A stretch of DNA of 62,008 nucleotides from a virus (taxonomy: Duplodnaviria; Caudoviricetes), in the IMG/VR virus record IMGVR_UViG_3300023184_000001, positions 1 through 62,008 of that record; one strand, given 5' to 3'. Shown in pieces: positions 1 to 62,008 of this stretch (positions are counted from its first letter, which is position 1; every line of letters begins with the position of its first letter). Made by a program: the position numbers and the translations under genes. The notes under the pieces were generated by a model. The model was not told the origin of the DNA, did not search any database, and saw only the letters and a program-made list of their open reading frames with translations.

Positions 1-87
1 TGCCACCGTTGGCTACCGGCAAAGTGCCAGTAACACCTGTGGTCAGAGGTAAGCCTGTGGCGTTTGTAAGCGTGCCTGAAGTTGGCG
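1..87. repeat. Terminal direct repeat (assembly overlap), identical to 61922-62008
   Basis: First 87 nt (tgccaccgttggctacc...gaagttggcg) match the last 87 nt; the reading frame continues across the join. Confidence 0.9.
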
Positions 88-1333
88 TTCCTAAGACGGG
101 AGTAACTAGAGTTGGGCTAGTGGAAAGTACGTTATTCCCAGAACCTGTGCTTGTTGTAACCCCGGTGCCACCGTTGAGTACCGGTAGCGCTGTGCCCGAT
201 AAAGTAATTGCTAGTGTGCCAGTGGTAGTAACGGGGCTTCCCGTTACTGTCAAAAACGTAGGTACAGAAGCTGCAACGCTGGTGACAGTACCAGAACCTT
301 TACCATTAAAAGTAGTCCAATCTGCGGCGCTCAAGGCACCGCGATTAGCTGCAGATGCCGTTGGGACGTTTAGGGTGATTACCGGAGTTGTAGAAGCGGT
401 CGCTACCGTAGAACTTAAATCTGTTCCAGATGTTCCCAGCGTCAAAGCAGCTACAGAGGTAACTGTTCCGCCACCACCACCAGAGCCGTTTGCAGCTGCT
501 GTGATTCGCCCTTGAGCGTCAATAGTTATATTTGCTGCGGTGTATGTGCCCGCCGTCACTGCGGTGTTAGCAAGAGCTATGGTTCCCGTTGTGGTGATTG
601 GCCCACCTGTCAAACCTGTGCTAGTTGCTACGCTTGTAACAGTGCCGCTGCCGCCGCCCCCGGATGCGTTGATTGTTTGATTAGGCCAAGTACCTGAAAC
701 CGTTACGTTTGTGCCAGCAACAATTGCAGGTGTAGTGGTGCCTGTACCACCATTGGCTACCGGCAAAGTGCCAGTAACACCTGTGGTTAAAGGCAAGCCT
801 GTGGCGTTTGTAAGCGTGCCTGAAGTTGGCGTTCCTAGGATGGGAGTAACTAAAGTTGGGCTAGTGGAAAGCACCACTGCGCCTGTGCCTGTGCTTGTTG
901 TGACCCCGGTGCCACCATTGGCTACCGGCAAAATGCCAGTAACACCTGTGGTCAGAGGTAAGCCTGTGGCGTTTGTGAGTGTGCCTGAAGTTGGCGTTCC
1001 TAGGATGGGAGTAACTAAAGTTGGGCTAGTGGAAAGTACCACTGCGCCTGTGCCTGTGCTTGTTGTGACCCCGGTGCCACCGTTGAGTACCGGTAGCGCT
1101 GTGCCCGACAGAGTAATTGCTAGTGTGCCGGTGGTAGTGATAGGACTGCCAGCTACCGATAAAAATGCAGGTACAGAAGCGGCTACAGAAGTAACAGTAC
1201 CGGAACCCGTTGCAAGAGCCGCAATAGCAGCGGTCGTGGTACGCACAGTCGCCCCAGTTTGCACAACGGGGACAATCTCAGTGCCTGTTAGGGCTGCTGA
1301 AGCAGCTAGGTTAGATATCGAGGTATTAGCCAT
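1..1333 (-). CDS. Tail fibre protein, 5' part (continues across the junction into 61921-61518; about 578 aa in total)
   Basis: ATG at 1333 (MANTSISNLAASAALTGTEIVPVVQ...) open to base 1 and in frame with ORF 61518-61943; repeated LPVANGGTG / TPTSGTLTNATGLPLTTGV fibre repeats; missed by the ORF track because it spans the origin. Confidence 0.8.
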   Translation of the reverse strand, partial: MANTSISNLAASAALTGTEIVPVVQTGATVRTTTAAIAALATGSGTVTSVAASVPAFLSVAGSPITTTGTLAITLSGTALPVLNGGTGVTTSTGTGAVVLSTSPTLVTPILGTPTSGTLTNATGLPLTTGVTGILPVANGGTGVTTSTGTGAVVLSTSPTLVTPILGTPTSGTLTNATGLPLTTGVTGTLPVANGGTGTTTPAIVAGTNVTVSGTWPNQTINASGGGGSGTVTSVATSTGLTGGPITTTGTIALANTAVTAGTYTAANITIDAQGRITAAANGSGGGGGTVTSVAALTLGTSGTDLSSTVATASTTPVITLNVPTASAANRGALSAADWTTFNGKGSGTVTSVAASVPTFLTVTGSPVTTTGTLAITLSGTALPVLNGGTGVTTSTGSGNNVLSTSPTLVTPVLGTPTSGTLTNATGLPLTTGVTGTLPVANGG

Positions 1334-1336
1334 GTC

Positions 1337-1480
1337 TTATCCTTGGAGCAGGTAGTCTCCGTTTTCAAGCATTAAAAAGTCAACCCCATTCGACAGCAAG
1401 ATTCCCGTCGTGACTCCCCCGCCGCCCCCGCCGCTGGGCTTTGTAATAGTGGATAACCCCGTACCAAACCCGAAAGCCAT
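1337..1480 (-). CDS. Small virion-associated protein (47 aa, MAFGFGTG...LMLENGDYLLQG)
   Basis: ATG directly after the upstream stop; LLxENGDxLL-type motif common in phage structural regions. Confidence 0.55.
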   Translation of the reverse strand: MAFGFGTGLSTITKPSGGGGGGVTTGILLSNGVDFLMLENGDYLLQG

Positions 1481-1481
1481 T

Positions 1482-1739
1482 TTAGTAAATCCGCAACATG
1501 CTGGATGCGGTAGTACCCGTAGCCCAAACACGAATGACTTGCACGGGGATGACTTGCCCAGCAGGGACAGCCACAAACACTGTATCGTCACCTTGAGCGG
1601 TGGTCACTTTAACGTCACCGGTAACACCCACGTAAATAACGCTTGGCGTAGGCAAGTACGCTGTGTTGCTGTTTGTAAACGTGGTAGCCCCGCCCGGAAA
1701 CATCGGGAACGTGGGGCTGTAGTTGGTCTGTTTACCCAT
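1482..1739 (-). CDS. Small virion structural protein
   Basis: 85 aa, beta-rich (IYVGVTGDVKV...IPVQVIRVWATGT); AGGAG RBS; late operon. Confidence 0.6.
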   Translation of the reverse strand: MGKQTNYSPTFPMFPGGATTFTNSNTAYLPTPSVIYVGVTGDVKVTTAQGDDTVFVAVPAGQVIPVQVIRVWATGTTASSMLRIY

Positions 1740-1750
1740 ATCAATCTCCT

Positions 1751-1773
1751 AAAAATAAGGGGCCGAAGCCCCC
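1751..1773 (-). terminator. Rho-independent terminator
   Basis: GGGGC-TTCG-GCCCC hairpin followed by TTATTTTT on the minus strand. Confidence 0.6.
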
Positions 1774-1781
1774 GAGATCAA

Positions 1782-2246
1782 TTACTGTTGGCTAGCCGAA
1801 GGGTAAGCTGCGCCGTCAGAGCCTTTGACAGCATACATGATAAACATAGTCGCCGCGCCGGTAGTCAAAGAGGTGCCTGCCATTGTGTACGTCACGATTG
1901 CGTCAGTAGCGCCTACATTAAGCCAGCCACCGGGGGTTGTGGCATTAGCATTCAAGTTAACTCCGCCGACGCTGGTAATAGTGCCCGTGGTCGTGAAATC
2001 TACACCACCAATGCTCAGTTTTAGCGTAGTCGCGGCGCTGAATACGGTCGTGGTAACGATGGTTACGTGGGTCACTTGTGCGCCAGCGGGCAGCACGAAG
2101 GCATTGCCGGTCAGGGTGCCAAAGGCGACGGTTGTGGATTGGTTGACTACGGTGTTGCCCATGTTCTGGATGACGCCAGAAGTGGTGCCGGTAGTGTTTT
2201 TGACAGTGCCAAGCAGCCAAGGGCCGAGGTGAGTTGCGAATCCCAT
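1782..2246 (-). CDS. Virion structural protein (minor capsid/decoration-like)
   Basis: 154 aa T/G/A-rich beta protein downstream of the capsid gene. Confidence 0.6.
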   Translation of the reverse strand: MGFATHLGPWLLGTVKNTTGTTSGVIQNMGNTVVNQSTTVAFGTLTGNAFVLPAGAQVTHVTIVTTTVFSAATTLKLSIGGVDFTTTGTITSVGGVNLNANATTPGGWLNVGATDAIVTYTMAGTSLTTGAATMFIMYAVKGSDGAAYPSASQQ

Positions 2247-2336
2247 GATGTAATTCCTTCATGCGTTAAGGTGTATCAATCTTGCATGTAAGTCAGCCGG
2301 GACTGTTTGATACACCGGAAAGCCCGGAGTGGCTGC

Positions 2337-2365
2337 AATATATCACACTTTTTCGGGGGGTGCAA
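2337..2365 (-). promoter_or_regulatory. Sigma70-like promoter TTGCAC-17-TATATT with extended TG
   Basis: Consensus spacing; lies just upstream of the structured leader at 2260-2327. Confidence 0.55.
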
Positions 2366-2945
2366 GGAGCTTGTTCGACTTTTTTAAATTTTCTTCTTGG
2401 GTAATTACCCGTAGATTCCACGGCACATGCAGCCCACAAACAGTTTCACCTTGTAGCGGGATGATGTGGTCTACAACGTACTGTTCGCCAGTGGTCTGGG
2501 TCATTGTCATGGCGATTTGGTAAAGCTGCCGTATCTCCGATTTCTGCTTGCGGCTCAGCCACGGCGGGGTGGCGTTTCGGTGTTTGCGTCTGCGAACCTT
2601 GTTGTCTGCCAACACTTGTAGCGGATTGTTTGCTTTCCACGTAGCCCGGTAGAGGCGTTGCTCTTCAACAGGGCGTGCTTGCGCCCGTGCTATGACTAGC
2701 TGCTTGTTTCTTTTGTAGTACTCTTGTTTCGCAGTTAGCCCAGCCTCTGATTGGTTGTAATCAGTAAAGTAGCCTGCACGGGACACCGCGCCTTCTTGCC
2801 ACTCTGCCTTCAGGCACTCAACACACGCGCCTTTGGTTTTGCGGGGGGCTGTGTGCCCGTGCTTGCACGGCTCTCCCGTGAAGTAGTGCTTAGCTCCGGT
2901 GGCTTTGGCTTCGGCGCGTGTTTTAGGTAGTTTGGTAGTGTCCAC
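2343..2945 (-). CDS. HNH homing endonuclease
   Basis: GTG start behind AGGAG; N-terminal YFTGEPCKHGH...CVEC; C-terminal VDHIIPLQGETVCGLHVPWNLRVIT..EN..KSN HNH motif. Confidence 0.85.
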   Translation of the reverse strand: MDTTKLPKTRAEAKATGAKHYFTGEPCKHGHTAPRKTKGACVECLKAEWQEGAVSRAGYFTDYNQSEAGLTAKQEYYKRNKQLVIARAQARPVEEQRLYRATWKANNPLQVLADNKVRRRKHRNATPPWLSRKQKSEIRQLYQIAMTMTQTTGEQYVVDHIIPLQGETVCGLHVPWNLRVITQEENLKKSNKLLAPPEKV

Positions 2946-2971
2946 GGTATCTCCTGTGTTACGACACAGGT

Positions 2972-3000
2972 AATGTACCATAGTTTTAGCCAAGTTACAA
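2972..3000 (-). promoter_or_regulatory. Sigma70-like promoter TTGTAA-17-TACATT for the HNH gene
   Basis: Consensus spacing with extended TG, downstream of the capsid terminator. Confidence 0.5.
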
Positions 3001-3005
3001 CAGGC

Positions 3006-3030
3006 AAAGAAAAAGGCCCCGAAGGGCCTT
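3006..3030 (-). terminator. Rho-independent terminator after the major capsid gene
   Basis: AAGGCCC-TTCG-GGGCCTT followed by TTTCTTT. Confidence 0.8.
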
Positions 3031-3054
3031 AAAACTAGGGGTAAACCCTTGGTT

Positions 3055-3972
3055 TTAGGAGGAACCGGGGCTTCCAAAGACTCCAAGTGGGTCAGACCAG
3101 CCAAACGAATAACGCTCGCGGGACTTGTAACGCACGTTGCCTGTATCAAAATCACCGTCCATGGAATTTGCCAGAGGCGAACGGATGAAATGCTTCAGGC
3201 CGTTAGGCACATCAGTGGTCAGATACCAACCATTGGTGTCGGTCAAGAAGTGGTTGATCGAATAGCCTTCCGGGATCGAACCATTGTTCTTTATCGCGTT
3301 GATATCGTTGTCGGTAGTGCCAACACGGAGGCTGGTTTCCAACAAACGGGTAGCAACGAATTGCAGAGCAGGGGGGACGATCATCTTCTTAGGCTTAGCA
3401 GCGATCAGCAGACCACGCTCGTCCGTCCAAGCAGCAATCTGAATGACTGCGGCTTCCAAGGAAGTCTCGTTCAAGTCAGCGCCAACTGTGGGGCGGTTAG
3501 AGTTGGTGCCACCGTTGACCAGCGGGTGAGCCGTGGAGAACAGAGGAACGCCATCACCACCGTAGTACGCAGAAGAGTTGGTGAAGCCGTTGTTGATAAC
3601 GGCAGCGCCTTTGACTTGCTTGGTATACGCCATTGCACGAGCCAGACCCTTGGTGTAACGAGCAGACAGCGAGTCATACAGGTTATCTTCCACGGCCTCT
3701 TCAGTGATGGAGAAGCCCAGAGCGATGGTTTCGTGGTTGTAGCGAGTCGTCCATGCTTCCTGTGCGTTGTCGTAAGCGATGGCAGAGCCCTCGTTCTTGA
3801 CTGGTGCAGCAGAGAAACCGGACAGCTTGGTTTCCTCTTCAAACGAACGCTCAGAAGTTTCCACTTCGTAGAGTTCTTTGTGCTCTTCACCGTAACGAGC
3901 GTACTCGAGACCGAAAAGGGCGTTGAGGCCGGGAAGGAGTTCCTTCAGTAGTTGTGCGCGTGAAATTGCCAT
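3055..3972 (-). CDS. Major capsid protein
   Basis: MAISRAQLLKELLPGLNALFGLEY...DGDFDTGNVRYKSRERYSFGWSDP; strong RBS, biased codon use, followed by a terminator. Confidence 0.9.
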   Translation of the reverse strand: MAISRAQLLKELLPGLNALFGLEYARYGEEHKELYEVETSERSFEEETKLSGFSAAPVKNEGSAIAYDNAQEAWTTRYNHETIALGFSITEEAVEDNLYDSLSARYTKGLARAMAYTKQVKGAAVINNGFTNSSAYYGGDGVPLFSTAHPLVNGGTNSNRPTVGADLNETSLEAAVIQIAAWTDERGLLIAAKPKKMIVPPALQFVATRLLETSLRVGTTDNDINAIKNNGSIPEGYSINHFLTDTNGWYLTTDVPNGLKHFIRSPLANSMDGDFDTGNVRYKSRERYSFGWSDPLGVFGSPGSS

Positions 3973-3983
3973 GATTTAGCTCC

Positions 3984-4607
3984 TTACAGGCCAACAGCAT
4001 TGCTGTAGCTGTGGTATCCGGGGTTGAACTTCACCAGAATGTCAGTAAATGCGTCACCCACAGTGGAGAAACCAACCATGTTCACAAAACCAACGACGCG
4101 GAAAGCGGCGGTAGTCGTAACAGCGGAGGCACCAGCCACAACGGAAGCGGTAGAGTTACCAGTAGTAGTACTACCAGTAGACACTGCGCCAGTCGAGAAG
4201 AACACGTTTGCACCCAAAGCAGTTTGCGCGACAGTGCCAGCAGACTGAACTTGGAACACAGTGCGGTCATCGTCAACCACAAGAGCTACTGCGTTCAGCG
4301 AACCAGACGGGTAGTATTGTGAGAAAACGGTTTGGCCTTGAGTGTTGACGTACGAACAACCGACGAACACGCCTACAGCACCGGTATTAGCGGTGCCAAT
4401 AGGAAAGCCGTTGGTCGTTGCATCAGCACCTGTGGCACTAACGATTTCAATGTAACCCGTGGCCTTGACGTACACCAAACTGCCGTTGTAGACATTGGCG
4501 GCGTAGCCAGCGGGGTCGAATAAAAATGAGCGGGTGCTACCTGCATATGGTAGGCCACCCAGCGCATTTACGGGTTTAAGCCCGTAGGGGGAAGCGACTG
4601 ATGCCAT
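3984..4607 (-). CDS. Capsid-associated (decoration/cement) protein
   Basis: 207 aa directly upstream of the capsid gene; PYGLKPV...GVFVGCSY pattern. Confidence 0.65.
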   Translation of the reverse strand: MASVASPYGLKPVNALGGLPYAGSTRSFLFDPAGYAANVYNGSLVYVKATGYIEIVSATGADATTNGFPIGTANTGAVGVFVGCSYVNTQGQTVFSQYYPSGSLNAVALVVDDDRTVFQVQSAGTVAQTALGANVFFSTGAVSTGSTTTGNSTASVVAGASAVTTTAAFRVVGFVNMVGFSTVGDAFTDILVKFNPGYHSYSNAVGL

Positions 4608-4626
4608 TTAAGGACTCCTTGAAAAT

Positions 4627-5100
4627 TTAAGAACCAGAACCAAACGTAACCTTCGACTGTTTGTTAGAGAACAAAGGCATACGAGGGTCACTATCTCGAA
4701 GAAAATTATTGTCTACTGACTCCATCTGAGCCTTATTCTGATTGGCGTAATAAGCAGAACGCTGTGTCAGAAACTCTTCAGGAATGCGGCAAAGCAATAA
4801 TCCGCCCACTTCGACGTTACCTTTAAAACGCCCTTCAGTGGAAGCATGCACCAATAGCTCAGGATAGTCCTCTGCCTTGCAGGGCTCGTATCCCTCGCGT
4901 AACTTAGAAGAGATGTTGCTTGGATCAGATTGACCCATCATGCTAATACGAACCCAGCGATGATCCCAACCCGGACGTTTATCCGGTGATGGCAACGTTT
5001 CTGGAGGACGCCAAGCAGAAGGGCGTGCAAAAGATTCACGACTATCCAGTTCACGAACCAGACGGTTTTGAGTTTTGTCCAAAGTCTTTTCCATGTTCAA
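4627..5100 (-). CDS. Conserved head-module hypothetical protein
   Basis: WRPPETLP..RWVR..GYEP..VGGLLLCRIP; lies between scaffold and capsid genes. Confidence 0.6.
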   Translation of the reverse strand: MNMEKTLDKTQNRLVRELDSRESFARPSAWRPPETLPSPDKRPGWDHRWVRISMMGQSDPSNISSKLREGYEPCKAEDYPELLVHASTEGRFKGNVEVGGLLLCRIPEEFLTQRSAYYANQNKAQMESVDNNFLRDSDPRMPLFSNKQSKVTFGSGS

Positions 5101-6089
5101 CCTCTATTAAGTAAAGCAACCTGTTTCGCGTATTGTTCTGGGGTCACCCCAAGTCGCCGGGCAATGGCTACTTCAGATGCCTTTAACCGAATACGGTTAG
5201 GTGGTGTGCTGCGGGTAGCCGGGGCTACAACCGAAGCTGGTTTTGTTGCACGGGCGGGGACGTAATCCTCTTCCGGTTCAGAAACTTTTTTAGAAGGAGT
5301 TTCATCATCCTCATAGCTCTGAGAATCTGTGAAATTCTCAGGAAAACGCTTTCGCATTGTTTTGTCAATGGTGTCAAAGTAGTCTTTGGAACCAATATAG
5401 TCCGCACCATACTCCCTTTGGAGTTTTCTGTCAAGCCCTGATGCTGCGGCGGTCATTTCTTCGTCTTTACCCCACCAGTCGGCGTTGTTTTCTAACCACT
5501 TAGCAGTACGTGGGTGGGTTTTAGGCGCAGTATCCTCAGGTACAAACTTTTTATCGTTTACCGGAATAGGCGTCATATTTTCCGCCTTATCTAGTTTTAA
5601 CGCAGCCCTAGCAATTTTAGTCTGGGCAGTAGCAATAAGGTCGGGGTCTCCGGCCTCGTAAGCCTCTTTATACCCACGCTCAGCGGCCTCAAGATCACTC
5701 TGCGCGGAGGTTTTACTCTGCGCAATGAATACCTCGCTACCACTAGATAGCTGCTGTTGGAGACGTTTATTGTCCTCAAACACCTGTTTTGCAAAGGTTT
5801 CCGCAGCTTGGCGCTCACGGATAGCTTCTTCTTTTGCTCGGCGCTCGTCATGGTACCCGCGAGTGAATTTCTTGATCCTCGCCTGTACTTTCTCGTCGTA
5901 CGTAGCAAGTTCATCGTCGGTAACTTCCTCAGGTGGCGGTGCAACCTTGCGGTTGCGGTCCTCCGGTGGTGTGTCGTTTTCAATCTCGATTACAAACTCA
6001 CCATCTGCTTCTGTGTCTACGGGTTTACCCTTAGCTTCAGCTTCCTTTTCGTCAGGAAACTTGAAGTCGTCTTGTCCAAATCTAGCCAT
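5097..6089 (-). CDS. Capsid scaffolding protein
   Basis: Acidic coiled-coil 330 aa ending in IARRLGVTPEQYAKQ; position in the head module. Confidence 0.7.
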   Translation of the reverse strand: MARFGQDDFKFPDEKEAEAKGKPVDTEADGEFVIEIENDTPPEDRNRKVAPPPEEVTDDELATYDEKVQARIKKFTRGYHDERRAKEEAIRERQAAETFAKQVFEDNKRLQQQLSSGSEVFIAQSKTSAQSDLEAAERGYKEAYEAGDPDLIATAQTKIARAALKLDKAENMTPIPVNDKKFVPEDTAPKTHPRTAKWLENNADWWGKDEEMTAAASGLDRKLQREYGADYIGSKDYFDTIDKTMRKRFPENFTDSQSYEDDETPSKKVSEPEEDYVPARATKPASVVAPATRSTPPNRIRLKASEVAIARRLGVTPEQYAKQVALLNRG

Positions 6090-6099
6090 TTCTTACTCC

Positions 6100-6510
6100 T
6101 TATGCAGCACGTGTAATCCCACGGGGGTCTTCAACTATTGCTTCAACCGAGTCATCATTGATGATTCGGAATTCGCGGCCATGAATTTTCAAACGGGTAC
6201 CGGAATTTGGTCGGCAGATAACAAAATCGCCTTCCGCGCACGATGGCCCATTGGGGAAACGAGTTGCGTCTTTGTACGCATCAGGCCCAAGTTTCACCAC
6301 GAATAGCACTGGGGTCAGCACTTCTTCGTAGTGCATAGTCTTCGAGTCCTTAATAATCCCCACAGAACTTTCCGCAAACTCCTCCATAGCCTCTGGGACT
6401 ACGCAAAGAATGTGAAAAGTTTTGGGGTCAGGCAACTGCTTTGCTTTTTCTTCGTTACCCTTATTCAGGATACCGGAAAGGTCCACTGCAGCGATATTAA
6501 ATTCACTCAT
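6100..6510 (-). CDS. groES: GroES/Cpn10-like co-chaperonin
   Basis: P..FHILCV...GII...VVKLGPDAY...GDFVI....GT.LKIHG.EFRIINDDSVEAIV Cpn10 pattern. Confidence 0.8.
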   Translation of the reverse strand: MSEFNIAAVDLSGILNKGNEEKAKQLPDPKTFHILCVVPEAMEEFAESSVGIIKDSKTMHYEEVLTPVLFVVKLGPDAYKDATRFPNGPSCAEGDFVICRPNSGTRLKIHGREFRIINDDSVEAIVEDPRGITRAA

Positions 6511-7037
6511 CTTCGACTTTCTCCATACGTTACGTGCAATAGGCGATTTCCTTTGCTGCGGTTTTCTGACCTAGTTAGAACTTGTAAATTACTAAGTACG
6601 TGCAAGCCACTTACTGTTGCTCCGTTTAACGGAAATACGTGGTCTACCTCAAAGCTCTTAAAAATCCTACAAAAGTCATACATCCCTTGCACTTCAGCTA
6701 GCTCCGGCTGACTCATAATCAGTTCGCTATGCCGAATCCTGCCCGTTCGCCTACGTGTACGGGCTAGTTCTTTTGCTGAGTTACGTGCATAGTTAGCACG
6801 CCTAGCAGCTAAATGTTGCTCTTTGTTTTCTACTTGCCAGCGGTTAATCTTCTTGGCTGCATCTGGGTTTGCTGTGCGGTACGCTCTGATCTTTGCGTTG
6901 TATTCTTCCTTGTTACCGTCACGTTTTTGCTTCCTTGCAGCGCTAATGACTTCTTTATTAGCCGCATAGTACGCGCGTTTCTTTGCTACGATCTCTTCTC
7001 GATGCGCTTCACGGTATTTATTTTGCGCTTCATACAT
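6507..7037 (-). CDS. HNH homing endonuclease
   Basis: Basic helical repeats, then EVDHVFPLNGATVSGLHVLSNLQVLTRSENRSKGN. Confidence 0.85.
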   Translation of the reverse strand: MYEAQNKYREAHREEIVAKKRAYYAANKEVISAARKQKRDGNKEEYNAKIRAYRTANPDAAKKINRWQVENKEQHLAARRANYARNSAKELARTRRRTGRIRHSELIMSQPELAEVQGMYDFCRIFKSFEVDHVFPLNGATVSGLHVLSNLQVLTRSENRSKGNRLLHVTYGESRR

Positions 7038-7230
7038 CTTCGGCTTTCTCCATACGCTGCACTAGGTCGTTAATAATCTGCTCCGCATGGCTCAGACCCC
7101 GTATTACGCCCACTACATGCCGGTATTCAGGGTAGTCCCCTGCTCTCCCAGCGGAAAGAAAACTCGCTTGCTCACTACGCAATTTGTCTATCTCTCGGGC
7201 AATGAACCCGAGCAAGCGATGTTGATCCAT
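7030..7230 (-). CDS. Hypothetical protein (portal-adjacent)
   Basis: 66 aa helical protein (DYPEYRHVVGVIRGL), coupled to the portal stop. Confidence 0.6.
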   Translation of the reverse strand: MDQHRLLGFIAREIDKLRSEQASFLSAGRAGDYPEYRHVVGVIRGLSHAEQIINDLVQRMEKAEDV

Positions 7231-9683
7231 TATTTGACCCTCTCAGTAGGTTTTGGTTGCTGCATCCGCAGCCGTTGCTGTTGCTGCTGGGCTAGCTGTG
7301 ACCGGTGCTTGGCAACATCCACCCCCACGCGATCCCGTGCTGTAGCCGCTGTAGCTTCAATCTGCATCCGAGCAATCTCTTTTTGGGAGTCAATTCGAGC
7401 TTGCTCAATCGTCAACTGTGCTGCCTTGGCATGAGCTTCTGCGTTCTGTTTCTGGGCTTTAAGCTGCAGTTCCTGCTGTTTTAACTGCAGTTCCTGCTGT
7501 TGCATCTGTACAACAGGGTCTTGTTGTTGCTGCTGTGCGGCCTGCTGCTGAGCTTCCTGCTGGTTCTGCTGCAACAGTTTTTGCGATGCCTGTGCTGCCA
7601 GCATTGCAATGCGGTCGGCAAGCTCTGGATTAACCTCTTTGTTCTGGTCTTTGGTCGGCAGCGGCAGACCCATCTCCATCTCAATCTGCTTGCGGTACTC
7701 AAACGCAATGTGCTCGTTCATGTGGGCCATAGCTGCTGCCATGATCGCCTGCGCCTGCGGATTCATCTGCATCAGTTGTTGAATCTTGGGGTCCTGCATT
7801 GCCGCTTGGTGCACTGTAATATGCGCTGGGTGGTTCTGCTCGATGAACGCCTTGACCGGTTTGCCCGTAAGAAGGTCTTGGTTCTCTTGCACGGGGTCCA
7901 CTGGAACTGCATCATCTTCAGTAGGTACAAGCTTTGCTGCGTTCTTAACCCCCAAAATCTCAATCATCTGGCGGTGCAGGAGAGGGAGGTCGTATAGCTG
8001 GGGTGCTGACTGGGCCAACTGCAAAACTGCCTGATACTGCACAACCTTCTGCGCCATCGTGGCGGCGTTGGGATCACTGACCGGGATAACGTCCACCGCG
8101 TCATAGTCGGACTTCTTGATATCCCGACCCCCGCCCTCTGGCTCGTAGCTATATTCCTCTGGTGTGTAGTCAGCAATGATGACCTTCAGCAGTTTGAACT
8201 CCTGCTTCATCGCGTAGTGCAAGCGAGCCTGAACTGCAGACATGACCTTCAATGTGCGCTCAAGCAGGGCTAAAGTTGTACCCACTGGGGCGTTTGCGCT
8301 CATATCACTCACGTTCAGGTCGCCAGATGACGCGAACGCACGGCCTTCAGACACAATATTCTGAAACAGAGCAAACAGAACTTGGCTTGGCTCCTTGTAA
8401 GGCAGGGGGAGAATGTTGTCCCTGATACTGCCACTGGGCACATCCACATCCCTAAACTCGCCCGGAGCGATAGGCGTGTCGTCACCTTTGATCCGCAAAC
8501 CACGAGACTTGAGCCCACCCGGCAAGTTGCTCAACGTGCCCGCATCAACCAACTGGCGGATCAGCATGGTTGACGACTTGGCATAGCCACCAATCAAGTG
8601 GATCAGACCGTAGCCATAAAACCCGAAGCCGGGAATGTACTGGTAATGTACAAAGTGCTGGCGTTTTAGGTGAAGCTTGTCCCCCTCGTACCAATTCCTA
8701 CGCACGGATAATACGTTCGCAGTGCCCTTCTCAATAGTGACTACGTACGGCAATGCTATGCCTGTCATCTCACCGTCTTTGTTCGTGTCCTCATACCCCT
8801 CAAGGTCCAAGTCAACGTGCATCTCTAGCAAACGGAACCGATTATCCTGCGTAGCAGTCAAGCCCATTTCCTCGGCTTTCTGCTTCTCAATGTCGTCTAA
8901 GTCGTTCGACGGCTCACCAAGCTCAACCTCTGAGTAGAACCCAGCGGCCATGAGCTTCTTTAGCTCGTTCGGTGTTTTCCGCATCACGTGGGTTACACGC
9001 TCCGCTGTCTCCAAACTAGACGCACCATACGGCACCACAATATCCTCAGCGGGGATAAACATAGCAACCTGCCGACCTTTGTTCGGGTCGTAGTACACCT
9101 TCTTGAACGCACTACCCGCGAGCGGCAACGACCACAACAGCTTCTCATGCTCTGGCCGATATTCAGCCATTACGTCGGTCAACTGATAATTCATATCGTC
9201 ACGAACACGTGCCGCAGACTCCTCGGCCAACAAGTCAGTCGCCCCGATAATCTGAGTCTTCACCGGACCCATAGCCGGGAATGTCTCCATCATGGCTTCT
9301 GACTGGAACCTTACAACACTCTCGGTCAGCATCGGGTGAAATACACCACAAGCACCCTGCCAAGGTTCTGTGCGCTCTTCGTACTTCAAGCCCAATAGCT
9401 TTAGCCCCTCCACATATGTACGCATCCAGTCCTTGCGGTCCGCTAGGTCTTTATCAACCTCCGACACAAGCTCAGAACCCAGAGAAGCCAGAACTTTGTC
9501 GCTGATGTATTCAGCAAGGTTGTCGTCAAAGCCCTCCTCGTTGTCTTCCCCCGGCTCCAAGTCAATCTCCATACCGTCCGTACCAATGTGCACAGCCTCA
9601 GGGTTTTCGATCTCAACTTCAATGTCGGGCTGCAGTGACTCAAGCCCCTGAGGAGCCGCGTATAAACCTTTGTCCATTGCCAT
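7230..9683 (-). CDS. Portal protein (P22-like, Q-rich C-terminal barrel)
   Basis: 817 aa following the terminase; GSAFKKVYYD and GFYGYGLIH motifs; Q-rich helical tail. Confidence 0.85.
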   Translation of the reverse strand: MAMDKGLYAAPQGLESLQPDIEVEIENPEAVHIGTDGMEIDLEPGEDNEEGFDDNLAEYISDKVLASLGSELVSEVDKDLADRKDWMRTYVEGLKLLGLKYEERTEPWQGACGVFHPMLTESVVRFQSEAMMETFPAMGPVKTQIIGATDLLAEESAARVRDDMNYQLTDVMAEYRPEHEKLLWSLPLAGSAFKKVYYDPNKGRQVAMFIPAEDIVVPYGASSLETAERVTHVMRKTPNELKKLMAAGFYSEVELGEPSNDLDDIEKQKAEEMGLTATQDNRFRLLEMHVDLDLEGYEDTNKDGEMTGIALPYVVTIEKGTANVLSVRRNWYEGDKLHLKRQHFVHYQYIPGFGFYGYGLIHLIGGYAKSSTMLIRQLVDAGTLSNLPGGLKSRGLRIKGDDTPIAPGEFRDVDVPSGSIRDNILPLPYKEPSQVLFALFQNIVSEGRAFASSGDLNVSDMSANAPVGTTLALLERTLKVMSAVQARLHYAMKQEFKLLKVIIADYTPEEYSYEPEGGGRDIKKSDYDAVDVIPVSDPNAATMAQKVVQYQAVLQLAQSAPQLYDLPLLHRQMIEILGVKNAAKLVPTEDDAVPVDPVQENQDLLTGKPVKAFIEQNHPAHITVHQAAMQDPKIQQLMQMNPQAQAIMAAAMAHMNEHIAFEYRKQIEMEMGLPLPTKDQNKEVNPELADRIAMLAAQASQKLLQQNQQEAQQQAAQQQQQDPVVQMQQQELQLKQQELQLKAQKQNAEAHAKAAQLTIEQARIDSQKEIARMQIEATAATARDRVGVDVAKHRSQLAQQQQQRLRMQQPKPTERVK

Positions 9684-9701
9684 GATGTATCCTTTGTGCT
9701 C

Positions 9702-11225
9702 TTAAATTGTGTAGAACCGCTCTCGGCGGCTACCTTTGAACCATTTGATCTCGTCGGGCTCGTCTGAGGGCAGGCGAAGAAAACCACCCTGCCTAAACCT
9801 CATTAGGGCTAATGTTGTTGCGTCAACCAAGTCATCGTGCTCCCCGGAAGGAAACGAAGCAACTTCGTCAACTAGCTCCTCGGCCCAACGGGTGCGTGGA
9901 ATCCACACCTTCCCAGACGCAATTATGTCTGATACAGCGTTTAGGCGGGCAATTTTGTCTTGGCCCTTACCCGGCGTGAACTCTTGCACCGGTATGCCCA
10001 TTGCCCGAAGCTCGTAGATCAAGGGTGCACCGCTGGCCTTCTTTTCAATCAACACCCCGTCGGGCTCGTACTCGTTGTACTCCCTGAGCACATCTTTCTT
10101 TAAGTCAGGGTACTCAACCCGTTTCTTATATGTATTGAGCAGTATTATGTTAGGCGCACCGTGGTCTTCATGCAGATTAAATACGCCCCATGTGGTCCCT
10201 GCAGAGTAGTCTGCCCGCTGAGTTTTCTCAAACGCTGTGTCCCATGTCTGCAAAATGTAGTCACAGTGGGGTGGGTCATCTTTCTCCCACCACTTCCACC
10301 AATCGCGCTTGATAATTGCACTCTCATTACCTATGGGGTTCTGTTGGTACTGTGCTTGCCACTTTGAGTTTGGTAGCTCCTCTCGGAGGGCTTGAAGCTC
10401 ATCTAGCGCCCAAAACTCAGGCCAAAGGGAAGAACCGGACGGCAAAATAGCAGGGAACTCAATAACCTCCCACTCCTCGCCCGACCTCTGGGCAGCAGAT
10501 TTCAGCACCTGCCCTGTCAAATCTCGGCTCGCCCATCGAGTCATCACAATAACAATAGCTCCACCCGGCTGCAAACGCTGTCTTGGCCCAGATGTGTACC
10601 ACTCGTACACCTTATCGTAGATTTCTGGGTTACTTGCGGCCATCGCAGCCTCTTGCTCCGAGTGCGGATCGTCGATAATGAGCACATCTGCGCCCTTACC
10701 GGTCACTGTACCGCCCACACCAATGGCAAAGTAGTCACCACCCTTGCTGGTATTCCATCGGCCTGCGGCCTTAGAGTCTGCTTGGAGCGTCAATTCAGGG
10801 AAAATATCGTGGTAAACCTCAGAATCCACTAAATTTCGGACTTTTCGGCCAAAACCTACAGCCAACTCGCCCGTATTTGAGCACTGAATCACTTTTTTGC
10901 CGGGAAACTTGCCCAAAAACCACGCAGGTAGCAGGTAAGAAGCAAATTCCGACTTGGTATGTCGGGGCGGCATGTTAATGATCAGCCGTTTACAGGTTCC
11001 GTCTGCTACTCGCTCAAACGCATCGGCCATCCGCTTGTGGTGCCTACCTGAAATGAAGCTCGGCCACACCGCTTCCACAAACTTGATGAACCTAGTCTGG
11101 CTAAGTTCCCGGTACTTCATCGCCTCCAGCTTATTAAGCTGTGCTTCTAGTACCCGTAAGTCGGATTCGGAGAGTTTTCCCGCACTAATTAGAGTCTCGA
11201 TATCCCTGAGCGAGATGTCACTCAT
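9702..11225 (-). CDS. terL: Terminase large subunit
   Basis: INMPPRHTKS Walker A, LIIDDPH Walker B, WDTA and HDDLVDA nuclease motifs. Confidence 0.95.
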   Translation of the reverse strand: MSDISLRDIETLISAGKLSESDLRVLEAQLNKLEAMKYRELSQTRFIKFVEAVWPSFISGRHHKRMADAFERVADGTCKRLIINMPPRHTKSEFASYLLPAWFLGKFPGKKVIQCSNTGELAVGFGRKVRNLVDSEVYHDIFPELTLQADSKAAGRWNTSKGGDYFAIGVGGTVTGKGADVLIIDDPHSEQEAAMAASNPEIYDKVYEWYTSGPRQRLQPGGAIVIVMTRWASRDLTGQVLKSAAQRSGEEWEVIEFPAILPSGSSLWPEFWALDELQALREELPNSKWQAQYQQNPIGNESAIIKRDWWKWWEKDDPPHCDYILQTWDTAFEKTQRADYSAGTTWGVFNLHEDHGAPNIILLNTYKKRVEYPDLKKDVLREYNEYEPDGVLIEKKASGAPLIYELRAMGIPVQEFTPGKGQDKIARLNAVSDIIASGKVWIPRTRWAEELVDEVASFPSGEHDDLVDATTLALMRFRQGGFLRLPSDEPDEIKWFKGSRRERFYTI

Positions 11226-11856
11226 CTTGAGTTTGCTCTAGTTCTTGGGGGTCTAGCTGGCAGAGGTATGGGTCTGATTCTGGCTCCGGCTCGGGCATAG
11301 GTGTGGGTAACCCCAACTGCTCGTCCAGATCATCTATTGGGGTTACGTCCGTAACCGTTGTGTTCAGCAGGCGCTTGATCCGTTCCTTGATGGAGTTCTC
11401 TAGAGACGAAGACGTTGTGTGGTGCACAGTAATCTCGCTGCGCTCAGTGAAGATACCAATGTCGCTGTGCTTGCCAAGAAGCTCCAATGCCTTGAGTTCA
11501 AACCGGGGGTCGCCGCAGTCAGCAAGTTCAATGAGCTTGTTGGTAATAAAGTTACGGGCTTGAATTGCATCTGCAATTGCTTGGTAGTCGTACGCCTTGA
11601 GAATTTGCGCAGCTTTCTTAGCCACGCCGGGGATAGATACAGTTTTTGGTTCCTCACCCTTTGCCTCTCCCTTGATTAACGCACGGGCTCTGGCTTCATC
11701 CTCTTCAGAGAAGTCGATGCTGCCACCGAGTTGATCTATCAGGTCCGCAGTATTTGCAGCAATGGCAATACTGTCTGCGTGCGTCTTGGGTCTGTCAGCA
11801 GACAGATCAAAAGGCAGAGGGTGTTCTGCAGTAGGCGTAATTTCTATCATAAGCAC
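11218..11856 (-). CDS. Putative terminase small subunit
   Basis: Overlaps the terL start; LKALELLGK..IGIFTER motif; first gene of the late arm. Confidence 0.5.
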   Translation of the reverse strand: MLMIEITPTAEHPLPFDLSADRPKTHADSIAIAANTADLIDQLGGSIDFSEEDEARARALIKGEAKGEEPKTVSIPGVAKKAAQILKAYDYQAIADAIQARNFITNKLIELADCGDPRFELKALELLGKHSDIGIFTERSEITVHHTTSSSLENSIKERIKRLLNTTVTDVTPIDDLDEQLGLPTPMPEPEPESDPYLCQLDPQELEQTQDE

Positions 11857-11896
11857 CGGGTTAGCGGGAGATGCGCCAAATGTAACACAAAAATAT

Positions 11897-12120
11897 ATGG
11901 GGGTGGGGGTGTTCGATTTAGAAAAGTGACGGGGGGTGTTTCTAGGATGGGAAGTAGGAGGAGCAGCTTAGGAAATTTTGTAGGGGGGTGGGGGTGTTTT
12001 GTTTGGTTTGTTGCCGGGGGGGGTGTTTTGTTATGAAAAGTTTAATTTGGGGTGTCGGGTGAGCGGCGCATAGAGTAATGGTACTCGGTACCCGAATCCT
12101 GTATTTTTGGGGTGGTGGGG
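11897..12120 (+). repeat. G-run-rich low-complexity tract
   Basis: Many G4-G8 runs (ggggtgggggtg, ggggggtgggggtg, gggggggggtg) in non-coding DNA. Confidence 0.7.
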
Positions 12121-12287
12121 TCGCTGTCAACGTCAACACCTAACAATGTTAGGCCATATGGGGTCTATTTATTGTCCATGCTTATTATGGTTTATCGCAT
12201 TACTTTGTTATACATTAGAGGCATCGGTTGATCGCAACCGTTCGGTTTCCTAGTCTGCTACTAGGTGCATAGTCAAAAGGGTTTATC

Positions 12288-12806
12288 ATGAGTGCATTAG
12301 TTATTACCACGCCCGCATCGTCCGCTATCGCTATCCTGCGTGCTCGGGCCGTAGAATCAGAGTCATCGGTGTATGGTGCTCGTAGGGCTTACGCTCAGGG
12401 CATAAACGGGTTGTCCGATATCGCATGGTATCGTGATGGGGTTACTTTGCCGAAGGCCATCGCCGAAGAAAAATCAGAGTATTACAAGGCCTTGAAGGCC
12501 ATCGGTTATTCGAACCCGTCGAACGCTTGGAAGATGGTCAAACAGTATGCTTTCGAAGCTGCGAAAGCCGAAGGGTTATTCGGCGAAGTCACCGAGACCA
12601 AAGGCGAGACCGAAGGCGAGACCGAAGGCGAGACCCGCGAAGCCCGTTCACTGACTCTGCGCATGGTCGAAGAATTGACCAAACTGCACAAGGCTAGCAT
12701 GAAAACCCGCGACAACAAACCAGAGGAATACACGGACAAAATCCGGGCCGCTCATGGGCACGTTATCTCGGCCTTGAAATCAATGGGTGTCGATATCGGT
12801 ATCTGA
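12288..12806 (+). CDS. Hypothetical early protein
   Basis: 172 aa isolated ORF followed by a terminator and flanked by palindromic sites; internal ETEG repeat. Confidence 0.75.
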   Translation: MSALVITTPASSAIAILRARAVESESSVYGARRAYAQGINGLSDIAWYRDGVTLPKAIAEEKSEYYKALKAIGYSNPSNAWKMVKQYAFEAAKAEGLFGEVTETKGETEGETEGETREARSLTLRMVEELTKLHKASMKTRDNKPEEYTDKIRAAHGHVISALKSMGVDIGI

Positions 12807-12849
12807 TCAACCGGGGCAGGGTTTACCCTGCCCTAACAATGTTAGGCTT

Positions 12850-12874
12850 GCCCGGTTTTTACCGGGCTTTTTTT
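12850..12874 (+). terminator. Rho-independent terminator
   Basis: GCCCGGT-TTTT-ACCGGGC followed by a T run. Confidence 0.8.
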
Positions 12875-13046
12875 CGTCTGCGTTTTTTGTGCCTAACCTA
12901 ACATTGTTAGGCTGGCTCTTACCAGTTCTCTTGTCCGGGTTCGGGGCTGGCGCTGGATTTGCTGCTGCGGTGGAACCCGCAGGGGCTTGGGCTCTTCACT
13001 GCTAGTTCTCCCGTCCGGGTTCGGGGCTGGGTGATATGCTGCACGC

Positions 13047-13075
13047 AGCATATCAGTATTTTTTGCGCTTGTCAA
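13047..13075 (-). promoter_or_regulatory. Leftward sigma70-like promoter TTGACA-17-TATGCT
   Basis: Perfect -35, extended TG, 17-bp spacer; -10 overlapped by the inverted repeat 13032-13055. Confidence 0.55.
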
Positions 13076-13112
13076 GTCTTTTTTGCATTTACCCTAACAT
13101 TGTTAGCGCGAT

Positions 13113-13273
13113 TGCCTATTTTTTAAGCAGTTGTATATTGTTACGTTCCCCCCAAACTGCCTATTTTTTAAGCAACTGCCTATTTTTTAAGCAACTGCCT
13201 ATTTTTTAAGCAGTTGCCTATTTTTTAAGCAGTTGCCTATTTTTTAAGCAGTTGCCTATTTTTTAAGCAGTTG
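13113..13273. repeat. 19-bp tandem repeats TGCCTATTTTTTAAGCA(AC/GT): 6 tandem copies plus 1 isolated copy
   Basis: Units start at 13113, 13158, 13177, 13196, 13215, 13234, 13253. Confidence 0.9.
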
Positions 13274-13719
13274 ACGTTATGTTTGGGGCTGTTATGTTAT
13301 GTTTTGGGGGCCTAATGTTATTTTTAGATTGTGAAAAACGGGCTGGAAGCCCTGCGGCACAAGGGTTCCTTGCTATTATGTTTAATGTTATAATGTTACA
13401 CGAGGGGTATGAGAGTCGGAAAAGTACAGAACGCAAGAAAAACGCGCCATGAGCAAATTGTAGCACAGACCGTTTCGGACGCCATACCGTTTTTTTCACG
13501 TAACTATATCACACCAGCACTTACTACTACAATATAATATAAATACTAATAAAATCAAGTTATAGATCAACCACTTACGAATTCACCAAAAAACACCTCC
13601 TGCGTTACAAACCCGAAAACCACTCCTAACTTTATAGCACTTTTATAACTTCACCTTTTTGCCCCCTCTTGCCCCCAAAACCTTTACTCTTGCCCCTTGA
13701 GCAAAGCTCCTGCTTACAC

Positions 13720-13748
13720 TTGACTACCACATAACAATGTGGTACACT
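13720..13748 (+). promoter_or_regulatory. Early sigma70-like promoter TTGACT-17-TACACT
   Basis: Consensus spacing with extended TG; palindromic site at 13799 in the leader. Confidence 0.7.
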
Positions 13749-13837
13749 ATAGTCTCAAGTGGGAGATCGCCCCTTGAACACGGCAAACAGCCAACCAGCC
13801 TAACAATGTTAGGTCTAACAGCAAAGGAAGACACAAG

Positions 13838-14074
13838 ATGGGCCAAGTAAAGGCACTCCTCCACACCTGCACAGAGTGCGGGGACGACATAGACCCTCGG
13901 CGAGTTGCTTTGGGGTACAGGCTCTGCCTGTGGTGCGGCGAAGAAGCCGCAACGACCGAACGGAGGGGATGGACTGTGGTGCAGGAATACACCAAAGGCA
14001 ACTATCAGTTCATTACCCCTACCGCAGTAGTAGTAACCTTAAAGCAAACTAATCCGAAGGAGATACGGACATGA
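13838..14074 (+). CDS. Zinc-finger protein (DksA/TraR C4-like pattern)
   Basis: CTECGDDIDPRR..LGYRLCLWC. Confidence 0.6.
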   Translation: MGQVKALLHTCTECGDDIDPRRVALGYRLCLWCGEEAATTERRGWTVVQEYTKGNYQFITPTAVVVTLKQTNPKEIRT

Positions 14075-15312
14075 AGCGCCCCTACATCACCCAATACTTT
14101 GAAACCCCCAACGCATCGGGGAAAAAGCCAGCATCTACTGGCTACGCTGCAACCCTGCGCGGTGCACGCAGGAACATGGCCGTGCGCATAGTCCTCGGCC
14201 AATACGGGTTGGCTATAGTGGCCGAGCGGGAGAAGGCAACGACTGTGCCCCTGTGCACCATGCGCAGGACAACTGCGGGTCTATCCATTAAGGAGATGCA
14301 GACATGATATTTGAAGTCGAACTAAAACGGGAGTCCTATGTGGTGCTCGCCATCGAAGCAAACAACCCTGACGAAGCCGAGGCCAAAGCATGGGAAGAGA
14401 TAGCTCGCACCAACCCCCGCGAAGAAGGGTACTGGAGCATCGAGTCTATTGAAGATGCAGGAGGAGGAGCATGAAACGCTTTTTATGGGAACTTATCCAA
14501 GCCAGCATAGTTGCTGCCCTGCTCGGTGGGCCGCTGTTTTATTACCTTTTAGTGGAGATGAAACCATGAACGGAAAACCAATGCTATATCTAGACCAGTA
14601 CGGGAGCCGCTTCTGGGCTAACACTGTTAGGGAGTTGCGCAAGCAGATCGGCATGGGCGGCTCCAAGGTATCGAAGATGTACGTAGATAAGAAGGATGGC
14701 AGCACGGTGCACACTGGCTACGTAGTCGGCCAACACTGGCTAACAGCATATACACAAGTGGAGATGAAACCATGAACGACGAATTAAAAGACCTGCTCAG
14801 GCGGGTGCGGCATGCCAAAGAGATTCTTGGCATGGGTGGTTACGACCATGCTTATAGGGCAAACAAAGTGTTAGAAGTGGTCGCAGACAAACTGCGCTAC
14901 CTGTGCAAAATCACCGAGGATGAATTTGAACCAACACACAAAGGAGAAACGAAATGATCACCAACACATTCACCACAGAGGGCAACAAATACCATGTTGA
15001 GTCCCTCGGCAACGGGTGGGCGTACTCAGTCACCTGCCAGCGTACGGGTAAGAACTTCTTTGTGCAGGACAGCGATGCCGACACTCTGCAAAAGGAGACG
15101 GATGACTTCCAGTGCATCGGCGCACTGGACAACTATATGGAGGCCCTTGGGGGAGAAGCATGACTAGGTTCTTTGTGTCTGGCTGGAGCACTAGGTTCAG
15201 CGTGTGGCACTCCGAGGTCATCGAGGCCAAGAGCAAGAGTGCGGCCAAGGAGCGGTTCGCTGCCCTGCGGCCTACGCTGAAGCACATCAAGGTGCTGGTG
15301 CTGGGGAATTAG
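14071..15312 (+). CDS. Chain of translationally coupled small early ORFs (14071-14307, 14304-14474, 14471-14569 membrane peptide, 14566-14775, 14772-14957, 14954-15163, ~15160-15312)
   Basis: ATGA stop/start overlaps and GGAG RBSs; several are below the ORF-track cutoff. Confidence 0.65.
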
Positions 15313-15345
15313 TGGTTTTAGTTTAGTTTTACTTTAGGAGCTAGC

Positions 15346-16281
15346 ATGTACGGCAATTCAGGTATGAAAGAGATCAAGCGCATAGTGACGTATGCGGAGG
15401 CGAAGCTGCGGTACGAGCAGATCAAGCCCATCCGTGGCAGGGCTGGGGATGTGCGCCCACTGGGTAATCGGAAGAATGACAGCTACCGTATAGCTAAGCG
15501 GGTTAACCCGCTCAATGACACTACGTCCTATCAGTGCATCCTGTACCGCACCCCGATGGTTGAGTTCAAACCAGATGGTGATGTGGAGATCAACATGGGC
15601 GGGTGGGTCTCGACTGCAAACCGGACGTTTATCGAGCGCCTGCTGCACCTTAGCTGTTACTCAAAGAACGGTAGTAGTGTGCTGTGCCTTGGCAATAACG
15701 CCGAGGTTGTGCTGCACAAAACCAAGACCACAGTGATTCGTCGGCTGGAGGACTATCCATTCACGTGGGAACTAATGGTGAGTGAGCCGGTGTATGAAAC
15801 GCAGCTAAATAAGAAAAAAGCCAACGCTGTCCGGGCGCAATACAGCGAGTTTGAGAAGTACCTGAAAGGCATGGTGAACCTGCGGACAGAACAACGGGAA
15901 GCTAAAAATCACATGGGGGGCAGATACGAGTTGCCCCCAAGCATAAGGTTTGACAAAACCGAGTTTGCCGACATGGAGGTAGTGGCTTTCCGTGGTGATG
16001 TACGCACCGAGAACTTCCCGATGGAGTTAATGGCAAACGACCAACCGGAAGAGAGCAAGCACAGCAACTTCTACAGGGCTGCGCTTGAGATCGTTATGGC
16101 TATACGAAGGGGAAATCTTCCCGGAAATTCTGGCGTACACGTGCAAGCGGATTCACTGCTGCCCGAGTTCCGCGAGATTGTGTACAGGCACCACAGCGAC
16201 GAGGTATTTGAGAAGGTGCTGCTACCCGTGGGTAAGGCAGCAAGTAAGAAGTACGACAGTTGGGTCAAGCGGAAAGAGTAA
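15346..16281 (+). CDS. Hypothetical early protein (311 aa)
   Basis: AGGAG RBS; KPIRGR..DVRPLG.R N-terminus; no confident family. Confidence 0.7.
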   Translation: MYGNSGMKEIKRIVTYAEAKLRYEQIKPIRGRAGDVRPLGNRKNDSYRIAKRVNPLNDTTSYQCILYRTPMVEFKPDGDVEINMGGWVSTANRTFIERLLHLSCYSKNGSSVLCLGNNAEVVLHKTKTTVIRRLEDYPFTWELMVSEPVYETQLNKKKANAVRAQYSEFEKYLKGMVNLRTEQREAKNHMGGRYELPPSIRFDKTEFADMEVVAFRGDVRTENFPMELMANDQPEESKHSNFYRAALEIVMAIRRGNLPGNSGVHVQADSLLPEFREIVYRHHSDEVFEKVLLPVGKAASKKYDSWVKRKE

Positions 16282-16296
16282 AGGTTGCGCTTACGC

Positions 16297-16325
16297 TTGA
16301 CATAGGTACTATATTGTGTTACAAT
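16297..16325 (+). promoter_or_regulatory. Sigma70-like promoter TTGACA-17-TACAAT
   Basis: Near-perfect consensus; palindromic site at 16362 lies between it and the RBS. Confidence 0.8.
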
Positions 16326-16394
16326 GTAGCTTGATTAGGGGCAATACCGCCCGGTTAGTGGCCTAACAATGTTAGGTATTTTGTGGAGTTAGAA

Positions 16395-17462
16395 ATGGCT
16401 GAAGTTTCATTTGGTAAGAGCATCACGCTCAAGCAGGCTGCGAATCTGATTTGCAGCAATCCCGAGACACGGTTCCTCTTGCAGGGCGAGCCGGGTATTG
16501 GCAAGTCCTCTCTGCTGGAGATGATTGCCTCCCGTATGGGCTATGCCCACGCATACATAGACGTACCAAACATGGACCTTGGGGACATTGCGATGCCTGT
16601 CATCGACCATGACACCAAGACAACCCGGTATTACCCAAACGCTAGGTTCAAGGTGCACACTGGTGAACCTGTGGTGGTGATGCTCGACGAGTTCACCAAG
16701 GGTGCCGAGCCAGTGAAGAACATGCTGCATCCTATGCTGGAGAAAGCCAATCCACGCTTGGGTGATATCAGTCTCAACAAGGACTTGTTCATTGTGTTCC
16801 TGACGGGCAACCTGAGCACGGATGGGGTGGGCGACAACCTGAAAGCACATAGCCGTAACCGCTTGGTGCCCGTGACCATCAGTAAACCCGATGCCGACCA
16901 ATGGATCGAGTGGGCTATCGGCAAGGGCATCGAGGCCGAGGTGATTGCATGGGTGAGTCGGTTCCCGCAGGTGCTGGCGTCCTACACGGACGGGGGGCAG
17001 AACGACAACCCGTACATCTACAACCCCAAGAGGAATCAAAACGCCTTTGTCTCTCCCCGGTCATTGGAGACTGCATCTAACATTGTTAGGACTAGAAAAC
17101 AAAACGACCCCGATGCAGTGATCGCTGCGCTTACCGGTGCTATCGGTGAGTCCGGTGCTAGGGATATGCAGGCATACATTGAGTTTGCCGACCAGCTACC
17201 AACGTGGGAGGCTACGGTGACTAAGCCCGACACAGCGCCTGTGCCTACTAGCCCCGGTGCATGTGCCATCGTGGTGTTTGGTGCTATCTCCCGTGTGACC
17301 AAGGAGACCATGACACCGTTCATGCAGTACCTTGAGCGGTTCGCACCTGAGTGGCAAGCAGTGTTCGCAGTCAACATTGCCAAGACCCCGGCCAAGCAGT
17401 CCATTGCGTTCAGTTGCAAGGCGTTCGCCGACTGGTGTGCGAAAAACAACGACCTACTTTGA
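16395..17462 (+). CDS. MoxR-like AAA+ ATPase
   Basis: GEPGIGKS Walker A, VVMLDE Walker B, FLTGN sensor, SPRS motif. Confidence 0.85.
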   Translation: MAEVSFGKSITLKQAANLICSNPETRFLLQGEPGIGKSSLLEMIASRMGYAHAYIDVPNMDLGDIAMPVIDHDTKTTRYYPNARFKVHTGEPVVVMLDEFTKGAEPVKNMLHPMLEKANPRLGDISLNKDLFIVFLTGNLSTDGVGDNLKAHSRNRLVPVTISKPDADQWIEWAIGKGIEAEVIAWVSRFPQVLASYTDGGQNDNPYIYNPKRNQNAFVSPRSLETASNIVRTRKQNDPDAVIAALTGAIGESGARDMQAYIEFADQLPTWEATVTKPDTAPVPTSPGACAIVVFGAISRVTKETMTPFMQYLERFAPEWQAVFAVNIAKTPAKQSIAFSCKAFADWCAKNNDLL

Positions 17463-17472
17463 GGAGATAAAC

Positions 17473-18675
17473 ATGCAAGCAGAACGTAAATTGCAGAAGG
17501 CGAAGATTGCCTTGATGCGCAACAAGAACTTTGCCCTGTTGCAAGGTGTGATGATGATCGGCAAGACGAGCGTGGACGACAAGACGCCGACTGCCCGTAC
17601 TAACGGACGGGATGAGATTTACGGGCGCGAGTTCGTGACCAAGCTGCGTGACCAAGAGCTTTGCTTTGTGATTGCCCACGAGGCAGGGCACAAGATGTAT
17701 CGGCACCTGACCACATGGCGCAAGCTGCACGACGAGGATCACCAGCTAGCCAACATCGCCTGTGACCACGTGATCAACCTGATGCTCAGGGAGTTGGACC
17801 CCAGCGGGACGGTGATCTCCATGCCTGTGTACACAGACGGTCCGCACAAGGGCAAGCAGATGGGCATGTGCGACACACGGTTCAAGAACATGAACTCCAA
17901 GCAGGTGTTCGACATACTCAAGGAGGAGAAAGAGGAGGGTGGTCCCGGGGGTTCCGGTGATGGTGGTATTGACGAGCACGATTGGGGCGGTGCTAACGAC
18001 ATGACCGACGAGGAGAAGCGCGAGTTGGTGCGGGACATTGACCAAGCTATACGGCAGGGGTTGATGGCGCACAACAAGCAGGTGGGCGAGGGTGCGGGTG
18101 GACTAGACCGTGAGTTGCAGGAGTTGCTTACGCCCAAGGTCAACTGGCGGGAGGTGCTGCGTGACTACGTGAAGTCCATGTGTCACAGCAAGGACGCGAG
18201 TAGCTGGCGCAGGGTTAACCGTAGGTTCCTATCCACAGGTGTTTACATGCCCTCGATGATCGGTGAGAAGGTAGGTCATCTGGTGGTTGCGATAGACACA
18301 TCAGGCTCTATCGGGCAGGCTGAGTTGTCCGAGTTTCTGTCTGAGGTCAAGGGTATCGCCGAGGAGGTTAGCCCCGAGCTTGTGGACTTGATCTATTGGG
18401 ACAGCAAGGTGGCTGCACATGAGACGTACACGGAGTCCGAGGTGCCTAACATTGTTAGCTCTACCAAGCCACGAGGGGGTGGGGGTACTAGCCCAAGCTG
18501 CGTGTCGGACTACCTGAAGAAGGAGCAGATCGTGCCTCAGTGCGTGATCGTCCTGACTGATGGGTACGTGGGTGGCGACTGGGGTAACGACTGGACTGCG
18601 CCTGTTATGTGGGCCATCGTAGGAGGTAACGATGTGGTGGCACCGAACGGCAAGACGATTCATATCAAAGACTAA
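17473..18675 (+). CDS. Metallopeptidase (HExxH) plus vWA domain protein (DUF2201-like)
   Basis: TARTNG..IAHEAGH N-terminal domain; AIDTSGS MIDAS, GGGGT and VLTDG vWA motifs; GAGGAG RBS. Confidence 0.85.
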   Translation: MQAERKLQKAKIALMRNKNFALLQGVMMIGKTSVDDKTPTARTNGRDEIYGREFVTKLRDQELCFVIAHEAGHKMYRHLTTWRKLHDEDHQLANIACDHVINLMLRELDPSGTVISMPVYTDGPHKGKQMGMCDTRFKNMNSKQVFDILKEEKEEGGPGGSGDGGIDEHDWGGANDMTDEEKRELVRDIDQAIRQGLMAHNKQVGEGAGGLDRELQELLTPKVNWREVLRDYVKSMCHSKDASSWRRVNRRFLSTGVYMPSMIGEKVGHLVVAIDTSGSIGQAELSEFLSEVKGIAEEVSPELVDLIYWDSKVAAHETYTESEVPNIVSSTKPRGGGGTSPSCVSDYLKKEQIVPQCVIVLTDGYVGGDWGNDWTAPVMWAIVGGNDVVAPNGKTIHIKD

Positions 18676-18685
18676 GGAGAACGAC

Positions 18686-18922
18686 ATGATGGTTATGGAG
18701 CTTGGATACAACAGCATAGTGCTACCGGTCAAGGATGCCTTGGTAGTAGCTGAGATCATGCAACGTGCGGAGAAGTACGAGAAGAAATACAACCGTGGGG
18801 ACGATGGCAATAACAACTACACCTACCACGTGTGGGTTAACCCCGATGAGGTGGTGATGAAGCTCATCAGCGATGACATCTACCGTGTGGCGAAGCTAGC
18901 GGGTAAACCGGAAAAGAATTGA
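18686..18922 (+). CDS. Hypothetical protein
   Basis: AAGGAG RBS, 78 aa. Confidence 0.65.
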   Translation: MMVMELGYNSIVLPVKDALVVAEIMQRAEKYEKKYNRGDDGNNNYTYHVWVNPDEVVMKLISDDIYRVAKLAGKPEKN

Positions 18923-18946
18923 GTAACCAACCAAAGGAGAAATGAA

Positions 18947-19798
18947 ATGAGTATTAGTGCATCAGCAGTGTTAGTGGAACTGAATATTAGTGTGTGGCCT
19001 GCGTCGAAGATCGACCGGGAGACAACTGAACTAACCAATACAAACGCAGGGGCAGTGCGTGACGCATCGCAGACCAAGAAGAACCTGTTCGCAGGCACCA
19101 GCATCCGCAAGGACATTGAGAAGTTCGCGGCTCGGGCTCGGCTGTACCACAACCTGCACACGTTGCCGTGGGCAGACAAGGGTGAGCGCATGTTGCCGAC
19201 CAAGTTGTTCATGGAGTACAAGCAGACGATGAATGGGTTTGAGAAGACGTTCAGCATGATGTGCAACAACTTCTTCATCGAGTACCCGCGTCTGGTGATA
19301 GAAGCACCTACCAACCTAGGTGCAATGTACAAGGCGGGTGATTACCCTGATATCGAAGAAGTCAAGCAAAAGTTTGGGTTCCGTCGATCAGTCAACCCTA
19401 TGCCCGACTCCGGCGACTTTCGCTTGGACATACCAGCAGAGGACTTGGATGATGTGCGAGCAGAGTTCCGCGACAAGTTCGACGAGCGGCTGAAGGAAGC
19501 TATGCGTGCGCCGTGGGACAAGCTGCACTCAGTGCTGCTAGGTGTATCTGAAAAGCTGAAGGAAGGTAACGATGGAGACAAGAAGCGGTACCACGACTCG
19601 CTGCTGACCAACCCGCTGGAGTTGTGTGCCCTGCTGACTAAGCTCAACGTGACCAACGACCCCATGCTGGAAGAGGCACGCAGACAGGTGGAGCTAACAA
19701 TGTTAGGGGCTAACTTGGAAAGCATCAAGGAAGACGCTGGCTCGCGTGGCGACCTGAAGTCCAAGGTTGACTCCATCCTCGGCAAATTCAACTGGTAG
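18947..19798 (+). CDS. DUF3150-like protein
   Basis: AVLVELNISVW...KK.LF...HTLPW helical protein next to the AAA/vWA pair. Confidence 0.55.
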   Translation: MSISASAVLVELNISVWPASKIDRETTELTNTNAGAVRDASQTKKNLFAGTSIRKDIEKFAARARLYHNLHTLPWADKGERMLPTKLFMEYKQTMNGFEKTFSMMCNNFFIEYPRLVIEAPTNLGAMYKAGDYPDIEEVKQKFGFRRSVNPMPDSGDFRLDIPAEDLDDVRAEFRDKFDERLKEAMRAPWDKLHSVLLGVSEKLKEGNDGDKKRYHDSLLTNPLELCALLTKLNVTNDPMLEEARRQVELTMLGANLESIKEDAGSRGDLKSKVDSILGKFNW

Positions 19799-19808
19799 GG
19801 AGAAACAC

Positions 19809-20669
19809 ATGAACGCAATGGAATTACCTAACGTACACCCAACGGAGGACGAGTCTGCCGAGTGGGTGGTAATTAGCGTACTGGCTCCGGTCATATGGGA
19901 ACTGGCAAGCAAAAACCCGCTGTGGGTTTTCAAGGCAACAAAGTACCGCATGAATGCAGGCCAGTACTTAGCAACCCACTTCTCAGTGCACTACAACTAC
20001 GAATTGCTGGGCACAATCGTTGGGGGTTACATAAGCCACAGATTTGGGAACGGAATTATTATATCCAACGAACGAATAGTAGAGGGCATGAAACGGTCTT
20101 CAGAGGGGTACAAAACTATTAACCCTACCAAAGCCATAGCAAAAGTTAAGTCAATGTTCAAGCCCAAGTCTAGTTCAGAAATTGTGGCTAAAGCGTATGA
20201 ACTAGCAACCCAAATTGGGAACACAGAACATCGCGCTAAAAATCGGGAGGTTGAAACGCTAAAGCTCAAACACAGGGACGCAGTTATAGCCTTTGCAATG
20301 TCCCCAGCAGGGCAAGAGTTGTTCCTAGATTACGTAAAGCAAAACAACATACCGGATGTCGTACGCAACATGCACATGGCGGAAACTAAGGGGGTAGAAC
20401 TGTCTACTATCGAAGACATTAGAACAGCCATAGGGACGGACAGAAGCGCCCTAGTCATCGTAGATGCGGGTAAGTACCTAGTCAAAACAGGTGACAATGT
20501 GCAACTTTATGACGACAATACGCTCCCGGCTTTCATACGAAGCAAGCTGGGGCTACTCAAGTTGGTGAACCCAAAACAGTTCGTTACCGACATTGGGTGC
20601 AGGGCGAGCAATGAGATTTTTGTAATCAAGCTAGACAAAACCACTAAAACCGAAGGAGAAAACGAGTGA
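19809..20669 (+). CDS. Hypothetical protein
   Basis: 286 aa, GGGAG RBS. Confidence 0.7.
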   Translation: MNAMELPNVHPTEDESAEWVVISVLAPVIWELASKNPLWVFKATKYRMNAGQYLATHFSVHYNYELLGTIVGGYISHRFGNGIIISNERIVEGMKRSSEGYKTINPTKAIAKVKSMFKPKSSSEIVAKAYELATQIGNTEHRAKNREVETLKLKHRDAVIAFAMSPAGQELFLDYVKQNNIPDVVRNMHMAETKGVELSTIEDIRTAIGTDRSALVIVDAGKYLVKTGDNVQLYDDNTLPAFIRSKLGLLKLVNPKQFVTDIGCRASNEIFVIKLDKTTKTEGENE

Positions 20670-23600
20670 TCGCACTTATCAAGAACTATTTACGCAAACC
20701 CACGCCGCTGGAGATGGTTGCTAGGGAGTTGGCTGTCGCACACTTGTGCAAGCTAGAGGCAGAGACAGCGGTGGACTACGCCGTGAGTGTCGTGCGCTAC
20801 AACGACACACGCATCAAGAGGCTGGAGCAACACATCAACAACCACAAGGAGCAGGTATGAGTGACACCAAGGAGATGGTATTGCTGGTCAGCAATCTGCT
20901 GGTGCAGCAAGCGATTGAGTCACGGGCTAGAAAGCCTGAGTCAGTGTGGCTCCCTCATTCGTTTGAGGAGGCCGAGGCCAATGCGAACTTGTTCGCAAAG
21001 ACACAACTACCTATGACAGACCCCGAACGCAAGCGTAACTTGATACGTGCGTACGACCGAGTAAAACAATCAAGGGAGACATACCATGTATGACGATGGA
21101 GACTATGGTGGCATCGACGAGTTCATGTACTGGGTGACGCTTGTCATTCTTTTTCTGATGACGACTGTCTTTCTGGGCGCGGTGGCTGGACTTATGTATT
21201 GGACATTGATATGAAACACACACCAGCACCTTGGGTTAGCAGGGGGGCGTCAATACGCCCAGCAAAAGGCCCCGGCAGTACAGGAGGGTACAGACCTTTG
21301 GCATCGGCGCAGCACGACAAGCGCCTGCCTGACAACCGCCTTGAAAACGCAAGGATGATTGCTGCTGCCCCCGAACTATATGAAGCTCTTGCATGGCTGA
21401 TGCGACAAGTACCAGAGCCAAGCCTCAAGGGTGAGTACACAACGGGCTACCTTGCTTGCAAAGTTGTATTGCACAAAGCTATAAACGGAGAAGGGGTAGG
21501 AGCATGAACACCGAAGAAGATGAGTTTCGAAGGATCGAACGTGAGGCTTTGCGCCGAGCAGCGAGGGACGAGGATGATGACACACAGGTTTACAAGAAGC
21601 CGTGGGTAGGGCTGACGGAGGAGGAAATTCAAGAACTTAGGCTTAGGACTTTTGATGCAATTGCAACAAACTACGAAATTTACCGAGCCATTGAAGCCAA
21701 GCTGAAGGAGCGCAACACATGACTAAAGATGAAATCATCCTCATGGCAGACGCCTCCGGGTTGTCTTATTACGGCATGGGTAAAGACAGGGATAAATTTC
21801 TGCACTACCTTGAAGCCTTTGCCGATCTTGTCGCTGCTGCTGAGCGTGAGGCGTGTGCAAAGTTGCGTGACACGCTTCATCCATTTGATTTACATAGCCG
21901 ATCTGAGATGCTTGGCGTTATGAACCAAGGTCTTGATGACTACCAAAATTTAATCCGAGCAAGGGGAAACACATGACTGACTTAAGACAAGCCGCGCAGC
22001 AGGCGCTGGAGGCGCTAGAGAATATTGACAGAGCAATGCCATTTCCTGTGGCTAAGTTGGCTCAATCCGCCATTAAAGAAGCCTTGGCACAGCCAGAGCA
22101 GGAGCCAGATCGCCGATCTTTGCAAGCCGCAGGAACCCACCCAGCACCCTGCGCTCGTCACTGCGAAAGTAAGGCATATGAAATTGAGATTCGTTCGCTG
22201 AAATCTGCGCTAAAGCAGCAGCAGCAAGCCGAGCCAGAGCAGGAGCCTGTGGCGTGGGGAGTGTTTGAGGGCAATCTGCACGATATGTTTTTTACGCAAG
22301 AGGAAGCGCAGGAAATGGCTGCTTTAAAAGGAACTCATGCCAAAGTGCGGCCCCTCTACACCGCACCAACACAGCGCCCGTGGCAGGGTCTGACGGATGA
22401 TGAGATAAAAGAAATCGTTGGGCCGTGGGGCGACACACCCATCAAGGGGTACACCCGCAAAATGTTTGACAAAATTGAAGTTAAGTTACGGGAGAAAAAT
22501 CAATGAACAAAGAAACCCAAAGAATCATGGAAGCACTGATGCTGATATACGGCAGTGACTTGCAAGCCGCAACAATCACTGTGCTACTCAAAGATGGCGA
22601 CACTGCTGTGCGTTTTATTACATTAACCATTCCACAGAAGGAGACAGAGAAATGATTTACACAAGATTTCACGCAGACGTATGGTTTCTACTACCAACAG
22701 TTGCTATTGGCCGTGGCGATAAGCTATGGGCTGAACTGGCTTGGTTTGGTGTGGCTGTCGGGATAAAGAAAGGTGGGTGGCGTAAATGACTGAACGAGTA
22801 TTGACAGACAACAACGGCAGCAAGTACATCACGACTGAGCCACTCTACACCGCCCCACCACCATGCCCAACGTGCGAAGCATTGGCGCGAACCGTGATGC
22901 TTGACCAGACATCGCACGACAACTTCAAACCAGACTGGGATGCAATGGCAGTCATGGTTGAGGAGCAGCAGCGCATGGCAAAGCGCATTGAAGACTTAGA
23001 AACAATGCTGGAGCGACAAACAGCCCGCATCGTTGACTTGCAAGAACACATTGAAAACTTTGATGGAGAAGACAGATGAACGATTTATTTAAGCCGCATC
23101 AATGCCCACGATGCTTTGGTCTATTTAAGGTGGGAGATAGGTTTTGGAATGACTCAGGAACTGTTTATCACTGGATTTGCTGGGTAAATAAATCAAAGGA
23201 GAAAACCAATGACACTAACTGAAGAACAAATTTGGAAGTGCAACCAAACCATCAACTATGAAAATGGCGAAGTTGTAGACGGTGTTCACATTTGCGTTGC
23301 CCATCAAAACGTGGTGGACTTTGCACGTTCAATTGAGCGAGAGATTGGGTTTGACAGGGCTGAGCTTTGGATCAAGCGCATCAATGATGCTGTGCTTGCC
23401 GAGCGAGAAGCCTGCGCTAAAGTGTGTGAAGATGCCTCGGGAACAGGAAAAGTAATTAGCTGTATGAGCGCAGCCGCCGCCATTCGAGCAAGGGGAGAAA
23501 AATCATGACTGATGATGACTACGACGCCTTGAGTCAAAGACATTTGGCATCAATTAAACGCGATATGCGGATAAGCCTTGAAGACGCAGCGGTTCGCGCT

Positions 23601-24028
23601 ACGCACAAAGTGATGGCTGAATTAGAGACAGAGCAAGACTGCGTAGGTTGGTTTGGCTACGACACAGGGTTGCGTCTTTGGTTTGAAACAAACAAAGGTG
23701 ACGATGGTGCTATCCCGCTGTACAAAAACTCACCACAGCGCCCGTGGGTAGGGCTGACGGATGAGGAACTGTTCGAGTTGAGCGCTTCGGGCTTGGCCTT
23801 GTGGGCCTTGTGGCGCGGCATCGAAGCCAAACTCAAGGAGCGCAACACATGACCCAACCAAATAAACAGCACATACACGAACGCCTTGGCATGTCCGTGG
23901 AGGAGGCACTCAACCGTTTAATTTCGTTTGGGCAGCTTAACCACAAGTACAAGCAAGAACACGGCGAGAGCATTAACCCGCAGCACCTTGATGCTGTGCT
24001 TAACGCTACCAAGGAGAAGAACGCTTGA
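20666..24028 (+). CDS. Array of about 14 small overlapping accessory ORFs (e.g. 20666-20860, 20857-21093, 21086-21214 TM, 21211-21507, 21504-21722, 21719-21976, 21973-22506, 22503-22655, 22652-22789, 22786-23079, 23209-23508, 23505-23852, 23849-24028)
   Basis: ATGA coupling; shared modules PWVGLTDEE..IEAKLKERN and AEREACAK..IRARG. Confidence 0.7.
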
Positions 24029-24234
24029 GATGCCCCATCTGCAATGCACAGACTGATGTAAAAGACTCACGAACACGAAAGGAAACCAACAGTGTTATCA
24101 GAAAACGTAAATGCTTCAATGACCACACCTTCCAAACGGAAGAAAAAGCCAATCAACTTCTACGACCCATTCCAAAGGGTAGACCCGAAACTGCTGGAGC
24201 AGATGTACCGAGCAGCACAAAAGGAAAAGCGTAA
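24025..24234 (+). CDS. NrdR-N-like zinc-ribbon protein
   Basis: MRCPIC....VKDSR.....IRKRKC...HTFQTEE resembles the NrdR N-terminal zinc ribbon; no ATP-cone. Confidence 0.6.
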   Translation: MRCPICNAQTDVKDSRTRKETNSVIRKRKCFNDHTFQTEEKANQLLRPIPKGRPETAGADVPSSTKGKA

Positions 24235-24255
24235 AGAGCTACCAGAGGCACTACT

Positions 24256-24462
24256 ATGACAACCGGAATTGAATTCTTAAAGCTACCAAAAAAACGCACG
24301 GGGCGAGGCCCCAACAAGAAGCCTACCTTGGTCAGTGTCAGCTTGCGTATTCCTCATGAGGTGCTGGACTATTTCACGACGCAGTACCCGTACACAAAGC
24401 AGGCGAAGATACGTGAAGCCCTTGTTGCGTTCGTCAAAAAAGAGAAAGGAAAAGACAAATGA
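24256..24462 (+). CDS. Ribbon-helix-helix / BrnA-like DNA-binding protein
   Basis: GRGP.KKP....VSLRIPHEVLDYF......QAKIREAL. Confidence 0.55.
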   Translation: MTTGIEFLKLPKKRTGRGPNKKPTLVSVSLRIPHEVLDYFTTQYPYTKQAKIREALVAFVKKEKGKDK

Positions 24463-24674
24463 GCGATCCAGTAAATCACCCCGACCACTACAAGGTGGGG
24501 GGCATCGAGACCATTGACTTCATTGAGGCTAAGCAACTGACGTACAACATTGGCAACGTGGTCAAGTACATCACTCGTGCCGACCACAAAGGCAATCAGT
24601 TGCAGGACTTGCAGAAGGCGCAGTGGTATCTGGCCCGAGAGATACAGCGCATCGAAAAGACCGCAGCAGCCTAA
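24459..24674 (+). CDS. DUF3310 protein (T7 gp1.7-like nucleotide kinase family)
   Basis: DPVNHPDHY..GGIETIDFI...GNVVKYI.RA.HKG...DLQKAQWYL. Confidence 0.85.
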   Translation: MSDPVNHPDHYKVGGIETIDFIEAKQLTYNIGNVVKYITRADHKGNQLQDLQKAQWYLAREIQRIEKTAAA

Positions 24675-24693
24675 CATTGTTAGGGTAAACACC

Positions 24694-24755
24694 AACCCGT
24701 TTCGACGGGTTTTTTTACGTCTGTGCTTGTACAAAGTCAAATGTTGTGGTACATT
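24694..24755 (+). promoter_or_regulatory. Terminator (AACCCGT-TTCG-ACGGGTT-T run) followed by promoter TTGTAC-17-TACATT
   Basis: Separates the accessory block from the replication operon. Confidence 0.65.
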
Positions 24756-24782
24756 AGGCTCCATAAACGACTGGAGTGTTAG

Positions 24783-25079
24783 ATGGCAACAACCCCCGAG
24801 ACCAAGGTCAAGGCAAAGATCAAGGGCATCCTCAAAGCCCACAATGTTTACTACGCTATGCCAATAGGCACCGGCTACGGTAACTCAGGCGTCCCCGATT
24901 TCCTCTGCTGCGTTAACGGCCACTTCCTAGGCATCGAAGCCAAGGCAGGCAAAGGCACGACGACTGCACTGCAGGATAAGAACATCCAGCAGATCAAGGA
25001 TGCCGGGGGCACAGCAACGGTAGTCAACGAAGACACGCTTGCCTACCTAGAACAACTAATACAAATGATGAAAACATGA
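24783..25079 (+). CDS. VRR-NUC domain nuclease
   Basis: PE..VK...GVPD....G.F.GIEAKA......LQ PD-(D/E)XK pattern. Confidence 0.85.
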   Translation: MATTPETKVKAKIKGILKAHNVYYAMPIGTGYGNSGVPDFLCCVNGHFLGIEAKAGKGTTTALQDKNIQQIKDAGGTATVVNEDTLAYLEQLIQMMKT

Positions 25080-26365
25080 AAATTCTCGCTTTGGATTTCG
25101 AATCCTATTACTCACAAGAGTTCAGCCTCACCAAGATGACCAATGAGGAGTACGTGCGCTCCTTTGATTTTGAGGTCATTGGTGTGTCGGTGCAGGTAGA
25201 TGACGGCGAGCCCGAGTGGTTTACCGGGGACATGATACAGACCGCTGTATTCCTGCGCAAGTTCGATTGGGAGAATAGCCTAGCCCTAGCTCACAATGCT
25301 GCGTTCGATGCGTCTATCCTTACGTGGATATTCGGTATCAAGCCGAAGGGCTGGTTGGACACGTTGTCGATGGGGCGTGCGCTGCACGGCACTGAGGTCG
25401 GTGGTAGCTTGGCTGTACTTGCAAAGCACTACGGGGTGGGCACTAAGGGCACTGAGGTAGTCACGGCGAAGGGGCTACGCCGTAAGGACTTTCCTAAGGA
25501 GCAGCTAGCAGAGTACGGCAAGTATTGCTGCAACGACACGGCCATAACCTATGCCCTGTTCCAAAAAATGGCCGAGAATTTCCCGCCGAGTGAGTTGCGA
25601 TTGATTGACCTGACCATACGCATGTTCTCGGAGCCCGTGCTGCAGTTGGACGAGGGGATTCTGACCGTGCACTTGGGTGAGGTTAGGCGCAAGAAGCAGG
25701 AGTTGCTGAGCAGGATGCTGATCGACAAGGATCAGTTGATGAGCAACAAACAGCTTGCGAAGGTGCTTGAGGGCTTTGGTGTGGTTGCGCCCATGAAGAT
25801 TAGCCCAGCTAACGGCAAACAGACCTACGCATTTTCTAAAACCGATGAGGAGTTTAAGGCGTTACTTGAGCATGACAACGTGACCGTGCAGGCCATCGTC
25901 GCTGCGCGGCTTGGGGTCAAGTCAACCATCGAGGAGACACGGACTGAGAGGTTTATTGGGATCGCCAAACGCGGTTCTATGCCAGTTCCCCTCCGCTACT
26001 ACGCTGCACACACAGGCCGATGGGGCGGTTGCTTAGTGGCCGACACTGAGGTAACGGTGTACAATACGGAAAACGAGGTAGAAGTTAAGCGCATCGTAGA
26101 TGTTTTGCTTGATGACCTAGTTTGGGACGGAGAAGAGTTTGTGCCCCACGAAGGTGTGGTGTTCAGCGGGTTCTCTGAAGTTATTAGCTGGGACGGTGTA
26201 ACAGGAACGGAAGATCATGTCGTATTCACAGACGCTGGGGAGATTAGCCTACGAAGCGCGATGCAGGGAGGCCACAAAATCGCGGTTGCGGGAAGCCCTA
26301 CCCAAAACAATGTGGACGCCGCTAGGAAGTCTGTACGTAACTACCAAGCAGAAAGTTTTGTGTGA
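25076..26365 (+). CDS. polA: DNA polymerase A N-terminal part (3'-5' exonuclease/thumb, 318 aa) fused to a split intein N-half (111 aa, from Cys at 26030)
   Basis: LDFESY, AHNAAFD, YCCND exonuclease motifs; HTGRWGG followed by CLVADTEV (intein block A) and GTEDHVVFT (block B TxxH); ends in a stop. Confidence 0.9.
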   Translation: MKILALDFESYYSQEFSLTKMTNEEYVRSFDFEVIGVSVQVDDGEPEWFTGDMIQTAVFLRKFDWENSLALAHNAAFDASILTWIFGIKPKGWLDTLSMGRALHGTEVGGSLAVLAKHYGVGTKGTEVVTAKGLRRKDFPKEQLAEYGKYCCNDTAITYALFQKMAENFPPSELRLIDLTIRMFSEPVLQLDEGILTVHLGEVRRKKQELLSRMLIDKDQLMSNKQLAKVLEGFGVVAPMKISPANGKQTYAFSKTDEEFKALLEHDNVTVQAIVAARLGVKSTIEETRTERFIGIAKRGSMPVPLRYYAAHTGRWGGCLVADTEVTVYNTENEVEVKRIVDVLLDDLVWDGEEFVPHEGVVFSGFSEVISWDGVTGTEDHVVFTDAGEISLRSAMQGGHKIAVAGSPTQNNVDAARKSVRNYQAESFV

Positions 26366-26984
26366 GTGTTGCTGCGGCAAGCAGTACGAGGTACGGGCGC
26401 GGGAGTTACTAGACGGCAAATCCATGAGTTGCCGTTCGTGTTCTTCCAAACTAAAAATGCTAAACCGCCCGATGGACGAACGAGTACGGATAGCCAAACT
26501 TGCGTCTGACGCGGCGCTCGCCGCTTTAACCACCAAGGCACATCCATACAGGGACAAATACGGAGTTGAGGAATATAGCGTAGTTAAAAGAACTATGGCA
26601 GGGGCCAAACAGCGGTGTTCCAACCCAAACTGTATAGGGTATTCGAACTACGGAGGTAGGGGTGTAGAGTTTAAGTTCCCCGCGCTAAAGCCCGCTATTG
26701 AATGGGTACTGGACAACTTAGGCGTAAGGCCAAGCCTGCTTCATTCCATAGATCGTATAGATAATAACCGAGGATACGAAGCGGGGAACTTACGGTGGGC
26801 TACTCGCGTGGAGCAAGCGCGAAATAAGCGAGTGTATAGGCGTACACAAAACGGCGAACGTATACGTGGGCTGAAAAAACAGCGCCCAGACCTTACCTAC
26901 GAGACCTTGCGGCTATGGATTACTCAAGGCGTCACTGATGATGAAATTTTAAACCGGAGGAAGTATGCTCGTACCAGTGTATGA
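26217..26984 (+). CDS. Free-standing HNH-type homing endonuclease between the intein halves (start 26217 or 26310)
   Basis: CECCCG..SCRSC; RC.NPN...Y.NYGGRG...SIDRIDNNRGYEAGNLRWAT..EQARN. Confidence 0.85.
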   Translation: MSYSQTLGRLAYEARCREATKSRLREALPKTMWTPLGSLYVTTKQKVLCECCCGKQYEVRARELLDGKSMSCRSCSSKLKMLNRPMDERVRIAKLASDAALAALTTKAHPYRDKYGVEEYSVVKRTMAGAKQRCSNPNCIGYSNYGGRGVEFKFPALKPAIEWVLDNLGVRPSLLHSIDRIDNNRGYEAGNLRWATRVEQARNKRVYRRTQNGERIRGLKKQRPDLTYETLRLWITQGVTDDEILNRRKYARTSV

Positions 26985-27915
26985 CATTAAGAATTGTGGC
27001 CCGCGACACCGATTTTCTGCCAACGGAAAATTAGCGCATAACTCAGATAACGTAAACCTGCAGAACCTGCCACGCAAATCCCCGCTGAAGTATTCCATCA
27101 TTGCCCCCGATGGGTATGTTGTGTTGGACTCAGACTCATCCCAGATCGAAGCCCGTACGCTGGCATGGCTAGCTGGGCAGAATGACTTGGTTGAAGCATT
27201 CGATAAGGGCGAGGATGTGTACTGCATCATGGCGTCAGCCATCTACGGACGCCAGATTACCAAGGCTGACGAGCGTGAACGCTTTGTAGGTAAAACGACG
27301 ATTTTGGGTAGCGGCTACGCCATGGGTGCACCGAAGTTCAAGCTGCAACTGAAAAACTTTGGCGTTGACGTTGAGCTAGACGAGGCCAAGCGAATCATTG
27401 CTACCTACCGGGCTACCTACCCTAACATTGTTAGGCTGTGGGCAGAAGCTGGTGACATGCTCAGGGCCATGCTACGGAACGCACAAACAACACTGGGGCG
27501 TAACGGGCTGCTGGAAGTCGATGGAGCCAACGGCATCAAGCTACCCAATGGGCTATACCTGCGCTACCCAAACTTGCGCCTACGCGAGGACGAGAAGACA
27601 GGCAAGGTCGAAGTTGTGTACGACACCAAGAAGGGCAAAACAGTTATTCCCAACCGCATATACGGTGGTAAGGTGATAGAGAACGTGTGTCAGGCGCTAG
27701 CCCGCATCGTCATAGGTGAGCAGATGCTCATGGTGGCGAAGAAGTATCGGGTAGTCATGACCGTGCACGATGCGATTGCTGTCGTAGCCCCTAAAGCCGA
27801 GGCTGAAACAGCCAAGGAGTACGTTGAGTTGTGTATGCGACTCAGACCCAAATGGGCGCTGGAACTACCCCTCAACTGTGAATCTGGATATGGAGATAGC
27901 TATGGCGACTGCTAG
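26965..27915 (+). CDS. polA: Split intein C-half (26 aa) fused to the DNA polymerase A palm/fingers domain (290 aa)
   Basis: GGAGG RBS; MLVPVYDIKNCGPRHRFSANGKLAHN|S then DNVNLQNLPR; motif A DSSQIEAR, motif B RFVGKTTILGSGY, motif C VHDA. Confidence 0.92.
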   Translation: MLVPVYDIKNCGPRHRFSANGKLAHNSDNVNLQNLPRKSPLKYSIIAPDGYVVLDSDSSQIEARTLAWLAGQNDLVEAFDKGEDVYCIMASAIYGRQITKADERERFVGKTTILGSGYAMGAPKFKLQLKNFGVDVELDEAKRIIATYRATYPNIVRLWAEAGDMLRAMLRNAQTTLGRNGLLEVDGANGIKLPNGLYLRYPNLRLREDEKTGKVEVVYDTKKGKTVIPNRIYGGKVIENVCQALARIVIGEQMLMVAKKYRVVMTVHDAIAVVAPKAEAETAKEYVELCMRLRPKWALELPLNCESGYGDSYGDC

Positions 27916-28228
27916 AAGACCATTTCATGTACGGCAAATTGAATTTGACAGGTGGAATACAGAAAATCCAATGGTGTGGAAATACTTTGAGAAGTATTCA
28001 TTCGAAGCCGTACACCACGGCAGGGAAAAAATTAGCCATTGGTTAATCATCAACCGCATACGTTGGGAAGTCTATATAGTTACCACTGGCAAAGACTTTA
28101 AGATCAGCAACGACCTTATTGCTTTCTACGCTCGATTCTGGCGTAAAACATATCCACAGCACAAACACCTGTTCAACATCAAGCGCATGTCTGGTGAAAT
28201 TTGGGAGCAAGAATCCGATGAACCCTAA
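27902..28228 (+). CDS. Hypothetical phage protein
   Basis: GGAG RBS; NP.VW..F...IINRIRWE....FKISND..AFYAR. Confidence 0.65.
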   Translation: MATARRPFHVRQIEFDRWNTENPMVWKYFEKYSFEAVHHGREKISHWLIINRIRWEVYIVTTGKDFKISNDLIAFYARFWRKTYPQHKHLFNIKRMSGEIWEQESDEP

Positions 28229-28892
28229 ACCAATCGTCTGGTCATTCAGTTCGCTGAAGACCTTTCAGCAGTGCCCACGCAAGTACTACCACGCTAAGGT
28301 TGCCCCGGACGCTGTACGTGACCCGGACACAACGGCTACGCTGTACGGTAAGGCTGCACACACTGTAGCCGAGGACTACATCAGCAAGGGCACACCGGTA
28401 CCGCCGCAGTTTGAGTACATGCAAGAGGTGCTGGATATCCTTAAAGCAATCCCCGGCGAGAAGCTAGTCGAGGTGAAGCTGGGCCTAACCAAAGACTTGA
28501 AGGCGTGTGACTTCAGCGCACCTGATGTGTGGTGGCACGGCATTGCCGACTTGGTGGTTATCAATCGAACGACAGGGGTAGCCCACTCCGTGGACTACAA
28601 GACAAGTAAGAACGCAAGATACGCAGACAAAAAGCAGCTTGACCTTGTAGCCTGTGGCCTGTTTGCCAAGTTCCCGGAGATCAAGAAGGTCAAGTCTGCC
28701 TTGATTTTTGTAGTGTCCAAAGAGTTCGTCAAGGCTGAGCAGCTAGTTGAGTTCAAGGACACCTACATGGACAAGTCAGCAGTTGATGTTGCGCGTATTG
28801 AAGCAGCAATAAAGAGCGGGGTGTGGAACCCCGTTAGTGGGCCGCTGTGCAAATTCTGCGCGGTGAAAGACTGCGAGTACAACAGGAGCTAA
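28218..28892 (+). CDS. PD-(D/E)XK exonuclease (RecB/Cas4-like)
   Basis: WSFSSLK.FQQCP, GIADL..VDYKT, C-terminal CKFC...C. Confidence 0.85.
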   Translation: MNPKPIVWSFSSLKTFQQCPRKYYHAKVAPDAVRDPDTTATLYGKAAHTVAEDYISKGTPVPPQFEYMQEVLDILKAIPGEKLVEVKLGLTKDLKACDFSAPDVWWHGIADLVVINRTTGVAHSVDYKTSKNARYADKKQLDLVACGLFAKFPEIKKVKSALIFVVSKEFVKAEQLVEFKDTYMDKSAVDVARIEAAIKSGVWNPVSGPLCKFCAVKDCEYNRS

Positions 28893-28894
28893 AC

Positions 28895-29152
28895 ATGAAT
28901 CAGATGACCAACCAAGAAACTGATACCGCTCTCATCCTTGAGGGTGAGCTAAAGCGCCGAGTGAAAGAAGTTGTCGAACGTGTAGTAGTGAACATGGTGG
29001 GTAAGATCATCCACGAGGAACTGAACAAGTACAAATCTGAAATGATGCTAGAGGTTGCCTTAACAGTCGGTAAGATGCTGCGGGTGGTTGAGCAGGAGGG
29101 CCGCAAGCCGCTATGGGAAAATGATGCAGTATCAGCAATCACAAAGGACTAA
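28895..29152 (+). CDS. Hypothetical protein
   Basis: AGGAG RBS, helical 85 aa. Confidence 0.6.
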   Translation: MNQMTNQETDTALILEGELKRRVKEVVERVVVNMVGKIIHEELNKYKSEMMLEVALTVGKMLRVVEQEGRKPLWENDAVSAITKD

Positions 29153-29154
29153 TC

Positions 29155-29433
29155 ATGCCTTACGTAAACAAACCCCGCCCGTACAAAAAAGAGTACGCCC
29201 AGCAAGTTGAGCGAGGCGAAGCCCCTACCCGTGCGGTGCGACAGAAAGCCCGTGACGAGATGGATGCTAAGGGTATCGACCGTACCGGCAAAGACATTGA
29301 CCACTCAACCCCCCTGAGCAAAGGCGGCACCAATGCACCGAGCAACTTGAAGCTCAAGTCGCCGAGTGCCAACCGTTCTTTTACCCGCAACTCCGACCAC
29401 ACAGTCAAGGTCAACAAACCAAAGAAAAAATGA
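29155..29433 (+). CDS. Small HNH endonuclease
   Basis: GKDIDHSTPLSKGGTN..NL....SANRS. Confidence 0.8.
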   Translation: MPYVNKPRPYKKEYAQQVERGEAPTRAVRQKARDEMDAKGIDRTGKDIDHSTPLSKGGTNAPSNLKLKSPSANRSFTRNSDHTVKVNKPKKK

Positions 29434-30809
29434 ATTTATCAGAATATGGGTGGCCCCGACCACATGGGTTTGAGCCATTCGACCATCAAAAGGTCACATC
29501 AGAATTTTTGATTTCCAACCGCAAGGCGTTCTGCTTCAACGAGCAAGGCACCGGCAAGACTGCATCAGTGATCTGGGCAGTCGATTACTTGATGAGCATC
29601 AGGGCGGTGAAGCGTGTGTTAGTGGTATGCCCTTTGTCCATCATGAAGGCCGCTTGGCAGGCTGACTTGTTCAAGTTTGCAATTCATCGAACTGTTGCTA
29701 TTGCTTACGGTAGCGCAGCCAAGCGAAAGGAGATCGTCAAAAGCGGTGCCGAGTTCGTTGTAATAAATTACGATGGGGTTGCGGTTGTCAAGGAGGAACT
29801 ACTTGCTGGTGGGTTCGACTTGATCGTAGTCGATGAGGCGTCAGCGTACAAGAACGCGCAGACAGACAGGTGGAAGGCACTGCGAGACCTCAACAAGGTG
29901 ATCAAGGGCCTGTGGATGCTTACTGGTACGCCAGCAGCGCAGTCTCCCGCCGATGCTTACGGGCTGGCAAAGCTCGTCAACCCCACTTCAGTGTCGCCGT
30001 TCTTTGGGCAGTTCAAGGATACGGTAATGAACAAAGTGAGCTTGTATCGGTGGGTGCCCAAACCTAGCGCACAGGCTACTGTGCACAAGATACTTCAGCC
30101 AGCAATTCGGTTTGAGAAAGCCCAGTGCCTTGATCTGCCACCAATTACTTTCGTAGACCGTGACGCACCACTTACCCCGCAGCAACAAAAGTTTTATGGC
30201 ATCCTGAAAAAGCAGATGCTCATCGAGGCCGCAGGGGAGGAGATTACCGCAGTCAACGCCGCCGTGCAGGTGAGCAAGCTGCTGCAGATTTCATGCGGGT
30301 CGGTGTACACAGACAACCGCGAGGTGATTGAGTTTGATGTTAGCAACCGGCTAAACGTGGTGCAGGAGATCATCGACGAGTCAAGCCACAAGGTGCTTGT
30401 GTTCGTTCCGTTTACACATACCATCGACCTGTTAAAGAAGCACCTCGAAAAGCAACACATCACGTGCGCGGTCATCAACGGTGCTGTCAGCCTCAACCAA
30501 CGTAGTGACATCGTTAAGAGCTTCCAAGAGCAGCCGACCATCAAGGTGCTCATCATCCAGCCACAAGCCGCAGCGCACGGGTTAACCCTAACCGCCGCCG
30601 ACACTATCATCTGGTACGCTCCCTGCACCAGCGTAGAGACATACCTGCAAGCCAATGCACGCATTGACCGCCCCGGCCAGAAAAACAACATGACCATCGT
30701 GCACATATCAGGGAGTCCGGTAGAAGCCAAGGTCTACTCCCTCCTGCGCAACAACATAGGCAACCACCAAAAAATCATTGATCTGTACCATCAAGAAATT
30801 TCTTTATAA
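29430..30809 (+). CDS. SNF2-family helicase
   Basis: EQGTGKT, VVDEA, LTGTP, GLTLT, QANARIDRPGQ motifs. Confidence 0.9.
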   Translation: MNLSEYGWPRPHGFEPFDHQKVTSEFLISNRKAFCFNEQGTGKTASVIWAVDYLMSIRAVKRVLVVCPLSIMKAAWQADLFKFAIHRTVAIAYGSAAKRKEIVKSGAEFVVINYDGVAVVKEELLAGGFDLIVVDEASAYKNAQTDRWKALRDLNKVIKGLWMLTGTPAAQSPADAYGLAKLVNPTSVSPFFGQFKDTVMNKVSLYRWVPKPSAQATVHKILQPAIRFEKAQCLDLPPITFVDRDAPLTPQQQKFYGILKKQMLIEAAGEEITAVNAAVQVSKLLQISCGSVYTDNREVIEFDVSNRLNVVQEIIDESSHKVLVFVPFTHTIDLLKKHLEKQHITCAVINGAVSLNQRSDIVKSFQEQPTIKVLIIQPQAAAHGLTLTAADTIIWYAPCTSVETYLQANARIDRPGQKNNMTIVHISGSPVEAKVYSLLRNNIGNHQKIIDLYHQEISL

Positions 30810-30814
30810 ATCGT

Positions 30815-30842
30815 TTGACAATGTACAATCTTGTGTTATAGT
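30815..30842 (+). promoter_or_regulatory. Sigma70-like promoter TTGACA-16-TATAGT
   Basis: Intergenic, perfect -35. Confidence 0.6.
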
Positions 30843-30893
30843 CAGTTCCGTAGGCAGGTAGCCTACATTCCCACCAACCATTAGGAGTATTAG

Positions 30894-31313
30894 ATGACTG
30901 AAGAAATTTCAGAGGATAAGAGCCCCCCAAACTTGGCCGCGCTAGCTAACGTCTACCTCAAGATTCGTGACGCTCGGGCTGTGCTAAAAACGGAGTTCGC
31001 TACGAATGACTCTGTTCTGCAAGAGCAGATGGACCTGCTGGAAACCAACATGCTTGACGCATGTAAAGAGTTGAACGCAAGTAGCATCAAGACCCCATAC
31101 GGCACAATCATTCGCTCAATTAAGTCACGGTATTGGACGAACGATTGGGATTCGATGTACACCTTTATTAGAGAGCAAGGTGCATTTGGCCTGTTAGAGA
31201 AACGACTTCATCAAACAAACATGAAGGAATTTCTTGTTGAGAATCCTGACCTTCTGCCTATGGGTCTGAATGTCGAGAGTGAGTACACCGTGGTAGTCCG
31301 TAAAGCAAAATGA
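30894..31313 (+). CDS. Conserved phage replication-module protein
   Basis: Coiled coil, then S.KT..GT......DWD..Y.FI......LLEKR. Confidence 0.65.
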   Translation: MTEEISEDKSPPNLAALANVYLKIRDARAVLKTEFATNDSVLQEQMDLLETNMLDACKELNASSIKTPYGTIIRSIKSRYWTNDWDSMYTFIREQGAFGLLEKRLHQTNMKEFLVENPDLLPMGLNVESEYTVVVRKAK

Positions 31314-31332
31314 AATTAACGAAAGAAACCAA

Positions 31333-32238
31333 ATGAGCAACATTACAGTTATCGACCAAGACCTCCCCGACTTCCTGCAATCCAGCGGGGTCAGCGAGCT
31401 TACCAAGTCCCTTATGGGCAACACGGGCATCAAGCGTATCGTGCCCAAGAACGGCATCTTCCGCAAGGAAGTCGGCGGCAAGGAGATGGGCAAAATCAAG
31501 GGTGACCTGAACGTCATCATTGTCAACTCGTCCCCCAAAGTTGGGCGCGTCTTTTACACATCGCAGTGGACTCCTGATGCTAAGCCGGTATCCCCCGATT
31601 GTTTCTCCAACGATGGCAACGTCCCCGACGTTGGGTCTGAGAATAGGCAAGCTGACCGCTGCGACTCCTGCCCTCAGAACATCAAGGGCTCAGGCCAAGG
31701 CAACTCTAAGGCTTGCCGCTACACCCGCCGCATTGCCGTGCTGCTTGAAGACGACTTTGACACCGCGCTTGAGGGCTCGGTCTATCAGATGAACTTGGCA
31801 TCCAAGTCTTTGTTTGGTGACAGCCCAACCCCCACTGCTCATATGTTTGAGGGCTATGTCAAGTATCTGGGCAACAACGGCAAGAGCCTTGACTGGTACA
31901 TCACCAAGCTGAGCTTCAACGAAAACAACGACAACCAGTCGATCCTGTTTTCTGCTGTGGAGCACATCAAGCGCCACCAATACGATGTGATTACCAAGGT
32001 TGGCGACACCCCCGAGGTGCACAAGATGATTACCATGACTTCGTTTCAAGCGCGGACAGACGGGTTTGCTAAGTTGGGAGCACCAAAGCCTGTAGCGCCA
32101 GCCCCTAAGGTTGCGAAAGTGGAAACCGAGGAGGTCGCCGAGCCCACCAAACGCGAAAGCAAAAAGGTTGAGCCCCCCACGCCTACGGCCAAGCGTGACT
32201 TGGGTTCTGTGCTCGCCGCATGGAGCGACGAGGAGTAA
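31333..32238 (+). CDS. Putative single-stranded DNA-binding/annealing protein
   Basis: PDCFSNDG..P...C.SCP.NI.GS...KAC; acidic WSDEE C-terminus. Confidence 0.6.
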   Translation: MSNITVIDQDLPDFLQSSGVSELTKSLMGNTGIKRIVPKNGIFRKEVGGKEMGKIKGDLNVIIVNSSPKVGRVFYTSQWTPDAKPVSPDCFSNDGNVPDVGSENRQADRCDSCPQNIKGSGQGNSKACRYTRRIAVLLEDDFDTALEGSVYQMNLASKSLFGDSPTPTAHMFEGYVKYLGNNGKSLDWYITKLSFNENNDNQSILFSAVEHIKRHQYDVITKVGDTPEVHKMITMTSFQARTDGFAKLGAPKPVAPAPKVAKVETEEVAEPTKRESKKVEPPTPTAKRDLGSVLAAWSDEE

Positions 32239-32241
32239 GCT

Positions 32242-32490
32242 ATGAGCTACGGATACAGCCAGCGGCTAGTTGACGCAAACACCAATGCAGACGATGGCTC
32301 GATTGGCGTGTATCTGGGCAGTCGTTGCATCGCACTTGGTATATCTGTCAAAGACGTAGCGAATAGGCTTGGCGTAAGTCGGGCCACCGTCTACAACTGG
32401 TTCTGGGGGTCAGTGACCCCCAGCGCTAGTCACTCTGACAAAATTAACAAGTACCTGCACGCACTCAAAAACCGCAAACACCATGCCTGA
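32242..32490 (+). CDS. XRE/Cro-like HTH regulator
   Basis: ISVKDVANRLGVSRATVYNWFWG. Confidence 0.8.
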   Translation: MSYGYSQRLVDANTNADDGSIGVYLGSRCIALGISVKDVANRLGVSRATVYNWFWGSVTPSASHSDKINKYLHALKNRKHHA

Positions 32491-35329
32491 CTTTGACCTA
32501 CTTGACGCTGTACTGCCTACAGAAGGGCGGTACTGCGTGATGGGGATTGGACGGTACCCAGATCAGAAGTTTGTAGATACTAGGGAAGAGCTTAACGCGA
32601 TAGCCGAGCGGTTTGTAGCCAACGGTGTAGATACGTATTTTGGTTGCGCCAAGTACGGCCCCCTGAACAATCGCACGCACGCCAACGCCACGTACTTTCG
32701 TGCGCTATGGATGGACATTGACTGCGGCCCCACGAAGGCAGCACCAGATGAGAAGGGCGTTATCAAGGGCTACATAGACCAAGCAACAGGGCTTAGCGAG
32801 TTCCAGAAGTTTTGTGTAGCTGTTAGCCTACCTCGACCCATCTTGGTGAGTTCTGGCTACGGGATTCATGCCTACTGGCTGCTTGCTGAGACAGTCTCCC
32901 GCGCAGAGTGGGAGCCACTCGCCGAACGACTCCGAGAGCTTTGCACAGAGCAAGGCTTCATAGTGGACCCATCGGTGTTTGAGGCATCGCGCATCCTCCG
33001 CATACCCGGTACTTTTAACTTCAAGCAGTCCGACCCCCAACCCGTCACTGTGCTTAACGAGCGCAGTGCCCGCATACCTTATGCAAAACTAAAAGAACTA
33101 TTAGGAGCAGCAGAACCCAAGGAAGAGAAGCCTGACTTTATCCCCCGCGCCATGAGCCCAATGATGGAAGCGTTGCTGGGCAACAAGATCAAGCGGTTTA
33201 AGACCATCATGCTGAAGTCAGCAAACGGAGTCGGCTGTGCACAGTTGCTCCATTGCTTTGAGAACCAAGCAGATATAGACGAGCCGTTGTGGAGGTCGGC
33301 GTTATCCATCGCCGCATTTTGCATCGACAAGGACAAGGCAGCACACAAGCTATCGAGTAACCATCCGGGCTACGACCCTGACGAGGTAGAGCGCAAGGTA
33401 GAGCAGATCGTGAAGCACGGGGGTCCACACCGCTGCACCACGTTTGAAAAGTTAAACCCATCAGGGTGCACCGACTGTCAGCACAAGGGGAAGATCAAGT
33501 CCCCCATCGTGCTTGGTGTCGAGATAGAGGAGGCTAATGACGCCGACAACGAAGTGACCGTAGAGACCAAGGAGGGGGTGGAGACTGTAACCATACCTGA
33601 GTACCCATTCCCATTTTTTCGGGGTAAGAACGGTGGTGTCTACAGGAAGCCGATGGAGGATGAAGCAGACCCTGAGATGGTCTATGAGCACGACTTGTAC
33701 GTAGTAAAACGCATGAGAGACCCCGGGGTAGGAGAAGTCATTTTGTTTCGCCTGCACCTACCGCATGACGGCGTTAGAGAGTTTGCGATATCGACAGCAG
33801 CTATATCGTCCAAGGATGAGTTGCGTAAGGCACTAGCCCAACAAGGTGTAGTGGCACACCACAAGCAGTATGAACACTTGGCCGTGTACGTGGTCACGTT
33901 CATCAAGAACCTACAGTATTCAAAGAAAGCAGACATTATGAGAACACAATTCGGATGGGTAGAGGGTGACAGCAAGTTCATCATGGGTGACCGAGAGATC
34001 ACTAAGGACGGGGTGTTCTACAGCCCGCCGACAACAGCTACAGAATTCTTTGCGGAGAAAATTCATCCTAAGGGCACCTTCGACAAGTGGAAAGAAGTGT
34101 TTAACCTATACGCTCGGCCCGGTATGGAGCCCCATGCGTTTGCAGCGCTTACAGCATTTGGCTCACCACTCATGCCGTTCACTGGTTTGGATGGGGCAAT
34201 CATCAACGTGATCTACGAAGAGGCTGGCTCTGGTAAGTCCACCATCTTGCGTATGTGCAATAGCGTCTACGGCCAACCCAAGGAGTTGATGGCGATTGAG
34301 AAGGACACGCTCAACGCAAAGATGCAGCAGCTAGGGGTGATGAACAACCTACCCAACACCATCGACGAGATCACCAACATGCGCCCCCTAGACTTTTCGG
34401 ACTTGGCGTACGGCATCAGTCATGGTCGAGGTAAGAACCGTATGACGGGCTCAACCAACGCACTGCGCCTCAACAACACCTCATGGAAAAACATGACATT
34501 AGCGTCGGCCAACGCCAGCTTTCACGAGAAGCTGTCGATGCTCAAGAACACGCCCGATGGTGAGTCCGTGCGCTTGATGGAGTACAAGATCGAGCCCAAC
34601 AACGTGATTGGTGTGGCTGTGGGTAAGGAGATGTTTGACCATCAACTCAATGAGAACTACGGCCATGCAGGTGAGATATACATAAGCTGGCTGGTCAACA
34701 ACTTGGAGGAGGCCAAGGAGCTAGTCAAGAAGGTTCAGGCCCGCATTGACAAGGAAGTGCAGTTCACTAGCCGAGAGCGTTTCTGGTCGGCACAGGCAGC
34801 GTGCAACATTGCTGGCGGTTTGATCGCAAGAAACCTTGGCCTACACGACTACGATATGGCCGCTGTGTACGCATGGCTCAAGGGCATGTTGTCTGAGATG
34901 CGCCACGATGTTAAGCCCCCGGTGTCCAACCCAGCATCTGCGCTTGGCGAGTTCATCAACGCGCACATCCTCAATACGCTGGTGGTCAACGGAGAAGTAG
35001 ACGCCCGAAGTAACTTGGTTTCCATGCCAAGCCTAGAGCCACGGGGGGAGTTGCTAGTACGCTTTGAACCGGATACCAAGCACCTGTACGTTTCCGCCAA
35101 GAAGTTTAAGGACTTCTGCGTAGAGCGGCAGGTGAACTACAAGAGCCTGTTAGCCAACCTGACTAAGAACGAGGTGTTCATGGAAGCCACAAACAAGCGT
35201 ATGGCTAAAGGCATGAAGGTTGACTCCCCTGCAGTGCGCGTGCTCAAATTTAATACGTCTAAATCTGAGTTCTTGCAAGTAGACGTATTGCTGGCAAATG
35301 AAGATCGAGACAGTCTCGTATCAAATTAA
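32483..35329 (+). CDS. Primase-helicase (AEP/RepB-like primase plus DUF927 helicase)
   Basis: WMDID, SGYGIHAYW, RILRIPGT primase motifs; Cys cluster; GSGKST Walker A; IDE Walker B. Confidence 0.85.
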   Translation: MPDFDLLDAVLPTEGRYCVMGIGRYPDQKFVDTREELNAIAERFVANGVDTYFGCAKYGPLNNRTHANATYFRALWMDIDCGPTKAAPDEKGVIKGYIDQATGLSEFQKFCVAVSLPRPILVSSGYGIHAYWLLAETVSRAEWEPLAERLRELCTEQGFIVDPSVFEASRILRIPGTFNFKQSDPQPVTVLNERSARIPYAKLKELLGAAEPKEEKPDFIPRAMSPMMEALLGNKIKRFKTIMLKSANGVGCAQLLHCFENQADIDEPLWRSALSIAAFCIDKDKAAHKLSSNHPGYDPDEVERKVEQIVKHGGPHRCTTFEKLNPSGCTDCQHKGKIKSPIVLGVEIEEANDADNEVTVETKEGVETVTIPEYPFPFFRGKNGGVYRKPMEDEADPEMVYEHDLYVVKRMRDPGVGEVILFRLHLPHDGVREFAISTAAISSKDELRKALAQQGVVAHHKQYEHLAVYVVTFIKNLQYSKKADIMRTQFGWVEGDSKFIMGDREITKDGVFYSPPTTATEFFAEKIHPKGTFDKWKEVFNLYARPGMEPHAFAALTAFGSPLMPFTGLDGAIINVIYEEAGSGKSTILRMCNSVYGQPKELMAIEKDTLNAKMQQLGVMNNLPNTIDEITNMRPLDFSDLAYGISHGRGKNRMTGSTNALRLNNTSWKNMTLASANASFHEKLSMLKNTPDGESVRLMEYKIEPNNVIGVAVGKEMFDHQLNENYGHAGEIYISWLVNNLEEAKELVKKVQARIDKEVQFTSRERFWSAQAACNIAGGLIARNLGLHDYDMAAVYAWLKGMLSEMRHDVKPPVSNPASALGEFINAHILNTLVVNGEVDARSNLVSMPSLEPRGELLVRFEPDTKHLYVSAKKFKDFCVERQVNYKSLLANLTKNEVFMEATNKRMAKGMKVDSPAVRVLKFNTSKSEFLQVDVLLANEDRDSLVSN

Positions 35330-35492
35330 GTGGTCAAAGTTTCACAAAGGGTGTTCGTTCTTTGTGCCCTGCATTGACCACCGAGCAGCCAAGAAATCGG
35401 TACTGACTGTAGCTGAACGACTGAAGATGGATGTCGTCATCAAAGTAGTGATTGAAGATGGCATAAAGGGGTTGCGCATCTGGAGAGTTTGA
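35298..35492 (+). CDS. Small hypothetical DNA-binding-like protein
   Basis: W..F..G.SFFVPC...GLRIWRV. Confidence 0.65.
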   Translation: MKIETVSYQIKWSKFHKGCSFFVPCIDHRAAKKSVLTVAERLKMDVVIKVVIEDGIKGLRIWRV

Positions 35493-35542
35493 TGTACACT
35501 AGCTTCTTTGCTAGTGCCTCTCCTTGACGGTAACCCCGTCTT

Positions 35543-35569
35543 ACCCCCGGTCTTCACCGGGGGTTTTTT
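35543..35569. terminator. Terminator at the convergence of the two arms
   Basis: ACCCCCGGT-CTTC-ACCGGGGGT followed by a T run. Confidence 0.85.
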
Positions 35570-38500
35570 ATGGTTCTTTTTTGTCGTAGGACTCTAGAGC
35601 CTCGATAGCCTTATCCACAGTATCCCCAAGCAACCTTGCATTTTTTGGTGTGATATTTACCCCGGCGTTTACCCCGAGGTTAGCTTTAAGCTTAGCATCG
35701 GAAAGAATTAACTTAAACACCGCATCACTTGCAAATGCCTTCTCTGGGTGCTTGCCGTTAAACTCTTGTAGCTTGCCGAGGGTCTCCTCAAACTTAGCCT
35801 CAAAGCGTTGCTGGTAATCCGCTGGCTTATCCAAATCTATAGACTTGCGGAAGTTGTCTTTAATATCGTTAGCAATTTTGTTCTTTTCTTCATCAACGGC
35901 TTTCTCCGCAGCGAAGGCTTTGAACCCACGCTCTTGCGCCTCGACAACTTTAGCTGGGCGGAATCCAATAGCCTGACCTGCAATGGCAGAAGCGGGGAGC
36001 TTGCCTTTTTCAAGCAGTTTGACCCCCCGCGTGTCCTCCACACCTTCAGTAGCATACCGATGCGCAATCAACAGTTTGCTTACAGAGGCAGGGGAAATTT
36101 TTTCTAGGGCAAGTTCGTACTCGCCATTGATACCTAGCTGGATACCTTTGGCGATATCTAGCGCAGTGCTAGCCCCAGCACCGGCCAATACCCAACCCAA
36201 GTTCATAGCAGTCTCAGTAAGATTTTTGCTGTGTGGTAGCTCACGGAAAAACATGTCGTTGAGGGATAAACGATTAGCAACATCCGAACCAGTCATCTTG
36301 TTAATTAGTCCAGTTTTAAGTATGTCGGCGATATGCGTGCTACCGAATACCTTATCCATGTAGACGCTCTTCCACCAAGTCGGGTAGTCAATATCTTTCA
36401 TTTCGGCTGGAGCATCTGGGTCCCTACCCCACTTAGCCCATGCAGCACCTAATATACCCATAACAACATTAAACAACGGCAGGGCAGTGAGGCCACCGGC
36501 AAGTAAGTGAGTACCCATAATGCCGAAAAACTTAGTTGCTGCAGCAACTTTGCCCTCCTTGTTCATAAGGGGCAACATACGGAAAAAGTTGCCGACTAGC
36601 AACCTAGTTGTAGTCAACGGGAAAAATTTGTACATGGTGACGAACTTGCCACCAGCACCGCGCATAATCATCGGTTTGCCGGAAGCTGAATTATTGCCTA
36701 AGGCTTCTGTCACTTCCTGCACCGCGCTATGCACAGCTTCCGCACGGGGTAAACCTTCACTTCGGTATAGATCGTACGAAGTGAGAAACAATACCTCTCG
36801 GGACAAGCGCTCACCGTGGTGCATGAGCCCGCCCATGATGAGAGTATTTGCTGCATCTTTGCTGTTCTCTACCCACTTGCTATCCAGCTTGCTACCTGTT
36901 TTTCTGGCTTGGGAAAATACTTCGTTAGCTAGCGTATCGGTAGTGACACCGTACATGGCGTTCATGTCCCGCACAGCTTTGCGCTGATCAGGTGTAAGCC
37001 CACGAGCAAACTCAATGCTTGGTGCACGCCATGTAGTAGTGCCGTCGGCGTTCTTCTGCACGACACCGTACTGATTCCATATTTTCATCCGTTGCGAAAG
37101 CGCTGCAAGAGCCTTTGGACCGTGGTTGCCAGCAAGCACTGGAATGCCTTTTAACACAATGTCAGCAGGTTGCAACATGGCCGAGGACCAGCTAGTAAGA
37201 TTCCGAACAAACGATACCTTAGTTACCATGTCCGTAAACTGTTCAGCACCTTGGGCAATTCCAGTTTTTGCTTTAGGTTCTAAATACTCGGCGACCATCT
37301 CCTTCGCACGGGTAACAAGCGGTCGGTATTTTTCTTCCGGGCCGACTAACCCACGCTCCGCCGCTGCCAATGCTTGCCGAACAGGGGTACCGAACTTGAG
37401 TTTGCTGTACGCTTTAGAAGCTTTTAAACCGTAAGAGTTTAAGTTCCGCAGCACATCAGAGCTAAAGCCCGCAGTACCCTCTCGGTGAATAAACATCTTG
37501 CGAATACTACCTTCTGGCATAGAGGTTAGGTATGCTTGATACAAGTTGTCTTTCATAGCCGCACGCACGGGTGTAGGATCAATAGCGTAGCCAATCGGTG
37601 CTGCATCAATAGCAGCATATCCAGCTTTTAAAAGTTCACTGCTAGATTCAATTGACCTACGCAACTCCACGCCACCAATATCCGCGCTCTTAACAATATA
37701 CCCGTCTTGCTCTAGCTCTTTTACATCTCTACCCTGACTATCTGCGTAGTTTTGCGCAGCGCGTTCACGCTCAGCCTTGGTATCAAAACGCATTGACAAA
37801 TAGTTTGCGCTACCCCGCTTGCCTATCTTTAGGATAAAGTCCCCATGCCGCATAAGCGGGAAGTACGGCTCAATCAAGTTTTCTTTTTGGTAGATTTCAC
37901 GAATACCGGCGATCAACTTTTTGCGGTCAGCGTCAGGGATGTCTAATTGGTCAAGATTTTCAGTGATGATGTGAAGCTGAAGCTCATTCATCTCCTTGTA
38001 GTAATCGCGTGTATCGCGATACAGTTGTTGCCCCGTTTTAGGCAACGCTGCGAATGCAGTATCAAGAGGTTCGTTTGATCTTGTATCCCCAACTTTGGCG
38101 GGGTCGTATTTAGCAAGAGTAGACACATGCGTTAAGTCTTCAAACGCAACCCGTGCATCGGGGTGAGCACGATAGAAACGTTTTGTTTGTTCTGTTATTT
38201 TGGAAGTGCTGCGCAAAATGTTCTGCGTCATGCCTGACATCTGTTGCATGAGCTTAGCTACTTCTTTTAGCGCAGGTATACGTTCGCCGGGTCCACGGGC
38301 AATGGTATCTATGTCAAAGAAGTTAGATATTTTGCTGCGGGCGCTATCGGTCATCCCGTCCCAAGCACCACTCAACGCTCTCCATATCTTGATTGGGTCA
38401 CGCACTGCCGCCTGAATAGATACCGCCTTGCCTAGCTCTTCACCAGCGCGGCTATCGGCAGTAGTCTTTGCTGCTTTAGAGGCATCCCTATCTAGCTGTT

Positions 38501-41500
38501 CAGCTTCTTCCTCGGGGGTCAGTGCAGCCTTGGAAGTTTTGGGCTCGGCGAGAGAGCGTTGAGCAAGTGCTTTGTTGCCAGCCTCAAGCATCCGCATGAT
38601 CCCAGATTTCTGACCGTTAAGGAGTTTGTCAGTAGCCAGAACCAAGTCCATCATGGCGTTGTTTTCATTCTCGCCGATGTTGAAGGCTTTGCGAACAGCG
38701 CCCACAAAACGATTGAAGAACGATGAACCACCTTCGGAACCTTTGGCACCAAGCAGAAAAGTCTGCATAGCCTCGTCACTCATGCCATAAGCAAGGAATT
38801 CTTGCGGGCTAGTAAAGATGGAACCGTACTTTTTGAGACTCCTGATCTCGGGAGGCAATTCTCCCGCAGCCGCAAGCTGATTGAACCGGGCTTCGGCGCT
38901 CTCCATAATGCGCTGAATGTCACCTGCTGCCTGAGTTATCGCGCTAGTTGTGGAGAATCCGCGCTCTAGTGCTTTGAGGCCCAAGTACAGTTTCTGATTC
39001 GTAGCTGCGTGCAACAGTTCGTGCAATACAACTACGTTGCTAACCCCATGACCTGAACCAAAACTAGCACCGCGCAGGTAGACAGTTCTCTCGCCCGTTG
39101 CATCATTCTGTACGTACATACCACGGGCCTTGGCCCACTCTGCCGCCGCACGCGGGGTCTTCAGCCGGTCAGGTACTGGGCTGTCCTTTTCCAGCACGAC
39201 GAAATTCACATTGCCAACAAAGCTCCTGATCCGCTGGGCGACTAACCTTTGGAACAGGGTGCCAGTCTTAATGATGTGCGTGATTGCCTGCACACCATTT
39301 GTGAACTTGGAAAACTTAGGGTCAGCTTTAGCTATAGACGCTGCACCCTCTATGCTCGGCAGAGTCTTGACACCTGCCTCGGCAGCAACTTCACGTTTGA
39401 GAGTTTCAAGTTCTGCGGGAGTAAACCGATTGCTGTATTTCTCAAGCGTGGCCTTGACGGCTTTGCGTACAGTGTCAGTACCAGTACCCGAAGACCGCAG
39501 CGTGAGGAGTTCCTTGTATGCAGCACGGCGCTTTGTCTGGTTACCGGTATTGATTGCGGATTCAAGCGCGGTGGTTTGTTTCTCCGCTGCACGCCTAGTT
39601 CGTTCGTTAGCAGCGTTGCTAACCTTGCGTCCCGTTGCCTTGCTAGCCTCTTGCTCAGGCGTCAGTACAAGAGAAGGCCGACCCCTAGGCTTCTTGATCT
39701 CAGCGAGCGCAGCCTTAGCCTGCTCAACCACTTCGTTTGCAGGTGGGTTTACTACCGGGGCTTCGGCTGGGGCTACCGGGGCTTCGGCTGTTGGGGTTTC
39801 GGCTATGGCTTCAGTAGGGGCTTTGGCTGTGGCTTCGGCTGTTGGGGTTTCGGCTATGGCTTCAGTAGGGGCTTTGGCTGTGGCTTCGGCTGGGGCTTCA
39901 GTAGGGGCTTTGGCTGGGGCTTCAGTAGGGGCAACCGTTGGCGCACTATCTACGCGAGCCACAGCCTCCCGTACTCTAGCAATAGTATCTTCAGGCGCGG
40001 CTTTCTTCGATACCTCTAACCCAAGCCCACGCGCAATTGAGTTGATTTTTAACGTGCTGGTCGGCGTGCCTCCGCTGTCTATGGCAGTAATTAGGTTACG
40101 TGCGGCCACTATCTCAGGGGCCGGGGCTTCGGCTGTGGCTACTGGGGTTGGGGTTGGGGTTGGGGTTGGGGTTGGGGTTGGGGCTGTGGCTACTGGGGCG
40201 TTAGTTTTGGTAGCCTCTGTAGTCAATGCACCGGGCTTAGTGCTTTCTCCCACTGCAGGCCCCGCAGTAGTAGCTCCAGTTGAAACCACTCCTCCGGGTT
40301 CAGACTCAGTAGGTCCTTTGGCTGCGGTAGCTCCTGCGGGTTGTTCAGCCACAGTAGCGCTTGTTCTATCTGATTCACCGACAGACTTTGTAGGGACAGT
40401 GGCTGGGGCATTTTCAGCTTCCTCTTTCTCAACTCGTTGCGTTGCAATCTTGATTGCGTCTTCTTCCGTAGCCCCAGTAATATCCTCTATTTTTGATGCT
40501 AGTTCCTTGATCCGCGTTTCCCGTTCTGCGGAAACTACAGGGACTTCGGTTTTGGTTGTTGGCGCTGGGGTAGCAGCACTTACCTTATTTAGACCAATAT
40601 CCGCAAGGCTAAATTCTGTACCGGGGGCGGCACTCCTTATCGCACCTGATTGCTCCGGGGGCGCACTTTTTATAGCGGATGAAGTTTTTTGCAACATTTG
40701 AAGACCGGCAGAATGTCCGCCAGCCATAGCAATACCGGTTATCAGCCCTTGGGCCGCAGCTTTGTCTACGCCTTCATCCCAAGGTTTACCCGTTGCAAGG
40801 TTTGTAAAAATCTGTTCTTGAGCGGACTGGGGCATCTCTTCAAGAAAGCCTTCTTTGGCAACCTCCTTAAGAAATTTAGTGAGGAACGGACCTTCCCCTA
40901 CGCCCACGTTTTTAACCCCAGCAGATCGAGCGGCAATGTTTGTTTCCGCATCGCCGATGCCAAATTTCTGCGCCACTTTGCCAGACACAGCACTAATGGC
41001 TGCAGTCCCAAACCCCGCAGCTAAAGCGGGTAGCACGTACTCGTTCCAATCTTTGCCCGACTGCCTACCAGCTTCCGCAATAGAACCAGCCGACTGGACC
41101 CCTTCAGCGCCCCCGGCAACAGATGCAATTTTAAAAGCCTGCTCTTTAACCTTGTCGGCAATAAATTTTTCCGCACTTGCGCCACTCAAACCTAAACTAG
41201 ATGCCTCTGCTGTGGCTTTACCCACTAGAAAACGTACAAACCTGCCACCTACAACGCCAGCAGCTACTGTACCGGGCAGGGATTCTGCAATGCCACCAAC
41301 AAGGGCTGTAGGGTTAACTACCATCTCTTTCAGAGTATTCAAAAAGCCTACTGCTTCTTCTACGTTTTTGTCAGCGTTTTTGCGGGTTAATGACTGAAAC
41401 CCAGTCAAAAACTCATTTGTACTTTTAGGATCGTATCCAGCTTTGGCGAACACACGCCCCGCTGCGCCACCGGAAGTTAGATCGAGTAAGCCTACGTAGC

Positions 41501-42092
41501 TTTCACCAAAGCCAACAATTCCTTTAGCTACATCAAGCCCAGTGTCTTTTGCAAAGTCAGTAATGCCGTAATTTTCATTTTTAGCCCCGGTACGAAGCGT
41601 ATCTCTAGCTGCTTTTGCAACAGCTTCTTTTTTGGCCCCAATAGCAACTAGCCTATTAGCTTCTTCCGCAGCCTTACGATTTGCTGCGGTATCTGGGAGT
41701 TGTGGTATCTGCTTGCCCTCAAGCACAGACCCTTTGCGATCCCCACCCCCAACAGGTACGCCAGTAGCCCAATCCCGAACAAAATTCATGCCCGTGCCGA
41801 GGCTGTCAAAAAACCCTTTGGGGGCGGGGGTTTGGGCTACTGCGGGTTTGGCTAAGGCTTCTTCTAGAGTGAACTCTTGCGGCGCAGAGTCCGGGTCTTG
41901 CACTGCCATAGTTGGGGCTTGCTTGCGGGCCTTCATTGCCGCATCGTAGTCCCCACCGGGATTAATCTCCTCCCACGCTGCGCGAGAGGGTAGCTTATCA
42001 GAGGCAGGGGCCTCGTCAAATGTGTCAAAGAAGTTTTTTCCCGCAGCTACGGAAGCCTTTGGGCTATCAAAGGTGTCAAAAAAGTTTGCCAT
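35568..42092 (-). CDS. Giant internal virion/ejection protein (~2174 aa) with a zincin HExxH motif
   Basis: Likely start MANFFDTFD; P/T/A/E linker repeats; VVVLHELLHAAT..EFLAYG; last gene of the late arm. Confidence 0.7.
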   Translation of the reverse strand: MANFFDTFDSPKASVAAGKNFFDTFDEAPASDKLPSRAAWEEINPGGDYDAAMKARKQAPTMAVQDPDSAPQEFTLEEALAKPAVAQTPAPKGFFDSLGTGMNFVRDWATGVPVGGGDRKGSVLEGKQIPQLPDTAANRKAAEEANRLVAIGAKKEAVAKAARDTLRTGAKNENYGITDFAKDTGLDVAKGIVGFGESYVGLLDLTSGGAAGRVFAKAGYDPKSTNEFLTGFQSLTRKNADKNVEEAVGFLNTLKEMVVNPTALVGGIAESLPGTVAAGVVGGRFVRFLVGKATAEASSLGLSGASAEKFIADKVKEQAFKIASVAGGAEGVQSAGSIAEAGRQSGKDWNEYVLPALAAGFGTAAISAVSGKVAQKFGIGDAETNIAARSAGVKNVGVGEGPFLTKFLKEVAKEGFLEEMPQSAQEQIFTNLATGKPWDEGVDKAAAQGLITGIAMAGGHSAGLQMLQKTSSAIKSAPPEQSGAIRSAAPGTEFSLADIGLNKVSAATPAPTTKTEVPVVSAERETRIKELASKIEDITGATEEDAIKIATQRVEKEEAENAPATVPTKSVGESDRTSATVAEQPAGATAAKGPTESEPGGVVSTGATTAGPAVGESTKPGALTTEATKTNAPVATAPTPTPTPTPTPTPVATAEAPAPEIVAARNLITAIDSGGTPTSTLKINSIARGLGLEVSKKAAPEDTIARVREAVARVDSAPTVAPTEAPAKAPTEAPAEATAKAPTEAIAETPTAEATAKAPTEAIAETPTAEAPVAPAEAPVVNPPANEVVEQAKAALAEIKKPRGRPSLVLTPEQEASKATGRKVSNAANERTRRAAEKQTTALESAINTGNQTKRRAAYKELLTLRSSGTGTDTVRKAVKATLEKYSNRFTPAELETLKREVAAEAGVKTLPSIEGAASIAKADPKFSKFTNGVQAITHIIKTGTLFQRLVAQRIRSFVGNVNFVVLEKDSPVPDRLKTPRAAAEWAKARGMYVQNDATGERTVYLRGASFGSGHGVSNVVVLHELLHAATNQKLYLGLKALERGFSTTSAITQAAGDIQRIMESAEARFNQLAAAGELPPEIRSLKKYGSIFTSPQEFLAYGMSDEAMQTFLLGAKGSEGGSSFFNRFVGAVRKAFNIGENENNAMMDLVLATDKLLNGQKSGIMRMLEAGNKALAQRSLAEPKTSKAALTPEEEAEQLDRDASKAAKTTADSRAGEELGKAVSIQAAVRDPIKIWRALSGAWDGMTDSARSKISNFFDIDTIARGPGERIPALKEVAKLMQQMSGMTQNILRSTSKITEQTKRFYRAHPDARVAFEDLTHVSTLAKYDPAKVGDTRSNEPLDTAFAALPKTGQQLYRDTRDYYKEMNELQLHIITENLDQLDIPDADRKKLIAGIREIYQKENLIEPYFPLMRHGDFILKIGKRGSANYLSMRFDTKAERERAAQNYADSQGRDVKELEQDGYIVKSADIGGVELRRSIESSSELLKAGYAAIDAAPIGYAIDPTPVRAAMKDNLYQAYLTSMPEGSIRKMFIHREGTAGFSSDVLRNLNSYGLKASKAYSKLKFGTPVRQALAAAERGLVGPEEKYRPLVTRAKEMVAEYLEPKAKTGIAQGAEQFTDMVTKVSFVRNLTSWSSAMLQPADIVLKGIPVLAGNHGPKALAALSQRMKIWNQYGVVQKNADGTTTWRAPSIEFARGLTPDQRKAVRDMNAMYGVTTDTLANEVFSQARKTGSKLDSKWVENSKDAANTLIMGGLMHHGERLSREVLFLTSYDLYRSEGLPRAEAVHSAVQEVTEALGNNSASGKPMIMRGAGGKFVTMYKFFPLTTTRLLVGNFFRMLPLMNKEGKVAAATKFFGIMGTHLLAGGLTALPLFNVVMGILGAAWAKWGRDPDAPAEMKDIDYPTWWKSVYMDKVFGSTHIADILKTGLINKMTGSDVANRLSLNDMFFRELPHSKNLTETAMNLGWVLAGAGASTALDIAKGIQLGINGEYELALEKISPASVSKLLIAHRYATEGVEDTRGVKLLEKGKLPASAIAGQAIGFRPAKVVEAQERGFKAFAAEKAVDEEKNKIANDIKDNFRKSIDLDKPADYQQRFEAKFEETLGKLQEFNGKHPEKAFASDAVFKLILSDAKLKANLGVNAGVNITPKNARLLGDTVDKAIEALESYDKKEP

Positions 42093-42093
42093 G

Positions 42094-44439
42094 TTACTGT
42101 CCTTGCAGTATCTTGGCTGCAGCGCCTCTTCCAAATTTTAGGTCAAACTCAGCAGCCCTATTGGGGTTAGCCTTTAGGGCTTGTATGTGTGCAGCGGTTG
42201 GCGTAGCGGCAGGGGCAGGGGCAGGGGCAGGGGCAGCTTGGGGGGCAGGGTTAGCCAAAGAGCCAGCTAGGGCATTGGCTTCTTTTACCCTAGCTTCCAC
42301 TCTACGCTTTATTTCCGCCGCATGTGCTACAGGGTCTGTCTTTTCTAGTCTACGCATTACGGGGTCTGCAAATGCTTGTTCATTTACAGACTTGAGCGCA
42401 GCGGCAACTGCTGCCTCACGTCTAAGTTGGGCAGCTTGGGCAAGTTTTGCTTTTTCAGCGGCGTCAACTTGCGCAAGTCTTGTTTTTTCATTTTCGTCTC
42501 TAGGGCCACCTGCCGGGATGTCGCTCTGGCTTGAACTCATTCTCTGCTGTTTCAAACCCTGAATTTGCAAAGATAATTCATAGGCAATACGATTCCTTTG
42601 CTGACCTACAGTTTCCCCCGGTTTTGGTTGTTCACTGCCCATCCTGTGGGCAACACCAGCTTCAAGGGTTCTGTTGTCAAAGTTAACATTAAGTTCTTTC
42701 TCGGGCTTCGTGGCCGCAAGAATACCCTGCAGCAGCGTGCGCTGACGGTAGTTCGCGTCTTGTCTAGCTAAGTGAGCAGCACGCCGATTCTGTTCGGCAG
42801 CGGCAACTAGCCCCTGAGCCTCACGGTGCAGGCCCATCTTTTCCTTGCGTTCGGCGTCGGCCAAATTGATACGCATAGCTTCGAGCGCTCGGTTTTCTAC
42901 CTGTGACGCCTGATTAGTCGCACCGTAAGCCTGCCCGAACGCTACAGCACCTGCACCTAAACCACGAGCTAAGTCGTTGCCTTGCAACATAGCTCCAGCA
43001 GCTTGTAGCGCCGCTAGCCCCCTACCTTGTTTCCGATTAGTGGCATTTTCTTCTTGCATGCGCTTGATGTTCTCACGCTCTTCGTTGTACTGACTCGGCC
43101 CAGCCGAATCTATAAGCTCTTTCCTAGCTGCCATTACTGCTGCTAAACGCTGCTCGGGGGTCTGCTCCGTGTATACAGGGGCTGGAGTCCGGTAATCTTT
43201 GAACATTTCTCTAAGCAACCCCCTACGCATATCTTCTTCGCTTAGTTCTGGTTCTAGTTTCTCTACGTCGGCATAACCCCCACCACCGGCAGGTGCGGCT
43301 GCTCCTTCCCCATAACCAAGCCCAAATTCATCTAGGCCCATACCCCCACCAGCAAAAGCAACAATACCACCACGAGCCATGCTTTCTTTCGTCGGCAGCA
43401 TCTTGTTCATGTCTACGGGTAAGGAAGCAAGGCCATTTTTCATAGATGCACGGGCAGCTTTCTCCATGCTCACAATCTGGAGTTGCTCTTGATCCCCACG
43501 GGCTTTCGCCGCTTCTTCAGCTTGGTCTAGTTGCTCATCGGATAACCCACGCACAATGCTCTCAATGTTCTGCTGGCTATCTACGCTACCGCCGTCGGCA
43601 AAGAATTGTTTCAAGCCGTAAGCAGCAGAAATACCAGAACCCAACAACTGGCCGAATGACGGTGAGCCTGTAGTACCGGTCTGGTATTGAGTGCCGGAAC
43701 TACCAATTGGAAGGCCCCGTATCATGTTAGCCATGTTGCTCAATTTTTGTTGGGGGTCTGCTTTTTGGTCTAGGAAGTCTTGGTACGATAGGTCCAACCC
43801 CCGCTGCCCCATAGCCTGCTCTTGTGCGCCGTAGGCCGACTGCAGCCGGTTGACATCCATACCCTGCGTGATGCCTGAGCGAAACTGATTGGACGCTTGG
43901 TCAAAGTTTGCCTGATCCCCACGAGCTTGGATGTCGCCCATTTGTTGCCCGAGGTTGCGCTCGCGTTCAGCCCGCATAATCGCATCACGTGAACCACCAA
44001 AAGCCCCTGCCTGAGCAGCCTGCGCCTGTTGCATCGTCCCCATAATGCCCGACTGCCGACCCGCTTCGCGCTTCTGAATATCCGTTACTTGCTGCTGATA
44101 CGGCGACATGTAGGCACCAATGCCCTTACTGAATCCTTCCGGCCCAGCGTTCATGTTTGCAGCGTTTTGTTTTGCCTGCTCCTGCATTGGGGTAAACCCT
44201 TGGATGCGGTTAGCTCCATAGGCTTCGTACGGACGATCAGATAACGCTGATTGTTTGGCTAGCGTGTCTTGTGCATAGCCTTTAGCCCATTCGGGTAAAC
44301 CCGTATCCGTTGTGGTAGTTGTGGAGGGGGCGGAACCGCCACCTTGGGGGATGATGCCCCCATCAGCTTTACGAATAAACGCACGGGGAGGGAGGTCTGG
44401 TATGCCCAGCATAGCCATTGCGTGGTTATTAAATTTCAT
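42094..44439 (-). CDS. Internal virion (DNA ejection/pilot) protein
   Basis: Q/A/G-rich; YMSPYQQQV..GAFGGSR; xxGG motifs. Confidence 0.65.
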   Translation of the reverse strand: MKFNNHAMAMLGIPDLPPRAFIRKADGGIIPQGGGSAPSTTTTTDTGLPEWAKGYAQDTLAKQSALSDRPYEAYGANRIQGFTPMQEQAKQNAANMNAGPEGFSKGIGAYMSPYQQQVTDIQKREAGRQSGIMGTMQQAQAAQAGAFGGSRDAIMRAERERNLGQQMGDIQARGDQANFDQASNQFRSGITQGMDVNRLQSAYGAQEQAMGQRGLDLSYQDFLDQKADPQQKLSNMANMIRGLPIGSSGTQYQTGTTGSPSFGQLLGSGISAAYGLKQFFADGGSVDSQQNIESIVRGLSDEQLDQAEEAAKARGDQEQLQIVSMEKAARASMKNGLASLPVDMNKMLPTKESMARGGIVAFAGGGMGLDEFGLGYGEGAAAPAGGGGYADVEKLEPELSEEDMRRGLLREMFKDYRTPAPVYTEQTPEQRLAAVMAARKELIDSAGPSQYNEERENIKRMQEENATNRKQGRGLAALQAAGAMLQGNDLARGLGAGAVAFGQAYGATNQASQVENRALEAMRINLADAERKEKMGLHREAQGLVAAAEQNRRAAHLARQDANYRQRTLLQGILAATKPEKELNVNFDNRTLEAGVAHRMGSEQPKPGETVGQQRNRIAYELSLQIQGLKQQRMSSSQSDIPAGGPRDENEKTRLAQVDAAEKAKLAQAAQLRREAAVAAALKSVNEQAFADPVMRRLEKTDPVAHAAEIKRRVEARVKEANALAGSLANPAPQAAPAPAPAPAATPTAAHIQALKANPNRAAEFDLKFGRGAAAKILQGQ

Positions 44440-44843
44440 AGCTTTACCCCAACAATACGGTATTTTTCTTTGAAGCCGTAGCGTTGCCACAGCCTAGCAA
44501 TTGATTCCCTAGCAGCACCTTCAATAGCCGTAGCACCCATAGACCTTGCATAGGCCCGTAGCTGCTCAAACGTATCTCCACTGCTTACTAGCCTGCCGCC
44601 TATAGCGGTAATAAACGCAACCCGATCATCAGGGCGATTGAAAAACTCAACTGTCGCGGCACCGTGGATAACACCAGAATCATCAACTGCAACAATCAGT
44701 GCCCACTTACCTTGGGTTACAAATACCTTAGCATGCGTTACTGTGTAGTCCCCATTGGAGTGCTCCAGCGCATCAGCTATAAACCCCTCAACCTTGTCCC
44801 AAGTATAGTTCACCCACTCTGAGGCGACATACTGTATTTTCAT
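44436..44843 (-). CDS. GNAT-fold-like virion assembly protein
   Basis: AFITAIGG....GA..IEG.AR....RLW..YGF; position among internal virion genes. Confidence 0.5.
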   Translation of the reverse strand: MKIQYVASEWVNYTWDKVEGFIADALEHSNGDYTVTHAKVFVTQGKWALIVAVDDSGVIHGAATVEFFNRPDDRVAFITAIGGRLVSSGDTFEQLRAYARSMGATAIEGAARESIARLWQRYGFKEKYRIVGVKL

Positions 44844-45787
44844 GCTGGTAGATGCTTATCCATGCGCGAATTGACAGCCACCTTGTTTGTACCAATAGAC
44901 TTTTTACGGCCTGCTTGAATACGAGCAAGCATGGCATACAGCTTACGCGCACCAGCTTCAGTTGAGCCGTTGCCCAACTCTGACACAATTCTCGATGGCA
45001 CTACGAACTCACCGTCCGCGAGCCGTGCAGGTTGCTTTGCTTTGCCAATAGTTGCCGGGATCGAGTCTGAAACACCGTCTCCGGGGCCGCGCAGGAGCCT
45101 GCCACCGTCTGAGTAACCACCGAGGGAGCCTAGACCACCTAGGGCGTAGCTGCTTATCATGCCGCCTTTGGCGTTATCTCCTGATGGTGCGTTGCCTACA
45201 CCATAGCCACCAGCAGGGGCAGTAGGGTCAACACCACCACTCATTTCATTTCCTTGCCAACTTTCGCCGGTGCTTCCACCACCTTGTGCTGCATTTTTAC
45301 CGCCTAGCCCGTTCGTACCCGAAACATCATCTCGGCTACTTTCTTGAGGATCGGTAGGCGTTTCTTGTTGCGCTGAACGGCCTTCCCGTGCTGCTTGCGA
45401 TAGATACCCACCTATAGAAGTTAAACCTTTATCTGTTAAAAATGCGCCTAAATTAGCAGCGGGACTCCAATTTGGTGTTGATGGTGATGTAATGCCATCA
45501 TTCCCACCCCTATCACTACCAGCATTGACACCCGTACCGGCGTTTCCGCCTAAATTTGATGCTACGGTTCCAGCGGGGACCCATGTGTACTGGCCCGTTG
45601 CTGGGTTGTACGTGTACTTCCCACTGCTGTATGTTTTTTCTCCCGCCGCTGCGTTTGCAGCCTCGATAGCTGCAGACCTAGGCAAGTAGTCGTAGTACAG
45701 TTGCTCTCTGCCAAAGCTGCTACCGTAGTTGCCATTATTAGGCACATCTGGCTGGGGAAAATAATTGGGGTCGTCTCTGAGGTTCAT
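44840..45787 (-). CDS. Internal virion protein
   Basis: G-rich; GGRLLRGPGDGVSDSIPA..ARLADGEFVVP C-terminal domain. Confidence 0.6.
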   Translation of the reverse strand: MNLRDDPNYFPQPDVPNNGNYGSSFGREQLYYDYLPRSAAIEAANAAAGEKTYSSGKYTYNPATGQYTWVPAGTVASNLGGNAGTGVNAGSDRGGNDGITSPSTPNWSPAANLGAFLTDKGLTSIGGYLSQAAREGRSAQQETPTDPQESSRDDVSGTNGLGGKNAAQGGGSTGESWQGNEMSGGVDPTAPAGGYGVGNAPSGDNAKGGMISSYALGGLGSLGGYSDGGRLLRGPGDGVSDSIPATIGKAKQPARLADGEFVVPSRIVSELGNGSTEAGARKLYAMLARIQAGRKKSIGTNKVAVNSRMDKHLPA

Positions 45788-46080
45788 GTTTTTACTTTCA
45801 GTACGTTGCTTGCCGAAGTATCATAGTAGATATCCCCAACGCGCAGATTAGCAAGGTTGGCTTGGGTTGGCAAGCTAGGGGATGTGCCAGACGTAGGGAA
45901 AAAACTCAAGCCAGAAACAACTTCCGTGCCGTTAAACTGAGACGATGCCGAGATAGGCCCAGCGTTGTCCAATTGGGTAAAATACAGGCGGAGCACGTTA
46001 AGCAACTGACTTAGCATTGCAAAATCGTATTCCGGTGTAACCGCCGGTAGCCGTGGAGCAGTTACGTTTTTTTGTGCCAT
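45784..46080 (-). CDS. Small tail-associated protein
   Basis: APRLP...EYD.....L.NVLRLYF.QLD. Confidence 0.55.
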   Translation of the reverse strand: MAQKNVTAPRLPAVTPEYDFAMLSQLLNVLRLYFTQLDNAGPISASSQFNGTEVVSGLSFFPTSGTSPSLPTQANLANLRVGDIYYDTSASNVLKVKT

Positions 46081-48272
46081 TACCCACCTCGCCTTCCATC
46101 AGGTCGAATATCTATTCTTGGGGCTCCCATTTGCCATTGGGTCCCCAACTGCGTTGATGCTAGTTTCATAGACATCTGCCGACCTCGAATCCGAACATCT
46201 AGTTGCCCATTGTAGGTATCCAAATCAATAGGGTATGTCTGCGTTGCGGTAACAGTTTGCGTTGCGTCGGAGTTGGTGCCTCCGATTGACTTAGGTACGT
46301 TGTAACCAGAACCTGAGTTCTGTAGCGGTAAGAGTTGGATAGTCATTGCTGGTGTGGTTCCGTCCGTCGATCCTAAAAATGTTAAATCCGGCAACAATCG
46401 CCATACAAATGCAAAGTTGTGCCCGTCACCAATATCAAACTGCGAAGTTGTAATAGACGCTTCAATAGCCACAGTAACATCCCCTGCCCCATCGTCTACA
46501 CCGTACTCGTGATAAACAATGTTTCCTGTGTTTGTTATAGGATCAAATGTTGCTGCTAAAGGATAGTTTATAAGCCCCGTATCCAACCACGCAGGGCGCG
46601 ACATACTGCCGTAGTACCAGACGTTTTCAAGGTAGTTGTAAACAACGTAACGATCAATGGTTGTAGCGTACTCCGTGCAGTAAAAGAACCAAACTTCGTT
46701 GAAACCTTCGTTTGTGCTGGCAAAAATCTGATCAAACTGATTGCGGTTGATGTTGTTGTAAATAAACTTTTGAAGATCGCAGTTCTGTGTTTGCACGCGC
46801 CCGTCGTATTTGTAGAACTTGTCTACACCCATCCAATAAGTTACCCCAGACGCCAGTGCAGCGGCGTTTGGCCCTGCAATTGACACGTTATCCCCAAGCA
46901 GCGTTGTGCCCCACACATACGGAGGGCCAAGGTACTGCATCGAGTAGAGCGTGGAGTCGGTCCACACCAAGATTTCTTGCCGACTTTGGAGGGCGGTAAT
47001 GATCCTTGAGCCGTGCGATAGCCGAATACTTCCTGCTTGGTTTGTGACCGCAGGCGTCCACTGTGTAACAGACTCTTGATCCGACCACCGGATAAGCATG
47101 GGGTCAAAAGTTGTGGAAAGATAGTCGTTGGTTCCAAAGCAAATTACAAACCGGCTAGTGTCTGAAATCAGGAAGTACGTTTGGCTCAAAGGCGTATCTG
47201 AAGCCCCGTATAAGGTTGAAATTGGGACGCCCCGAGGGGAAATACTATGCACACCAGATTCCGTTCCGGATATTTCTATTAGTGCGCCAGTAGGTGTGGC
47301 TGACAGATTAAAAGTGGTCGAAGTCAAATACCGCGTATAGTAAATTGTGCCGGGGAGCAATCCAACTGGCAGTACGCCCGTAGTTTGAAATGTAATAGGT
47401 GTAAGGTTATAAAGCGTTAACGTAGATGAAACAACGCAGTACGGAATTGTTGTTGTAGAACCCCAATCTGCGTAATTCCAAGGGTCTGTGCCCCAACCAC
47501 TAGCAACCGATGTAAAAGTTGCTACGGTGGGAGTGACTCCAATCGTTGCATTCCAGTAGTACAAAGCCCCGCCACGAGGGCCGTAAATAAGGTCTTGCCC
47601 AAAATTGTTTTGGTTCCAGATAGCCAGCGGTACTGTAGAAGTTGTGCCAACACCCCAGTAACCAAAACCCCACATAGAGGCCCCCCACCCGAATAGCGGT
47701 ACAACTGCAGCAGGTCCTGCGGCGAGTTGATATACAGCGTAAACAGTGCCCGCGCTAGTTCCCGCCGATGGGGTTGACGCAACTGCAATGGTATAGCTGC
47801 CAGAGCCAACACTTGTAATTTGGTATTCCCCGCTAATCGTAACCCCACCAACAACAAGAGCCCCAGCAGTAGCTCCATTAAATGTCACAAAACTGTTGAC
47901 TGTGTACCCACCAAGCCCGTCAGTGACTGTAACGGCAGGAGATAGTCCGTAGGCAGTAAAAGGATTAGTCAGTGTATGGACGGCGCTAATTGGGGTGATA
48001 TCGTGATAAATGCCTTCACCCTGCCGCTCAATGTAAAACTTCAGGTTGGTCCCCACACCTAGTAAGTTTTGTGACGTTAGTGTTATCCAGTTCCACAGAG
48101 AACGGCAAACACCCATAAAAGTGTTGGTAGAGATGCGCATCCAACCGCCTATTTTTTCGGGCGTGCCTTGGCGAAACCGTACTTTTTCGGACTCGTAGTA
48201 GCCGCCCTCGTTGGTGTATCTCGTATTTTCCCTGTTTACACCGGGAGTCAATTTGATTTTTTGTAAACTCAT
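46080..48272 (-). CDS. Tail nozzle / tubular protein B (P22 gp10-like)
   Basis: 730 aa beta-rich; VRFRQG.PEKIGGW, IRWSDQE, FNEVWFFY. Confidence 0.7.
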   Translation of the reverse strand: MSLQKIKLTPGVNRENTRYTNEGGYYESEKVRFRQGTPEKIGGWMRISTNTFMGVCRSLWNWITLTSQNLLGVGTNLKFYIERQGEGIYHDITPISAVHTLTNPFTAYGLSPAVTVTDGLGGYTVNSFVTFNGATAGALVVGGVTISGEYQITSVGSGSYTIAVASTPSAGTSAGTVYAVYQLAAGPAAVVPLFGWGASMWGFGYWGVGTTSTVPLAIWNQNNFGQDLIYGPRGGALYYWNATIGVTPTVATFTSVASGWGTDPWNYADWGSTTTIPYCVVSSTLTLYNLTPITFQTTGVLPVGLLPGTIYYTRYLTSTTFNLSATPTGALIEISGTESGVHSISPRGVPISTLYGASDTPLSQTYFLISDTSRFVICFGTNDYLSTTFDPMLIRWSDQESVTQWTPAVTNQAGSIRLSHGSRIITALQSRQEILVWTDSTLYSMQYLGPPYVWGTTLLGDNVSIAGPNAAALASGVTYWMGVDKFYKYDGRVQTQNCDLQKFIYNNINRNQFDQIFASTNEGFNEVWFFYCTEYATTIDRYVVYNYLENVWYYGSMSRPAWLDTGLINYPLAATFDPITNTGNIVYHEYGVDDGAGDVTVAIEASITTSQFDIGDGHNFAFVWRLLPDLTFLGSTDGTTPAMTIQLLPLQNSGSGYNVPKSIGGTNSDATQTVTATQTYPIDLDTYNGQLDVRIRGRQMSMKLASTQLGTQWQMGAPRIDIRPDGRRGG

Positions 48273-48310
48273 GGTACAATCTCCGAATCGTCATTTATTT
48301 GGAGAACATT

Positions 48311-49159
48311 GTGTATATTTACATTTGGAAAGATGCTTTCAGCGTCCCATTTTACGTTGGCTTTACCAGAAACAAGCGGCGCACTAACCCTAGAAACAAC
48401 GGGGGACGCAACTGGCTGTGTAAACAAAAGTTGACCGCGATTGGAGTGGAGCGCGTTATTGTTGAATTGCGTCCTGTTTTTTCCGTAGAAGAAGGTATTG
48501 CGCTGGAACGCAGCCTCATTGCAGAATACGGACGGATTCAAACTGCAAACGGCCCTCTTACTAATTTGACTTCTGGTGGGGAGGGTAGTCATTCTTTATC
48601 CCCAGAACACAAAGAAAAGTTGCGAGAAATAATGCTTGACCCATTGCATCCCATACGCAGTCTTGCGTCCCGTGCAAAAGCAAAAAAACGCATGAACGAT
48701 CCTGATGTTAAAGCCAAGTTTTTAGGTGATAACAATCCAGCAAAGAAGCTAGAAGTTCGTGCCAAAATTAAAACTGCATGGGAAAACCCTGAATTCCGCG
48801 CTGCACGGAGCAAAGAACGATTGGGAGTCTCTAAAAACTTTTCGGAAGAAGACTTAAAAAGAAGGGCCACAGCATTAAAAGAAAACCCAAACATGAAAAA
48901 GTGGAGTGAACGCAATGGAAAAGATGCTGACTTTGACGCCAAACGGATTAAAGGTATCCGCGCTGCACAGCCTAAAAGAGCAGAGAAAATGCGTGACCCT
49001 GTTGCTCTTGCCCAGCGTAAAGCAAGGCTTAGTGCAACACTCAACTCACCCGAACACAAAGCCCGTAGAGCCGCCCAGAACACGCCAGAGTATCGCGCCG
49101 CTGCATCTGCGCGGAAAAAAGAATACTGGGCAAAGAAGAAAATTGACATTTCATCCTAA
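48311..49159 (+). CDS. GIY-YIG homing endonuclease, antisense within the late operon
   Basis: GTG start behind GGAG; YIYIW....FYVG..R...E..LI...G......L.N...GGEG, then basic helical repeats. Confidence 0.8.
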   Translation: MYIYIWKDAFSVPFYVGFTRNKRRTNPRNNGGRNWLCKQKLTAIGVERVIVELRPVFSVEEGIALERSLIAEYGRIQTANGPLTNLTSGGEGSHSLSPEHKEKLREIMLDPLHPIRSLASRAKAKKRMNDPDVKAKFLGDNNPAKKLEVRAKIKTAWENPEFRAARSKERLGVSKNFSEEDLKRRATALKENPNMKKWSERNGKDADFDAKRIKGIRAAQPKRAEKMRDPVALAQRKARLSATLNSPEHKARRAAQNTPEYRAAASARKKEYWAKKKIDISS

Positions 49160-49632
49160 GACAGGAACAGGGCACGTTCGTCATTGCGGCGCTTGACTAG
49201 CCCCGGAAGGATTTTACCCCCGCCCCTCGTAAACTTCAAGAACTCGTCGGCGGCTTCTTGCGTCTCGCCCCGAAGCATCTTCTGACGGAGGGTGCTTCGC
49301 TGTACGCCCCCCAAACCCAGATTGAAGCTAAAGCTGACAAGAGCATCATTCTGACCTGCGGTAAGCACCATAGGAAAAAGTCGGGTGATCCCAACCTCAA
49401 ATCGCTGGAGATCAGCACTAAGGAGTCCATCTACTTCGTCGCTCGAAAAAGTACGGTTGTCATTCGGTTCCAGCGAGTAAGCGTCTCTCTGATCCAAAGG
49501 AAGACGACCTTGCGCGGGGTATAGAACATGGCCTACTCCTACAGTCCATAATTTTGCTGGGCAACGGTACGGCTTTAGCCTAACGCCTTCGTGGTGTTTT
49601 ATCATCTCCTTGCAGCGGTCGGAGACTTTCAA
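49156..49632 (-). CDS. Endolysin, GH24 lysozyme
   Basis: IK.HEG.RL.PY.CPA..WT.G.GH; DALVSFSFNLG; GLVKRR..ER.LF. Confidence 0.92.
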   Translation of the reverse strand: MKVSDRCKEMIKHHEGVRLKPYRCPAKLWTVGVGHVLYPAQGRLPLDQRDAYSLEPNDNRTFSSDEVDGLLSADLQRFEVGITRLFPMVLTAGQNDALVSFSFNLGLGGVQRSTLRQKMLRGETQEAADEFLKFTRGGGKILPGLVKRRNDERALFLS

Positions 49633-50120
49633 TCCTTGCCACCTTTAAACGCTCTGCCGCCGAAATGGAAGCTGATGATGCTGGCAAAGATGATCTGGGT
49701 ATCAGCGTCCCACAGCTTCAGGATTAGCACATCAAAATCCACACCGTGATGCCAAGCGTAGGCAAAGCCACCAACTTCAACAAATGCAAACAACAGGAAG
49801 AAGCCGTAGGTCAGTATCGGGCGCACACCAGAGCGCAGGTTGATCATCCACTGTGATGCACCCTGACCTATCGCTATGTCGTGGGCATACAGCGCTGCGC
49901 GTTCTGATGCCTCTGCTTCTATTGCTTGGCCCTCAACCTTTATCTCTTCAACTCGTTGCTGGGCCTCAAACCCGGCTTTGCGTAGCTCAAGCTCACGCTC
50001 AATCTGGAGTTGAGCCATCGCCATCTCGTGCTTCTTGTCAGCACGGTCTTGGAAAAACCCAAGCAACTTGGGCAGGCCACCAGCAAGGAAAGAGATCAGG
50101 GTTGAGAGTAGGGTTAGCAT
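49629..50120 (-). CDS. Holin-like membrane protein
   Basis: N-terminal hydrophobic helix; VRP.LTY TM and IISFHFGGR; directly upstream of the endolysin. Confidence 0.6.
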   Translation of the reverse strand: MLTLLSTLISFLAGGLPKLLGFFQDRADKKHEMAMAQLQIERELELRKAGFEAQQRVEEIKVEGQAIEAEASERAALYAHDIAIGQGASQWMINLRSGVRPILTYGFFLLFAFVEVGGFAYAWHHGVDFDVLILKLWDADTQIIFASIISFHFGGRAFKGGKD

Positions 50121-50338
50121 TTTTTTTCTTCCTCATGCGATAGCTTGACGCCAGCCAACAAGCCAATGAAGCCCCCAACAATAGTCTGAAACGCAGGCCC
50201 GACCAACTCAAAAATCTTGTTGTTGTCCACGAGTGGGTCAAACAGTCCAAGCAACATGACACTCGACATTGTTAAGACAACGATACACAAGGTCATGCTA
50301 ACCATCAGGGTTACGGCAAAAGTAAGTTTTGCTTTCAT
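50114..50338 (-). CDS. Two-TM membrane protein (lysis cassette)
   Basis: Two hydrophobic segments; PAFQTIVGGFIGLLAG. Confidence 0.6.
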   Translation of the reverse strand: MKAKLTFAVTLMVSMTLCIVVLTMSSVMLLGLFDPLVDNNKIFELVGPAFQTIVGGFIGLLAGVKLSHEEEKKC

Positions 50339-50811
50339 CTTCCATCTCCGACAATTTGCCATGTCAACCAAGCCACCAGCCCGACTATAGATGACACCAG
50401 CGCAGTCCATAAACCAAAGTTCACAATGTCGCTAATCTCTTCTGCTCTCACCGCCTTCGCGTGAGCTGCTTCAGCTTCCGCTTTCTTTCGTTCGCTGACA
50501 ATTCGATTACGCTCCAGCATCAAAGCGTTCCACACATCGTCATTGCCACTCCAAATCAGCATCTGCTTTAACTCTGCCTCTGCATCTTGCAACTGCTTGA
50601 GCTGCATAACGACTTCAAACGCTACCGCCGTATCTGATTGAGCAAACCCTTTGGGTTTCTTTTTGGCCGCCTCTTTTGCTACTACATCCTTGGCCTCGAA
50701 AAACTTCATCAGGTCGCCAGAGATGGCGTTGATGTCCTTGCCCATCTTGATGGCGGCTTGCACTCCTTTAATTGCTCCTTGAGCAACTGCAAATGCGGTT
50801 AGCGGGTCCAT
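50335..50811 (-). CDS. Coiled-coil protein with C-terminal TM helix
   Basis: MDPLTAFAVAQ...; C-terminal hydrophobic anchor. Confidence 0.65.
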   Translation of the reverse strand: MDPLTAFAVAQGAIKGVQAAIKMGKDINAISGDLMKFFEAKDVVAKEAAKKKPKGFAQSDTAVAFEVVMQLKQLQDAEAELKQMLIWSGNDDVWNALMLERNRIVSERKKAEAEAAHAKAVRAEEISDIVNFGLWTALVSSIVGLVAWLTWQIVGDGR

Positions 50812-51060
50812 TCATTTGCTGCCACGTTCGATCAGCCTATCCAGCTTGGCATCCATGCGCTCAAGCTGCGCCCGTTGCAATACCGTTGCATCCCGCTGGG
50901 CCAGCATTTGCGTCTCGACGATTGTCAGCCGCTGCTCAATCTTGCTGACGTAAGCCAGCACCGCACCGATCACTACTATGGTGCTGATGACATGGGTTAG
51001 CTGGATTTCCTTTTTCAAGTGCCAGCGTTCAGCGCGGCGCTCGGCGAGTGGCTCGGTCAT
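50812..51060 (-). CDS. TM plus coiled-coil protein
   Basis: WHLKKEI....I.T.V..G...RMDAKLDRLIER. Confidence 0.6.
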   Translation of the reverse strand: MTEPLAERRAERWHLKKEIQLTHVISTIVVIGAVLAYVSKIEQRLTIVETQMLAQRDATVLQRAQLERMDAKLDRLIERGSK

Positions 51061-51094
51061 GCTAGTTGCTCCAAGACGGGTTTAGGTGCTGGCT

Positions 51095-51262
51095 TCATTG
51101 CAGTTTCCTGCCTTGTTCGTAACTCTCACGCTCGTCCATTGCATGGTGCAAAACCAACTCATCAAACTCCTCGTCTGGTGTTGGGTGACACCAGCAAGCC
51201 CGATTCATTTCGTGTTCTCGGAGATCGTCGAGTGGGTAGGTGTGGATGTCAGGTTGCTTCAT
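51095..51262 (-). CDS. Small His/Cys protein (55 aa)
   Basis: MKQPDIHTYPLDDLREH....CWCHP......VLHHAMD.RE; below the track cutoff; ATGA-coupled. Confidence 0.6.
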   Translation of the reverse strand: MKQPDIHTYPLDDLREHEMNRACWCHPTPDEEFDELVLHHAMDERESYEQGRKLQ

Positions 51263-51393
51263 TGGGCTTCCGCAAATATGTTTACAAACACCGTGTCATC
51301 TTCTAACGCTTCAATTTCATGCCATTCGTTTGCAACAAGCTCGATGGGTTGTGTGTACTTATCAATCACAAGTTCTCGTTTAGCTTTTCGCAC
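51259..51393 (-). pseudogene. C-terminal remnant of a cupin-fold protein
   Basis: VRKAKRELVIDKYTQPIELVANEWHEIEALEDDTVFVNIFA (cupin motif 2); in-frame stop just upstream, motif 1 absent. Confidence 0.5.
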
Positions 51394-51395
51394 GA

Positions 51396-51793
51396 TTACA
51401 AATTATCTACAATTAATTTTAGTTCTGACACATCACCAGCAGCGTCAATGTTTGACTGGATTGCAGCGTACTTCTCACGCACAGCTTTTCGAGCAATTTC
51501 TGCAGCAATGGCTTCGCTTGGGATGTTGGCTTTGATGTCTAGTGGCGCAAATTCCAGCGCACGTTTGCCGCGACGAATGTCGTGGGAAATAATTTTTGCT
51601 TTATCAATGTTAATAGTAATCATGCGTACTCCCATGCGTTACGAAATGTGTGATCAGTTGGGATGTCAGCAACGTCCACGATTTTAAAAGGTTTGCCCTC
51701 CGGAATGTCTTTCATTGCTGCTTCAACTGATTCAGCTGGAATAATGACAGCTACACCGCCATTATCAGTTGGGTAAATAATTCGTTTGTCCAT
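51396..51793 (-). CDS. Two small tail-fibre accessory proteins (51620-51793 and 51396-51623)
   Basis: MDKRIIYP...IP.D..FRNAWE and MITINIDKAK...LD...; coupled and directly downstream of a fibre gene. Confidence 0.6.
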
Positions 51794-51802
51794 AATATTC
51801 TT

Positions 51803-52882
51803 TCAGCGGAAAATGGAGATAAAATTGTTCACACCGTCAACCACAGTAGAGAAAAGTCGATCACCTACCGCAACTCTAATCGCCGATGTAGTTTGTGAAA
51901 CTACCTGCATTTGTCCTGCGCTAGTGTTTCCATCTGAATATAGCGAAGCAGCATAATTTGCATCAGCCATAGCGGTAGTAAAGTTTACTGTGTAGTTGCC
52001 TGTGCTGTTATATGTAACACTTGACACATTCCCGCTGGCACGAATAGTTATACTGCTTGTGCCATTAAAGTTTATCCAAGCGCGGGCAGCATAAAGAGGT
52101 GCAGTTCCACTTACAGTAGCAAACTGTGCAGAATTAATATTAGGGGTGACTAGCGTAGGGCTGTTGGACAGTACGACATTTGTCGTTCCTGTGGATGTTG
52201 TAACGCCCGTACCCCCATTTGCAACTGCTAGCGTGCCAGCAAGCGTTACAGCACCAGCAGTACCAGTAGATGGTGTAAACCCCGTAGTCCCAGCACTAAA
52301 CGTTGTTACTCCCCCGCTTCCGCCACCGGATGAATTAATTGTTTGATTGGGCCATGTGCCGGAAACCGTTACGTTTGTACCAGCAACAATTGCAGGTGTG
52401 GTAGTGCCTGTACCCCCATTTGCAACCGCCAATACGCCAGTAAAAGCAGTTACTGAAGAAACTATTTTTACATAGTCTGAACCGTTCCAAGCAACAATGG
52501 CTTTCTCGCCGTCAACTAGCGTTACGCCCGCAGTGGGGGTCACGCCACGGACAGTTAACAGGAAACCGCCTGTACCCGCGTTGTTGATGGTGTATTCCCT
52601 ACTTGAGGCGGGCAAATTTAGGTTTCGCGCTGCTGTTTTAGCCCCTGATATGTTCAAAATAGCGTATTGCGCCGTAGTTGAAATAATGCCCGTTGCCGCA
52701 CTCGTACCCGCAGTGTTAGCTAGCGTAACATCCGCAGTAGTAATTACGACGGATAACCCGCCTGCAATCGCTATATCCAAATAGGACGTAAGGCCGTTAT
52801 CAACAACATCGCCCCAAGTGCCAGACTCAGTGCCTGTTGTAATAATTGGTAAACTCAGTAGAGCAGTAGGTGTAATCGTCAT
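51803..52882 (-). CDS. Tail fibre protein
   Basis: GTESGTWG N-terminus; LAVANGGTG repeats; ARAWINFNGT..IRASGNVSSV...TG.YTVNF C-terminal domain. Confidence 0.8.
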   Translation of the reverse strand: MTITPTALLSLPIITTGTESGTWGDVVDNGLTSYLDIAIAGGLSVVITTADVTLANTAGTSAATGIISTTAQYAILNISGAKTAARNLNLPASSREYTINNAGTGGFLLTVRGVTPTAGVTLVDGEKAIVAWNGSDYVKIVSSVTAFTGVLAVANGGTGTTTPAIVAGTNVTVSGTWPNQTINSSGGGSGGVTTFSAGTTGFTPSTGTAGAVTLAGTLAVANGGTGVTTSTGTTNVVLSNSPTLVTPNINSAQFATVSGTAPLYAARAWINFNGTSSITIRASGNVSSVTYNSTGNYTVNFTTAMADANYAASLYSDGNTSAGQMQVVSQTTSAIRVAVGDRLFSTVVDGVNNFISIFR

Positions 52883-52894
52883 GTGTTGCTCCTA

Positions 52895-53317
52895 TTACGG
52901 TAAACGAATCAATGAGGTGGTAGCTGAGTTGGTTGGCATGACAACTGTAAAGAGGGATGTAGTGGTTTTGTCAGCGCCAAAGTCCAATACTGCCACCGAT
53001 TTGTTGCTCTTAGATGAATTGTAAATCAGCGCACCCCGTGCTGTAAACGCACCTGTAGTCCAGACGACATTGCTAAAGTTTACAAAGGCCGTGGTGTCTG
53101 TGACACTGACCGAGATGCCTGTCATCACCTGACCCCCTGCGGCGTAGCCCGACCCAGTAGCTACCTGCCCTGCTAACGACACGTTGTATTCCGTGGTAGC
53201 CGCCCCTATATCGGCATTGGCTGTGTACAGCGCCATATAGAAGGTGTCTGTGGAGAAATCATGCACCCCCTGAAGCAGTTGCTGCTTGAAGGATGTAGTT
53301 AGGGTTTGGGCAATCAT
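52895..53317 (-). CDS. Virion/tail structural protein
   Basis: SFKQQLL.G.HDF....F.MALYT...TARGALIYN..VLDFG.DKT. Confidence 0.65.
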   Translation of the reverse strand: MIAQTLTTSFKQQLLQGVHDFSTDTFYMALYTANADIGAATTEYNVSLAGQVATGSGYAAGGQVMTGISVSVTDTTAFVNFSNVVWTTGAFTARGALIYNSSKSNKSVAVLDFGADKTTTSLFTVVMPTNSATTSLIRLP

Positions 53318-53973
53318 GTTACTGGAACCCTAGTTTGCCCGCTACGGTATACGTCTTGTCTGTCAAGCCCATCTATTAACCGTTTGGCAAGGGTTAGCGC
53401 TTCTTTATATTTGCCATCGTACAGCGCAATAATATCCGTTTCGCCTTTCATGTAGGTGTAGGCTTCTACCAGTGTGCCGTACAGGAGAACCGAGTCAAAG
53501 TTGTCTCCCAACCATGTGGTCGAGGCAGTGACAATGGACTCCGGGTAGTAAAAATAGTTTAACTCCGCAGACAATGCAGCGCTGGGTGTTGGGCCTAGGA
53601 TAAACCGCAGTTCTGTAGTTGGGGTCGCACCCGATACTTGTGGGCCAAAAATAGCATAGTATTTTGGGGTCCCAGTTGCCGCAACCGTTGGGTACGCCTC
53701 ACGAATAAAGTTTGCATCTTTGTTCAACAAGAAATCGTAAACCCCGGCGCTGCTAATAACAGCTAATGACCGCGCCGACAAGAAATCATCAGGGCAGTTT
53801 AGGTACGGGCTACCATTAACAAACGTCAGCGTTGTGCTTTTTTGCGCCACAGGAAACTGCATCGAGTTAAATATACGTTGCTCTGCCTGTGTAATAAACA
53901 CATTCATGTTCACCGTAGGAAAAGTGTTCTCCGTATACGATGAAACAGCGGCAACCAACGCAGCGTAATTCAT
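53314..53973 (-). CDS. Head-tail adaptor / tail tubular protein A-like
   Basis: FI.QAEQRI...G.PKYYA..GPTP...LLYG.LVEAY.YMKG. Confidence 0.65.
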   Translation of the reverse strand: MNYAALVAAVSSYTENTFPTVNMNVFITQAEQRIFNSMQFPVAQKSTTLTFVNGSPYLNCPDDFLSARSLAVISSAGVYDFLLNKDANFIREAYPTVAATGTPKYYAIFGPQVSGATPTTELRFILGPTPSAALSAELNYFYYPESIVTASTTWLGDNFDSVLLYGTLVEAYTYMKGETDIIALYDGKYKEALTLAKRLIDGLDRQDVYRSGQTRVPVT

Positions 53974-54424
53974 GCCATCGGACCCCGAGCCATTGTGCCT
54001 TTAGTAGCCGCGCCGTTACCGCGAGTTACAATGCCAGTGGTTTTTGTGGCTGGTTGCTCGCAGTTAGAAAGGCTTCCAATCGAAGCACGAACATTGCTTA
54101 ACATGCTCATATCCTCACCTTTGCCGGGATTTTCTTCCACGGTTACATTTTTACCTGTCATGGTGTGGGGTTTGGCATAAACGGCAGCATTGCCAACTTC
54201 TTTACCGCCTTGTTTTTGACTAAATGTAGCCATGATTAACCTCCACGACCAGATTTCTGGTTCATCACTTTAGCCATACCGCGACCGTATTTCATCATGT
54301 CTTCGCCGGTCTTGCCACCTTTGGCAAACTTAGTCATGGGTTTGCCGGGATGATCGTGCTTCTCATGTTTGTTAATCATAGAAGCCACCATCTTCTTGTC
54401 CTGCTTTAAATCTGCCTTGTCCAT
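53970..54424 (-). CDS. Two small basic proteins (53970-54233, 54236-54424)
   Basis: K/M/G-rich; RGNGAATKG and FAKGG motifs. Confidence 0.65.
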
Positions 54425-54432
54425 ATCGACTC

Positions 54433-54816
54433 CTAAGTTACTGTAACTGAACCAAGTTCCAATGCTGCCACCAAATAGTTGGGTGTCAATACGTCATCAA
54501 AAAGCTGAGAACCACCCACTGGATTCCAACCCCATTGTATATCTCGTGACCCGCCAGAAGGGTTCCCCGCGCTATTAGGGCCAGAAACAAGGTAGGTCTG
54601 GTCGTGCCGTGGGTTGCGTACTGCTTGCGGGTCATCTACCGGGTACATCCCCAACTGCAACTGCGGATGATCTGGGTCCCAGCATTCGGGACAAACTAAG
54701 AGGTTAAAAGTCTTTAGCTTGATGATCTCTTTTTTCAGTTGCTTTAGCTTGTACCTCTGCCCACAGCGGTCACACTCCGCGATACTACTCTTACCAGAAG
54801 CAAACCTATTCCCCAT
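54433..54816 (-). CDS. Zinc-binding conserved phage protein
   Basis: CDRCG...VCPECWDPDHPQL. Confidence 0.7.
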   Translation of the reverse strand: MGNRFASGKSSIAECDRCGQRYKLKQLKKEIIKLKTFNLLVCPECWDPDHPQLQLGMYPVDDPQAVRNPRHDQTYLVSGPNSAGNPSGGSRDIQWGWNPVGGSQLFDDVLTPNYLVAALELGSVTVT

Positions 54817-54819
54817 GCT

Positions 54820-55512
54820 CTACCCAATGAATTGCTGGCGCGGCACAAAGCGCACCGCTGCCTTCTCACGGTCCTCTTCAGAAGCTATAGCCCATGCCTC
54901 GTCGTACTGTTGCTTCAGCATTGGCAGACGTTCAACACCAGTCGGCACCTTCATGGCAAGATGGTAGGCCAAACCTGCAACCATGCAGGGGATGAACCGA
55001 AACGGGACATCCATTGTGTTAACACCAGTTCCTGCGTCATCAATGCGCTTCAGCCGCCAGTAAACCAACGTGTAGGTCTGCGTGTTGTCAGGAATTGGCC
55101 ACACAGTAACCTGCGGGATAGACGTTCTGCGGTCAATGTAAATCTGGATTGGACGAGCCTGTTGCAGCTTGTTGGGTATCGTAGCGTATGTAGACACACT
55201 GATACGTGTAATGGTCAAGTCAGCTTGTGTTGCGGCACTGCCTGCACCCGTACGTATAACGTGCTCAAGAAGATCAACTGTGCTTGCAGGTAGGTCGTAC
55301 GTAGCGGTTCCGGCAACCAGCGTGATTGACCCCTGCTCAAACGTCCACATATTTAGGCCGCGATTGGCCCAGTCGGCAAACATCAAGTTCAGGCTGCGCC
55401 GTGCGGTCTTTAGGTCATAGCCCGTGCGCAACTCAGCACCACAGCGTTCAAACGCCTCTTCAACTAGCTCAACTAGGTCGAGATTGAATACCGTGGTGCC
55501 AGAAGTTGCCAT
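54820..55512 (-). CDS. Virion structural / head-completion protein
   Basis: MATSGT..FNLD..E.VEEAFERCG...ARRSLNL...WANRG. Confidence 0.65.
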   Translation of the reverse strand: MATSGTTVFNLDLVELVEEAFERCGAELRTGYDLKTARRSLNLMFADWANRGLNMWTFEQGSITLVAGTATYDLPASTVDLLEHVIRTGAGSAATQADLTITRISVSTYATIPNKLQQARPIQIYIDRRTSIPQVTVWPIPDNTQTYTLVYWRLKRIDDAGTGVNTMDVPFRFIPCMVAGLAYHLAMKVPTGVERLPMLKQQYDEAWAIASEEDREKAAVRFVPRQQFIG

Positions 55513-56029
55513 TATCGAAATCCTGCTGTTTTCTTTGCGATTGCTTTGGGTTGCGCTACGAATTGTTTCCCACTGGCTTTACCAGCACGCTTGGCCTTTG
55601 TGGTTGCGGCGTACTCAGCAGGGCTGAGACTTTTGATCGCAGCTTCAGGCAAGTACCGCTCTCCCGTCTTACTCGACGGCTTACCAGACTTGGTGCGCCA
55701 TTTTTGGTCACCCCAATCTTTCAGGGACTGCTGCGGAGCTTTCAATCTCTGTACCCGCCGCCAGCTTTTTTATAACGCTGCGCTACCATCTGTGCTTTTC
55801 TCGCGCTCCAAAGTCCTGCACCTGTGCCAGCGGTGGCCTCTGCCTTTACGGCATTAAAAATCCGTTTGCGAAGACTGGGTTTGGTGTAGTTGCCAGCTTC
55901 GTTGACCTTTGACTTCACCTCCCCACCCTCTTTGTACTGAGTGAAATCAGTATCATCCCGGCGTGCCATTTTCTTAGCCTTTGGCATCTTGCTGGGGTCA
56001 ATGGCCCCCATGCCACGTGAGGCTCTCAT
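55512..56029 (-). CDS. Two small basic conserved phage proteins (55512-55745, 55742-56029)
   Basis: SLKDW..QKWRTKSG..ERYLP and NYTKP.LRKR...WSARKAQ....YKKAGGGY. Confidence 0.7.
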
Positions 56030-58413
56030 TTAGCACATCTTTCCACGGGTCTTACCCCGTTGAGCTATGCCATCACCCCGGCTGGATGCTGAGACTGAAC
56101 CGCCAGATGCGTAACCTTTGACTGCACCACCACGTTTCATCATTGTAAAATTTTGCAAGCCAGAACGCCGTGCGTTTTCTTTTAGCATTTCTGCCTGCCG
56201 CCCCTCGGCACGCCCGCTACGCTCTGCGGCTTTAGCACCGGCTTTATCAAAGCCAAGCCTTGGTGTTGGTTTTGGAAGCGCCAATTGTTTTTCAGGCCCT
56301 GTGAGTAACCGGGGTACTTCTTTAATAGTTTCTACTTCTCTAAAGGTTGGCTCTACCCGTTTTGCAACTTCTTTAACACCGCCGCGATTGGCTAAATTTT
56401 TAGCTAGGCCAGCAATACTTTTAATACCAAAACCTGCTCCACCTAAAAGAGCCTGTTCAGGGTACACATTTTCTAGCGCCTGCGACTTTTCCATTGCGGC
56501 TCTTTTGGCTTTCCCTGCCGCAGATTGCGCTTCTTCTTCCGCTTTTTTGAACTCGGCTTCTTTCGACGCCTGCGCTTCTTTTAACGCCTGCGCTTTTTCT
56601 ACAGTTGGCCCACGCCCACTATCAGACTCGCTGGGGGTAATAGGCGGGGGAGCGTTTTTACGTTTCAGCCCCTGTTGCGCGTTCATGTAGTCTGTCAAAT
56701 CTTTGTCAGCACCGTACTTTGCTTTAAACGCATCTAATTGTTTCAGGGTGACTATTGCAGGTTTAGCTTTTGGCTCTGCTGCTGCCGTTTTTTCCGAAGC
56801 CATAGAACGCGATGTGGAGGCTGCTGGGGTTTCTGCTGCTGCCGTTTTTTCCGAAGCCATAGAACGCGATGTGGAGGCTGCTGGGGTTTCTGGTGCGTTT
56901 GCATTTTCCCCCCTCGCCAGTCGCGCCATACGTTCCGTCTGATCTTGACGGAATTGGTCATTAGCATCGTCCGCTAGAGACGACGCTGTGCCTTCTACGT
57001 ATGAATCGTCTTCGCCATTAAACCTGCGTACTTTTTTCATGCTAATCTACCTTTAGTTTTGCCACGTTGTTCGATGCCGCCGCCGCGAGGGTACTTGGTG
57101 ATCATGCCGCCCTGTTTCTTAGCGACTTCTGGGTCCATCGGAGGCTGACCCATTTCAGCGGTATAGATACCTGCGTTTTGTTTGCGCTCGTAGTCAGCAA
57201 GTTGTTTGGCCGTTGGGCCACCTTGCTTACCGCGTCCCGCACCCGCCGTTTGTGTCGCCATGTTGTGCTCCTAGCAAGCCCTGCCGCCCTTGTTCATTCT
57301 AATCTGTGTGCCTTTAGTTTTGCCTTTGGAAGCAACACCGTCAGCAGCGCGAGTAAAACCACCTGATGCCATCTTCTTCATGGCAGAGTCTTTCATCATC
57401 TTGCCATCAGGCATCTTGTGCATACCGCCGTGATTCATGCCCATCATTTGTCTTTTGTCCATTGCCATGTCCGCTTTAGAGCCTTCTTTCATGCCCTTTT
57501 TCTCTACATCTTTACCAGACGTTTCAAAGTTAGCCATCCCTTCGCGTTTCATGCCCATAGGAGACATACTTTTTTTCTTAGCCATCATTGCCATGAAACC
57601 GGGATTCATTTTCGTAGCCATAGTATCACCACCTTTGCTAAAAAGTTCGTTGCGACCTTGATTGGTCTTGGGATTGTTTACTGTCTGCAGATCGGCTCGA
57701 TTGCGCGTGCTAGTAGGCAATTTTAGTGCTTTATCAGCCGCCGTGAAGTCTTTACCTACACTCATGGGAACACCAGCTTTCTTGGCAAAAGCAGGGCTAT
57801 TTGCAATAGCTGCCATAAAATTGTGCTGAGCTTTTGATGATGAAGGCATTTAGCACATCCTACCTTTGGTCTTACCACGTTGAGCTATGCCATCTGCGCG
57901 GCGGGAAGCTGATACTGAACCGCCGTTGGCGTATTTTTTGACCGAGCCGCCATGTTTCATGCCTTCTTTCTCTGCATCTACTTCACGCATTGCTTGGTCA
58001 TTTTCCATATCCGCAATGCGGTTCCTAGAATCTTCGGACAACTTTACTCTGTTGCTACTCCCCATCTTATCGGCAATAGATTTAAGTATTTCAGAACCTT
58101 CAACCATCTTTTTGCCTGCGCCAGTGCGCTCATCAATCTCGCGGCCCAAGCCATACCCAACTTCTCCAGCTAACCCAGCAAGTCCAGCACGACCTGCGGA
58201 ACGCACAGTAGCACGACCTCCTGCCTCTTGCACCTGCTTTTGATTTTGTGAGCGGGTCTCAGCAGTATTTAACCCGCGACGAATACGTTCTGCATCTGCA
58301 TTCTGGGACTCAAGCACATCCTCACGCAAGTTTGGCATGAGGTCTCTAGCATTAGTCTGCCCCGGAGAACGATACCTGTATCCGGGGATTTCAGGTTTAT
58401 TAAGTCTGCCCAT
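56030..58413 (-). CDS. Four tandem basic proteins with a shared C-terminal tag (56030-57040, 57037-57261, 57271-57849, 57850-58413)
   Basis: All end in variants of GG..R.DGIAQRGKT(K/R)G. Confidence 0.75.
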
Positions 58414-58422
58414 AATATTCTC

Positions 58423-58680
58423 CTAGCATTTCCATCTTGCAAGGGCCGCTGCTTTGCGGGTTGGTTTACCTTTTTCGTCTTTCATCGGCCCCGGCATACC
58501 TGACATCCGCGCACAGAATGAGTCTTTGCGGGGGCCACCTTGGGGCTGTGGAGCCTTGAGGTTGCTGCCAGTTGCTGCGTTGTACTTGGCCCTGCCCTTG
58601 GCAGTCAGGCCAGCCCCCTGAGAGATCGGGAGCTTCTCGCCCCGACCCACAGAGAGAACCGGGCCTTTTTTCTTAGCCAT
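58423..58680 (-). CDS. Small basic conserved phage protein
   Basis: GLT.KGRAKYN...GSNLKAP....RK.SFCARM...L.RW.C. Confidence 0.7.
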   Translation of the reverse strand: MAKKKGPVLSVGRGEKLPISQGAGLTAKGRAKYNAATGSNLKAPQPQGGPRKDSFCARMSGMPGPMKDEKGKPTRKAAALARWKC

Positions 58681-58681
58681 G

Positions 58682-59020
58682 CTATGTTAATTGAGAAGTT
58701 GTAAGGGAAGTTGTGGGGGATGTTGTGGGGGATGTTGTAAGGGAAGGTTGCTCGTCTAACACCCACAAACAAGTGGCCTCGTCGAGTGTACATGCTACAT
58801 CGGGTTTCGGGGGGATAAAAGCATCCCGAACGGGATCATAGGTATACCCAATACCAGCGTAGTTTTTACGTAGAGGGCGACCCTCTGGGTGTACCCCGCC
58901 ATGCGTGTTATAGCTAGTCTGAACCCATCCGGTGCCAAATAGGCCGGAGTCAATAACATCTTGCTCGGCCACGATGCCTCGAACAACAATGCCGTCTTGG
59001 ACTTGTACAAAAGATGCCAT
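58682..59020 (-). CDS. Partner protein of the glycine-rich fibre
   Basis: W.QTSYN.....LRKNYAGIGYTYD..RDAFIPPKP; C-terminal TTSP 12-bp repeats. Confidence 0.65.
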   Translation of the reverse strand: MASFVQVQDGIVVRGIVAEQDVIDSGLFGTGWVQTSYNTHGGVHPEGRPLRKNYAGIGYTYDPVRDAFIPPKPDVACTLDEATCLWVLDEQPSLTTSPTTSPTTSLTTSQLT

Positions 59021-59022
59021 AG

Positions 59023-61518
59023 TTAGAAAGTAATTGAGCCGGAGCTAGTCCACTTATAAACTCTGTATCCGCCTGCTGTTGTAACCGTCGGGCTACCGGT
59101 TGTCGATGTTGCTGCTGGATAGGTATCTGCGTAACGAATGATTACTATGCCTGAACCACCTGAAGCACCTACACCTGCAAGTGTAGCGCCACCACCACCA
59201 CCACCAGTATTAATAGTGCCATCAACAGGCGAACTACCTGTCCCGTAGTTTGAACCCGCCCCACCACCACCTGTTCCGCCTGCGGAAGTTCCATTTCTGT
59301 TCCAGCCACCGCCACCGCCAGCGTACGCAGTAGATGCGCCTGAAATTGACGACGACGAACCTGCGCCACCTGTACCTGTAGTGCCACTACCGCCCGATCC
59401 AACAGCACTTGCACCGCCACCGCCACCAGCAATATTATTGGCAGGATCGCCTGAACCACCAGCGTATCCTTGCACTGGGCTAGTTACAGGAGACGATATA
59501 CCTCCAGCGGTTGATCCAAAAGTGCCGTCACCATAGTAACCGCCACCACCACCTGAACCACCATTGCCCCCAGTCATGTCCCCACCGCCGTAACCTGTTC
59601 CCCCAGCGCCACCGCCAGTGGCTGTAATAGTGCTAAAAACTGAATTATTACCTACGGTACCTTTAACATTAGTAGCCCCACCTGTTCCACCGAGGCCAAC
59701 TGTTACTGTAATCGCCACAGCCGGTGTTACTGCAAACCCCGTTGCGGTTCTATATCCACCACCACCAGCACCACCACCAGCACTACCACCAGCACCACCA
59801 CCGCCAGCAACCACTAGATATTCAACCGTTGGAGTAGCAGATGACGGTGCTGAAAAAGTTACTGTGCCGGTACCAGCAGTTGCTTTGTAGACTTTGTACC
59901 CAGTTACAGCAGTCGACATTGTTTGGGTTATCCCAGAAAACGTAGCTGTGTAAGTGTCTGGGATTTTGAGAAGAACAACACCTGAGCCGCCAGCACCGCC
60001 ATTATAGGCGCTAGTACCGCCGCCTCCGCCACCACCAAAATTAGCTGTTCCAGCAGTACCGCTTTGAGTACCTGCACCGCCTGCACCGCCACCGCCTGCA
60101 CCGCCCGCTGCCGGTGTTCCAGTACCAGTATATCTGCCAGCACCGCCACCGCCTGCATAATATGTTAGTGAACCGGACTCGTTGGTGTATATAATCCCAA
60201 CGCCGCCAGCAGTCGCAGGCGTAGTCGCCACACTGGTAGGCGTAGCAGCAGCAGCGCCCGCTCCGCCACCCCCACCTACCCCGTATGGGGAGCTAGTAAG
60301 ACCACCATTACCACCCCCAGCATACCCTTGCCCTGATGTACCACTACCGCCCGCTGCTGTTGTTGTACTACTTTTACCACCGCCGCCACCTGATCCTCCT
60401 GCAAGGCCGTCAATAGTCACGGCTGATCCACCGCCACCGCCGCCAATTGCAGTTAGTGCATCAAATACTGAGTTGTTACCAGACCCACCTCTAGCACCAT
60501 CGCATACCCCTGCAGTGCCCCCAGTCCCAACTGTTAGTGTGAGGGCTGATGCAGTAGCTGATGAAACGCTACCTGTTAGCGCACCGCCTGCACCGCCACC
60601 GCCTGAAGCTCCACCGCCACCGCCTGCAACTACTAGGTATTCAACAGTTACCGCAGACACTACTGAAAAAGTTACTGTGCCGGTACCAGCAGTTGCTGTG
60701 TATATGTTGTATCCAGCTGTAGCAGTTGATGTTGTAGCAGTTACTCCAGAAAACGTAGCTCCGTAAGTGTTTGGGATTTTAAGTATGACAATGCCCGAAC
60801 CGCCTGCGCCACCAGTTGGGTTTATTGTCTGGCAACCCCCACCACCACTGCCAGTATTTACAGTACCGGCTGTAGGTGCACCTGAAGATTGACCACCGCC
60901 AGTGCCACCACCACCGTTGCCACCGGCACTACCAACGCCGTTTATACCCCCACTACCGCCACCCGCTATCCATCGCGTTCCCGAAATATCTACACCTGCG
61001 TTAGCGGCAGTCAATAAGGCAGAATACGCTGATGTACCGTTGCCCCCAGTGACACCAGATGCATCAGCGCCTGCACCACCACCACCACCCGCTGCATAAG
61101 GAGAACTACTTGCAGCACCTGCAGCCCCGTTGTTACCTTGTACAGGAGATGCTGTTCGTGTACCTGCTACACCACCTCCATATCCCCCACCTCCGCTTGA
61201 GCCGCCATTACCGCCTGTACCTCCTACAGTATCTCCACCAGCTCCGCCACCTGTTGCAGTAATAGTACTGAATACTGAGTTATTACCATTAGCACCAGTA
61301 ACAGAGGTTGCTGTACCTCCTGCGCCAACTGTTAATGTAATTGGGGTACCTGTTGTTGCTGCAAACCCTGATGCTGATAGCAATCCACCAGCACCACCAC
61401 CGCCCCCGTTATTAGTACTACCCCCGCTACCGCCGCCAGCAACTACTAGGTATTCAACAGTTAACGGAGCCGCCGCGCTAGTAGACAGCGTTAAGAAATT
61501 GTTCCGGGCAGCAAACAT
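59023..61518 (-). CDS. Glycine-rich fibre/receptor-binding protein with three tandem domains
   Basis: TVEYLVVAGGG...GGSG(I/V)V repeated three times; very high Gly content. Confidence 0.75.
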   Translation of the reverse strand: MFAARNNFLTLSTSAAAPLTVEYLVVAGGGSGGSTNNGGGGGAGGLLSASGFAATTGTPITLTVGAGGTATSVTGANGNNSVFSTITATGGGAGGDTVGGTGGNGGSSGGGGYGGGVAGTRTASPVQGNNGAAGAASSSPYAAGGGGGAGADASGVTGGNGTSAYSALLTAANAGVDISGTRWIAGGGSGGINGVGSAGGNGGGGTGGGQSSGAPTAGTVNTGSGGGGCQTINPTGGAGGSGIVILKIPNTYGATFSGVTATTSTATAGYNIYTATAGTGTVTFSVVSAVTVEYLVVAGGGGGASGGGGAGGALTGSVSSATASALTLTVGTGGTAGVCDGARGGSGNNSVFDALTAIGGGGGGSAVTIDGLAGGSGGGGGKSSTTTAAGGSGTSGQGYAGGGNGGLTSSPYGVGGGGGAGAAAATPTSVATTPATAGGVGIIYTNESGSLTYYAGGGGAGRYTGTGTPAAGGAGGGGAGGAGTQSGTAGTANFGGGGGGGTSAYNGGAGGSGVVLLKIPDTYTATFSGITQTMSTAVTGYKVYKATAGTGTVTFSAPSSATPTVEYLVVAGGGGAGGSAGGGAGGGGYRTATGFAVTPAVAITVTVGLGGTGGATNVKGTVGNNSVFSTITATGGGAGGTGYGGGDMTGGNGGSGGGGGYYGDGTFGSTAGGISSPVTSPVQGYAGGSGDPANNIAGGGGGASAVGSGGSGTTGTGGAGSSSSISGASTAYAGGGGGWNRNGTSAGGTGGGGAGSNYGTGSSPVDGTINTGGGGGGATLAGVGASGGSGIVIIRYADTYPAATSTTGSPTVTTAGGYRVYKWTSSGSITF

Positions 61519-61921
61519 TACGGTGTGTATCCAGCGGTAACTGATCCGTACCAGTTGGTGCCGTCAGCAACAAACGAAAGAATGTCCATCTTACCCGCAG
61601 TCGCTGTAATTGTTGGTGCGCCTGCGGTACCCCACTTAACGCTTGTAAATGTTGCGGTACCATTGCCAGTGGCTGCTGCTTGTTTAAGCAGAAGAATAAA
61701 CGATTTGCCCGCCGTAGCAGTAGGCATCGTGAATGTGGTAGCAGTAGAGGCCGTCAACGTAGCCGTTTGGACTGTGCCGTTAGTTAACGCAATGGTATTT
61801 GTTGCCCCAACCGTGCCAATAGCTACAACGCTTTCCGTGTAGTTGGTAATCGTCGGGTTATTTAGTGTCGGGCTTGTCCCCAGCACCACTGCGCCTGTGC
61901 CTGTGCTTGTTGTGACCCCGG
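61518..61921 (-). CDS. Tail fibre protein, 3' part (continuation of 1-1333)
   Basis: In frame across the junction; C-terminal VKW.....PT.T...GK.DI.SF..DGTNWYG. Confidence 0.8.
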
Positions 61922-62008
61922 TGCCACCGTTGGCTACCGGCAAAGTGCCAGTAACACCTGTGGTCAGAGGTAAGCCTGTGGCGTTTGTAAGCGTGCCTGA
62001 AGTTGGCG

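Follow-up and report, generated by a model that had tools for sequence, protein, structure and literature searches.

In the present study, twelve exact copies of the palindrome CTAACA-N-TGTTAG were observed at 12140-27434 in the genome of a phage from lake water (freshwater). The array is real, its sites mark transcription units and, as judged from related genomes, it is selected as a DNA sequence and varies by lineage. From the sequence evidence we propose, with a probability of about 0.5, that the palindromes are double-stranded DNA sites for a phage-encoded symmetric dimer, which would control transcription of the early block (12.1-24.7 kb). The best candidate for this binder is most likely the product of the first early-arm gene (gene 1; Table 1).

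The window, i.e. the whole stretch of DNA analysed, is the entire record of 62,008 bp, which carries an 87-bp repeat at both ends, and the absence of sites elsewhere therefore holds genome-wide. The word CTAACAWTGTTAG was exact at the 11 sites with an A or T centre, and its mean number in 100 dinucleotide-preserving shuffles was 0.00; the twelfth site has a C centre. A relaxed scan, allowing any centre base and up to two mismatches, returned 15 matches, namely these 11 sites, the central-C copy at 14618 and three words with two mismatches (5608, 24086 and 46373; 2.4 such matches are expected by chance), and copies with one mismatch were absent from the genome. The arms extend to 7 bp, and the longer form CCTAACA-N-TGTTAGG is present at 7 of the 12 sites. 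Five sites lie in 12.1-13.9 kb, five in 14.6-19.7 kb and two in 24.6-27.5 kb, and neither 27.5-35.3 kb nor the minus-strand arms contained a site in the whole-genome scan. Thus, the preliminary description, whose 15-bp starts are the present 13-bp coordinates minus one, was right in counting 11 cores and a central-C variant, in placing the chance expectation far below one per genome, and in describing an uneven distribution that thins out away from about 12.1 kb and spares the late arm.

Table 1. Palindromic sites and neighbouring features of the early arm (positions in the window)
Feature	Position	Strand	Context
Site 1, centre A	12140..12152		Divergent region between leftward packaging genes and first early gene
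First early-arm gene (gene 1)	12288..12806	+	172 aa; orphan helical family; candidate binder
Site 2, centre A	12833..12845		27 nt past first-gene stop, 4 nt ahead of terminator stem
Intrinsic terminator behind first gene	12850..12877	+	7-bp stem with 6 GC pairs, then T-run
Site 3, centre T	12898..12910		Non-coding
Site 4, centre T	13094..13106		Non-coding, directly before iteron array
Sigma-70-like promoter	13720..13748	+	TTGACT-17-TACACT, TG-extended
Site 5, centre A	13800..13812		-10 lies 51 nt before, ATG (13838) 25 nt after
Site 6, centre C	14618..14630		Within small ORF 14449-14775
Sigma-70-like promoter	16297..16325	+	TTGACA-17-TACAAT, 11/12 matches
Site 7, centre A	16363..16375		-10 lies 37 nt before, AAA ATPase ATG (16395) 19 nt after
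Site 8, centre T	17077..17089		In-frame in AAA ATPase, read SNIVR
Site 9, centre T	18446..18458		In-frame in vWA/DUF2201 protein, read PNIVS
Site 10, centre A	19694..19706		In-frame in ORF 18947-19798, read LTMLG
Site 11, centre T	24671..24683		Across DUF3310 ORF stop codon, 10 nt ahead of terminator stem
Intrinsic terminator ending site-rich early block	24694..24720	+	
Site 12, centre T	27422..27434		In-frame in C-terminal part of DNA polymerase A, read PNIVR

Six of the twelve sites lie between ORFs, five are in-frame within ORFs and one spans a stop codon; none overlaps a predicted plus-strand -35 or -10 element, and two lie in post-promoter leaders. The placement of the latter two (sites 5 and 7) in leaders had been suggested before, and promoters were found just upstream of both. 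The reading frames given earlier for sites 8, 9, 10 and 12 were correct, although the DUF3150-like label for the third of these genes was not reproduced, as ORF 18947-19798 had no Pfam match at E<=0.01. Among 60 distinct strong plus-strand sigma-70-like promoters, 33 have a site 5-80 nt past the -10 element (5.7% at random), mostly 37-54 nt past it, and at 20 of 32 distinct strong terminators a site ends at most 60 nt upstream (7.2% at random), mostly 4-22 nt from the terminator. This arrangement is seen in the present genome at both promoters and both terminators of Table 1. In addition, 80 of 275 sites (about 29%) lie 10-40 nt before starts, compared with 15% at random. The fixed distances from promoters and terminators suggest transcription control and not coating, partition or DNA entry.

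At least five palindrome copies were present in 28 of 58 related contigs, and four relatives that are nearly complete (G001, G002, G003 and G004) have their sites confined to one arm of 11-18 kb, with a single outlier in G003. In relatives with at least five N1 sites (N1, N2 and N3 denote palindromes with a 1-, 2- or 3-nt centre), 176 distinct sites are perfect and 25 carry one mismatch, which affects the outermost base in 22 and an internal base in only three. Such all-or-none exactness is unusual for operators and counts against the proposal made below. Other lineages carry the variant words CTAACA-N2/N3, CTGACA-N2, GTAACA-N2 and TTAACA-N2. The site in the AAA gene, aligned in 16 genomes, is exact in 9 of 10 with N1 arrays (72-90% nucleotide identity) and in none of the six without, which encode similar residues with different codons. 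In CTGACA-N2 genomes the vWA-gene site became CTGACAttTGTCAG, changing NIVSS to DICQT. Since an in-gene copy has changed its motif at an amino-acid cost, and since the exact synonymous codons are kept only in genomes carrying this motif, as a check proposed earlier for the intragenic copies confirmed, the sites are under selection. Site 1 is kept in the relatives L008 and L025, and site 6 is private to this phage, the same place being without a site in L008 and L030. By proteins, the closest relative is G007 (80-91% identity), in which the array is lost and other genes occupy the first-gene place.

The centre base of 196 distinct N1 sites was A in 98 and T in 95, without strand bias, within A-rich flanks (0.30 A, 0.20 T). 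The corresponding RNA hairpins were weak (-3.1 to -7.5 kcal/mol), and three of six folded no better than shuffles. The unbiased centre and weak hairpins suggest that the sites are read as double-stranded DNA by a symmetric dimer. Herein, we propose that a (C)CTAACA arm would be recognised by either subunit of the dimer, and that the gene-1 protein, as the most likely binder, would bind double-stranded CCTAACAWTGTTAGG. Sites lie in the initially transcribed region of host-type early promoters, at about +31 to +48, with further sites just before unit-closing terminators and ahead of or within internal genes, so that the bound dimer would form promoter-proximal and internal roadblocks. As the protein accumulates, these would damp transcription of the early block or isolate its units, and the gene-1 product would thereby regulate its own gene. 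We infer that a protein binds, that it acts as a roadblock and which gene encodes it. Some observations speak against this proposal: it is not evident what a roadblock would achieve some 10 nt ahead of a terminator, and sites ahead of starts make up only about a third. Also, spacers (N1 with N2) or words (CTAACA with CTGACA) are mixed within the single genomes L047, L048 and L052, which is awkward for a rigid dimer; recent recombinational import of some sites may reconcile the two.

Among the candidate binders named in the preliminary description, only the orphan gene 1 fits, being flanked by sites and having subfamilies that change with the motif variant. It is site-flanked here and in every relative having it, and its family is confined to genomes with TAACA/TGACA palindromes. 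CTAACA-N1 arrays were found at 17 of 17 loci where gene 1 of the NPSxxWxxV type has downstream DNA, and CTGACA-N2 or GTAACA-N2 genomes carry a gene 1 with a two-residue insertion and different residues in this segment, where conservation over 10 residues is highest (0.93); this co-variation spans only three motif classes, and 22 of the 30 N1-type rows are without DNA context. Gene 1 has 918 unnamed homologues and no Pfam or PHROG match. AF2 models of the family are all-helical, and Foldseek gave no match at E<=0.001; the top VIA match in structure comparison was KaiA, at a Z of 7.3, which is within helical noise, and no known DNA-binding fold emerged. The lack of such a fold or family speaks against gene 1, as do its fast evolution within one motif (34% identity between this phage and G004) and G006, in which TTAACA-N2 sites are present and a family member is not detectable. 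The ribbon-helix-helix protein at 24256 and the helix-turn-helix protein at 32242 were rejected, because neither tracks the motif and the DNA-reading segment of each is identical across genomes with different motifs. Neither an integrase nor a repressor was found among the ORFs scanned (Pfam, 40 early-arm and 13 other ORFs; PHROG, 80 ORFs; all of at least 50 aa).

It is possible, though doubtful, that the element acts in RNA, as a small transcribed hairpin near the 5' ends of units, upstream of ribosome-binding sites and beside terminators, that is bound or cut by a phage protein in nut/boxB-type antitermination, mRNA-end protection or RegB-like decay of early mRNA. The positions of sites in leaders (33/60), beside terminators (20/32) and before starts (80/275) would suit this explanation, and the first gene, with a site before it and a site and terminator after it, recalls the early layout pL-nutL-N-tL1 of lambda. 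The coexistence of 1-, 2- and 3-nt spacers in single genomes would suit variable loops, N2 sites have a sense-strand bias (AA centre 33 times, TT 11 times), and in the L056/L057 lineage a repeated word, GTTTAAAC, sits between the ribosome-binding site and ATG. However, this word cannot fold on itself, the hairpins are at shuffle level in half of those folded, the N1 centre lacks the sense-strand bias, G-U-compatible changes are not favoured among the 25 one-mismatch sites (two per strand), and a hairpin signal does not need exact two-fold symmetry up to 7-bp arms. It is unlikely that the palindromes are primarily recombination linkers, i.e. brief shared words at cassette borders, serving early-gene swaps between related phages, with protein binding secondary. 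The early genes are highly mosaic among relatives, 14 of 73 ends of blocks with at least 85% identity lie within 25 bp of a site (5.1% at random), and insertions and deletions between repeats are described for Cluster O in the parts of that report concerning its repeats (PMC4351075). This breakpoint enrichment is confounded, as sites and module borders are both intergenic, and linkers leave the in-frame synonymous sites, the promoter and terminator spacing and the concerted genome-wide motif switch unexplained.

A parS/matS-like role, in which the array coats, protects, localises or pulls in first-entering DNA, is equally unlikely. The drop in density away from the 12.1-kb divergence point is in keeping with it, and a packaging end is conceivable at this point, which adjoins G-rich repeats and a gene placed where the small terminase would be; nevertheless, the 87-bp end repeat lies elsewhere, the assemblies of relatives are in other circular permutations, Pfam detected neither ParB nor ParA nor an SMC-type protein in 53 ORFs, and placement follows promoters and terminators. 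Thus, of the earlier proposal, the selected array for a symmetric sequence-specific binder stood, and the coating, localising and DNA-entry roles were unsupported. Slightly less probable is a host transcription factor or nucleoid protein exploited by the phage. Phage proteins with a recognisable DNA-binding fold do not follow the motif, and a bacterial MAG titled Dinoroseobacter sp. has 21 copies of the 13-mer. These copies are the tips of longer REP-like hairpins and the 13-mer occurred in 0 of 200 other genomes of the same family as this MAG, so this match is probably a coincidence; the scan of genome contigs otherwise gave scattered single copies among the matches listed. Moreover, phages with 97%-identical AAA ATPases and 86-93%-identical vWA proteins carry different motifs, which makes the host factor suggested earlier unlikely, and the loss of the array in G007 also argues against it. 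Highly improbable are hairpin promoters of the N4 type, read by a virion RNA polymerase, an idea prompted by vWA and AAA genes that are closest to those of N4-like phages, despite sites ahead of genes, a 6-7 bp stem with a 3-nt loop, and a vWA protein whose best cultured matches (about 30% identical) lie in 74-80 kb records, which we take to be N4-like phages. PLxRFG/DarB-like proteins of ~60-kb phages match only the C-terminal 40% of the 2188-aa virion protein, for which searches with PHROG, Pfam, tblastn and PDB sequences gave no polymerase, a purine bias at the loop centre is absent on both strands, and sites also occur before terminators and within genes. A REP/RAYT element was rejected, since 5 of 12 copies are in-frame without length change and transposase families are absent from the Pfam and PHROG scans.

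Among known systems, the KorB operators (OB) of IncP plasmids are about a dozen perfect 13-bp palindromes in which the centre base is free. They occur both within promoters and far away from them, and a single global regulator, KorB, binds them; KorB belongs to the ParB family and has a ParA partner. The present 12 exact 13-bp copies with a free centre are similar, but neither a ParB nor a ParA family was detected in 53 ORFs (Pfam) or 80 ORFs (PHROG), unlike in the KorB-OB and ParB-parS systems. The array joins the phage palindrome arrays already known, such as the 17-bp dyad repeats of Cluster O mycobacteriophages (TGTTCGG-NNN-CCGAACA, dozens of copies), whose authors put forward a dimeric protein and considered a part in transcription improbable (PMC4351075). 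In the sections of that report on these repeats, as here, the inverted arms are invariant around an A/T-rich centre without clear orientation to transcription, copies occur in intergenic DNA, close to gene starts and within genes, single base changes remove copies in relatives, and copies recombine (PMC4351075). Consistently, 176 perfect N1 sites compare with three mismatched internally, and the centre is A or T in 193 of 196. The present array differs from what those sections describe in its unrelated word, host type and phage type, its 6-7 bp arms and 1-nt centre, its restriction to the early block and its statistically tight position relative to promoters and terminators. In function, the proposed roadblock would resemble the stoperators of Cluster A mycobacteriophages, which, in the relevant parts of the report, are 20-30 near-identical 13-bp sites in transcribed DNA, mostly outside promoters, where the bound protein blocks elongation and the consensus differs between related phages and co-varies with this protein (PMC6550527). 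The 12 present sites are likewise near-identical, in transcribed regions and mostly outside promoters. Gene-1 subfamilies change with the motif over only three classes, and gene 1 is a candidate binder. As described there, stoperators are asymmetric, transcription-oriented and genome-wide in temperate phages and are bound by a helix-turn-helix immunity repressor (PMC6550527), whereas the present sites are perfectly palindromic with an unbiased centre in one arm only, and no repressor was recognised among the ORFs scanned. Finally, the relevant sections on the start-associated sequences (SAS/ESAS) of Cluster K mycobacteriophages describe repeated words just upstream of some non-structural gene starts, the ESAS inverted repeats being imperfect with a variable spacer and a subcluster-specific consensus, and the SAS being asymmetric and including the ribosome-binding site (PMC3203893). 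Start-linked words, variable spacers and lineage-specific consensus are shared with the present sites, of which, in contrast, only about 29% are start-linked; the GTTTAAAC word of L056/L057 is closer to SAS as described in those sections.

In the present study, an array of one invariant palindrome (CCTAACAWTGTTAGG as a duplex) was observed in the early region of the phage genome. Eleven exact copies of CTAACAWTGTTAG are present in the window, compared with a mean of 0.00 in 100 shuffled sequences, and a twelfth site is the same palindrome with C at its centre. Allowing up to two mismatches added no one-mismatch copies and three two-mismatch copies, which is the chance level. In an exact scan of the whole record all 12 sites fell at 12140-27434, and since this record is a complete virus (62,008 bp; G+C content 51%; the two ends share an 87-bp repeat), the absence of sites outside this span holds for the entire genome. 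Thus, the array and its confinement to the early arm, both proposed in the preliminary description, have been confirmed.

The sites are real and strongly selected. Among 58 related contigs, sampled as those with the DUF2201/vWA protein, 44 have one or more exact copies and 28 have at least five, with a maximum of 16 in 21 kb; in four near-complete relatives the copies lie within one stretch of 11-18 kb, apart from a single outlier in one genome. Other lineages use the same design with other words, namely CTAACA-N2, CTAACA-N3, CTGACA-N2, GTAACA-N2 and TTAACA-N2, where N1 (the window type), N2 and N3 denote arms split by one, two or three free bases. Synonymous-site conservation had been suggested as a check on the copies inside genes, and the result supports selection: within the AAA ATPase gene, 9 of 10 aligned genomes with N1 arrays have the exact copy, at just 72-90% nucleotide identity, and so do 0 of 6 aligned genomes without them, which encode similar residues with other codons. 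In genomes of the CTGACA type the vWA-gene copy reads CTGACAttTGTCAG, changing NIVSS to DICQT. Of the distinct sites, 176 are perfect and 25 have one mismatch, at the outermost base in 22 of the 25; site recognition is all-or-none. The closest relative by proteins (G007, 80-91% identity in core genes) has lost the array, retaining one exact and one single-change copy, and carries another palindrome in a few copies. In two relatives with 51% vWA identity (L056 and L057), GTTTAAAC was found 24 times in 16 kb, often placed precisely between the GGAGG and ATG of early genes; three of another four relatives checked lack it, and this lineage is a start-linked variant of the palindrome array.

The placement of the sites follows the early transcription units. 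Strong promoters across the relatives have a site 5-80 nt downstream in 33 of 60 distinct cases (5.7% for random positions), and for strong terminators a site ends at most 60 nt upstream in 20 of 32 (7.2% for random positions). Sites 10-40 nt ahead of a start codon with a ribosome-binding site, as located with a crude finder, number 80 of 275, compared with 15% at random. The remaining sites, not linked to starts, promoters or terminators, lie in frame within genes. In the window, the terminator at 24694 closes the site-rich block, and only one site lies beyond it.

Coordinates of the features in the window
Feature	Position	Strand	Remarks
Predicted ORFs	9-2621	+	
Gene at small-terminase position	11218-11856	-	
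G-rich repeats	11896-12120		fill the divergent region
Plus-strand arm	12288-35329	+	early genes, small orphans included
Gene 1	12288-12806	+	172-aa orphan, first of the early arm
Terminator	12850	+	strong; site 4 nt ahead of stem
27-nt element	12924-12950, 13004-13030		two copies
19-bp units	13113-13271		seven copies, six in tandem
(A)ATGTTA cluster	13270-13400		half-site-like words
Promoter	13720	+	strong, sigma-70-like; site 51 nt past -10
CxxC...CxxC protein	13838-14074		78 aa; first gene after promoter 13720
Promoter	16297	+	strong, sigma-70-like; site 37 nt past -10
AAA ATPase	16395 (true ATG)	+	in plus-strand arm
Terminator	24694	+	strong; site 10 nt ahead of stem
DNA polymerase A	25076-26365, 26965-27915		two ORFs, broken by the HNH ORF
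HNH-endonuclease ORF	26217-26984		
Other plus-arm genes		+	DUF2201/vWA, DUF3310, PD-(D/E)XK nuclease, SNF2 helicase, helix-turn-helix protein, DUF927 primase
PLxRFG/LPD39 virion protein	35568-42134	-	2188 aa
Minus-strand arms		-	head, portal, terminase, tail-fibre and lysis genes and the 2188-aa virion protein

Whether the element acts in DNA or in RNA was considered from the form of the sites. Action in RNA would fit the joint presence of N1 and N2 sites in some genomes, the N2 spacer, which is AA 33 times and TT 11 times, and the position of sites next to terminators. However, the centre base of N1 sites lacks strand bias (98 A and 95 T among 196 distinct sites) despite the A-rich flanks of the sense strand, G-U-compatible variants are not favoured (two on each strand), the hairpins are weak (-3.1 to -7.5 kcal/mol) and an 8-bp variant is incapable of self-folding. 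These sequence features favour double-stranded DNA targets of a symmetric dimer, and an RNA element is considered unlikely. A search of Rfam with 11.5-16.5 kb gave nothing at the gathering score, the top match being SorX (26 bits, 46.6 needed). Among RNA runs with raw reads, none contains the phage, and one metatranscriptome contig set has 6% of the sampled words.

The product of gene 1 was named among the possible binders in the preliminary description, and it keeps its place as a candidate, since sites flank the gene on both sides in the window and in every relative carrying it. The gene-1 profile matches genomes of the CTAACA-N1, CTGACA-N2 and GTAACA-N2 types, and those of CTAACA-N2 as a fragment; no match was found in the array-free G007, and the probability in hhalign was below 1% for the first genes of G007, G006 and L056. 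The most conserved part of the protein is an NPSxxWxxV segment (0.93), and all 17 loci of this form with downstream DNA carry N1 arrays, whereas three N2-type members have a two-residue insertion and different residues in this segment. A search for more N2-type loci gave one new locus, without downstream DNA. No family was found for gene 1 in Pfam or PHROG, and in the ESM Atlas the only matches were viral clusters without names and a weak lead to DUF3102 (0.83). The AF2 models (pLDDT 73.8 at full length, 75.2 for residues 1-100) are helical, with an N-domain of four helices, a disordered acidic linker and a helical hairpin at the C-terminus. Neither has a Foldseek match at E<=0.001, and their top VIA match, KaiA (Z 6.3 and 7.3), is within the stated noise for helical models. 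Because there is no significant fold match and the co-variation amounts to few independent contrasts, the candidacy is weakened, and the chance that gene 1 encodes the binder is put at about one in three. The ribbon-helix-helix and helix-turn-helix proteins, also named earlier, and a zinc-finger protein were rejected as specificity determinants; on alignment by motif type they are the same across genomes with different words.

A host factor reading the sites had also been proposed. In five relatives (L042, L047, L048, L049 and L052) the AAA ATPase is 97% identical and the vWA protein 86-93% identical, and they differ in motif type and in many small early genes, which indicates recent modular exchange. 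Since the words differ among such close relatives, a host factor is unlikely. In genome contigs scanned for the 13-mer, the matches listed were mostly single; one bacterial MAG (G011, reached via L148) has 21 copies, often as pairs separated by about 100 bp, where they form the tips of longer REP-like hairpins in intergenic DNA. The 13-mer was found in none of 200 other genomes of the family of this MAG, and its presence in the MAG is probably a coincidence with an unrelated REP-like element. A parS-like array, as first supposed, is not supported, because ORF searches, including Pfam and PHROG, found no ParB or ParA; they also found no transposase and no polymerase-like virion protein. Similarity breakpoints between relatives lie near sites in 14 of 73 cases (5.1% expected); sites and breakpoints are both intergenic, which confounds this comparison.

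Herein, we propose that gene 1 and the array might form one exchangeable module, with a probability of about 15%, in which a sequence-specific DNA binder of a new fold times or insulates early expression and decides which co-infecting relatives express their genes. Bound at the start, end and interior of every early transcription unit, the binder would time or insulate early expression, and, with different words in close relatives, it would also decide which of them can express early genes during co-infection. If true, this module would be an immunity-like specificity system of lytic freshwater phages. The present case is abundant: the window stretch is present in lake and freshwater metagenomes of 17 studies, and gene 1 has 918 homologues, none of them named. 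Experimental handles are provided by host-type sigma-70 promoters, which should function in laboratory bacteria, by spacings that are fixed from promoter to site and from site to terminator, by natural variants of the motif and an array-free close relative, and by a single concrete binder candidate. If the gene-1 product binds, its fold would be new among DNA-binding proteins, and a model of how arrays of this type control a whole early block could be tested; otherwise, the array stays a signal under strong selection that lacks a reader.

Invariant palindrome arrays have, to our knowledge, been on record in several groups of phages for over ten years, with no tested function. To these, the window adds a quantitative association with promoters and terminators, along with a single concrete binder candidate open to testing. 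In Cluster O mycobacteriophages, a 17-bp dyad repeat with an A/T-rich centre is described in 34 invariant copies, inside and between genes, with function unknown (PMC4351075); this is the closest published analogue. Nearest in proposed function are the Cluster A stoperators, which, unlike the palindromes here, are asymmetric and oriented (PMC6550527). Both the start-linked subset of sites and the GTTTAAAC lineage are reminiscent of the Cluster K SAS/ESAS (PMC3203893).

Several other elements adjoin the array. Units of 19 bp, TGCCTATTTTTTAAGCA(A/G)(C/T), occupy ORF-free DNA between the gene-1 terminator and the next promoter, with three palindrome sites immediately to their left, and look like replication-origin iterons. 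The (A)ATGTTA cluster that follows also occurs in G007 (L077, record about 50.9-51.3 kb), and since the palindromes are lost there, a different, conserved protein may read it. The G-rich repeats (GGGGTGGGGGTGTT and similar) adjoin the gene at the small-terminase position; both L008 and G007 conserve them, and they are a candidate signal for packaging or regulation. The 27-nt element, AGTTCTC..GTCCGGGTTCGGGGCTGG, may be small and structured, although it had no match in Rfam; in G007, L030 and L035 similar words (ccagttccctgcgtgggggtagcc) occupy the corresponding position.

The early arm had no match in a nucleotide search of 50,697 phage records. Matches to cultured-phage proteins are about 30% identical, with no close cultured relative; the closest by primase, Pseudomonas phage Rollin (30% identity), has no palindrome array in the 49 kb examined of its 61-kb record. 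The plus-strand ORFs at the left end have Pro/Val-rich repeat translations and very few homologues; since genes on the minus strand may cast them as shadows, the gene map there is unreliable. The last 40% of the 2188-aa virion protein is related to PLxRFG/DarB-like proteins of phages of about 60 kb, and residues 1-1280 gave no match. The 78-aa CxxC...CxxC protein, without a Pfam match and kept in nearly all relatives, G007 included, looks by its sequence like a TraR/DksA-type zinc finger. The polymerase ORF is single and unbroken in G003, G004, G006 and G007, which suggests that the HNH ORF of the window phage is a homing-endonuclease or intron-type insertion.
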